Below, one piece after another: positions 1 to 42,211 of a DNA stretch of 42,211 nucleotides. The stretch comes from a virus (taxonomy: Duplodnaviria; Caudoviricetes): IMG/VR virus record IMGVR_UViG_3300047282_000552, positions 1 to 42,211 of that record. One strand, written 5' to 3'. Below the pieces are notes generated by a model. It saw only the letters and a program-made list of their open reading frames with translations, was not told the DNA's origin and did no database searches. Position 1 is the stretch's first letter. Each line of letters begins with the position of its first letter. The translations under genes were made by a program, and so were the position numbers.

Positions 1-1
1 T

Positions 2-3000
2 TTAGTAACAAATTATTTAACCTCTAATGGTATTGATACATCATTAATAACAATAGAATATGTATCAGGTTCAGAATATCAATTTAAAAATTTTGTAAAT
101 TTTAGTTCTGCTACGGAAAGAATTGAAAACTTTGTTTATAAGGTAAAACTTATAGAATATTATGAAAGTAAAAAACAAGAATTATTATTATCTTCTTCTA
201 TTTTTCAATCTAATGAGGCTAAAAAATTACAAACATCAATTAATGAGATAAAAAGTAATTTTGATGGATATGAAAAATTTTTATATTATGAAACAAATGA
301 AAACAGTAATAATTTAGCATACCCAAAGACAAATCCATCTTCTTCAATACTTTTAAATACAACTGCATCTTTAGTTACATCTTGGTATGATAATTTATTG
401 AATGAATCTGAAAATTTTGATAAATACAATCCAAATTATTTAGTTAATCATATTCCCGCATACATAATTGAAGAAGGAGAAAATGAGGAGTTTGTAGTTT
501 TTATGAATATGTTAGGACAGCATTTTGATGTTCTATGGATGTACATAAAAGGTTTATCTAATACTAAAGAATTCTATGAAAATCCAAATTTTGGAATACC
601 AAATTCTTTGGTTTCAAGTATGTTGGAATCTTTGGGTTGGGATACCAAACGAGCATTTGATACTAGATTTTTATGGGAATATATTTTTGGAACATATGCG
701 GATGGAAACCAAAAATATTCAAAATCATTAAAATCCGCAAATGAAGAAGTTTGGAGAAGAATAATAAATAATTTACCATATATTCTTAAAAATAAAGGTA
801 CTGCTAGAGCAATGAAAGCTGTTATGGCTTGTTATGGAGTACCTCAATCTATGTTGACTATAATGGAGTTTGGAGGACCACAGGATCCTTCAAACGGAAA
901 TAGTTCTACATTCACATTTGATGATAGAACTGCAGCATATTATTTGAGTGGTAGTTCATCGGTAAAAGTACCTTGGGTAAGTTCATCTTTAACAAACGAT
1001 TATCCAAATTGTATTGAATTACGAATAAAGCCAGATAAGTTACCAAACACTATATATACATTAATTTCTGGTAGCGAATGGACACTAGATTTAGTACAAA
1101 CAACGGGTTCTTTTGGAAAATTAGAATTAAACTTTGGTGGAGACCAGGCGTTATCTGAATATATTGTAAATACATATTTTGATATACTATACGCATATGG
1201 ACCGGATTATAAAACAGGTTCTTTAGATTTTCCTATATCTACCGAATATTATTCAAATGTAGCAATTAATAGATACAATTATCCTGATTCTTCTTCACTA
1301 TTTGAAGTTTGGTTGGGTACATCAAATGGAAATAGAATTATTACTTCGGTAAGTATGTCTATATTGTGTTTGGATACACAATGGAGTAGTGGTTCTTATG
1401 TTCAAATTGGTGGAAATGGATATCAAGGAAATATAGATGAATTCCGTTTATGGACAGTGCCTTTACAAAGAAGTAAATTTAATAACCATACTTTGTTCCC
1501 GGATGCAATTAATGGAAATTCATATACTGCATCTTCTGAAGATTTATTATTCCGTTTGGATTTTGAATATCCAAAAGATAGAACAATAGACCCATATATT
1601 AAAAACGTTGCAATAAGTGATACTTACGGCCATGCATCTGCAACCGCAAGTTTTACATATGTATCTCCATCGTATCCATATCAATACACTCCATACGATA
1701 GAACTGTAACTGCTACAATTCCTTCTTTGGGATTTGGATATTCTAATAAAATTCGTTTTGAATCTGCATCATTGGTAACTGACCTTTCATATAAGACAAG
1801 AGCAACTCAAAAGGCATTTGATACGGCTCCAATAGATTCAAATCGTTTAGGATTATTCTTCTCTCCAATTAAAGAGTTGAATATGGATATACTTAAATCT
1901 TTTGGTGATTTTAATATTGACAATTATATTGGAGATTATTCCGATGAATATAAAGATGAATATAAAACACTTTCTAAACTAAGAGGGTATTATTTCCAAA
2001 GAATGGAAAGAAACATTTATGAGTATATTCAGCTTGTAAGATATATTGATAAATCATTATTTGATGTATTAGCAGATTTGGCACCTGGAAGAGCAAAAGT
2101 TTCTAAGGGATTATTAATAGAACCTCACTTTTTAGAAAGAAGTAAAACAAAATGGACAAAGCCATCATCTGAAAAAAATGACCACGAAACATTAATAACT
2201 TTAACTGATACTAATGCAATTGAAAGTTCTTATGAAGTTAAAGATGGTGAAATAAATAATCAAGATATAACAACATTTGATTATGATTATAATAATTTTG
2301 ACAGTGATATAAATGCAGATGAAGTTTATAGTTTAGAAGCAACAAATCCTAATTACGAATCTTTAATAGATTATAACGTTGATGAACTGATTGAAGCTAA
2401 TGCACCTTTCTATGAAACTTTTGTTCAAGCGGTTTATACTGGAAGTAATATTGTAGGAGAAGTAGATTCTTTTAAATCTGAGCAAATTGGAATGAATAAA
2501 GATTCTTTAGAAAATTTAGGATTCGGAATTTATGCTAGAAATGGGGTTGCGGTTGTTAGAAGATGGGATGGTATTTTTGGTAACACCGAAACAACAGGTA
2601 GTAGAAAAAATGTATTTTTAGTTAAAGAAGAAAAAACTAAAAAAGTTCCAGTACAGGTAACAGGGTATCCAGTTAATGGTGCACAACCCGGTGACCAGGT
2701 AACATATGAAACTGTTAATGAAACTTATAACACATACAAAGTATCGGTTTTACCTTTAGGAAGTACTATAACAATTGGAAATGAAGTTGTAGAGAGTACC
2801 CCAATAAATGGATATCTTCCAACTCACTATAAATTTAAGTTTTTACCTGAAGGATTAAAACGTTCTTATTTTAAAGGTTCTCAACAAACGGCAGCAACAA
2901 CGCCGGATGGTTTATCTCCTGTGGAAACATTTACAACCAATCCTAACATTCTTAGAGTGGCTAAGACTGGTAGAGGTAGTGGTGAACCAATACTTGAGGT

Positions 3001-3007
3001 TGATTAA
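2..3007 (+). CDS. Large virion structural protein, probably baseplate wedge-like with a LamG/concanavalin-like domain; 5'-truncated
   Basis: The frame is open from base 2 (LVTNYLTSNG...FVNFSSATERIENF...), so the track start at 398 is internal. The ILKNKGTARAMKAVMACYG segment resembles baseplate/P2 gpI-type proteins, and YQGNIDEFRLW is a LamG-like C-terminal motif. Neighbouring genes are structural. Confidence 0.65.
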   Translation, partial: LVTNYLTSNGIDTSLITIEYVSGSEYQFKNFVNFSSATERIENFVYKVKLIEYYESKKQELLLSSSIFQSNEAKKLQTSINEIKSNFDGYEKFLYYETNENSNNLAYPKTNPSSSILLNTTASLVTSWYDNLLNESENFDKYNPNYLVNHIPAYIIEEGENEEFVVFMNMLGQHFDVLWMYIKGLSNTKEFYENPNFGIPNSLVSSMLESLGWDTKRAFDTRFLWEYIFGTYADGNQKYSKSLKSANEEVWRRIINNLPYILKNKGTARAMKAVMACYGVPQSMLTIMEFGGPQDPSNGNSSTFTFDDRTAAYYLSGSSSVKVPWVSSSLTNDYPNCIELRIKPDKLPNTIYTLISGSEWTLDLVQTTGSFGKLELNFGGDQALSEYIVNTYFDILYAYGPDYKTGSLDFPISTEYYSNVAINRYNYPDSSSLFEVWLGTSNGNRIITSVSMSILCLDTQWSSGSYVQIGGNGYQGNIDEFRLWTVPLQRSKFNNHTLFPDAINGNSYTASSEDLLFRLDFEYPKDRTIDPYIKNVAISDTYGHASATASFTYVSPSYPYQYTPYDRTVTATIPSLGFGYSNKIRFESASLVTDLSYKTRATQKAFDTAPIDSNRLGLFFSPIKELNMDILKSFGDFNIDNYIGDYSDEYKDEYKTLSKLRGYYFQRMERNIYEYIQLVRYIDKSLFDVLADLAPGRAKVSKGLLIEPHFLERSKTKWTKPSSEKNDHETLITLTDTNAIESSYEVKDGEINNQDITTFDYDYNNFDSDINADEVYSLEATNPNYESLIDYNVDELIEANAPFYETFVQAVYTGSNIVGEVDSFKSEQIGMNKDSLENLGFGIYARNGVAVVRRWDGIFGNTETTGSRKNVFLVKEEKTKKVPVQVTGYPVNGAQPGDQVTYETVNETYNTYKVSVLPLGSTITIGNEVVESTPINGYLPTHYKFKFLPEGLKRSYFKGSQQTAATTPDGLSPVETFTTNPNILRVAKTGRGSGEPILEVD

Positions 3008-3028
3008 GAATGAAAATAATAAATGGTT

Positions 3029-3036
3029 ATATTTAT
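3029..3036 (+). promoter_or_regulatory. Late-promoter-like motif ATATTTAT
   Basis: One of 12 intergenic copies of ATA(T/C)TTAT, each upstream of a + strand start. Confidence 0.55.
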
Positions 3037-3067
3037 TTTAGAAATAAAAGCATAAAAACAATATCAA

Positions 3068-3691
3068 ATGGCATATTTAGATAATACAGAAATCACCGTA
3101 GATGCTATCTTAACCAAAAAAGGTAGACAAAAATTAGCATCCGGTCAATCTTTAAACATCACCAAATTCGCTTTGGGAGATGATGAAATTGATTACACAC
3201 TTTATGAGCCTGCACACCCAAAAGGTTCGGCTTATTACGATTCAGCAATTAGAGCAATTCCTATTACCGAAGCTTCACCTGATGAAACTCAAATATTGAG
3301 ATATAAATTAGTGACTCTTCCAAAAGGAACTACACAAATCCCAACTGTAAGATTAGGTGTACCTTCAATTGCTGTGAATCAAACAGAAGGTGGTGTTGGT
3401 TTAACTCCAACAACTTCACCTGCAGGAAATACAAATGCAGGATACACTGTAGTATTAGCAGACCAAAGAGCAGGTACATTGACAGTAACAAGAGGTGCAA
3501 CTGGTACTGGAACAGTTCCGGTATTCTTAGGCGAAGAAATCACAACAACTGCACAGGTAGTTAGTGGCTTAGAATTCAGATTCACACCTAATCCAAACTT
3601 GACAATTGATATTGCAACAACTCTTACTGTGTATGGTAATGAAACTGGTGGTTCTCAAACTATACCTGTAACTGTAACTTATAAAGCATAA
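3068..3691 (+). CDS. Virion structural protein (baseplate/tail-collar-like)
   Basis: The N-terminus ILTKKGRQKLASGQSLNITKFALGD resembles the N-terminal half of the tail-collar fibre (P2 gpH-type, DUF3751-like) domain; the C-terminus is beta-rich. Confidence 0.55.
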   Translation: MAYLDNTEITVDAILTKKGRQKLASGQSLNITKFALGDDEIDYTLYEPAHPKGSAYYDSAIRAIPITEASPDETQILRYKLVTLPKGTTQIPTVRLGVPSIAVNQTEGGVGLTPTTSPAGNTNAGYTVVLADQRAGTLTVTRGATGTGTVPVFLGEEITTTAQVVSGLEFRFTPNPNLTIDIATTLTVYGNETGGSQTIPVTVTYKA

Positions 3692-3704
3692 AAAGAAATA
3701 AAAA

Positions 3705-4916
3705 ATGGCACTAATAAATGACCCTAATGTAACGGCCCAAATTGCAGCATTAGCAAATACTGGAACGGTAGATACAAACCAAATTGTAGCTATATTAAAT
3801 ACCGTTTTACCGGCCGGACAACAAATATCAGCTGGTGGTGGTATAAGTACTGGAATCTACAAAAGATTTGGAGATTTTGATAAAGTTAATGCAAAAATAG
3901 AAGTTGTTACAACAGGATTGTGGACTAATGATTCTGGTTCATTAACAGCTTTCTTTACATCTTCACAAGCAACTGAAACAAGTGGAAAATATTACTACAA
4001 TGTTTTTGATTTAAATCCAACAACAAGTGATGTTGAAGAAGTTCAATTTGCTGTTGCGTATGGACATGTTGATGGTAGTGGTTCGGTTGATTTAGCAACT
4101 GATGATAACGCACTTCTTCCAACAAAAGCAACTTACGCACAGTATCGTTCAATGTTGTTAGACCCAACCGATACTAAATTCTCATTTGAAAATTCTTCTG
4201 GAATAGAAACAGATTGTAATGGAATTTATATTATTAATGTAGCTAGAAATAGATTCAGAGAGAAAATGGATGCAGGTAACTGGTCTTTAACTCTTTCTGG
4301 TTCAAATGGTAAATTTACATTTATTGATAATAGTGGTAAGAAATTTGGAGATGATTTAGGATTAAGTGGTAGAGTATTTAAAGTTGTTTCTGGTTCTCTT
4401 AATTTAGGAACTCAATCTGAAGCTACTGTAAAAAATACCGCTGACCCATCAACTGGTGAAGGATATGGTTTATTCTATCCAGATAGGGGTGTAATTGTTC
4501 TTAATGCAAAAGCAGTTGGTACTGTGGTAGGTAGCGTTTGGAATGAAGCATTACAAACTGTAGGCACATTAATCCCTTCAGATTCTACTGCAGCTGATAT
4601 GTATAATCATAAAAGAATATACTACGCAATTAAGAATGGTAAAGATTTTGAAGCTCGTAGAACTGAAAACATTTCTACTCAGCACTTCTTTGTAAGAGCA
4701 ACAAACAGAGAATTTAACTATTCTAATAACCCTACATATGTTGATGCAGACGGTTTCTTTGTAGAATCTACATTTGAAACTGACCCGCAAACATATATAA
4801 CAACCATTGGTTTGTATAACGATGCAAATGAATGTGTTGCTGTGGCAAAAACTTCTCAACCAATTGTAAAATCATTTGATAAAGAAGTATTGGTTAAAGT
4901 TAAATTATCATTCTAA
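3705..4916 (+). CDS. Virion structural protein (baseplate-associated)
   Basis: 403-aa ORF. The C-terminal YITTIGLYNDANECVAVAK motif resembles the C-terminal half of the tail-collar domain and is shared with the next gene. Confidence 0.6.
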   Translation: MALINDPNVTAQIAALANTGTVDTNQIVAILNTVLPAGQQISAGGGISTGIYKRFGDFDKVNAKIEVVTTGLWTNDSGSLTAFFTSSQATETSGKYYYNVFDLNPTTSDVEEVQFAVAYGHVDGSGSVDLATDDNALLPTKATYAQYRSMLLDPTDTKFSFENSSGIETDCNGIYIINVARNRFREKMDAGNWSLTLSGSNGKFTFIDNSGKKFGDDLGLSGRVFKVVSGSLNLGTQSEATVKNTADPSTGEGYGLFYPDRGVIVLNAKAVGTVVGSVWNEALQTVGTLIPSDSTAADMYNHKRIYYAIKNGKDFEARRTENISTQHFFVRATNREFNYSNNPTYVDADGFFVESTFETDPQTYITTIGLYNDANECVAVAKTSQPIVKSFDKEVLVKVKLSF

Positions 4917-4938
4917 TTTAGAATAATAAAATAATACG

Positions 4939-4968
4939 AAATCCCCCTTTAAAGGGGGATTTTTGTTT
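4939..4968 (+). terminator. Rho-independent terminator
   Basis: Perfect inverted repeat AAATCCCCCTTT/AAAGGGGGATTT followed by TTGTTT, about 20 nt after the stop at 4916. Confidence 0.85.
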
Positions 4969-4996
4969 GCGGAATATTTATATAAAATCAAAATTA

Positions 4997-5944
4997 ATGT
5001 TAAAAGAGATTCCTAAAGCAGATATTATCACTAGACCGTTAAAAGTTTATAAGGAATGGTTATTAGACCAAAATGATGTAGCACCAATATATGCTACAAA
5101 TCCAAATAATACTTTTATAGATGTAGATAGTGACCCAACATCTCAAGGTATTGTTAAAAAAGTTTTATATTCAACGATTGAATCTCAATTTTATAGAAAC
5201 GCAGATACTGCATCGGTTTTTTATGAAGTTGGTAGGAGAAAATCATATGCATCAAAAGATGAGAGAGTTTTAGAAGATAATATTGTTTTAGTATCAATAC
5301 CGCAAGTATTTTATGGAGAGGGAATAAAAGTAGGTTCGGTAATTTTAACTGATGACCCAACTGGTGCAAGTACGGTTTATACCGATGATGGATATTCAAA
5401 TCTGATTGATTCTGGAAGTAATATAAAAGGTAATATTTTTTATGATAGAGGGCTTATTGTATTAACTAAAGATGTTACCGATGGTACAACATTAAGTACA
5501 TATAATTTAGAATTTCGTTCTACAAAAACAATTTATGAAAACGAAATTTTTATTTCAGTATTAGAAAATGAATTTAATTATTCACAAAATCCATCAGCAG
5601 TTTATGAAGATGGTGGGAGTAAAATAACAACAATAATTCAAAGACCGGGATCTAGAAAAATAGATGATTTAGTAACTTCATCATTTTATGATTCTGGTAT
5701 AAAATGGGTTAGGGGAAAGAAATATCCATATCAATCAAATATAGATGCAAGTAAATTGGGAAGTTTTGATGATTACTTAATTAGTAGTTCTTTAGACCCA
5801 ACTGGTTCATTTTTGGCACCATATATTACAACAATAGGGTTATACGATGATGAGCTAAATATGGTTGCAGTGGCAAAATTACCACAACCAATTAAATCAC
5901 TTCCAGATTATCCTTTAAATTTTATAATAAGGTTTGATACTTAA
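4997..5944 (+). CDS. Virion structural protein, paralog of 3705..4916
   Basis: Shares GxxFYDRG, NEFNYSxNP and YITTIGLYxD-x5-VAVAK-x2-QPI motifs with the upstream gene. ATG 4997 is preferred because the track's TTG at 4967 lies in the terminator. Confidence 0.6.
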   Translation: MLKEIPKADIITRPLKVYKEWLLDQNDVAPIYATNPNNTFIDVDSDPTSQGIVKKVLYSTIESQFYRNADTASVFYEVGRRKSYASKDERVLEDNIVLVSIPQVFYGEGIKVGSVILTDDPTGASTVYTDDGYSNLIDSGSNIKGNIFYDRGLIVLTKDVTDGTTLSTYNLEFRSTKTIYENEIFISVLENEFNYSQNPSAVYEDGGSKITTIIQRPGSRKIDDLVTSSFYDSGIKWVRGKKYPYQSNIDASKLGSFDDYLISSSLDPTGSFLAPYITTIGLYDDELNMVAVAKLPQPIKSLPDYPLNFIIRFDT

Positions 5945-5986
5945 ATTGAATTTAGTTTATATTTATATAAGAAAACCATTTAGAAT

Positions 5987-6238
5987 ATGTCCAAATTAGT
6001 AGATTTATTGAATACAAGAAAGCCTGATACTGCAAAGGCAAACACTAAAGGTGTGGATAAAACACCTATTGATGATGTTAAAGAACCTTTTGATGGTTCA
6101 AAGGATTTGGTAAAAACCGATTTAACAAATGCAAGGGGTGGTATATTTGGTTCTTTTCCTGGTGGACCTTCAGGATTTACACCTCCTGGATATGGACCTG
6201 GTGAAAGTGAGTATTCTAAGAAAGTGCAAAAAAGATAA
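5987..6238 (+). CDS. Small hypothetical protein (83 aa), possibly virion-associated
   Basis: ATG start 20 nt after an ATATTTAT motif (5959-5966); tightly packed with the next gene. Confidence 0.6.
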   Translation: MSKLVDLLNTRKPDTAKANTKGVDKTPIDDVKEPFDGSKDLVKTDLTNARGGIFGSFPGGPSGFTPPGYGPGESEYSKKVQKR

Positions 6239-6241
6239 TTA

Positions 6242-6649
6242 ATGTCTTGGAAATTTAAGGGAAATTTGGTTACAGAAGAAAACACTCCAGAGGGTGCGAT
6301 TGGTTTTGTCTATAAGATTGTACACATTCCTACTGGTAAATTCTATATTGGTAAAAAATCACTCACTTCAACCCGCCGATTAAAACCCCTAAAAGGGAAA
6401 GTTCGTAAAAGAGTAGTTCGTAAGGCTTCTGATTGGGAGAAATACTATTCATCAAACGAATGGATTAAAAACGAAGTAAAAGAAGGTAGAGCTGGAGATT
6501 TTGAAAGAGAAATCATTCAATTCTGCTTTAGTAAAAAATCACTTACATATTGGGAAGTTTGGTGGCAATTCAAATTAGATGTTTTGATGGACCCACGCTC
6601 TATTAATGAAAATTTAATGGGAAAATTCTTCCGAAAGGATATATATTAA
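6242..6649 (+). CDS. GIY-YIG family nuclease-like protein
   Basis: GFVY-x9-FYIGKK motif, followed by YYSS, a conserved Glu (YWEV) and an Asn-containing NxN motif. Confidence 0.7.
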   Translation: MSWKFKGNLVTEENTPEGAIGFVYKIVHIPTGKFYIGKKSLTSTRRLKPLKGKVRKRVVRKASDWEKYYSSNEWIKNEVKEGRAGDFEREIIQFCFSKKSLTYWEVWWQFKLDVLMDPRSINENLMGKFFRKDIY

Positions 6650-6661
6650 TAAACACACGTT

Positions 6662-6865
6662 ATGACACTAGATGACATTTGCAAAAAATACGGCATTTCG
6701 GATGCATATTTAAACTCAAAAGATGATGCACATTCTATTGCTGCAGCATCACTTATAGACCTTAAGGGTATGGTTCTTCAAAACCAACCAAGAGAGGAAG
6801 TTGCCGCAAAACTTCAATTTTTAGCTGATTTTCTTACCGATGTAAGGAATTCAACTTTCGGCTAA
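6662..6865 (+). CDS. Hypothetical protein (67 aa)
   Basis: ATG ORF filling the gap between co-oriented genes; helical composition. Confidence 0.6.
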   Translation: MTLDDICKKYGISDAYLNSKDDAHSIAAASLIDLKGMVLQNQPREEVAAKLQFLADFLTDVRNSTFG

Positions 6866-6870
6866 TTAAA

Positions 6871-6902
6871 TTTGGTTATATCCTAAAAAAGTAGTATATT
6901 TA
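6871..6902 (+). promoter_or_regulatory. Bacteroidota-type sigma70 promoter (-33 TTTG, -7 TATATTTA)
   Basis: TTTG at 6871, 20-nt spacer, TATATTTA at 6895; one mismatch to TAnnTTTG; upstream of primase. Confidence 0.55.
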
Positions 6903-6930
6903 CATAGTTTTTGTAGATATACTCCAAAAT

Positions 6931-7866
6931 ATGCTATCGGGTAAGAACAAATTAAAAATAATCACAATATTAGACTCCGCATTGGGTGTGGGTTCATCCT
7001 TAAAGGGAAATGAACAGGCACACCATTGTCCTTTTTGTAATCATCACAAAAAGAAACTACAAATTAATTTAGATACTCAAAGATGGCATTGTTGGGTATG
7101 TGATTCTAAGGGTAGAAGTATATCATCACTACTTCGTAAACTTAATGTAGACCTTAGAGATATCGGAATTGTAAGGGATGTGTATGGTGATGAACCGGAG
7201 TATGATGCAAAAGAAGAATATGTAGCAAAATTACAATTACCAAAAGAATTCAAACAATTATATTTCTGTCCAAAGAGTATTAACCCAGTATATAATCAAG
7301 CATTACACTATTTAAATAAAAGAGGTATCACCAAAGCTGACATCGTAAAGTATAACATCGGATATTGTGAAGATGGTCTTTATGGTGGTAGAGTTATCAT
7401 TCCTTCTTACGATGATAATGGTGACCTTAATTACTTTGTAGCTCGTTCATTTTATGAGGATGAGAAAATGAAGTATAAAAACCCACCTATTAGTAGGGAT
7501 GTTATTGTATTTGATGGTATGATTAATTGGAACGAACCAATCACATTAGTTGAGGGAGTATTTGATTCCTTTTCAGTCAAAAGAAATGTAATTCCCCTAT
7601 TGGGTAAATTTTTACTAAGTAAACTTAAAAACAAAATATTAGAAAAGGGTGTTAAGGATGTAACTATTATGTTAGATTCCGATGCCGTTGAAGATTCTAC
7701 AAAGCATACCGATTGGTTTATGAAGAATGGTATTAGAGTTCGTAATATCATTCCAACTGATAAGGATGCTGGGGAAATGGGTTTTCAAAAAGTAAACGAA
7801 CTATTAAAAGATGCCAAAGAAACAAGTTGGGAAGATTTGATGATGGCAAAGTTGAATAATATATGA
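6931..7866 (+). CDS. DNA primase (DnaG/T4 gp61-like)
   Basis: Zinc-binding CPFC...HCWVC, RVIIP, YFVAR, KYKNP, and TOPRIM motifs EGVFD and DSD. Confidence 0.9.
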   Translation: MLSGKNKLKIITILDSALGVGSSLKGNEQAHHCPFCNHHKKKLQINLDTQRWHCWVCDSKGRSISSLLRKLNVDLRDIGIVRDVYGDEPEYDAKEEYVAKLQLPKEFKQLYFCPKSINPVYNQALHYLNKRGITKADIVKYNIGYCEDGLYGGRVIIPSYDDNGDLNYFVARSFYEDEKMKYKNPPISRDVIVFDGMINWNEPITLVEGVFDSFSVKRNVIPLLGKFLLSKLKNKILEKGVKDVTIMLDSDAVEDSTKHTDWFMKNGIRVRNIIPTDKDAGEMGFQKVNELLKDAKETSWEDLMMAKLNNI

Positions 7867-10800
7867 AGTTAAAAAGAATTTATCATATTGCGGATATCCA
7901 CATTCGTAACGTAAAGAGGCATAAAGAGTATAGAGGAGTTTTTGAAAAAATGTTTGAAGAAATCCGTAAAAGAGGAACGGAAGATTCAATCATTTATTTG
8001 GCAGGTGATATTGCACATGCTAAATTAGAAATGAGTCCTGAATTGGTAAAAGAAATTAGTTGGTTGTTTACTGAGTGTACAAATCATTGTCCAACAATTC
8101 TTATTGCTGGTAATCACGATTGCAATATGAACAACCAAGACCGATTAGATGTTCTTTCGCCAATTGTGGAAGCACTTAATCTTCCAAACTTTACATATCT
8201 AAAAGATACTTCTGTACATTGGGTAGATGGTGTGGCATTTTCAGTATTCAGTATTTTTGATAACAAAGATAATTGGGTAATGGCCGATGATTTTGGTTTA
8301 CAATCTGCCCGATTAAAAGTTGCACTATTTCACGGGCCAGTTGACCATTCACAAACCGATGTGGGGTATGTAGTATCTTCTCGTCATTTTACAACTGAAC
8401 TTTTTGATGGGTTTGATTTGGCACTATTGGGTGATATACATAAAAGACAAGAATTGATTTCACCTAAAGGATGTAAGTGTGTATATGCTGGTTCTTTGGT
8501 ACAACAAAACTTTGGTGAAACATTAGATAAACACGGATTCTTAGTTTGGGATTTAGAAACATTAACATATGAAGAAGTTGATATACAAAACGATTATGGA
8601 TATTACACTATGGATATTATCGCAGGAGTTGTTCCTGACGTTACTGATTTACCTTTGTATCCAAGGCTTAGGGTAAGATTCTCTGATACCGATGCTGCGG
8701 ATACAAAGAGAGCTATTACTGAAATTAAAATGAAATATGGTGTAGAAGATTTTACAACCATAAGAACTGATAGTTTGGCAAAAAAGAAAACAGGTGATAG
8801 AGATAGCAAATTAGAGTTAGATGATATTACCGATGTAACTTATCAAAACTCTCTAATTACGGACTATATTCAAAGGATGATGCCGTTTGTGACTGATGAA
8901 GAAATTGCAGGAATACAATCCTTAAACAAAGATATTAATAGTAGAATAATTGCAGACGAACTGACAAGAAACGTAAAATGGAAGCCGGTAAGATTTGAAT
9001 TTTCTAATATGTTCAGCTATGGTGAGGATAATGTAATCAATTTTGACAAAGTAAATGGGTTGATGGGACTCTTTGCACCAAATGCAGCAGGTAAATCATC
9101 TTTATTTGACGCAATCTCATTCTGTCTATTTGATAAGTGTAGTAGAGCATTCAAAGCGGCAAACATAATGAACAATCGGAAATCAGACTTCCATTGTCAA
9201 TTGGATTTTGAAGTAGAGGGAGTAGAGTACCATATTCGTAGAGAGGCGAGAACAATCAATAAAGGTAGGAACGTAAAGGTAGATGTTCAATTTTGGAGAG
9301 TAGTAGATGGAGTATCCGAATCCTTAAATGGAACGGAGAGAAGGGATACTAACCAAGTCATTGAAGGGTATGTGGGCCGTTATGAAGATTTCGTTCTAAC
9401 TGCACTATCCTTACAAGGTAATAATACTCTATTCATTGATAAATCCCAATCGGAGAGAAAGGACCTCCTTGCTCAATTTATGGGATTGGATATATTTGAT
9501 AAGTTGTATGAGATGGGAGCTGAAGAGATTAAGGAAGTGGCAGTACTAATCAAAAATTTCAAAAGGACGGATTTTACTTCCGAATTGGCGACTAAGGAAA
9601 GCGACCTGAAGGTTAAAAAAGATGAGTTAGATGAGTTGAATAAAACACTTAAATCCCATAATACTGAAAAGGAAAAAATTCAAAATCATATATCTGATTT
9701 AAAGGAATCTCTCATACCAATTGATACAAATCTGGATATCAATTTATTGAACGATTCCAGAAGGACCATTGAGAGGAAAATAGAAAGTAATGATTCTGAT
9801 AAGAAAACAAAAGAAACCAAAATAAACGAATTTATAGGGGTTTTAAATGAAGTTTCACAATCTATAAGTAATAACGATACTGTCAATGGTTTACCAATAG
9901 ATGAAGCTAAGAAAGAGTGGGATTTGGCTAAGGGTAAATTAGCAGAAGTACAAACTCAAATAGATAAGTTGGAATCTCAATATGAGAGAAATTTGGAAAA
10001 ACTAAAACATTTGGAACAACATGAGTATGACCCAAATTGTAAGTTTTGTATGAACAATGTCTTTGTTAAAGACGCAATTCAAACCAAAGAGATTGTTAAA
10101 ACACAAGAATCTCAGTTAGAAACTCTGAATATTGCACATCATGCACTAATCAAAGCAACCGAACCATTTTCAGAAGTAGAGGATGTTTGGACTAAATTAG
10201 TTGATTTAAGAAATAAATATCATAAAGGGGTTGTTCTTAAAGAGAAAACCGAAGCGGAATTAAAAGGATTAGAAACACAATCTGAACTTCTAAAAACACA
10301 ATTAGATGGAGTTGATTCGGATGTTGTTAGATATAATGAAAATATTGCAACAATAAACAAAAATACTGCTATTAATCAAGAGATAAGAGTTTTGGAAACC
10401 GATAAAAAACGAGTTGAATCTGAAATTGCAAACGTAAATAAAAAAGTATTAACTTTAACTGGTGAAATTGGTTCAATAGAATCATATATCAATGGTACAA
10501 AAGCTAAAATACAAGAAGTTAAAGATTTAGAAAAGAAGAATGACCTATACACTTACTATTTAGATGCTGTGAAGAAAGATGGTGTACCTTATGAATTGAT
10601 TTCTAAAGCAATGCCGGTGATAGAAAGTGAAGTAAACAATATCTTAGCACAGGTTGTGGATTTTTCTCTTTCAATGGATACTGATGGAAAGAATATTAAT
10701 GCTAGAATAGTTTATGAGGACCAGGAGTGGAACTTAGAGATGTGTAGTGGTATGGAGAAGTTTATTAGTGGACTAGCTATCAGGGTAGCATTGATTAACA

Positions 10801-11015
10801 TTTGTGGATTACCTCGTCCTAACTTCTTAGTAATAGATGAAGGGTTTGGAACATTGGATGCGGATAATCTAGCATCTCTGTTTATGATGATGCAATATCT
10901 TAAAACTCAATTTGATTTCATTTGGGTTATTTCCCACTTAGAGCAGATGAGAGATATAGTGGATGGATTAATTGAAATTAAAAAAGAAAACGGTTTCTCT
11001 AAAATTAATTTTTAG
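7863..11015 (+). CDS. Fused Mre11/SbcD nuclease - Rad50/SbcC ATPase (T4 gp47+gp46-like)
   Basis: Metallophosphoesterase motifs DIH, GD, GNHD, HG, GDIH. Then Walker A APNAAGKSS, Q-loop SLQG, coiled coil with CKFC zinc hook, signature SGMEK, Walker B/D-loop LVIDEGFGTLD and H-loop ISH. Confidence 0.92.
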   Translation: MKLKRIYHIADIHIRNVKRHKEYRGVFEKMFEEIRKRGTEDSIIYLAGDIAHAKLEMSPELVKEISWLFTECTNHCPTILIAGNHDCNMNNQDRLDVLSPIVEALNLPNFTYLKDTSVHWVDGVAFSVFSIFDNKDNWVMADDFGLQSARLKVALFHGPVDHSQTDVGYVVSSRHFTTELFDGFDLALLGDIHKRQELISPKGCKCVYAGSLVQQNFGETLDKHGFLVWDLETLTYEEVDIQNDYGYYTMDIIAGVVPDVTDLPLYPRLRVRFSDTDAADTKRAITEIKMKYGVEDFTTIRTDSLAKKKTGDRDSKLELDDITDVTYQNSLITDYIQRMMPFVTDEEIAGIQSLNKDINSRIIADELTRNVKWKPVRFEFSNMFSYGEDNVINFDKVNGLMGLFAPNAAGKSSLFDAISFCLFDKCSRAFKAANIMNNRKSDFHCQLDFEVEGVEYHIRREARTINKGRNVKVDVQFWRVVDGVSESLNGTERRDTNQVIEGYVGRYEDFVLTALSLQGNNTLFIDKSQSERKDLLAQFMGLDIFDKLYEMGAEEIKEVAVLIKNFKRTDFTSELATKESDLKVKKDELDELNKTLKSHNTEKEKIQNHISDLKESLIPIDTNLDINLLNDSRRTIERKIESNDSDKKTKETKINEFIGVLNEVSQSISNNDTVNGLPIDEAKKEWDLAKGKLAEVQTQIDKLESQYERNLEKLKHLEQHEYDPNCKFCMNNVFVKDAIQTKEIVKTQESQLETLNIAHHALIKATEPFSEVEDVWTKLVDLRNKYHKGVVLKEKTEAELKGLETQSELLKTQLDGVDSDVVRYNENIATINKNTAINQEIRVLETDKKRVESEIANVNKKVLTLTGEIGSIESYINGTKAKIQEVKDLEKKNDLYTYYLDAVKKDGVPYELISKAMPVIESEVNNILAQVVDFSLSMDTDGKNINARIVYEDQEWNLEMCSGMEKFISGLAIRVALINICGLPRPNFLVIDEGFGTLDADNLASLFMMMQYLKTQFDFIWVISHLEQMRDIVDGLIEIKKENGFSKINF

Positions 11016-11181
11016 GATTAACCGGTAATATATTTTTAGGTAGAGGTTTCTTTGAAGCTTCTACCTTTTCTTTTATAAGGGTTTCTACCAACCCATTTAT
11101 TTTATATCCTTTTTCTTTACAAAATTCCTTTAATAATTGATGTATTTCGGCATCAATTTGTATCATAGCGTATTTTTTCAT
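11005..11181 (-). CDS. Small ribbon-helix-helix (Arc/CopG-like) DNA-binding protein, 58 aa, not in the ORF track
   Basis: Manual translation: MKKYAMIQIDAEIHQLLKEFCKEKGYKINGLVETLIKEKVEASKKPLPKNILPVNPKN*. The alternating beta strand, helix, KG turn and second helix pattern is typical of RHH proteins. Confidence 0.75.
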   Translation of the reverse strand: MKKYAMIQIDAEIHQLLKEFCKEKGYKINGLVETLIKEKVEASKKPLPKNILPVNPKN

Positions 11182-11187
11182 ATATAA

Positions 11188-11217
11188 CTTTAGATTTCTT
11201 TATTATTCTTTAGATTT
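11188..11217. repeat. Three phased 10-bp direct repeats, putative operator
   Basis: CTTTAGATTT CTTTATTATT CTTTAGATTT, immediately upstream of the RHH start codon. Confidence 0.6.
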
Positions 11218-11241
11218 TCATACTGATAATAATTATTAGAA

Positions 11242-11249
11242 ATATTTAT
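11242..11249 (+). promoter_or_regulatory. Late-promoter-like motif ATATTTAT
   Basis: 28 nt upstream of the ATG of the 2481-aa gene. Confidence 0.55.
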
Positions 11250-11277
11250 TTTATATCAATAGAAAATAATTCCCTTA

Positions 11278-14200
11278 ATGCCTAGAATTAAAAAATACGC
11301 AGATGGTCAGAAAAGTAATCTTAATGAAGTAGTAAAATTAAGTTCTTTTCAAACATACATCATAGATGATAGTCCAAATTCAACTTATTTTAAAGTAACT
11401 GAATTTAAAGATACTTTTACAGGTGGTAAAAATGGATTTTTAATTGAAGGTACTCAGCATCTAAAAGAATCAACTGAAATAAAAATACAAATTTTAGATG
11501 TTGATGGTAATCCTGTTTATTATGAACCAGGAAATGGTGTTCCAGAATATTATGAGGGTGCATCAAAACTTATAGCTGTTTATGTATATGAAGATACACC
11601 TATTGGAGAAGCGAATATTACAATATTAGGCGAGTTAAAAACTTATATAGATGAAAGTGGTAATACACTTCCAATTCCAGATGAATGGAAAAACGTTTAT
11701 AATGTAAAGTGGGAAAAACGATTTAAAATAAATAAACTATTATCTAACGAAGATAAAGTAAGATTTTATAGAAGACCACAAGTTTCAATAAACGAAATAG
11801 TAAAACCTATTTATTCGAACATTGTTTCTAACATTACAAAGAAAGGAACCGTAGATGGATTTGCACAAGTACCGGAAGCTGGTGTAAAATTAACTGATTT
11901 TTCTAACCCAACAAATTATTTAATTCAAATAAATGATGGCGGGGCTTGGACAGGTTCAGTAGTGGGTACAACAATTCAATTTGCAGATTTAGGATTTTCT
12001 TCTATTGCATCAGATGTCATAAATAAAACCGATTTATACATCCAAACTCCTTATACCGTTAATGGTATAGTTTCTGATTTTTCTAATCAAGGATATACAG
12101 CATCATTTAATTATATTGAAGGATTAGATAATTTAAAAACAGCACTTACAGGTTCATTTGCAAAAATAACATTATCGGATTTAACAACATTTGTTGGAGA
12201 TGTTGCTAGAGTAAAGATATTTAGAAAATCACAATCAGACCTCTCCGATTATCAATTTATTCAGGAAATACAATTAGAATCTAATGAAGTTTTAAGAGAT
12301 TTAGAAACTACAACAAAAAATGAAGAATATTATGGTGGTTTTGACCTTTATAAAAATTACTGGTTAACTTCATCTAATAATATCACAACACAATTTAATC
12401 AAAATTATTTATACAATTCTGTAAAGTTAAATAGTTCAACAACAAATTTATTTTTTACATCTAAATCTTTAGATATAAGTCCAAATACGGAATATAGTTT
12501 AACATTTAACGCGAGAGTTGGTAGTCCTGCTAATACTTCTGATAGTTTAAAAGTTTATCTAAGTGGTTCAAGACAATCTACATTTAATAATGTAATTACA
12601 AGTGTAGGGACTACACAAAATATTCTTACATTAACATCGGATAATAGTTTACTTCAAAAATCTCAAATTAATGCAAACTTTAAAGCTGAAAATTTATCAA
12701 ATGTAAAATTAGTTTTTGAAGTTAAAGGAACTGATTGGTATATATCCGATGTTAGCCTAAGAGCTTCGCAAGAAACATCATTTTCTCCGGATGAAATAAC
12801 ATTTATTCAACCAATTCCGAGAACATTACCAAGAGAAACATTCGATTTCAGATTTCAATTTTATGATATAAACAATAATTACATACCTGTAATTGTTGAA
12901 GAAAGTAAAACTTTTGATGGTGGTAATCTGAATGTTATTAATAAAAATTTAGATTTAGTACCTTCAAATTTATATTTTCAATTTGATTCTGGTTCAGGAA
13001 ATGGTAATCCTGTACCACCTACAGTAATATCTATTGATGTAATTAAAAGTTATTTAACGGGTTCGGTAACATATACATCTCGTTCATATGACTTTTTTGG
13101 AAATGAATTGTCTTCATCTCAATATGTTGGTGGACAAATGCCAGGTCTTTTATTGAATAGAGAAACCGATTTAGTTACTCTCACTGTTAGTAACTTTACT
13201 GGTTCTAGAGAAGATATTATTGTACAATATATTGAATTTACAGGAGAGTGTGAGGGTGTAACTGATTCATTTGTAATTACGAGGGTAATTGATGGTAAGG
13301 GTGGTGTAAATTATGAAATTAGACCATATAGAGGAACTGTAATTAGAAATAATGACCCATCTGGTTCTTTAGAAGTACAGGCGGTAAGAATTGATGGTAT
13401 CAATGAGTTAAACATACGAAGTGGGTTACCATATGGACGTTCTAATAATAGATTATACGTTGCATCTGGTTCTTACTATGTAACTTTGACACAAGCGTCA
13501 GCTAGTGGATTTATTAAAGGGGTTTATCCTGGATTAACGGGTTCTGGTGAATTGGATTATAATGCCGTTTTCAATAGAGATTCAATAGATGGCCAAAGAA
13601 CAATTTATTTAATTGGTTCTGGTTCTGAACCAACTCCATCTCAACCAACATTAACGGCTTCAATATATACAACACTAACTCTTACTGACCTTTTGGATGG
13701 TTTAGATGCGGGATTTGTTGCATATGATGCCGATACATTTACAATTAATCCAAGACTTTCAAATACTTTTGCACCACCTTCTGCCAGTGCAACTGCATCT
13801 TTTTACAGAAGAGGTACAAACATCAATCCAATATCTGGATCTGTGATGGTTTATCCATCAATGTCAATTAACAAAGATTATGTTCCTGAATATTGGGTTT
13901 ACTATACAACACAAAGTTTTAATAGAGATATTACCGTTGTAGCAACTGATGATAATAATTTTATAATTCCATCAAAACCTTTTGGTCAATTTATAGGAAA
14001 TCCAATATCTCAAAGTAAAACTCTTACTATTAATTGGACTTACATCGAACCATACTCATCAGAATCGGTAAGTGTTAATAAAACATTTACAATAGTTCCT
14101 GAAGGAAAACCTGGAGATGAAAGTATTGTGTTTGAGATAATTCCTGCAAATGTAAACCTAAATGCAAATTCAAGAGGTATTGTAAATGATTATAAACCAT

Positions 14201-17200
14201 CTGCCGGAGAAATAAGATTAAAACAGGGTTCAAGATATCTTTTATTTACTGGTAGTAGGTTTCCAGGAACTTTCCATATTGCAACTGCATCAATTGTAGC
14301 AAATAATATTACTAAAGGTGATATAAGATTTGATAACAATTATACTGAATCACTTATTTTTAGTGCATCTTCAAATATGACTAATTTAAGTGGAAGTATT
14401 CAATTTCCTTTAGAAATACAACCATATTATACATCTTCGGTTTATACTGCGAGTGTTTACCAATATTTTACAAAAGTTTTGGATGGACCTCCACCGATTG
14501 AAATTATTATATCACCTCTTAATGCAACTATAAACGCAAATGAAATAGGATATGTTTCTGAATCTGCTTATAGAAGTGCTGATACTTCAATTAGGGTAAG
14601 GGAAGGAAATGATTTTTTAACTTTCACAACACAATCGGCAGCTCCTGGTACTTGGAGAATTACATTAGCAAGTGGAAGTAATATAGCAACACAATCATTA
14701 TCATCATCTTCATTTGATACGGCAACATTAAGGTTTAGAAAATTTGATGACCCATATGTATCTGCAAGTGTACTTTACAATATATTGGTTTATCCATATG
14801 CATTGGGTGCGGGACATCAATATACATCTTCTTTATATAGTAGAACACAAACGTTTACTAAAAATGTTGCACCACCAAATGCAAGAGCAGTATCATTATC
14901 CGCAACTTCTCAACTTGTAAATTTTGATAGAGATGGACAAGTTACATCTCCATTGGATGATATTACATTAACCGCTACAGCGTTTAATACAACCGGTTCG
15001 GTATATTATCAATTCTTCAAAGATGGTAGTCCAGAAACGGGTATTCAACTTTCAAACACATATACCGTTCCATCATACAATGCAACTTTGCCTGGTCAAA
15101 CTGCAACATGGAAAGTTACTATAAGGGATGGTAGTAATGCGGCTGCACAACCTATTAGAGCAGCCGCAGAAATTTCAATTGCAGGTGTAAAAACTGGAGC
15201 AGATGCATATTCATTCAATGCAACAAATGAAAATACTTCTATTACAGCAGACCTTTGGACAACTGAATTTTCTGGAAGTTCTATTCAGATAAGAGGATTT
15301 AAAGGGCCTGACCCATTAGAACATACATCCTCATATGTTCCATCTCAGGAAGTATATAACTATTTGGATGGAACTTTCTTAGGAAACTTAGGATACTATT
15401 CTGCATCAATATTTACATCATCTTCATTTGTGGGTGTGAGTGGAAGTAAATTTCCACCATCTAACCCCGCAACTTTGCCTGATTTAAGAAGTTGGTACGC
15501 ACCGGCTATTAACAAATCTGGACAAGTTATTTATAAAATTGATTTTGAAAACGCAAAACAAGTTTCTTATGTAACTCAATCAATTGCAGTACAATTTACT
15601 CCGCCTGCACCTTATAGTGCAAATTTATCCAGTGAAAATGGTGGAATAATGTATAGAGTTTCTGGCGAATTAGAATTTGACCTATCTACAACTACTATAA
15701 GAGTTTTTAGAGGTGATTTAGAATTAACAAACGTTTCATCATTTAGTGGTGGTAAGTTAGATGCTTATGGTAATCTCGGCTATCCAAATCAATGTAGAGT
15801 AAGTATTTTATCATACTCCGGACATTTAACTTTAGCCGGCGGATTAACCGCAGGTTCGCACGTTTCCGGAACACCAGCATCATTTGCAGGTATAACTGGA
15901 TGGTCTAGTCCCGAAACAATTGCATCAGGGGAGATTGTATTCCAAATTGATTGTGAGGGTAGAGAAACTCTTTACAAAACCTTATCGTTATCGGTAGTAT
16001 ATGAGGGTAATACTGGACCGGGTATTGTAATGAGGGGTGTTTGGAGCTCAACAACAGATTATATTGCAGAAATTGCAAATCAAAGAAGGGATGCGGTAAT
16101 TTGGCCAGACCCAGCAACAGTAAATAAAGACACTCACTATTGGGCGGCAATAACGGGTAGTGGACCTGGAACACCGGTAGGCCCACAACAACCCGATGGT
16201 ACAGTTCCATACACGGATACTGCATATTGGCAGTATTTGGGACAAGAAGAATTTTTTGTAGCAGCACAAATAGCCATATTCCAAGAATCATATGTTAAAA
16301 ATACGCTTAATGTTGGTACTAAAGATGGTACTGGTGCATTTGCAAATATTGTAATTGCTGGTGGTAGAACTGACCCATATATTGCAATAGGACAAACAGG
16401 AACACAGGGAACTCAAGGAACTGGAGTTTCAATTGGTGGTGCCGGAGTTATTGGGTATAATAGACCTGGTATATTCTTAGGAGTATATGAAGATGGTGCG
16501 AATGGTACAACAGGCCGTTTCTCAATTAAAACAACTGGTACATCTGGAAAAGGAATGTATTGGGATGGTGACCAATTAACAATAGTTGGTTCAATTAGAC
16601 AAAGGCAACCTGGTATACCTGAAGGAAGTTATAGAGGTGTTTGGGCACCTGCAACAGCTTATTATCCTGATGATACTGTAAGATATGGTGTTTCAACTTA
16701 TATAAATTCAAATACACATACATCAACTAATGATAATAATGTAAATACCGGCTATCCGCCAGATGCAACAAATACTTGGGCAGTTTCAGCTGCGGCAGGC
16801 ACATCTGGAACAACTGGTACATCTGGAACAACTGGAACGGCCGGCACAACTGGAACTGCAGGTGGGCCTGGACCTGGTGTTGTTTATAGAGGATTGTTTG
16901 CGGGTAATAATAATTACTTTCACACAACCGAAAGAAAAGATATTGTAAAATATGGAAGTAACTATTATTTAACAAATAATACTGGTCTTAACGGAAGTGC
17001 GGGTACAGCTGGTTCTGGATTGTTTTGGAATTTTCCTGGAGGTGGTAACACGAATTGGACTACATTTGGAGCTCAATTTAGTTCTGTAGCAACTGATGTA
17101 CTTTTTGCGGTAGAACAATATGTTGATAAAACAATTAATATTGGTGCAAGGGGTGGAAACGCATTGATTACTTTAAATGCAAATGAAAGTGGTTCAAACG

Positions 17201-18723
17201 CAAATCCATACATTTCAATAGGACAGATAAGTTCTAGTATATTCAATGGGTGGGTAACCGAATCCCAAGTTCAAGGATTTAATAATAATGGTATTTTTAT
17301 GGGATTTGACCAAACTATACCAAAAGTATCTATGATTGGTGTATCTGGTTCTTTGGTTTGGAATGGTGAAGATTTATCAATAAAAGGTTCAATTAATACA
17401 AATAATGGACAAATTGGTGGATGGACAATTTCACCTGGATCAATCATTTCCTCTAATCAAAATATTCAATTATATTCAGAACCATCAGAATCTATTTCGG
17501 TATTTGATGATGAAGGTCAATTAAGATTTTTAGCTTCTACGAAAAAAACATTACCGGACCCAATCGGTGTAGGTTATTCAAATGCAACTATTGGTACATT
17601 TACCACATCATCTACACAAACAAATGGTGTACCAAATGATGGTACTTATGACCCATATTATGGTGGTACTGTTGCATATGATTATTATATACAACCTTCT
17701 TCTAATGGCTCATTTACGGCTACGGTATCAGGAGTTCATATAATTACAGTCAATTTTCCTTTTGATTATGGTAATTATGTTCAAGCGAATGGTTCAGCGG
17801 ATGGATTCATCACCGCACGTTTAAGATTATCTAAAACTGGATACTGGCCACAAAACTTCACCGAATATGTAGCAGATTCAAATGCTGTTCAAGCATATGC
17901 GCAAGGTACGGTAAACACTTATTGGGAATGGAATGGATTTCAATGGACACAATCATATTATGCAAGTGGACAAACTTCATATCTACCGGCAGCAAAAATG
18001 ACAATAATAGCAGAATTACAATCTGGAGTAACATATTATTTGACATATGTAGGATATGCATACGCCCATTCGCAAGATACATCTGATTCAAATAATTATC
18101 CACCTTATGGATTTAATTCCACGGTTTATACTGCATTAAATAATTCAGCATCAAGAACGGTGACTATTAAAACTTTATCGGCTGGTACTGTAATAAACGG
18201 AGGTGGATTCCAATCGGTTATAGATGATGCTGCGTATTTAAGAGTAACTTCTGGTACTAGTGGTTCTTATAATTTTTCAACCGAAATTACTGGTAGTTTA
18301 ATGGTTGATAGAGCTATATCCAAATTTAGTAATGGATATGGATACCCACCGGCAGTAAAGGCGTTTGGTACTGTGAGATATAACGGAACGGCTTCTAATA
18401 ATGCTGCAAATTATACTATATTAAATCGTTATAATATTAGTAGTACTTTGAGTTTAGATACATTTAATAGATATGTTATAACATTTACCAATCCTTTGGA
18501 TACTACGGATTATATCATTTTATTTACAATATCAAACATAACATATTCTTCAAATGAAATTGGTAATATAGCCACAATTACAGGAAAAAGTACCACTGGT
18601 TTTAATTTTAGAATAGAAAGACCTAGTCATCAGAGTCCGGGTATTGTAACAACATGGATAGGTGGTAACTTAAGCTTAACCGCAGCAACTGAATTTGTTG
18701 ATTTTGTAGTATTATCAAGATAA
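11278..18723 (+). CDS. Very large tail fibre/host-specificity protein (2481 aa)
   Basis: Beta-rich Ig-like repeats separated by DG/EGKPG linkers, YRGxW modules and a short Gly-X-Thr collagen-like tract. It also has a GQIGGWTI motif and a C-terminal VKAF...YVITFTNPL domain typical of fibre tips, and is followed by a chaperone-like gene. Confidence 0.75.
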   Translation: MPRIKKYADGQKSNLNEVVKLSSFQTYIIDDSPNSTYFKVTEFKDTFTGGKNGFLIEGTQHLKESTEIKIQILDVDGNPVYYEPGNGVPEYYEGASKLIAVYVYEDTPIGEANITILGELKTYIDESGNTLPIPDEWKNVYNVKWEKRFKINKLLSNEDKVRFYRRPQVSINEIVKPIYSNIVSNITKKGTVDGFAQVPEAGVKLTDFSNPTNYLIQINDGGAWTGSVVGTTIQFADLGFSSIASDVINKTDLYIQTPYTVNGIVSDFSNQGYTASFNYIEGLDNLKTALTGSFAKITLSDLTTFVGDVARVKIFRKSQSDLSDYQFIQEIQLESNEVLRDLETTTKNEEYYGGFDLYKNYWLTSSNNITTQFNQNYLYNSVKLNSSTTNLFFTSKSLDISPNTEYSLTFNARVGSPANTSDSLKVYLSGSRQSTFNNVITSVGTTQNILTLTSDNSLLQKSQINANFKAENLSNVKLVFEVKGTDWYISDVSLRASQETSFSPDEITFIQPIPRTLPRETFDFRFQFYDINNNYIPVIVEESKTFDGGNLNVINKNLDLVPSNLYFQFDSGSGNGNPVPPTVISIDVIKSYLTGSVTYTSRSYDFFGNELSSSQYVGGQMPGLLLNRETDLVTLTVSNFTGSREDIIVQYIEFTGECEGVTDSFVITRVIDGKGGVNYEIRPYRGTVIRNNDPSGSLEVQAVRIDGINELNIRSGLPYGRSNNRLYVASGSYYVTLTQASASGFIKGVYPGLTGSGELDYNAVFNRDSIDGQRTIYLIGSGSEPTPSQPTLTASIYTTLTLTDLLDGLDAGFVAYDADTFTINPRLSNTFAPPSASATASFYRRGTNINPISGSVMVYPSMSINKDYVPEYWVYYTTQSFNRDITVVATDDNNFIIPSKPFGQFIGNPISQSKTLTINWTYIEPYSSESVSVNKTFTIVPEGKPGDESIVFEIIPANVNLNANSRGIVNDYKPSAGEIRLKQGSRYLLFTGSRFPGTFHIATASIVANNITKGDIRFDNNYTESLIFSASSNMTNLSGSIQFPLEIQPYYTSSVYTASVYQYFTKVLDGPPPIEIIISPLNATINANEIGYVSESAYRSADTSIRVREGNDFLTFTTQSAAPGTWRITLASGSNIATQSLSSSSFDTATLRFRKFDDPYVSASVLYNILVYPYALGAGHQYTSSLYSRTQTFTKNVAPPNARAVSLSATSQLVNFDRDGQVTSPLDDITLTATAFNTTGSVYYQFFKDGSPETGIQLSNTYTVPSYNATLPGQTATWKVTIRDGSNAAAQPIRAAAEISIAGVKTGADAYSFNATNENTSITADLWTTEFSGSSIQIRGFKGPDPLEHTSSYVPSQEVYNYLDGTFLGNLGYYSASIFTSSSFVGVSGSKFPPSNPATLPDLRSWYAPAINKSGQVIYKIDFENAKQVSYVTQSIAVQFTPPAPYSANLSSENGGIMYRVSGELEFDLSTTTIRVFRGDLELTNVSSFSGGKLDAYGNLGYPNQCRVSILSYSGHLTLAGGLTAGSHVSGTPASFAGITGWSSPETIASGEIVFQIDCEGRETLYKTLSLSVVYEGNTGPGIVMRGVWSSTTDYIAEIANQRRDAVIWPDPATVNKDTHYWAAITGSGPGTPVGPQQPDGTVPYTDTAYWQYLGQEEFFVAAQIAIFQESYVKNTLNVGTKDGTGAFANIVIAGGRTDPYIAIGQTGTQGTQGTGVSIGGAGVIGYNRPGIFLGVYEDGANGTTGRFSIKTTGTSGKGMYWDGDQLTIVGSIRQRQPGIPEGSYRGVWAPATAYYPDDTVRYGVSTYINSNTHTSTNDNNVNTGYPPDATNTWAVSAAAGTSGTTGTSGTTGTAGTTGTAGGPGPGVVYRGLFAGNNNYFHTTERKDIVKYGSNYYLTNNTGLNGSAGTAGSGLFWNFPGGGNTNWTTFGAQFSSVATDVLFAVEQYVDKTINIGARGGNALITLNANESGSNANPYISIGQISSSIFNGWVTESQVQGFNNNGIFMGFDQTIPKVSMIGVSGSLVWNGEDLSIKGSINTNNGQIGGWTISPGSIISSNQNIQLYSEPSESISVFDDEGQLRFLASTKKTLPDPIGVGYSNATIGTFTTSSTQTNGVPNDGTYDPYYGGTVAYDYYIQPSSNGSFTATVSGVHIITVNFPFDYGNYVQANGSADGFITARLRLSKTGYWPQNFTEYVADSNAVQAYAQGTVNTYWEWNGFQWTQSYYASGQTSYLPAAKMTIIAELQSGVTYYLTYVGYAYAHSQDTSDSNNYPPYGFNSTVYTALNNSASRTVTIKTLSAGTVINGGGFQSVIDDAAYLRVTSGTSGSYNFSTEITGSLMVDRAISKFSNGYGYPPAVKAFGTVRYNGTASNNAANYTILNRYNISSTLSLDTFNRYVITFTNPLDTTDYIILFTISNITYSSNEIGNIATITGKSTTGFNFRIERPSHQSPGIVTTWIGGNLSLTAATEFVDFVVLSR
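16798..16878 (+). repeat. Collagen-like Gly-X-Y tract (GTSGTTGTSGTTGTAGTTGTAGGPGPG)
   Basis: 9/18-bp periodic DNA (acatctggaacaactgg twice) inside the fibre gene. Confidence 0.8.
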
Positions 18724-18737
18724 AAAATAAATAATTT

Positions 18738-19196
18738 ATGAAACCAAAATTAATTATAAGTGAAAAAAATGGAAACATTAGGTGGACATCCCCAAATGAA
18801 GAAACTATTGATTTTGTAACCAAACAAGCAATATCATCAGATTCAAATTATGTTTTTATGTACGATGACTCCGAAATTGATTATTCATTTGCTTTTTGTT
18901 ATGATTTTAATTTTAATGATGAAAATGGTTCAACTGCAATTCCATCTTTAAATTTAGAAAAGGCAAAAGAATTATTTTTAAATTATTTGAGATACAAAAG
19001 AAATGAATTATTTCCTGATTTAGATTTACAATATATGAGGGTATTGGAAACTGGAAATCAAACATTAATTCAAGAAATAGTTACAAAAAAACAACAACTA
19101 AGAGATTTGACAAATATTGATTTTTCAGATGTAACAAATCCTGTTCAAATAAGAGAAAAATGGCCAACTGAAATATTAGGCCAAATACCTTTTTAA
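18738..19196 (+). CDS. Tail fibre assembly chaperone-like protein
   Basis: LEKAKE...RxxRNxLxxxLD...KQQLRDL...WP motif; located directly after the fibre gene. Confidence 0.7.
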   Translation: MKPKLIISEKNGNIRWTSPNEETIDFVTKQAISSDSNYVFMYDDSEIDYSFAFCYDFNFNDENGSTAIPSLNLEKAKELFLNYLRYKRNELFPDLDLQYMRVLETGNQTLIQEIVTKKQQLRDLTNIDFSDVTNPVQIREKWPTEILGQIPF

Positions 19197-19206
19197 TTAA
19201 TAATAA

Positions 19207-20520
19207 ATGCCAGCATCAACACTATATAGAGTAACTTTACCAAATGGAACATCTGGAGATGTAACTTGGACAGAATGTGAAGGAAATGAAGTGACTATCT
19301 TTGTACCTTCAAAAATAGGTTCAATAATATTCTCCGCACAGAATGGACAATATACTGTTCCTCCTGGATCCGTTGTAGAAACTTTTGGTACTTCTGCAAG
19401 TGATTGTTTATCTTCTTCTATTACTTTTACAACTACAACAACTACAACTGCGGCACCAACTACAACCACAACTACAACAACGTTAGCACCATCATCATTT
19501 AGTTTGGGATATGATGCTTCTTCAGCTGCAAATTCTTGTTATGATTTTGCATCATCACCAACAACTTATTATTCTTTTGGTGGTACCGTTTTACAAAATA
19601 CTCTACAAATATTTACGGATAGTGGATTAACAACACCGGCTCCTAATGGATACTATTCAAATGGAACATATTATTTTATAATAAGTGATAATGGTACTTT
19701 AGATGATAAGGGAACTTGTTTATCGGTTACAACAACTACAACCACAACTACAACTACAACCACAACTACAACAACCACAACAACTACAACCACAACAACT
19801 ACAACAACTACAACTGCAGCACCAACAACTACAACTACTACGGCTGCTCCAACAACTACAACTACTACAGCTGCTCCAACAACTACAACTACTACAGCTG
19901 CTCCAACTACAACAACTACAACCGAAGCACCAACTACAACTACAACAACGGCTGCTCCAACAACTACAACTACAACTGAAGCTCCAACAACAACCACAAC
20001 AACTACAACTGAAGCTCCAACAACCACAACAACTACAACAACCACAACAACTACAACAACTACAACCGCAGCACCATCTTATTTCTATTGGAATGCAACT
20101 TATTGTGGAGGCGGAAGTGCAGGGGTTGTTAGATTTAGTGTTGACCAGGTAACTAATAGTGTATTTGATTTGGGTAGTTATGTGTGTGTTCAATTAACAA
20201 CAACTGCAACTGGTCCTTCATACGATATTGACTTGGGTGATGGTTCTAGTTATGTAGGAAATAATTGTAGCTCATGTCCAACACCACCAACGTCAACTAC
20301 AACAATTGCGTATGAATATTATGATTACGAACCTTGTACGGGCGGTAGTGCATACACTGGACCAGTTTATTCAGTAGAAGTAGTAGCCGGTGATGGAGCT
20401 CCGGGATGTGTAGCTTATCTTGGAACAGTATATTCACAATATAGCGGCGTTTATTCCGGACCTGCAAATTATACGTTATTAACAGGATATAGTCTTGTTT
20501 CTTGTGGATTGTGTCAATAA
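19207..20520 (+). CDS. Mucin-like Thr-rich protein with Cys-containing globular modules, probably virion-associated
   Basis: Poly-Thr and T6-AAP/T6-EAP repeats separate small Cys/Tyr-rich domains; no signal peptide or transmembrane segment is evident. Confidence 0.75.
   Translation: MPASTLYRVTLPNGTSGDVTWTECEGNEVTIFVPSKIGSIIFSAQNGQYTVPPGSVVETFGTSASDCLSSSITFTTTTTTTAAPTTTTTTTTLAPSSFSLGYDASSAANSCYDFASSPTTYYSFGGTVLQNTLQIFTDSGLTTPAPNGYYSNGTYYFIISDNGTLDDKGTCLSVTTTTTTTTTTTTTTTTTTTTTTTTTTTTTAAPTTTTTTAAPTTTTTTAAPTTTTTTAAPTTTTTTEAPTTTTTTAAPTTTTTTEAPTTTTTTTTEAPTTTTTTTTTTTTTTTTAAPSYFYWNATYCGGGSAGVVRFSVDQVTNSVFDLGSYVCVQLTTTATGPSYDIDLGDGSSYVGNNCSSCPTPPTSTTTIAYEYYDYEPCTGGSAYTGPVYSVEVVAGDGAPGCVAYLGTVYSQYSGVYSGPANYTLLTGYSLVSCGLCQ
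19729..20076 (+). repeat. Coding ACN-triplet tandem repeat (poly-Thr with 27-bp AAPTTTTTT units)
   Basis: Runs of aca/act/acc codons with recurring gctgctcca/gaagctcca; a shorter tract lies at about 19423-19483. Confidence 0.9.
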
Positions 20521-20555
20521 AATACAAATTTATTAAAGAGTTAATTTTAAATGTT

Positions 20556-22553
20556 ATGAAAAAATTACGATATATTTGTTGTCAACCGGCAATTACTTAT
20601 TATACTTGGCAAGTTGAAGTATTAATTAATAACTTCAAAAAAATGGGAGTAAACCCAAACTACATTGATATAGTTTGTGGGATAGAAAATGGTATAATTC
20701 CAGATGAATGGAGAAAATTGATGTTACATTATAATAGTGTTCGTTTTTTCTTTTACAACGATACAAGAACCGATAAAAGTTATCAACCTGCCATTTATTT
20801 TAATTTGATGAAGCAACACATCGTAGCTAGACCGGAAATACATGATGATGTTTTATTTTTACATGATTCTGATATAGTTTTGACAAGACCTCCTAAATTT
20901 GATGATATGATAAAGGGTAATTCTTGGTATTTAAGTGATACTAAGTCTTATATAAACTATAATTATATAAAATCAAAGGGAGATTACATATATGAAAATA
21001 TGTGCCGAATAATTGGGATAGACCCATTAATACCAAAGTTATTAAATAATAATTCAGGTGGAGCTCAATATATAGTTAAAAATACTACATATGAATTTTG
21101 GGATAAAGTTGAAAAGGATAGTATTAATCTTTACAAATGGTTTTGTGATAATGAAAATTTGCATGTAAAAAAAACAGAATATGATTATCCCATACAAAAA
21201 TGGACTGCCGGAATGTGGTCTTTACTATGGAATGCTTGGTTAGCAGGGCATGAGACAATTGTAGATGAACGTTTGGCATTTGGATGGGTGACGGGTCCAA
21301 AAAATGAAGTTGAAAAATACGGAATTCTTCACAATGCAGGAGTTGTGGCCGATTCCAATAGCCCACATTGCTATGCCAAAGGTTTATTTTATAAAGGAGC
21401 TTATATGAATAAACTTCCATATTTTGAAAATTTAAAAATAAGTGATGAATTTGCTTCATCATTTTATTGGAAAGAAATTTGTGAAACTGCAAATAAATCC
21501 ATTTTAATTGAACAAACTCCTGAAACTAAAATTAAAAATGATTTTAACAAATACAAAATTACAAATTTACAAATAGACCCATACGGTGTATGTAATGCTA
21601 AGTGTTGGTTTTGTCCAGTAAGATATAAAGGTAATCCTGATCATGGAAAGGAAGTAATGAGTCCTGAATTATTTGAAAAAATTATTAAAAATCTTATAGA
21701 TGAAAGAGAAAGACCCGATGGATTAGTTAGTAAAAATTTTAATGGATTTTATACAGCACATTATAACGAAGTTCTTTTATACCCACATTTTGAAGAAATA
21801 TTAAAGATATGTAGAAAATATAAATTGGTAACAATGGTACTTTCAAATGGAATACCATTAACACCGGAAAGAGTTGATATACTAAAAGAATATCAAGATG
21901 TATTGAGTGGTATATGTTTGAATACACCTGCATTTGATGCAGAAACTTGGAGTAAAAGAAGTGGTATTAATATAAAACAATTTGATAAACTTATATCAAA
22001 TATAAAATATGCAACTGAACAATTATCTGATATGGTAAAAAGAAAAGCGTTTTCAATTCAAATTAATGGTTCACATGAATTATCTTTTGGTGATAAAGGT
22101 GGTTGGTTAGAAAAAGGACCAGAGTTTCCAAAAGATATGGATTTGGATGTTAATAATGGGGAATTGGTTCAACAGGAGAAAAAAGCAAAAGAATTATTTC
22201 CTGGTGTAAATATTTTTACGGTTCCATATCTAATTGATAGAGCGGGATTGTTGGATGAGGTGATGAGTAATAAACCTGCAATTGAAAGAAATTTAAAAAG
22301 AAATGTTGCCGATAAAAAAGTAATTGGATGTGCAAATGGTAGAGAAGTTGGTGGTAGACCAATCGGATGGGTTCATGTAAATGCAAGTGGTAAAGCCTTC
22401 CTTTGTTGTAATGATTATGATATGGAAATGCAATGCGGAGATTTCAAAACGCAGGAATTAAGAGATTTTTGGGGAACTGATGAACATATAAAAATGGTTC
22501 AAAAATCATATGAAACCATTTGTAGAGGGTGCGCTTCTGCTATTTTTGAATAA
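20556..22553 (+). CDS. Fusion: GT-A fold glycosyltransferase (SGT1/HPAT-like) + radical SAM/SPASM-twitch domain
   Basis: N-terminal YYTWQ, YQPAI, DxD (HDSD), GGAQY and WTAGMW motifs. C-terminal CxxxCxxC (CNAKCWFC), YNEVLL, SNG and GC...LCCND...CRGC. ATG 20556 is preferred over the track start. Confidence 0.75.
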   Translation: MKKLRYICCQPAITYYTWQVEVLINNFKKMGVNPNYIDIVCGIENGIIPDEWRKLMLHYNSVRFFFYNDTRTDKSYQPAIYFNLMKQHIVARPEIHDDVLFLHDSDIVLTRPPKFDDMIKGNSWYLSDTKSYINYNYIKSKGDYIYENMCRIIGIDPLIPKLLNNNSGGAQYIVKNTTYEFWDKVEKDSINLYKWFCDNENLHVKKTEYDYPIQKWTAGMWSLLWNAWLAGHETIVDERLAFGWVTGPKNEVEKYGILHNAGVVADSNSPHCYAKGLFYKGAYMNKLPYFENLKISDEFASSFYWKEICETANKSILIEQTPETKIKNDFNKYKITNLQIDPYGVCNAKCWFCPVRYKGNPDHGKEVMSPELFEKIIKNLIDERERPDGLVSKNFNGFYTAHYNEVLLYPHFEEILKICRKYKLVTMVLSNGIPLTPERVDILKEYQDVLSGICLNTPAFDAETWSKRSGINIKQFDKLISNIKYATEQLSDMVKRKAFSIQINGSHELSFGDKGGWLEKGPEFPKDMDLDVNNGELVQQEKKAKELFPGVNIFTVPYLIDRAGLLDEVMSNKPAIERNLKRNVADKKVIGCANGREVGGRPIGWVHVNASGKAFLCCNDYDMEMQCGDFKTQELRDFWGTDEHIKMVQKSYETICRGCASAIFE

Positions 22554-22587
22554 TTAAAAAATATATACTTATATATAAACAAACTTT

Positions 22588-22872
22588 ATGGCAACAAAAA
22601 CTGAAAAATTATCAGAAGATATTATAGAAAGTATAAAAACCTTACAGGGTGATGTAAATAGTTTAATTTTTGATTTAGGACAAGTAACGTTAAGAACAAG
22701 AGAATTAAACTTAGAAATTGCACGTTTGCAAGAAATTAAAAAGGAAGTAGAGGACAAAATTGATAATAAAGGGTTGCAATTAGAAAATATTCTTTCCGAT
22801 TTACAAAGAAAATATAAAAATGCAGAAGTTGATTTAAAGGATGGTACGGTTAGTTTTGAAGTATCTGAATAA
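22588..22872 (+). CDS. Coiled-coil hypothetical protein, paralog of 26982..27341
   Basis: Shares the pattern KLxExIIExIK...DxGQ...KY-x4-[VI]DLKxG; preceded by ATACTTAT (22565-22572). Confidence 0.7.
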   Translation: MATKTEKLSEDIIESIKTLQGDVNSLIFDLGQVTLRTRELNLEIARLQEIKKEVEDKIDNKGLQLENILSDLQRKYKNAEVDLKDGTVSFEVSE

Positions 22873-22899
22873 TATTATATTTATAGTAAAATAACAACA

Positions 22900-23199
22900 A
22901 TGTTAAAGAGTAAAATACAGGAATCCACATTTGGTACTCAAAAAATCAACAGGATACTAACTAATGTTTTGAGTTATGATTTGGGTACTGATGATTGTAG
23001 ATTAAGATACGAACTTAGATTTAGAGATTCAAATAATTCACCTGCAGAACCAGATGATATTATTACATCTGGAATTTGGAAAGTTCCACAAGAGATTCTA
23101 AATGGTTGGACAGGAAGAAACGAGTTTTTAGCTGAAAAACTATGTGAATTCTTGGGATACACTATTATAAAACATTTATCTCAATCTGAGGTAGATTAA
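22900..23199 (+). CDS. Hypothetical protein (99 aa)
   Basis: ATG ORF 15 nt after ATATTTAT (22877-22884). Confidence 0.65.
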   Translation: MLKSKIQESTFGTQKINRILTNVLSYDLGTDDCRLRYELRFRDSNNSPAEPDDIITSGIWKVPQEILNGWTGRNEFLAEKLCEFLGYTIIKHLSQSEVD

Positions 23200-23231
23200 T
23201 TTGGAATTTACGAATTTTTTTCGTATATTTG
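23200..23231 (+). promoter_or_regulatory. Bacteroidota-type sigma70 promoter (-33 TTTG, -7 TATATTTG)
   Basis: Exact TTTG-N20-TAnnTTTG; the ATG is at 23238. A TACGAA-N5-TTCGTA palindrome (23209-23225) spans the spacer and overlaps the -7 element. Confidence 0.7.
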
Positions 23232-23237
23232 TTATAT

Positions 23238-25415
23238 ATGTCAAAACAAAAGTTACTTTATGTATGTCCACACCTATCCACCGGTGGACAACCACAATAT
23301 ACCTTTAAACAGGTTAAACACTTTGTAAACGATTTCGAAATAGAAGTTGTTGAAATAAACAATAGTGGTGGCGATGCGTTTGTTGTTCAAAAAAATAGAA
23401 TTAAAGAATTAGTACCTGTACATACTTTGGGGGAAGATAAATCTCAGATTCTTAATATTATTGAAAAGTTTAATCCGGATATTATACACTTTCAGGAAAT
23501 ACCTCAATTTGATTTATCTGAATTTGTATTAGATGTAATCTTTAGAAAAGATAGACCTTACTTTATTTTAGCAACTACACATGGTTCTTTCACAAATCCG
23601 GTGGATATTGCATATCATCCAGATAGATACGTTTTGGTATCGGAATGGAGCAAACAAAGATTTGATGATGCTGAATTAGGAGTAGAAACAACTCTTTGGG
23701 AATATCCGATTGAAAATTATGTATTTAATAAAGAAGAAGCACAAAAACAATTAGGGTTTGAATCTGATTGGAAACATGTTTTAAATGTTGGATTATTTTC
23801 ACCTGGAAAAAATCAAGGAGAAATATTTGCAATAGCAAGACAATTAGAAAAATACAAAATTAAATTTCATTTCGTAGGCAATCAAGCTATGAATTATGAA
23901 AATTATTGGAGACCACTTATGGAAGCCGTTCCACCTAATTGTGTTATATGGGGAGAACGAAACGATGTTGATACATTCTATGCGGCATCAGACCTATTTT
24001 ATTTCTCATCTAAATTAGAATTAAATCCATTATCAATCAAAGAAGCATTGAGTTATAAACTTCCATCTATATTCCGAAAGTTACACACTTATTTGGATAC
24101 ATACGATAATAACTCATTGGTAACTTATATTGATGATGATTTAAAAATAACTAAGAGAATTATATTAGAAAAATTAAATCCAGAATTTAATGAAGTACCA
24201 GGATGGTTTGCATATAGAGAGTTGTATAATAGTGTAATTGATAATGCTATTGGTGGCGAAACATTTGTAGAAGTTGGTGCTTGGTTTGGTAAATCAACAA
24301 ATTATTTAGCAAGTAAAATAAAAGAATCTGGTAAAGATATTGATTTTACCGCAATTGATACATGGAAGGGTACTGATGATGAGAAATTACATCAAAGTAT
24401 AGTTAATGCTTTTAATGGGGATATATTTTATGAATTTATAGACAATATGGTTTTATTGGAAAATTATGAAACAATAAAAACTATAAAAGATACATCTAAA
24501 AATGCAGCAAATACATTTTCAAATAATAGTATTGATTTTATTATGATAGATGCGGGACATTCGTATGAAGCATTAATAGAAGATTTAAATGTTTGGTATA
24601 AAAAAGTAAAACCAGGTGGAATTATTAGTGGAGATGATTATGGTGTATTTGGTGGAGTTACTACCGCTGCAAATGAATTTTTTTATGGTCAATTCCATAC
24701 AGGATTTCGTTCATTTGTAAGAAGAAAACCTCGTATCCAAATTAAACATATGTTGACTAGACCGGATGATATGAGAGAAAGAGTATCCATACAATCTATA
24801 AAACAATTGGAAAAATATGGAATGGTGTATCAACCAATTGTAAATAAAGTTTATGAAGGATTAGCACCTGCTGAAAATTGTAGAAGGCCTGAACATATAA
24901 GTAAAGATAATAAACCGGGTGAATTATATCCTGGTGCTGGATTAGGTTGGATGACTGGTAGACACTATGGGTGTTATTTGGCACATAGAAACGCATTAGA
25001 AACAATAGATGATGAAAACTTTGATTATACTTTGATATTTGAAGCAGATGCATTTATCTATACGGGATTAGAAGAATTTGTAGATATTGTACATAAGGCA
25101 TGTTTTATCTCAGAAAGAGATGATGTGTACTTTATTGGATTAGCGGATAACCCATCAAGAGAAAAAACAAAAGTAGATGAACTATTTACCAAAACTGCAT
25201 ATAATCAAGACCTTGCACATGCATATCTAATACCGAATAGAACAAAAGGGTGGTGGATGGAAAGGTTAAAAGATTGTGGTTGGGATGTTGGAGATTTATG
25301 GTATAATCATGTATTTTATCATCATCCAAAAAATAGATACACTACAAATAAAATGTATTCAAAACAAGCGGAAGGATTTTCTCTTTTAGATTTGACAGTT
25401 AAAACTTGGGATTAA
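23238..25415 (+). CDS. Three-domain fusion: GT4-like glycosyltransferase + class I SAM methyltransferase + GT25-like glycosyltransferase
   Basis: GT-B motifs PHLSTGG, VGLFSPGKNQ and SKLELNPLSIKEAL. Methyltransferase motifs VEVGAWFGKS, IDTW, IDAGHSYE and KPGGIISGDDY. GT25-like motifs GCYLAH, LIFEAD and AHAY. Confidence 0.8.
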   Translation: MSKQKLLYVCPHLSTGGQPQYTFKQVKHFVNDFEIEVVEINNSGGDAFVVQKNRIKELVPVHTLGEDKSQILNIIEKFNPDIIHFQEIPQFDLSEFVLDVIFRKDRPYFILATTHGSFTNPVDIAYHPDRYVLVSEWSKQRFDDAELGVETTLWEYPIENYVFNKEEAQKQLGFESDWKHVLNVGLFSPGKNQGEIFAIARQLEKYKIKFHFVGNQAMNYENYWRPLMEAVPPNCVIWGERNDVDTFYAASDLFYFSSKLELNPLSIKEALSYKLPSIFRKLHTYLDTYDNNSLVTYIDDDLKITKRIILEKLNPEFNEVPGWFAYRELYNSVIDNAIGGETFVEVGAWFGKSTNYLASKIKESGKDIDFTAIDTWKGTDDEKLHQSIVNAFNGDIFYEFIDNMVLLENYETIKTIKDTSKNAANTFSNNSIDFIMIDAGHSYEALIEDLNVWYKKVKPGGIISGDDYGVFGGVTTAANEFFYGQFHTGFRSFVRRKPRIQIKHMLTRPDDMRERVSIQSIKQLEKYGMVYQPIVNKVYEGLAPAENCRRPEHISKDNKPGELYPGAGLGWMTGRHYGCYLAHRNALETIDDENFDYTLIFEADAFIYTGLEEFVDIVHKACFISERDDVYFIGLADNPSREKTKVDELFTKTAYNQDLAHAYLIPNRTKGWWMERLKDCGWDVGDLWYNHVFYHHPKNRYTTNKMYSKQAEGFSLLDLTVKTWD

Positions 25416-26557
25416 TGATTTACGATAATTTAGTTAAAAATAATAAAAATAAAGTAGAAATACAAAACAAAGTTCATTATCACTTTGTCAAAGGACCATT
25501 TATTGAAGTTAAGGGGTCTAAATCTGCAAAATATTTAGTAAACTTTATTGATAATAGAAATGGTAAAGTTTATTTTTCTACTGAAATAAATAATAATTGT
25601 TGGTGTAGATGTAGTATTGAATATTTTGTAGAATGGAAAATACAGATATATGAAAATGGAAAACTTTGGTTTGAACATTTATTTAATCCAACTGGTAAAA
25701 GAATTTATATAGCTTTAGATTCAAAGGCGTTAGGAGATTCATTGGCTTGGTTTCCGTATGTAGATGAATTTAGAAAACAATATAATTGTACGGTGATTAC
25801 ATCTACATTTATGAATGATATGTTTAAAGAAAAATATCCTGAAATAGAATTTGTTGAACCTGGAACTAATGTAACTGATTTATATTCTATGTACACAATA
25901 GGTTTATTTTATAACGAAGATAATAGTATAAATCGTTTTAAAAATCCGGTAGACCCTAAATCGGTAACACTTCAAAAAATGTGTTCAGATATTTTAGGAT
26001 TGGAGTTTAAAGAAGTAAAGCCAAAAATTAAAAATATTAAAAAAGTAGATAAAGAAAACCAAATTTGTATAGCTACATTTGGTACGGCACAATCTAAATT
26101 TTGGAATAATCCTACTGGATGGCAAGAAGTGGTGGACTGGCTAAATAATAGAGGATATAAAGTTAAACTAATATCTAGAGAGCAAGATGATTATATGGGT
26201 AATAAACATCCTATTGGTATAGAAAGACATCCACAAGGACCAATAGAAGATGTTATGAAAGAATTAAAAAAATCACACGCATTTATTGGAATTGGTAGTG
26301 GATTGAGTTGGTTAAGTTGGGCTTTAGATGTACCAACGGTTTTGATAAGTGGATTTTCATATAAGTGGGCTGAAATGGAAGATTGTATTCGTATTGGTTC
26401 ACCGCAAGGAAAATGTGAAGGATGTTTTAATCGTTTGAGACTAGATCCGGGTGATTGGAATTGGTGTCCTGACCATAAAGGAACTGAAAGACAATTTGAG
26501 TGTACTAAAACAATAACAGGAGATATGGTAATAAAAGAACTTGAAAAATTCTTATAA
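25415..26557 (+). CDS. Protein O-heptosyltransferase of the Aah/TibC (BAHT) family
   Basis: ALGDSLAWFPY, CIATxxTAQSKFWNNPTGWxEV, FIGIGSGLSWLSWA-x3-PTVLISGFS and the iron-finger cysteines CxxC...WCPxHKGTxRQFECT all match the family as I recall it. TAATG coupling to the upstream gene. Confidence 0.85.
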   Translation: MIYDNLVKNNKNKVEIQNKVHYHFVKGPFIEVKGSKSAKYLVNFIDNRNGKVYFSTEINNNCWCRCSIEYFVEWKIQIYENGKLWFEHLFNPTGKRIYIALDSKALGDSLAWFPYVDEFRKQYNCTVITSTFMNDMFKEKYPEIEFVEPGTNVTDLYSMYTIGLFYNEDNSINRFKNPVDPKSVTLQKMCSDILGLEFKEVKPKIKNIKKVDKENQICIATFGTAQSKFWNNPTGWQEVVDWLNNRGYKVKLISREQDDYMGNKHPIGIERHPQGPIEDVMKELKKSHAFIGIGSGLSWLSWALDVPTVLISGFSYKWAEMEDCIRIGSPQGKCEGCFNRLRLDPGDWNWCPDHKGTERQFECTKTITGDMVIKELEKFL

Positions 26558-26946
26558 TGAAAAAAGTTTGGGTAAACGGTACATTTGATATTCTACATAT
26601 AGGGCATATAAAACTTTTAGAACATGCTGCAAAATTTGGAAATGTTAGAGTGGGGATTGATACTGATGAAAGAGTTTCTAAAAAGAAAGGAGATGGTAGA
26701 CCGTATAATTGCTTAGAAGATAGAATGGAGTTTTTGCGTAGTATTAAATATGTTGATAGTGTTGTAGAATTTGATTCTGACGATTCTCTTATTGAGAGAA
26801 TAAAAGAATGGGAACCTGATGTTATGGTAATTGGAAATGATTACAAATATCATCAAATAATAGGCGTAGAATATATTCCAAAGGTAGAATTTTTTGATAA
26901 ATTATCTGGATATAGTACAACAAACATTTTAAAAAACCAAAAATAA
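26557..26946 (+). CDS. Cytidylyltransferase-superfamily sugar-phosphate nucleotidyltransferase, most like HldC/RfaE domain II (ADP-heptose synthase)
   Basis: NGTFDILHIGH, GIDTDxxV-x2-KGxGRP, YVDxVxxF, GNDY and YSTT motifs; TAATG-coupled to the heptosyltransferase. Confidence 0.75.
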   Translation: MKKVWVNGTFDILHIGHIKLLEHAAKFGNVRVGIDTDERVSKKKGDGRPYNCLEDRMEFLRSIKYVDSVVEFDSDDSLIERIKEWEPDVMVIGNDYKYHQIIGVEYIPKVEFFDKLSGYSTTNILKNQK

Positions 26947-26981
26947 TATACTTATATATACAAAAATAAAAACATAAATTT

Positions 26982-27341
26982 ATGGCAGAATTAGATAAAA
27001 TTCCACAAAAAACTTCAGTTGAATTGGAAACGGTAAAATTGGAAGAAGAAATTATTGAAAAGATTAAAGAAATCAATAACGATTTAAATGCAATTGTTAA
27101 TGATTTTGGACAAATCTACATTAGAAAAAAAGAATTAAACGAAGAACTTGTTAGATTGGATGAAATTCTTGAAAAAGGTGAAGATGCATTCAAAGACAAG
27201 AATAAAGAATTAAAAACTATCATTGATTCTTTGGAAGAAAAGTATCCAAGACATCAAATTGATTTAAAAGAAGGAATTATTGTTTATCAACCGGGCGCAC
27301 CTAGCAGACTTCAGCAACAAAACGCACCGATTGAAAAATAA
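26982..27341 (+). CDS. Coiled-coil hypothetical protein, paralog of 22588..22872
   Basis: Same motif pattern as 22588..22872; preceded by ATACTTAT (26948-26955). Confidence 0.7.
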   Translation: MAELDKIPQKTSVELETVKLEEEIIEKIKEINNDLNAIVNDFGQIYIRKKELNEELVRLDEILEKGEDAFKDKNKELKTIIDSLEEKYPRHQIDLKEGIIVYQPGAPSRLQQQNAPIEK

Positions 27342-27390
27342 TAAAGTTGTAAAAGACTAATCCTAATATTTATATAGTATAGAAAACTAT

Positions 27391-30300
27391 ATGAAAGGAT
27401 TAACACAATATTTAATAGAAACAATACTGGGAGAAGCGGCAAAGATAGACAAAGTAGTTGTTGTTTATTCTGGCCGCTTTCAACCTTTTCATAAGGGTCA
27501 CTACGCAACGTATGACCATTTGGTTAAGAAGTTCGGAAGGGATAATGTTTATATAGGAACTTCCGATGTAACCGATTCAAAAAAATCTCCATTTGGGTTT
27601 AAGGAAAAAAAAGCAATAATGATAAAGATGTTTGGAATTCCATCATCTAAAATTGTTAATGTAAGAAACCCATACGCTCCAGAAGAAATACTTAATAAAT
27701 TTGATTCAGATACAACTGGTTTTGTAACTGTTGTAGGTGAAAAAGATGCATCCCGTCTAAGTGGTAAATATTTTAAACCATATAAAGGAAAGATAGATAC
27801 TGGTTATTTAGATAGAGGATATGTTTATGCAGCACCCGCACAACCAAACCCTATTAGCGGTACTGATGTTCGCTATTGGTTAAGTAATGGTTCTGAAGCC
27901 GAAAGAAAAAAGAATTTTACAAAAGCCTATCCAAAGTTTGATGACCAAATATTCAAATTAATTACTCTTAAATTAAAGAAATTAAAAGAATGTATTAATG
28001 AAGAAATCAAATTAAATGTAAAAGTTGGTGATGAAATTTTAATGGGTAAATTTAAAAATAAAAAAGTAATTGTTAAATCCATAGGTAAAGATGAATGGGG
28101 AATGCCAACAATCAATGGTAAGAAAGCCGTGACATTTAGAATTCCAAAAAAAGATTTAAAAGAAAGTGCTAGTAGAGGATATGGTGCCGATGCTGGGGAA
28201 CCGGAAACTGGATATTATACCGATGGTTCTTCTAGAATTTTAAATTCAACAAAACCTGAACCTTGGTTTAAACAAATGGGATATACTCAATTACATTTTC
28301 CCAAAGGCGATTATATGAGGGGTAAAGGTAAAATTTCAAAAGAATTGGAAGGACCATATAGAAAAGTTACCTATAAACTCCAAAACGTTGTACATAGTAC
28401 ATTGAATCCCGCAGCAGACCCACATACCGTAGAAGATTGGGAAAATATAGAAAATAAAAAACCTATTAATAAAGTTAAAAGATTTTGGCACGTTGATAAA
28501 AAAGAAAAACCACAAATAATTTCAAAAGAAGATATTAATGAAATTATAGATGAAGTAGAAGAATCTTTATTAGATGAAATGGGATTACCTGGTGGAGCTG
28601 GTGTAGGATTAAGTTTACCAGGTGGATATATCAATGGGGCACCAAATCCAAAAGATGTTAAAAAATTAAAATCTAAATTAGATAAAGACGGTAGTGAAGA
28701 ATATGAAAAAGTTGATGAAAAAATAAATTCTAAAAATCATAAACCTGAATCTGAAGCTGAACATAATTTTCTACATCATCATAAAACTTCTGGATATGCA
28801 CCAGATTATGGGCACGAAGCAGAATTAGACACAATGGATTTTGATGATGATAGAAAAAAACAACCTGGTCATCAAACCGATACAAAAGACTCACAAAGTA
28901 AAGGATATGAGCCTGTAAAAGAAAACGAATTAAAAGGTGGTAAAGCGGATGGTATGACATTAAAAGATATAGCTAAACACCATAACGTAAGTGTGCAGGA
29001 TATTAAGGTAGAGTTTATGAAAGGGTATGCAATTGAAAGAGAGCATACATCTGATACAAATGTAGCAAAAGAAATTGCATTAGACCATCTTTACGAACAT
29101 CCAAAATATTATACTCGTTTGGCAGTTGTTGATGAAAAGGTTATTAAGGAATATACTGGAAATGGCGCATTTTATAATGATGGTAATGCAACAACTGGTA
29201 CTCAATGGAATGGAACTTGGGAAGAATATGATAATGAGAGTTATTATTTAGATAATTTAGAGGGATGGGATACATATCATGAGATTCCATCTGAATTTGA
29301 AAAGAAAAGAGCAGTAGACCAAAAACTACCTGTTGATGACCAAAATGATGGTAAAACGCACAAATATAATCGTATATTAAAAACAGGTCTTAAAACCCCT
29401 GCAGATTTTCTTAAAGGTGATAATAAATTAAAAGAAGTAAGTTCTTTAGACCATCAAGTAGGATTTAATGTTCCTGGTATGTTTGGTGGTGAAGGAATTG
29501 ATATAACTTCGGATGAAAATTTAGATTTAAATAATCCACAAGGTTGGGAAAAATACGATAAAGCTACAAACAAATTTAAGAAAAAAGGAATAAGCGAATC
29601 TTTAATTTTAGAAGGTGGTGCTTATGGACATATGGCACATCCATTTGATATTGAAATGGGTTTAACATTTGGTGACCTTAAGCAAATTGTAGTAAGAGCA
29701 CTTAATGGTGATTTGGAATTAGCAAGAGAAAAGACTGATGGGCAAGCATTGGCAATTAGTTGGGTAAATGGTAGATTAGTTGCTGCACGTAATAAATCTC
29801 ATTTAAAAAATAAAGGCGAGGGTGCAATGACGATAGGACAGGTAGCGGATAAATTTGCAGGTAGAGGTGGATTAACTGATGCATATAATTTTGCTATGCA
29901 AGACCTTTCAAAAGCAATATCACAATTATCAGAACCACAAAGAAAGAAGATTTTTAAAGATGGTGCGTGTTTTATGAATTTGGAAGTGATATATCCAACA
30001 TCTGTAAACGTAATTCCATATAACCAACCATTATTGGTATTTCATGGTACATTTGAGTACGATACCGAAGGAAATATAATTGGTGAAAATCAATCTGCAG
30101 CATCCATATTGGGTGGAATGATTAAGCAAATAAATGCACATGTTCAATCAAAGTACACAATTCAAGGACCTCCAATGCAAAAACTCCCTAAGTCAGAACA
30201 TCTTTCTAAACTACAAGGAAAGTATATTTCTATGATTAGTAAATTACAATCCGAATTTGGATTATCTGATTCTGATGGAGTTGCCGATTATCATCAAGCA

Positions 30301-30807
30301 TGGTGGACTAAGTTTGTTGAAAAAGGTGCAAAGAAATTGGATACGCAAGAAAAAATAGGATTGGTTAAGAGATGGGCGTTTGGTGATAAATCATTCCGTA
30401 TTAACACAATTCAAGATGCTAAATTAAAAGCTTGGGCCGAACAAATAGACAAACAAGACCAACAAAAAATATCCAAACAAAACCTAATGAAGTTTGAAGA
30501 AATATTCTTAGGAGTTGGTGCAGATGTATTGTCATTTATGAGTTCAGTACTTACAGCAAATCCAGATTCAGCTAAAAAACAAATGGTATCTAGATTAGAA
30601 TCAACTATAAAGCAAGTAAAAGCAAGTGGTGACCCAAAGAAAATTCAAAAACTTAAATTAGAATTGGAAAGATTAAATGCTTTGGGTGGATTTGATAAAA
30701 TAGTACCAAACGAAGGAATAGTATTCGTTTATGGTGGAAATACATACAAACTTACAGGCGCATTTGCACCCCTAAATCAAATATTAGGTATATTCTTTGA
30801 AAAATAG
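27391..30807 (+). CDS. Multidomain putative head-internal protein: HxGH nucleotidyltransferase + small modules + RNA-ligase-like nucleotidyltransferase domain
   Basis: GRFQPFHKGH...ISGTDVR at the N-terminus. A GGKAD...EREHT...EIALDHLxE module lies in the middle. The C-terminus carries EGGAYGHMxHP, EKTDG (KxDG), NLEVI, EGIV and YKLTG. Confidence 0.7.
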   Translation: MKGLTQYLIETILGEAAKIDKVVVVYSGRFQPFHKGHYATYDHLVKKFGRDNVYIGTSDVTDSKKSPFGFKEKKAIMIKMFGIPSSKIVNVRNPYAPEEILNKFDSDTTGFVTVVGEKDASRLSGKYFKPYKGKIDTGYLDRGYVYAAPAQPNPISGTDVRYWLSNGSEAERKKNFTKAYPKFDDQIFKLITLKLKKLKECINEEIKLNVKVGDEILMGKFKNKKVIVKSIGKDEWGMPTINGKKAVTFRIPKKDLKESASRGYGADAGEPETGYYTDGSSRILNSTKPEPWFKQMGYTQLHFPKGDYMRGKGKISKELEGPYRKVTYKLQNVVHSTLNPAADPHTVEDWENIENKKPINKVKRFWHVDKKEKPQIISKEDINEIIDEVEESLLDEMGLPGGAGVGLSLPGGYINGAPNPKDVKKLKSKLDKDGSEEYEKVDEKINSKNHKPESEAEHNFLHHHKTSGYAPDYGHEAELDTMDFDDDRKKQPGHQTDTKDSQSKGYEPVKENELKGGKADGMTLKDIAKHHNVSVQDIKVEFMKGYAIEREHTSDTNVAKEIALDHLYEHPKYYTRLAVVDEKVIKEYTGNGAFYNDGNATTGTQWNGTWEEYDNESYYLDNLEGWDTYHEIPSEFEKKRAVDQKLPVDDQNDGKTHKYNRILKTGLKTPADFLKGDNKLKEVSSLDHQVGFNVPGMFGGEGIDITSDENLDLNNPQGWEKYDKATNKFKKKGISESLILEGGAYGHMAHPFDIEMGLTFGDLKQIVVRALNGDLELAREKTDGQALAISWVNGRLVAARNKSHLKNKGEGAMTIGQVADKFAGRGGLTDAYNFAMQDLSKAISQLSEPQRKKIFKDGACFMNLEVIYPTSVNVIPYNQPLLVFHGTFEYDTEGNIIGENQSAASILGGMIKQINAHVQSKYTIQGPPMQKLPKSEHLSKLQGKYISMISKLQSEFGLSDSDGVADYHQAWWTKFVEKGAKKLDTQEKIGLVKRWAFGDKSFRINTIQDAKLKAWAEQIDKQDQQKISKQNLMKFEEIFLGVGADVLSFMSSVLTANPDSAKKQMVSRLESTIKQVKASGDPKKIQKLKLELERLNALGGFDKIVPNEGIVFVYGGNTYKLTGAFAPLNQILGIFFEK

Positions 30808-30859
30808 TTGTTTTATTTAATTATGATATACTTATATATACAAATATATCATTATTAAT

Positions 30860-31555
30860 ATGGCAAGAGAATTTCAAAAAAAGTATATGCACCCAACTCG
30901 TAGAAAGTTGGTGAACATGGTTTTGACGGGTGGTGAATACGAAAAAGATACACAAATATCTTTTGCAAATGCCGAAAATGTATCGGAAAACAATCGTAAA
31001 AAAGAAGTAGGAGAAATTTGGACAGATTCTGAAGGAAAAACTTGGGAACAAAAAGAATACGGAAAAGTTAGAATAAATGAACTATCCGAAACAATGTCAG
31101 ATGTTAGAGCTTATTTAGATAAATTAAATAGTTGTAAATCTGATAATTGTAAAACTATAAAATTTGGTAGAGTTGATAAAAAATTAATATCAAAAACGGG
31201 ATATTGTTTACATTGTTTAACAATAAGAGAGCAACAAATAAGAAATGATGGGATGTGGGAAGAATATGAAAATTATAAAATGCTTGCCAATCTTATTTCT
31301 TATGGTAAAGACCTCATTGAAAAATTAAATCAGGCATATACCGATGCTAAACAAGAATATGAATTCGTACATGAAGATGGTAAAATTGAAAAATGGGTTT
31401 TAGAGAAAGATGTAAACGAAATAAAAGCTGAAATTCTTACTGATATTACAATGTACGAAGGGGAAATTGAACAGGCTAAAAAATTAAGAAACGAAGCTTG
31501 GGATAAGTTGAAAGATAAAGGGTATGATGACCTTATTAAAGCACCAGTAGATTAA
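30860..31555 (+). CDS. Hypothetical protein with a Cys4 zinc-binding motif, upstream of the terminase
   Basis: CKSDNC...CLHC and a helical C-terminus; preceded by ATACTTAT (30828-30835). Confidence 0.65.
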   Translation: MAREFQKKYMHPTRRKLVNMVLTGGEYEKDTQISFANAENVSENNRKKEVGEIWTDSEGKTWEQKEYGKVRINELSETMSDVRAYLDKLNSCKSDNCKTIKFGRVDKKLISKTGYCLHCLTIREQQIRNDGMWEEYENYKMLANLISYGKDLIEKLNQAYTDAKQEYEFVHEDGKIEKWVLEKDVNEIKAEILTDITMYEGEIEQAKKLRNEAWDKLKDKGYDDLIKAPVD

Positions 31556-31556
31556 G

Positions 31557-33158
31557 ATGGCTCAAAATTTAGGTATAACACAAAAGAAAAGTCTTAAAGA
31601 AATTATTGCAGAGGAATACAAAAAGTGTGCAACGGACCCGATACACTTTATGAAGAAGTATTGTATGATTCAGCATCCAGTGAGAGGTAAGATACCTTTT
31701 CACCTTTTCCCATTTCAGGAAAAAACCCTTACTCAATTTAAAGATAATCGTTTTAATATAGTTCTTAAATCACGCCAAACCGGCATCTCAACTTTATGTG
31801 CGGGATTCTCACTTTGGAAAATGATATTCAATAGTGATTTTAACGTATTGGTTATTGCAACAAAGCAAGATGTAGCAAAGAACTTAGTAACTAAGGTAAG
31901 GGTGATGCATGAATTACTACCAAGTTGGTTAAAGGGTGGTTCATTAGAAGATAACAAACTTTCCCTACGTTTACAAAATGGTTCTCAGATTAAAGCAATT
32001 GCATCTTCACCTGATGCAGGACGTTCTGAAGCACTTTCTTTACTAATATTTGATGAGGCAGCGTTTATTGAAAGTATTGATGAAATATGGGTAGCGGCAC
32101 AATCTACATTATCAACGGGTGGTAGTTGTATTGCACTTTCTACCCCTAATGGTGTTGGTAATTGGTTTCACAAAACTTGGTTGGATGCAGAAGAAGGAAC
32201 AAATCCTTTTAATACAATTAAACTTCATTGGACGGTTCATCCTGAAAGAGACCAGAGTTGGAGAGATGAGCAAGAAAAATTATTAGGACAAAAGAAAGCA
32301 GCTCAAGAGTGTGATTGTGACTTTGTATCTTCTGGTGATACCGTAATTGATCCTGAGTTATTGATGTTTTACAAAGAATCATATTGCCAAGAGCCAATTG
32401 AAAAAACTGGATTTGATGGAAACCTTTGGAGATGGGAATATCCAACTGGGAATGGGTCTTATATGGTTGTAGCGGACGTGGCGAGAGGTGATGGTTCTGA
32501 CTTTTCAGCATGTCATGTTATTGATATAATGAACGCAACTCAGGTAGCAGAATATAAGGGTAAGATTGATACAAAAGATTTTGGAAACTTCTTAGTAAAT
32601 CTTTCAACCGAATATAATGATGCTCTATTAGTAATAGAAAACTCAAATATTGGTTGGGCATGTATTCAACAATGTATAGATAGACAATATAAAAACTTAT
32701 TCTATATGAGTAAGGATTTAAAGTATGTGGATGTTGAACATCAGATGAGAAACAAATATAGAGCGGATGAAAGACAGATGGTGGCTGGATTTTCAACTAC
32801 TTCAAAAACTAGACCACTTATTATTTCTAAATTAGATGAGTATTTTAGAGAAAAAGCAGTAACAATTCGTTCTAATCGTTTGATAGATGAACTTTTTACT
32901 TTTATATTCATTAATGGTAGGGCTGAAGCTATGAAAAGTTATAACGATGACTTGACAATGTCACTATCAATTGGGTTGTGGGTTAGAGATACTGCACTTC
33001 GTTTGAGACAAGAAGGAATTGACCTTACAAAAAGGGCTTTAGGTGGTATTTCATCAAATCAACAATATGAAGGAGTTTATGGTCCATCTGATAGGGATGA
33101 TAATCCTTGGAAAATGAGAATAGGTGATGATTTTGAAGACTTATCACAATGGTTGTAA
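31557..33158 (+). CDS. terL: Terminase large subunit (T4 gp17-like)
   Basis: Q motif (FPFQ), Walker A KSRQTGIS, Walker B LIFDEAAF, STPNG coupling motif, and RNase H-like ADVARG..D and NDD. Confidence 0.95.
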   Translation: MAQNLGITQKKSLKEIIAEEYKKCATDPIHFMKKYCMIQHPVRGKIPFHLFPFQEKTLTQFKDNRFNIVLKSRQTGISTLCAGFSLWKMIFNSDFNVLVIATKQDVAKNLVTKVRVMHELLPSWLKGGSLEDNKLSLRLQNGSQIKAIASSPDAGRSEALSLLIFDEAAFIESIDEIWVAAQSTLSTGGSCIALSTPNGVGNWFHKTWLDAEEGTNPFNTIKLHWTVHPERDQSWRDEQEKLLGQKKAAQECDCDFVSSGDTVIDPELLMFYKESYCQEPIEKTGFDGNLWRWEYPTGNGSYMVVADVARGDGSDFSACHVIDIMNATQVAEYKGKIDTKDFGNFLVNLSTEYNDALLVIENSNIGWACIQQCIDRQYKNLFYMSKDLKYVDVEHQMRNKYRADERQMVAGFSTTSKTRPLIISKLDEYFREKAVTIRSNRLIDELFTFIFINGRAEAMKSYNDDLTMSLSIGLWVRDTALRLRQEGIDLTKRALGGISSNQQYEGVYGPSDRDDNPWKMRIGDDFEDLSQWL

Positions 33159-33224
33159 AAATGTAGGTGTTTTGATAATTAGTGATATTTATGGTATATG
33201 TCAAAATACAAAAAGGAGACCAAA

Positions 33225-33662
33225 ATGATTAAATTAACAAATATCTTAAAAGAAGATGAGTATGTAGATAAAGCATACCAAAAAGGAGACCAACCAGCAG
33301 ATAATCCAATTGATGATTATGATGAATTGGATGTAGAACAAGAAGATATGGATGATTTCATTGCATATCTTAAATCTTACTCACAATCTTTAGATGAAGC
33401 GGGATGTAATTGTGTTTTTGAAGCAGAATATCAAGGTAGAGAAGTTAAGCTAGGTAAACCAATGGCTGGTGATGTAAAGAAATTTAAGGTATATGTTAAA
33501 AATCCTAAAACTGGTAAAGTTATTAAAGTAAACTTTGGTCAGAAAGGGGTAAAAATAAAAAAGAATAATCCTGGTAGAAGGGCTAATTTTAGAGCAAGAC
33601 ACAATTGTGATAATCCTGGTCCAAGAACAAAAGCAAGATATTGGTCTTGTAGAAAATGGTAA
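33225..33662 (+). CDS. Putative head-internal protein with a basic C-terminal domain
   Basis: Starts MIKLTNILKE after an AGGAG site. An acidic linker precedes EAEYQG...KVNFG...FRARHNC...ARYWSC, which I recognise from large T4-like phages. Confidence 0.65.
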   Translation: MIKLTNILKEDEYVDKAYQKGDQPADNPIDDYDELDVEQEDMDDFIAYLKSYSQSLDEAGCNCVFEAEYQGREVKLGKPMAGDVKKFKVYVKNPKTGKVIKVNFGQKGVKIKKNNPGRRANFRARHNCDNPGPRTKARYWSCRKW

Positions 33663-33670
33663 AATAAATT

Positions 33671-35446
33671 ATGGCAGAACAATTCCAAGACGATAGAAGT
33701 TTCTTTGGGAGACTTAAAAAACTATTTTCAACTAACGCAATCGTAACCGTTGATAAAGATGGTAAACGTAAAGTAGTTGATGTTGAAGATAGACAAATGA
33801 ATACTAATTTTGTAAATCTAAGAGATAGATATACAAAACTTCAAAGGTCTTATTTTGAAACCCATCAGGGTGCGCAATCTATGGCGTATCATCAAGTTCG
33901 TAGAGAACTTTTTAGAGATTATGATGCTATGGATATGGACCCAATTATTGGTTCTGCTTTAGACATATACGCGGATGAAAGTACAACAAAGAACGAATAT
34001 GGTGATGTACTTCAGATTAAATCTACAAATGAGAACGTAAGAGAGATGCTTCACAATCTATTCTATGATATAATGAATGTGGAGTTTAACTTATGGCCTT
34101 GGATTAGAAACTTAGTAAAATATGGTGATGCTTTCTTAGCATTGGAAATTCTACCTGGTAAAGGTATTATCAACGTAGCACCACACTCAACATATAATGT
34201 AGAAAGATTAGAAGGTACTGACCCAAACAATCCTGATTATGTAAAGTATAAGGTTGAATTGGACCGTTTTGGTAAAAGAGAATACGAACAATACGAAATG
34301 GCTCACTTCCGTATGTTATCTGATACTAACTTCCTTCCTTATGGTAAATCAATGATTGAAGGTGCAAGAAGAATTTGGAAACAATTATCTCTTATGGAAG
34401 ATGCGATGTTAATCCATCGTATTATGAGAGCACCTGAAAAGAGAGTATTCAAAATAGATATAGGTAACATTCCACCGCAAGAAGTGGATAACTATATGCA
34501 AAAGATTATCAATAAAATGAAAAAAACTCCATTTGTTGATAAAAATACTGGTGATTACAACTTAAAATACAATATTCAAAACCTTACTGAAGATTTCTTC
34601 TTACCTGTTCGTGGTAGTGATAGTGGTACTAATATTGATAACCTAAGTGGTTTAGAATATGCGGCTATTGAAGATATTGATTATTTAAAAAATAAATTAT
34701 TTGCAGCTTTAAGAGTACCAAAAGCATATCTTTCTTATGATGAGAACGTAAACGGTAAAGCTACATTGGCGGCAGAAGATGTTCGTTTTGCAAGAACTAT
34801 TGAAAGAATTCAACGTACAGTTGTTAGTGAATTGGCAAAAATTGCAGTAGTTCACTTAGCAGCAAATGGTATTGAAGACTCTGAAATGACAAACTTTGAA
34901 TTAACTTTGACAAATGCATCTACAATTTATGAGCAAGAAAAGGTTAATTTATGGTCTGAAAAAGTAAGATTGGCATCAGATGTAAAAGCACTTAATATGT
35001 TATCTTCTGATTGGGCTTATCATAATGTATTTGGTTTATCACAAGATGAAATTGATATGGAAAGAGCTAAAGTAATTTTAGACCTTAAAGACCGTTTCAG
35101 ACATACATCAATAGAGCAGCAAGGACAGGACCCAGCAAACCCACCACAACAACAAAATGTGGAAGAAGAAATCAGTAAATTAAAAACTGAAATTGAATTA
35201 AATAGGGGAGTTGGTAGACCTAAAGAAGGAAACACTTATGGTAAAGATAAGCATCCATATGGTAGAGACCCATTGGGAGATAAAGAAAACCATAAAGAAA
35301 GAAAAAGAGACGATAGAACATTAAACACAAACGCTAAAAAACTGGCACGTGAATATATAAACGGAGTTTCATCAAAAAAGAAGGTTTTGGTTGAAAAAGG
35401 TGGTATGCTGGATGAAAAAAACCTTATAGATGAAACTAAAATTTAA
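33671..35446 (+). CDS. Portal protein (T4 gp20-like)
   Basis: YGKSMIEGARRIWKQLxLMEDAMLIHRIMRAPEKRVFKIDIGN, EDFFLPVRG, LFAALRVPK and EDVRFARTI motifs. Confidence 0.95.
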   Translation: MAEQFQDDRSFFGRLKKLFSTNAIVTVDKDGKRKVVDVEDRQMNTNFVNLRDRYTKLQRSYFETHQGAQSMAYHQVRRELFRDYDAMDMDPIIGSALDIYADESTTKNEYGDVLQIKSTNENVREMLHNLFYDIMNVEFNLWPWIRNLVKYGDAFLALEILPGKGIINVAPHSTYNVERLEGTDPNNPDYVKYKVELDRFGKREYEQYEMAHFRMLSDTNFLPYGKSMIEGARRIWKQLSLMEDAMLIHRIMRAPEKRVFKIDIGNIPPQEVDNYMQKIINKMKKTPFVDKNTGDYNLKYNIQNLTEDFFLPVRGSDSGTNIDNLSGLEYAAIEDIDYLKNKLFAALRVPKAYLSYDENVNGKATLAAEDVRFARTIERIQRTVVSELAKIAVVHLAANGIEDSEMTNFELTLTNASTIYEQEKVNLWSEKVRLASDVKALNMLSSDWAYHNVFGLSQDEIDMERAKVILDLKDRFRHTSIEQQGQDPANPPQQQNVEEEISKLKTEIELNRGVGRPKEGNTYGKDKHPYGRDPLGDKENHKERKRDDRTLNTNAKKLAREYINGVSSKKKVLVEKGGMLDEKNLIDETKI

Positions 35447-35512
35447 TAAAGAAAAATTTGTTTATATTTATATGTGTTAGTTTATAGGGTAGAATAAATA
35501 TAGGGTAAGTAA

Positions 35513-36382
35513 ATGAAAAAAATTAAACATTCCAAGTTTAAGAATACTGGAGTGTTATTTGAGCTTTTAGTAAGACAAATAACATTAGAAATTCTTAATG
35601 GAGACAAATCTGAAAACGCAAAGAAAATTGTGGCAGAATTCTTTGCTCCTAATACGGAGTTAAACAAAGAATTACGTCTTTATGACATTTTGTTAAAAGA
35701 AAAATACAATTCGGAAACAAAAGCTGATAAATTAGTTGAAACTGTATGTGATGCACATGCTAAATTAAACCAATCGGTATTATCTAAAGAAAAATACAAT
35801 CTTATTAAAGAAATTTCTGCAAAATTTGATTTAGATAATTTTTTATCTTCACCTATTTCTAACTACAAAGTACTAGCATCTATATATAAAGTATTTGAAT
35901 CTAAGAGAGCTGATGGATATGATATTAAAGATATTTTTAATTCTAAGATTACCCTAATTGAAAACATAACATCAAAACCCGCTCAACAAACGCAACCAGC
36001 GGAAGATAAAAAGCTGATTGAATCCTATAAACAACAAGACAAAGACCTTAGATTACTTACTTATAAGATTTTAGTAGAAACTTTCAACAAAAAATATACA
36101 AATTTAGATGAATCTCAAAAGAATTTGTTGAAAGAATATATAAATAATATTACTAACACTACGAAATTCAAAGATTATGTTGCGGTAGAACTACCAAAAA
36201 TAATTGCAGAATTAAAATCTATCCAATCAAAACTAACTGATAAAGTTACACAAATTAAATTATCAGAAACAATTTCAGTTTTAGATAAAATGAAAATTGG
36301 AAAAATTGTATCTGATTCACAAGTTTCATCTATTATGCTTTCTTATGAGCTAATAAAAGAACTTAAATCTAAAGTAAAATAA
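35513..36382 (+). CDS. Hypothetical head-module protein (289 aa, helical)
   Basis: Long ORF directly after portal; preceded by ATATTTAT (35464-35471). Confidence 0.7.
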   Translation: MKKIKHSKFKNTGVLFELLVRQITLEILNGDKSENAKKIVAEFFAPNTELNKELRLYDILLKEKYNSETKADKLVETVCDAHAKLNQSVLSKEKYNLIKEISAKFDLDNFLSSPISNYKVLASIYKVFESKRADGYDIKDIFNSKITLIENITSKPAQQTQPAEDKKLIESYKQQDKDLRLLTYKILVETFNKKYTNLDESQKNLLKEYINNITNTTKFKDYVAVELPKIIAELKSIQSKLTDKVTQIKLSETISVLDKMKIGKIVSDSQVSSIMLSYELIKELKSKVK

Positions 36383-37047
36383 TGGAAGCAAGATTAAAAG
36401 AAGCAATCCGTAAATACGTTAGAGAAAGAAACATTCAAAAAACATTGGATGAAATGAGTGTGACTGGTAACGTGGCTGGATATAATACACCAGCTGCATT
36501 TTCAAAGCCAGGTCAGACTGCAAAGAAAAACAAAAGATTAGCACAAGCAACAGGTGGTACTGTGGTTAATGATTTAGAAGAAGGATTAACAAGTAGTGCT
36601 TCTGCACCTTTTAGTAAACCTAGTGAAGTAGCAGGTAAAAATGCAAAATTGGCTAAATTATCCGGAGCTACTCTTGTTGGAGAAGGTGAAAAAGATTGGG
36701 CTTTAGGTGATGTTCCAGCTAGTAAGGATGAAGCATTGCCAATGAAACCAACTGCTGCAAAAGAAGTTGATAAAGCAAAAGTTGCAGATATTAGTGGAAT
36801 GATTGTAGCAGAAAATAGATGGTTAGAATTAAAAAGAGAAGAATCCTCACCAAAAGCAAAAGTTGGTAGAGGAATTTCTAATATACAAAGACAACTTTCT
36901 GAAATTGAAAAGTTTGTTAATTGGTATTCTAAGATTAAGAACGAAAATGGACTTAAAAAAGAAGATTACTGGAAAAGAACAAATGCAAATCTATACAAAA
37001 TCAGAGAAAGGTTAATGGGAATAACTGAAAAATTAAGAAAATTATAA
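36382..37047 (+). CDS. Putative head-internal/core protein with an internal duplication
   Basis: TAATG coupling; the unit FSKP-x3-A-x-KNx[RK]LAxx[TS]GxT[VL]V occurs twice; several L-x-E sites. Confidence 0.65.
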   Translation: MEARLKEAIRKYVRERNIQKTLDEMSVTGNVAGYNTPAAFSKPGQTAKKNKRLAQATGGTVVNDLEEGLTSSASAPFSKPSEVAGKNAKLAKLSGATLVGEGEKDWALGDVPASKDEALPMKPTAAKEVDKAKVADISGMIVAENRWLELKREESSPKAKVGRGISNIQRQLSEIEKFVNWYSKIKNENGLKKEDYWKRTNANLYKIRERLMGITEKLRKL

Positions 37048-37051
37048 TAAA

Positions 37052-37729
37052 ATGCCAGCAGTATCAAAAGCACAACAAAGATTTATGGGTATGGTTCACG
37101 CAGCTCAAAAAGGTGAAGAACCGGCATCTCCAGAAGTAGCAAAAGTAGCAGCAGATATGAAAAAATCAGATGCTAAAGATTTTGCATCTACTAAACATAA
37201 AGGATTACCTACACATAAAGAAACAATTACTAAGGAAAGATTGAAAGAATTAGTAAAAGAGGTAATGATTGAAGAAGCTGAATATCAACAATTTTTTAAA
37301 AAAGCATTAGAGAAGGCTGGTAAATCAATTTCTCAAATGAGTGATGATGAGAAAAAAGAATTCTTTAACAAAATTGATTCTGCTTGGAATGGTAAGGGTA
37401 CAAAATCGGAAGCACTTAAAGGTGACCAACATAAATTAGATGTTGATGGTGATGGTGATATTGAAGGTGATGATTTAGCAGATTTAAGAGCTGGTAAAAA
37501 AACTGACGAAGCTGTAGCAGGAGAATTACCACAGGCAACAATTCCTTCTCAAGTAAAACAAAGATTGGGAATGGCTATTGATAAAATTAAAGATGCAAAA
37601 TTAAGTAATAACCAAAAACTTCAATTAGTTGCGCAAGTTGTAGATTCACTAAATGTAGATAAAAATCAACTTAGTCAAATAGCAACTAGAATTAGAAGCA
37701 AAATGGAAGTATTAAAGAAAGTAAAATAA
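37052..37729 (+). CDS. Putative head-internal protein, modular, with an EF-hand-like loop
   Basis: MPAVSKAQQRFMGM N-terminus and a DVDGDGDIEGDD loop. Confidence 0.65.
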   Translation: MPAVSKAQQRFMGMVHAAQKGEEPASPEVAKVAADMKKSDAKDFASTKHKGLPTHKETITKERLKELVKEVMIEEAEYQQFFKKALEKAGKSISQMSDDEKKEFFNKIDSAWNGKGTKSEALKGDQHKLDVDGDGDIEGDDLADLRAGKKTDEAVAGELPQATIPSQVKQRLGMAIDKIKDAKLSNNQKLQLVAQVVDSLNVDKNQLSQIATRIRSKMEVLKKVK

Positions 37730-37730
37730 T

Positions 37731-38324
37731 ATGAAATCACTTTTAATAGAAACACACTTATTTGAAGGTAAGATTAAAGAGGATGATGGTGGTAGAACCT
37801 TAGTAAAAGGTGTTCTACAAAGAGCTGGTGCCGAGAATCAAAACGGTAGAGTATATCCAAAACCTATTTTAGAAAGAGAAGCTAAAAAATATCTTCAATT
37901 TATTAAAGAGCGTAGAGCATTGGGAGAATTAGACCATCCAGATTCTACTGTAATTAACCTAAAGAATGTATCTCACAATATCAGAGAAATTTGGTGGGAA
38001 GGTGATGACTTATGTGGTACGGTAGAAATACTTAGTACACCATCTGGTAATATCTTAAAAGAATTATTAAAAGCTGGTATCTTATTGGGAATATCTTCAA
38101 GAGGTATGGGTTCTACTAGACCTTTACAAGGAAATAAAGTAGAAGTACAAGAAGATTTTGAATTGATTGGTTGGGATTTTGTTTCTAACCCATCTACACA
38201 TGGTGCGTTTATGGTCCCAATGAATGAATCCGTAAATCCACTTAAAAATATTGGTACTGATGTTTGTGGTGAATACTGCAAGGCTCAGGACTTAATGAGA
38301 GAAATTATAACTGAAATAGCATAA
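37731..38324 (+). CDS. Prohead core protease (T4 gp21-like)
   Basis: NQNGRVYP, GELDHP (catalytic His), GISSRGMGS (catalytic Ser) and DFVSNPS. Confidence 0.93.
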   Translation: MKSLLIETHLFEGKIKEDDGGRTLVKGVLQRAGAENQNGRVYPKPILEREAKKYLQFIKERRALGELDHPDSTVINLKNVSHNIREIWWEGDDLCGTVEILSTPSGNILKELLKAGILLGISSRGMGSTRPLQGNKVEVQEDFELIGWDFVSNPSTHGAFMVPMNESVNPLKNIGTDVCGEYCKAQDLMREIITEIA

Positions 38325-38325
38325 A

Positions 38326-38883
38326 ATGAGCAAGAACTTTGATTTATATAGCTATGTACACAACAACAAATTTAAGTTGAATGTGGAGCAACCTAAAGGT
38401 GCAACTAAAGTAGCTAAAGGATACAACGATATTCGTAAGACTGCAATCAACGAAGTAAAAATTGTTGATGGCAAGTTTTCTATTAAAGAAAATTTAGAAC
38501 AACCTGATAGAAAATTATCTTTAGAAGTTAAAAAACACTTCTTAGAAATTATATCTACTTACAATACTTTCCAAGACCAAATGAAACGTAATTCAGATAT
38601 GACTGAAGTTGCGGAGACATTGGGTGGTATTGTTGAAGCTGCAAAAGAATTAACATTGAGAGAAGCTGATGATTGGTTTGATGCTATGACGGTAAAAAGA
38701 AATATGAGTGAGTTAGATAAATTAGGAAAACAATTTGATAAATTTGCTACTGAAGCAAAAGCAATGGATGAAAGATTACATGCTTTATATGAAGATATGG
38801 GTCACATCCTAAATCGTTACTATGAAATCTCTGACATCCCAACCGATGTAATGAGAGAAAGACTTGCAATGAAAAAGAAATAA
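38326..38883 (+). CDS. Hypothetical head-module protein (185 aa)
   Basis: Packed directly after the protease; helical. Confidence 0.65.
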   Translation: MSKNFDLYSYVHNNKFKLNVEQPKGATKVAKGYNDIRKTAINEVKIVDGKFSIKENLEQPDRKLSLEVKKHFLEIISTYNTFQDQMKRNSDMTEVAETLGGIVEAAKELTLREADDWFDAMTVKRNMSELDKLGKQFDKFATEAKAMDERLHALYEDMGHILNRYYEISDIPTDVMRERLAMKKK

Positions 38884-38885
38884 TT

Positions 38886-39626
38886 ATGATTCGTTTAACT
38901 GATTTAGCTGGAAATGGTTCTTTCACAATGGGTGGAAAGAAATTTGAATATGGTAAAGTTTATTCTAATCCGTATGCAACGGCATTCAAACCTGTAAATG
39001 AAGGAGAGGAATCAGAAGACCACGAAGTTTCTATGGCTCAAAATCAATTAGATTCTATTATTAAATCTGCAACTGAATTAAAAAAGAAAATGGGAATGGA
39101 AGAAAAGCAAATTCCTGCTTGGATTCAAGACCACATCACTAATTCAGAAAATTATATTTCACAAGCTGCATCTAACTATCACGAATATGGTGATTCAAAT
39201 GAACAAAAAGTAAACGAAGCAGGTCCTTGTTGGAAAGGATATAAGCAAGTTGGAATGAAAATGAAAGATGGTAAAGAAGTTCCAAACTGTGTTCCAGAAG
39301 GAGTGATAAAAGAAGCAGGTGTTCCTAAGATGTATGTAAAATACGCAGCTGTTCAAAAGAAAGTTAGAGAATTAGAAGATAAGCAAAAAGCTATGGGAGC
39401 TAAATATTTTGCAGAAAAAGACCCTAAGAAAAAAGAAAAAATGATGCCAGACCTTAAAAAAGGAACGGCTCAATTAGCAGCATATAGAAGAAATTTAGCA
39501 GATATTGAAGATAAATACATAAATTCAATATGGGATGATACCAATGATTTCCAAAAGGGAGCTAAAGCTGCAGCAAGAGATATGAAAATGGGATATGGTA
39601 ATCCTTACAATCAAGATTTTGATTAA
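38886..39626 (+). CDS. Putative head-internal protein, modular
   Basis: MIRLTDL start. Modules DHEVSMA...PAWIQ and CWKGY...KEVPNCVP are separated by VNE/IKE sites. Confidence 0.65.
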   Translation: MIRLTDLAGNGSFTMGGKKFEYGKVYSNPYATAFKPVNEGEESEDHEVSMAQNQLDSIIKSATELKKKMGMEEKQIPAWIQDHITNSENYISQAASNYHEYGDSNEQKVNEAGPCWKGYKQVGMKMKDGKEVPNCVPEGVIKEAGVPKMYVKYAAVQKKVRELEDKQKAMGAKYFAEKDPKKKEKMMPDLKKGTAQLAAYRRNLADIEDKYINSIWDDTNDFQKGAKAAARDMKMGYGNPYNQDFD

Positions 39627-39650
39627 TAGAATAAAAAATATAATATAAAG

Positions 39651-39678
39651 AAAAGTTTGGTAAATCCAAACTTTTTTT
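39651..39678 (+). terminator. Rho-independent terminator overlapping a promoter
   Basis: AAAAGTTTGG-TAAAT-CCAAACTTTT hairpin with a T tail, 25 nt after the stop at 39626. Confidence 0.65.
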
Positions 39679-39687
39679 GTATATTTG
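39656..39687 (+). promoter_or_regulatory. Bacteroidota-type sigma70 promoter (-33 TTTG, -7 TATATTTG)
   Basis: Exact TTTG-N20-TAnnTTTG, with the ATG at 39691 only 3 nt downstream. Confidence 0.7.
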
Positions 39688-39690
39688 TGT

Positions 39691-41010
39691 ATGATTAAGC
39701 CTTTCTCAATTTTAGATACTCGCTCTAAAGAATGGCAAGAGCGTAAAAGATGGTGGATTAACACCTATAATATTCAATCGGAATTAGGTAGAGAAAATAC
39801 TGAAAGTAAAGCCCGTTTTTGGGAAGATAATACCGTATCTATATTTGATGCAACTCTTTGTGAAAAAATGTATGAATGGTTCTGTCCAAAAGAAGGAAGG
39901 ATATTAGACCCGTTTGCGGGTGGTAGTGTAAGAGGAATCGTAGCAAGTGAGATGGGATACATTTATAATGGTATTGACCTTTCGGAAGAACAAATTGATG
40001 CAAATAAAAAACAATCATCAAAACCAACTTGGATTACCGGTGATAGTGAATGGGTAATTGATTCAATATACGATAAAACGCAGGATTTTGTTTTTACCTG
40101 CCCACCTTATTACGATTTAGAAAAATATACTGATAATCCAGCTGACCTTTCTAATATGAAAGAAAACGAATTTGATAAAAAATACTTTTCAATTCTTAAT
40201 AAAGCGGCAAGAAAATTAAAAGATAATCGTTTCTTTGCGATAGTTGTATCAGAAGTTAGAGAACAATCTACAACTGGAAATTATAAGATTGGAAAATATA
40301 AAGGATTAGTTTGGAAAACAATTAGAGCGTGTGAAGAAGCTGGTTTACATTTCTATAACGATATGATTCTTTTTAATTCCCAACATCAAGCTTCTAGAGT
40401 TGTTGATACATACTTTGAAAGAAATCGTAAAGTGGCATCGGTACACCAAAACATATTAGTATTTGTAAAAGGTAATCCAGACCTTGCAACCGAAGTTATT
40501 AATAGTGGTGACCAGTTCGTATGTATAATTGAAGGAAAGCAGTATAGAAGTTTTAGAGAAGCTGCAATTAATATAAATCCAAATGAGTTGGTAGCAAGTG
40601 AGGTTGAGAGAAGATGCCGTTCTACAAAATCAAAATACAAAGATTGGCAAATTATTGGAGAAGAAACAAATCCAACAATTAAATATGAAATAGATGGAGT
40701 TCCTTTTGAGAATCCAAAGCAAGTGGCAGATAAATTAGGAATATCAGAATCGGATGCAAGAAATTATTTTGAATCAAACAATCCTCTTTATCGTCATTGG
40801 AAAAAAGTAAATCGTAATGATATTAGTTATGATGATATGTTTGATGAACAAACTCATTCAAAGATAGAATTAGAACTTCCAATTATTGAATGTGAAGGAT
40901 TACAATTTTATTCTCTAAAAGAGGCAGGAGAACATTTTGGATGTTCGGATGAAAGAATTCGTCAGAAATTAAAAGATGATAAATATTCTAATTATATCTA
41001 CCTTTACTAA
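39691..41010 (+). CDS. Amino (N6A/N4C)-type DNA methyltransferase-like protein with three C-terminal NUMOD1-like HTH repeats
   Basis: SAM-binding ILDPFAGG precedes catalytic-type TCPPY. Repeats: IEGKQYRSFREAA, IDGVPFENPKQVA and CEGLQFYSLKEAG. Confidence 0.75.
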   Translation: MIKPFSILDTRSKEWQERKRWWINTYNIQSELGRENTESKARFWEDNTVSIFDATLCEKMYEWFCPKEGRILDPFAGGSVRGIVASEMGYIYNGIDLSEEQIDANKKQSSKPTWITGDSEWVIDSIYDKTQDFVFTCPPYYDLEKYTDNPADLSNMKENEFDKKYFSILNKAARKLKDNRFFAIVVSEVREQSTTGNYKIGKYKGLVWKTIRACEEAGLHFYNDMILFNSQHQASRVVDTYFERNRKVASVHQNILVFVKGNPDLATEVINSGDQFVCIIEGKQYRSFREAAININPNELVASEVERRCRSTKSKYKDWQIIGEETNPTIKYEIDGVPFENPKQVADKLGISESDARNYFESNNPLYRHWKKVNRNDISYDDMFDEQTHSKIELELPIIECEGLQFYSLKEAGEHFGCSDERIRQKLKDDKYSNYIYLY

Positions 41011-41048
41011 ATAATTCTTTAGAAAATTACGTTTTCATTAATTTTTAT

Positions 41049-41201
41049 ATATTTATTCTTACAATAACACATTTTTATATGTGTTTTTTATTGGTAGTGA
41101 ATACTCACGATTCTGATGTGTAGTGACCAAATGCCAATCTAAAAATTCTATTTAAGCTCAATATTCTAATAGCTTAAGAAATCCTAACAAATAAGGAAAA
41201 A
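41049..41201 (+). promoter_or_regulatory. Late-promoter-like motif plus a long structured 5' leader
   Basis: ATATTTAT at 41049, then hairpins AACACAT/ATGTGTT, GTGA/TCAC, TTGGTA/TGCCAA and TTAAGCT/AGCTTAA before AAGGA and the ATG. Confidence 0.5.
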
Positions 41202-42209
41202 ATGGCAAGTTCAAAATTGTTGAAAGAAGCAATTGCTGATGCTAAAGCTGTACGTGAAACTGCTATTGCTAACGCTAAAATCGCTCTTGAAGAAGCATTT
41301 ACTCCAAGATTACAATCTATCCTTTCTAAAAAGCTTCAAGCTGAAATTGAAAGTGAAGAAGAAGAATCTCCAGAAGTGAATGAAGATAATCAAGTATCTA
41401 CCGAAATTGGCACAGGTGATAACAAAGAACCAGCAGACAAAGCTAACACAGCACAAACTGACTTGAGTGGTATTTCTAAGCAATCTGGTGAACCAGGTTC
41501 TGAAGTAGAAGACTACGATAAAGTTAAAGACCTTACCGAAGCTGAAGATGATGAAGAAAAAGTTGAAGAATCATCTGAAGTAGTTGAAGGTGAAGACGCT
41601 CCTGAATTTGATTATGATGATGAAGAATCTGATGACGATGATGACGAATTAGATTTAGAAGCTATCATTAAAGAATTGGAAGCGCAAATCGCTGAAGAAG
41701 ATGGTGAATCACATGATGGCGAAGAGCATCATGAAGAACCAGTAGCAGCAGAAGGTGAAGAAGCACCGGTTGAAGAACCAGTAGCTGCTGAACCTGCAGT
41801 TGAAGCTGAAGAAGTTCCAACTGAAGAACCAGCTCACGATGAAGAAGAAATCGATTTAGATGAAATCTTACGTGAAATGGGATATGGTGATGACGAAGAA
41901 AAAGTTGAAGAAGCTGAAGAACCAAAGCATGATGAAGAAAAAGAAAAACTTCACAATGAATTGAAAGAAGCTTATGATACTATCAAATCTTTGAAATCAA
42001 CTATCAATGAAGTAAATTTGTTAAATGCAAAATTACTTTACGCAAACAAATTGTTCCGTTCTTATAACTTAACTAACGAACAGAAAGTTAAAGTTGTTGA
42101 GAATTTGGACAGAACAACTTCTGTAAGAGAAGTTAAATTGGTTTACGCAACTTTAGCAGAAAGCATGAAATTTACTGGTACTGAAAGAAAAGTAGCAGCT
42201 AAGAAGACA
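41202..42209 (+). CDS. Prohead scaffold/core protein, 3'-truncated, not in the ORF track
   Basis: Manual translation: MASSKLLKEAIADAKAVRETAIANAKIALEEAFTPRLQSILSKKL..., then a very acidic middle and LKSTINEVNLLNAKLLYANKLF. The frame is open to the window end, at the scaffold position after the protease. Confidence 0.75.
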   Translation, partial: MASSKLLKEAIADAKAVRETAIANAKIALEEAFTPRLQSILSKKLQAEIESEEEESPEVNEDNQVSTEIGTGDNKEPADKANTAQTDLSGISKQSGEPGSEVEDYDKVKDLTEAEDDEEKVEESSEVVEGEDAPEFDYDDEESDDDDDELDLEAIIKELEAQIAEEDGESHDGEEHHEEPVAAEGEEAPVEEPVAAEPAVEAEEVPTEEPAHDEEEIDLDEILREMGYGDDEEKVEEAEEPKHDEEKEKLHNELKEAYDTIKSLKSTINEVNLLNAKLLYANKLFRSYNLTNEQKVKVVENLDRTTSVREVKLVYATLAESMKFTGTERKVAAKKT

Positions 42210-42211
42210 AT

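What the first reader, a model, noticed from the sequence alone, without database searches (positions are those of the whole stretch)
20556..22553. Plant-type peptidyl O-glycosyltransferase (SGT1/HPAT, GT96/GT95-like) fused to a radical SAM/SPASM enzyme
Seen: the motifs YYTWQVEVLINNF, YQPAI, VLFLHDSDIV and WTAGMW occur in order, followed by CNAKCWFC and a Cys-rich twitch/SPASM tail. From memory they parallel the plant serine O-galactosyltransferase motifs (YFDWQ, YPAIN, VVILDADM, WISEMY). Inference: a phage homolog of the enzymes that glycosylate extensin-like repeats sits immediately after a Thr/Pro repeat protein. The rSAM domain could oxidise or epimerise the sugar, as BtrN/NeoN-type twitch enzymes do, or modify the Cys-rich modules of the neighbour.
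Basis: partly seen in the sequence, partly recalled or inferred. Interest (0 to 1): 0.8.

Follow-up and report, generated by a model that had tools for sequence, protein, structure and literature searches.

The report
Phage threonine-tract glycosyltransferase–radical SAM fusion
A large freshwater phage encodes one protein joining a sugar transferase distantly related to plant cell-wall protein O-glycosyltransferases with a radical SAM enzyme; it likely sugar-coats the threonine-repeat protein encoded just upstream and probably alters that sugar by radical chemistry, though no activity has been measured.

Summary
The fusion is real: an intact 665-aa ORF with all the motifs, 48 further full-length fused clusters, and contigs from other runs bridging the junction. 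The N-terminal domain (PHROG 4417, unnamed) folds as a GT8-like GT-A glycosyltransferase. Its family profile matches HPAT/SGT1-type proteins (HH probability 95.9%, controls at most 4.7%) but misses the Pfam HPAT cut-off, so it is a distant relative, not a member.

A Ser/Thr tract sits in the gene directly upstream in 69 of 92 viral loci (6 of 462 downstream genes) and in 9 of 9 cultured phages checked, often on major tail proteins. In close relatives the tract gene and the enzyme are gained or lost together.

The C-terminal domain is a BtrN-like twitch radical SAM enzyme. It is optional, and is fused to or beside this or another glycosyltransferase (GT60, GT2, GT71-like) in 38 of 50 loci. It shows no link to the neighbour's cysteines.

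Best reading: Thr O-glycosylation of a phage structural protein plus radical sugar tailoring; the chemistry is untested. This scan reported the same fusion in other genomes; ten literature searches found no description.

The parts
20556..22553 (+). Fused glycosyltransferase-radical SAM ORF, 665 aa
20556..21509 (+). GT-A glycosyltransferase domain (residues 1-318; PHROG 4417; distant relative of HPAT/SGT1)
   Evidence: model pLDDT 96; GT8/GT24/GT6 folds, Z up to 14.8; PHROG E 1e-59; hhalign 95.9%
20865..20873 (+). DxD motif D104-S-D106 (predicted metal/NDP-sugar site, with H259 of HNAG)
   Evidence: D104, D106 and H259 invariant in 117 of 117 close homologues; D106 and H259 in 65 of 65 wide ones
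21201..21218 (+). WTAGMW motif, aligned to WISEMY of SGT1-type proteins; position 219 is Gly in this clade and Asp/Glu in most distant members
21531..22553 (+). Radical SAM domain with twitch extension (residues 326-665)
21591..21614 (+). CxxxCxxC (C346, C350, C353), SAM-binding cluster motif
   Evidence: present in 204 of 206 domains
22404..22415 (+). CCND: C617 aligns to a BtrN twitch cysteine, C618 to a BtrN Phe (a spare cysteine, candidate H donor)
   Evidence: alignment; CCND in 206 of 206 domains
19207..20520 (+). Thr-tract protein, 437 aa: small Cys-containing modules joined by poly-Thr and TTTTTTAAP-type repeats; likely acceptor
18738..19196 (+). 152-aa gene (PHROG 20196, unknown function) present with the cassette and absent without it in close relatives
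11278..18723 (+). 2481-aa fibre-like protein: context and anchor of the presence/absence test, not part of the cassette
   Evidence: PHROG 5073 tail fibre, E 1.7e-5

Best explanation
The protein joins a GT-A glycosyltransferase domain to a twitch radical SAM domain; the first likely transfers a sugar from an NDP-sugar onto the Thr/Ser hydroxyls of the upstream Thr-tract protein (presumably a virion part), and the second probably epimerises or oxidises one carbon of that sugar. Shown: the fusion, both folds, the conserved metal and cluster ligands, kinship to HPAT/SGT1, and the genomic coupling of enzyme and tract. Inferred, about 0.75: initiating O-glycosylation in the host cytoplasm, with Mn2+ held by D104/D106/H259. 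Inferred, about 0.55: a 5'-deoxyadenosyl radical abstracts a sugar C-H; the auxiliary cluster would sit on C592/C617/C656/C659 and the spare C618 would return H (epimerase), or the cluster would take the electron (dehydrogenase). Whether the rSAM acts on the NDP-sugar or on the attached glycan is open; its repeated fusion to acceptor-binding transferases slightly favours the attached or channelled sugar. The glycan would stiffen the linker and shield it from proteases (inference from mucin-type linkers, my knowledge).
For: Fold: best matches LgtC (Z 14.8, rmsd 3.7, 238 aligned), WbbM, glycogenin, Skp1 galactosyltransferase and UGGT; HPATs are described as GT8-related (PMC4908140). Kinship: wide family profile against 27 motif-selected HPAT/SGT-type domains gives P 95.9%, E 5.9e-9, 254 columns; reversed, GT60, GT2, GT71-like and GT6 controls give at most 4.7%. 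Acceptor: S/T run of 6 or more in the gene directly upstream in 69 of 92 dereplicated viral loci, against 6 of 462 genes at +1 to +6. 9 of 9 cultured phages examined (of 77 records hit) have the tract directly upstream, e.g. major tail proteins of Lactococcus phage 1706, phiFL1A and phiCTP1. Anchored on the fibre gene, 33 of 57 loci lack both tract gene and enzyme, 4 have both, none has one alone. In complete relative G001 all 37 poly-Thr matches lie just upstream of the enzyme; complete relative G005 has neither. In complete G003 a GT60 transferase takes the family's place beside the Thr-tract gene and the rSAM. Bacteroidota homologues lie in RiPP clusters, several with Thr-rich precursor tails. 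rSAM: best solved sequence BtrN, E 3e-8, next 0.008; Foldseek top hits BlsE and DesII. A glycosyltransferase lies within two genes in 38 of 50 dereplicated loci (24 this family, 8 GT60, 5 GT2, 1 GT71-like). The rSAM is also fused to GT60, GT2 and a sulfotransferase. Fusion arose or was lost repeatedly.
Against: No activity, glycan or virion proteome. The Thr-tract protein has no family hit, so its virion location is inferred. 15 of 92 loci have no tract within three upstream genes, including one fused case (L011/L214). The narrow profile of the window's own clade scores only 21.9% against HPAT/SGT. Gly219 replaces the acidic residue of WISEMY/WTADMW. The rSAM is absent from 66 of 92 GT loci and had no match among cultured phages. 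Structure alignment does not separate sugar from peptide rSAMs: five peptide-acting enzymes (Z 16.1-16.8) tie with BtrN (Z 15.8, rmsd 3.1, 198 aligned). 12 of 50 rSAM loci had no glycosyltransferase by my profiles (6 at contig edges; one has a PF04488 gene by Pfam). I ran no background control for rSAM-glycosyltransferase adjacency.
Confidence: 0.55

Rival explanations
1. The GT glycosylates the tract, but the rSAM acts on the polypeptide itself (Thr epimerisation or dehydration, or Cys cross-links in the small modules), like a RiPP maturase.
For: Peptide-acting enzymes (a sactipeptide thioether-forming enzyme, ChlB, SkfB, anSME, SuiB) top the VIA list by under 1.1 Z. The peptide epimerase YydG/EpeE is a weak sequence hit, E 0.01. 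Bacterial GT homologues sit in RiPP clusters.
Against: Cys content of the tract protein is the same with a fused, nearby or absent rSAM (medians 13, 10, 9; 2.5, 2.0, 2.5 per 100 aa). The standalone form is about 342 aa with the cluster motif near residue 20, leaving no room for a leader-binding domain. No RiPP-maturase model matches. Its steady neighbours are sugar enzymes.
Confidence: 0.15
2. The GT domain acts on another acceptor (extends a glycan begun by the TibC-like heptosyltransferase or by the host, or modifies DNA or a host surface glycan), and the tract is only a flexible linker.
For: The nearest solved folds include glycan-extending GT8, GT6 and GT24 enzymes. The window holds a TibC/Aah homologue above the TIGR04414 cut-off. 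Some loci lack tracts.
Against: TibC is seen in 24 of the 33 relatives that lack both tract gene and enzyme, so it is not tied to the tract. No other glycosyltransferase is annotated in the stretches shown around the nine cultured-phage genes. The family is usually the N-terminal domain in fusions with GT2, GT6, GT11 or GT29, as an initiating enzyme might be.
Confidence: 0.12
3. The fusion is incidental: the rSAM serves another pathway (for example a free NDP-sugar or metabolite) and is merely co-expressed late.
For: The GT works without it in most phages. Some rSAM loci lack a neighbouring GT, and others lie by GDP-mannose dehydratase or DegT aminotransferase genes.
Against: Repeated fusion to this family in two GT clades and to three unrelated transferases. 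It stays beside the tract gene when GT60 replaces the GT.
Confidence: 0.1
4. The Gly219 clade is a catalytically dead GT that only binds the tract and delivers the rSAM.
For: Loss of the acidic residue found as D/E in most distant members and in WISEMY.
Against: Most Gly-clade proteins (213 of 259 in the set) are not fused to an rSAM, yet keep DxD, H259 and the tract coupling.
Confidence: 0.06

Closest known systems
Plant/algal peptidyl O-glycosyltransferases SGT1 (CAZy GT96) and HPAT1-3 (GT95); Pfam PF23452
   Same: Homologous at profile level over 254 columns with four motifs in register; predicted to start O-glycans on repetitive hydroxy-amino-acid tracts.
   Different: Below the Pfam cut-off; 14-16% identity; no membrane anchor; likely acceptor poly-Thr rather than Ser-Hyp4/Hyp (SGT1 needs Hyp, PMC4908140); Gly at the WISEMY Glu; fused to an rSAM; donor sugar unknown.
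Mycobacteriophage virion glycosylation (Che8 gp110, Corndog gp38, Myrna; Freeman et al. 2023, seen only as summarised in PMC12363180 and PMC12619734)
   Same: Phage-encoded glycosyltransferases modifying capsid and tail-tube proteins.
   Different: No mycobacteriophage is among the 77 cultured records hit by this GT; here the enzyme is coupled to poly-Thr tracts and to a radical SAM module.
BtrN and the sugar-acting radical SAM enzymes BlsE, DesII, NeoN, HygY, SpeY
   Same: CxxxCxxC core plus one auxiliary-cluster twitch; BtrN is the best solved sequence match (HYNE aligns to its HFYGE; twitch cysteine aligned).
   Different: 15-19% identity; these act on antibiotic intermediates, not protein glycans (my knowledge); Cys-Cys where BtrN has Cys-Phe; phage-encoded and GT-fused.
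GT60 polypeptide GlcNAc-transferases (PF11397)
   Same: Unrelated initiating transferase found in the same slot (tract gene, rSAM, GT) in other phages, and also fused to this rSAM.
   Different: No homology to the window's GT domain (hhalign 0.24%).

Membership tests
HPAT/SGT1 (PF23452; GT95/GT96) | Score above the Pfam gathering cut-off (23.9 bits) | tested here: not met
   0 of 117 close members; 2 of 115 distant representatives hit below cut-off, best 21.9 bits, E 1.3e-4; the window itself has no match
HPAT/SGT1 (PF23452; GT95/GT96) | Remote homology with shared motifs in register | tested here: met
   hhalign 95.9% (SGT-type 92.0, HPAT-type 89.8); controls at most 4.7%; 19 of 19 tested targets above the PF23452 cut-off; Atlas neighbour cluster has 10% HPAT members
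HPAT/SGT1 (PF23452; GT95/GT96) | Type II membrane ER/Golgi localisation | tested here: not met
   The catalytic fold starts at residue 4; plant feature from PMC8012813 and PMC4908140 passages
HPAT/SGT1 (PF23452; GT95/GT96) | Acidic residue in the WISEMY/WVLEMY motif | tested here: not met
   Gly219 in 117 of 117 close homologues; D/E in 46 of 65 of the wide set
HPAT/SGT1 (PF23452; GT95/GT96) | Transfers Gal to Ser or Araf to Hyp in Hyp-rich peptides | not testable with these tools
   No assay; no 2OG-Fe hydroxylase hit among 30 window ORFs scanned, but the record is only 25% complete
GT-A glycosyltransferase (GT8-like group) | GT-A fold with DxD and a C-terminal His | tested here: met
Radical SAM superfamily | CxxxCxxC and partial TIM barrel | tested here: met
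   Pfam above cut-off; model pLDDT 92 and fold matches
Twitch subgroup (BtrN-like) | One auxiliary cluster on a short C-terminal extension | tested here: met
   PF13186 above cut-off; five invariant late Cys, too few for two clusters; the cluster itself was not observed
BtrN/NeoN/HygY-type sugar dehydrogenase or epimerase | Acts on a sugar or cyclitol C-H | tested here: inconclusive
   Sequence and Foldseek favour BtrN/BlsE/DesII; VIA ties with peptide maturases
rSAM/SPASM RiPP maturases | Curated family score; coupling to a Cys-rich precursor | tested here: not met
   All NCBIfam hits far below cut-off; no dependence on Cys content
Phage virion O-glycosylation systems | Glycan detected on a virion protein, dependent on the phage GT | not testable with these tools
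   Only genomic coupling is shown

The most novel reading that the evidence does not exclude
A radical SAM enzyme that edits a protein-linked O-glycan (a Cys618-dependent epimerase), bolted onto interchangeable initiating transferases, lets phages build unusual sugar coats on poly-Thr stalks of their particles; the transferase is the unrecognised phage and bacterial branch of the plant SGT1/HPAT superfamily, used also to glycosylate Bacteroidota RiPPs.
Probability: 0.3. Interest if true: 0.85.

Novelty: new variant of a known kind. Interest (0 to 1): 0.66.

Why it matters
It would give a function to a large unnamed phage family (PHROG 4417; about 1,600 stretches estimated in IMG/VR) and extend virion O-glycosylation from mycobacteriophages to dairy, gut and aquatic phages, with a visible acceptor signal (poly-Thr). 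Because cultured phages such as Lactococcus phage 1706 carry the pair, the glycosylation step can be tested now. A soluble, anchor-free relative of GT95/GT96 would offer a structural model for plant enzymes that gave no solved-structure hit in my searches; one deep-learning study predicted a novel fold for GT96 (PMC8476585), whereas this kinship points to GT-A. Radical tailoring of a protein glycan would be new chemistry as far as I know and as far as my searches reached.

Tried and rejected
Pfam on the GT domain: no informative hit. PDB sequence searches with the GT profiles gave only chance hits. No HPAT/SGT1 structure appeared in the fold searches, so a direct structural comparison was not possible. 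PF23452 and PF23741 (DUF7164) genome searches of the own record found nothing, and no control genome rang; DUF7164 remains an untested Atlas lead. Motif fishing in viral contigs gave 8 loci, none with a long HPAT-like frame. No RNA holder was listed. Promoter and terminator scans were at chance level. The Thr-protein module had no cultured-phage match. The HygY and Freeman papers are not held; that the HygY/SpeY switch residue directly follows a cluster ligand is recalled and unverified, and Cys-Cys at this spot may be common in twitch proteins, so the epimerase call is weak. The moraphage paper's supplement was unavailable, so I could not check whether this family is among its four putative core glycosyltransferases or whether the phage belongs to that lineage. 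Rejected: assembly chimera; rSAM acting on the Cys modules; TibC as the tract's dedicated enzyme; membership of PF23452. No complex prediction was run (enzyme-substrate pair, low value).

Full report
Setting. The window is a whole 42-kb virus record, estimated 25% complete, with T4-like terminase, portal and prohead protease genes. A complete relative with an 86% identical GT domain is 274 kb. None of 26 genes checked has a Shine-Dalgarno motif, which fits a Bacteroidota host (my knowledge; not otherwise tested). The best-matching runs are mostly freshwater metagenomes.

Observation. The ORF, its motifs and the two-domain layout are as described. The fusion is not a chimera: 48 other clusters among the 120 listed carry both domains, and contigs from three of four runs laid bridge the junction. 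Each domain is more often a separate gene. The GT search of proteins up to 364 aa returned 985 hits, the listed ones mostly 305-320 aa; the rSAM search returned 635, the listed ones mostly about 342 aa. Split pairs occur side by side, with one gene between, or in reversed order. Quick trees need at least 3 changes of the fused state on the rSAM tree (74 of 183 unique domains) and at least 2 on the GT tree (164 of 429), so fusion or fission happened more than once.

The N-terminal domain. It is PHROG 4417, of unknown function. The model (pLDDT 96) matches GT8, GT24 and GT6 enzymes, best Z 14.8. D104, D106 and H259 are almost invariant. To test the plant link without recalled sequences, I fished natural proteins from metagenome contigs with a short recalled motif; 19 of 19 tested passed the PF23452 cut-off. 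Their organisms are not named, and the SGT-type and HPAT-type labels are mine; 7 of the 27 domains used were not Pfam-tested. The 65-sequence family profile aligned to them at 95.9% over 254 columns, and controls stayed at or under 4.7%. Caveats: the targets were chosen by a motif that the family partly shares, the family controls were shallower than the target, and the narrow profile reached only 21.9%. Direct Pfam membership fails. The result is a distant relative that likely works like SGT1/HPAT, not a member.

The acceptor. In 92 dereplicated viral loci, an S/T run of 6 or more lies in the gene directly upstream in 69 and within three genes in 77, against 6 of 462 downstream genes (before dereplication 51 of 75 against 4 of 449). 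Among 77 cultured-phage records with the GT I examined nine, and all nine have the tract directly upstream, mostly at the C-terminus of a major tail protein (in VPE25 it lies in an unannotated frame). Firmicute prophages show the same pattern. For a presence/absence test I anchored on the upstream fibre gene: of 57 loci (not dereplicated), 33 run straight on to the GT4/TibC genes with neither tract gene nor enzyme, 4 have both, none has one alone, and 20 end early or are arranged differently. In complete genome G001 all 37 poly-Thr matches fall just upstream of the enzyme; complete G005 has neither. In complete G003 the family is absent and a GT60 transferase sits behind the tract gene and the rSAM, which looks like replacement by an unrelated initiating enzyme. 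Bacteroidota chromosomal homologues lie in lanthipeptide, grasp-with-spasm and rSAM RiPP clusters, some with Thr-rich precursor tails, again pointing to peptide acceptors. Against this: 15 of 92 loci lack a nearby tract, and the window's tract protein has no family hit, so its place in the virion is inferred from its position after the fibre gene and from the cultured phages.

The radical SAM domain. CxxxCxxC, HYNE, DR and five late cysteines are invariant in 70 aligned domains, and CCND is present in 206 of 206. BtrN is the best solved sequence (E 3e-8) and BlsE and DesII are the best Foldseek hits, but VIA ties BtrN with peptide maturases. Context favours sugar: 38 of 50 dereplicated loci have a glycosyltransferase within two genes. 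My GT60, GT2 and GT71-like profiles were built from those neighbours, but Pfam confirmed representatives of each independently. The domain is also fused to GT60, GT2 and a sulfotransferase. No background rate was measured. The Cys-module idea fails because Cys content does not depend on the rSAM. C618 aligns to a Phe in BtrN and is therefore a spare thiol. NeoN uses Cys249 as H donor (PMC10991966, passages), and a twitch epimerase, HygY, is switched to a dehydrogenase by one Cys mutation (title only, in that paper's references). An epimerase is thus my lead, held weakly. The rSAM is missing from 66 of 92 GT loci (the sample is enriched for rSAM loci), so it is an optional tailoring module, interchangeable with the methyltransferase, GT2, GT6, GT11 and GT29 domains fused to the same GT elsewhere.

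Mechanism and odds. GT-A fold and HPAT/SGT kinship: about 0.9. O-glycosylation of the Thr tract: about 0.75. Sugar tailoring by the rSAM: about 0.55. Donor sugar, linkage, site of radical action and biological role are unknown.

Literature. I read passages of PMC8012813, PMC4908140, PMC8476585, PMC10991966, PMC12619734 and PMC12363180. Freeman 2023 and Besandre 2021 were not held. Ten searches of an open-access library (listings only) showed no description of this family, of poly-Thr glycosylation in phages, or of a GT-rSAM fusion; subscription papers and the moraphage supplement were out of reach. Earlier notes of this scan report the same fusion and reading in other genomes. They are not independent evidence; my reading was recorded before seeing them and tested here.

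Verdict. A real, conserved and apparently unpublished fusion; a new variant of phage virion glycosylation, with an untested radical tailoring step. Interest 0.66.

Noticed in passing
window 23229-26946 (+): Second glycosylation cassette: GT4-methyltransferase-GT25 fusion, a TibC/Aah O-heptosyltransferase above the TIGR04414 cut-off (E 2.6e-57 to PDB 4rb4) and a heptose-1-phosphate adenylyltransferase-like gene; kept in relatives that lack the GT-rSAM cassette. The Gly-Thr/Ser repeats of the 2481-aa fibre are a candidate target (from earlier scan notes, not tested).
   Followed up: partly
L117:3602-8531, L119:417-6867, L108:173-8101, L106, L129, L136, L157, L161: Bacteroidota homologues of the GT (about 570 aa, often with a second GT2/GT7-like domain) inside RiPP clusters (pinensin-leader lanthipeptide, grasp-with-spasm, rSAM/SPASM, peptidase exporters); several precursors end in Thr/Pro-rich tails. 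Candidate glycosylated RiPPs.
   Followed up: partly
L088:3117-3930, L089:3164-3926, L087:3755-3890: The major tail (or capsid) gene ends in or just before a Thr tract, and a second frame continues poly-Thr; possibly programmed frameshifts giving longer mucin-like extensions.
   Followed up: no
L225, L226, L228-L231, L239-L243, L246, L266: The same rSAM family sits beside GT60 (PF11397) genes, often with several 2OG-Fe(II) oxygenases.
   Followed up: partly
window 22588-22872 and 26982-27341: Two small paralogues (40% identical over 87 aa) of unknown function, each following a glycosylation block.
   Followed up: no
P0136, P0139, P0175, P0208, P0214: The GT also fuses to small Cys-rich DUF6171-like domains (N- or C-terminal) and, once, to a Hint domain.
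   Followed up: no
window 7863-11015 and 27391-30807: An SbcD-SbcC (Mre11-Rad50-like) fusion of 1050 aa, and a 1138-aa cytidylyltransferase-like/DUF5661 multidomain protein.
   Followed up: no
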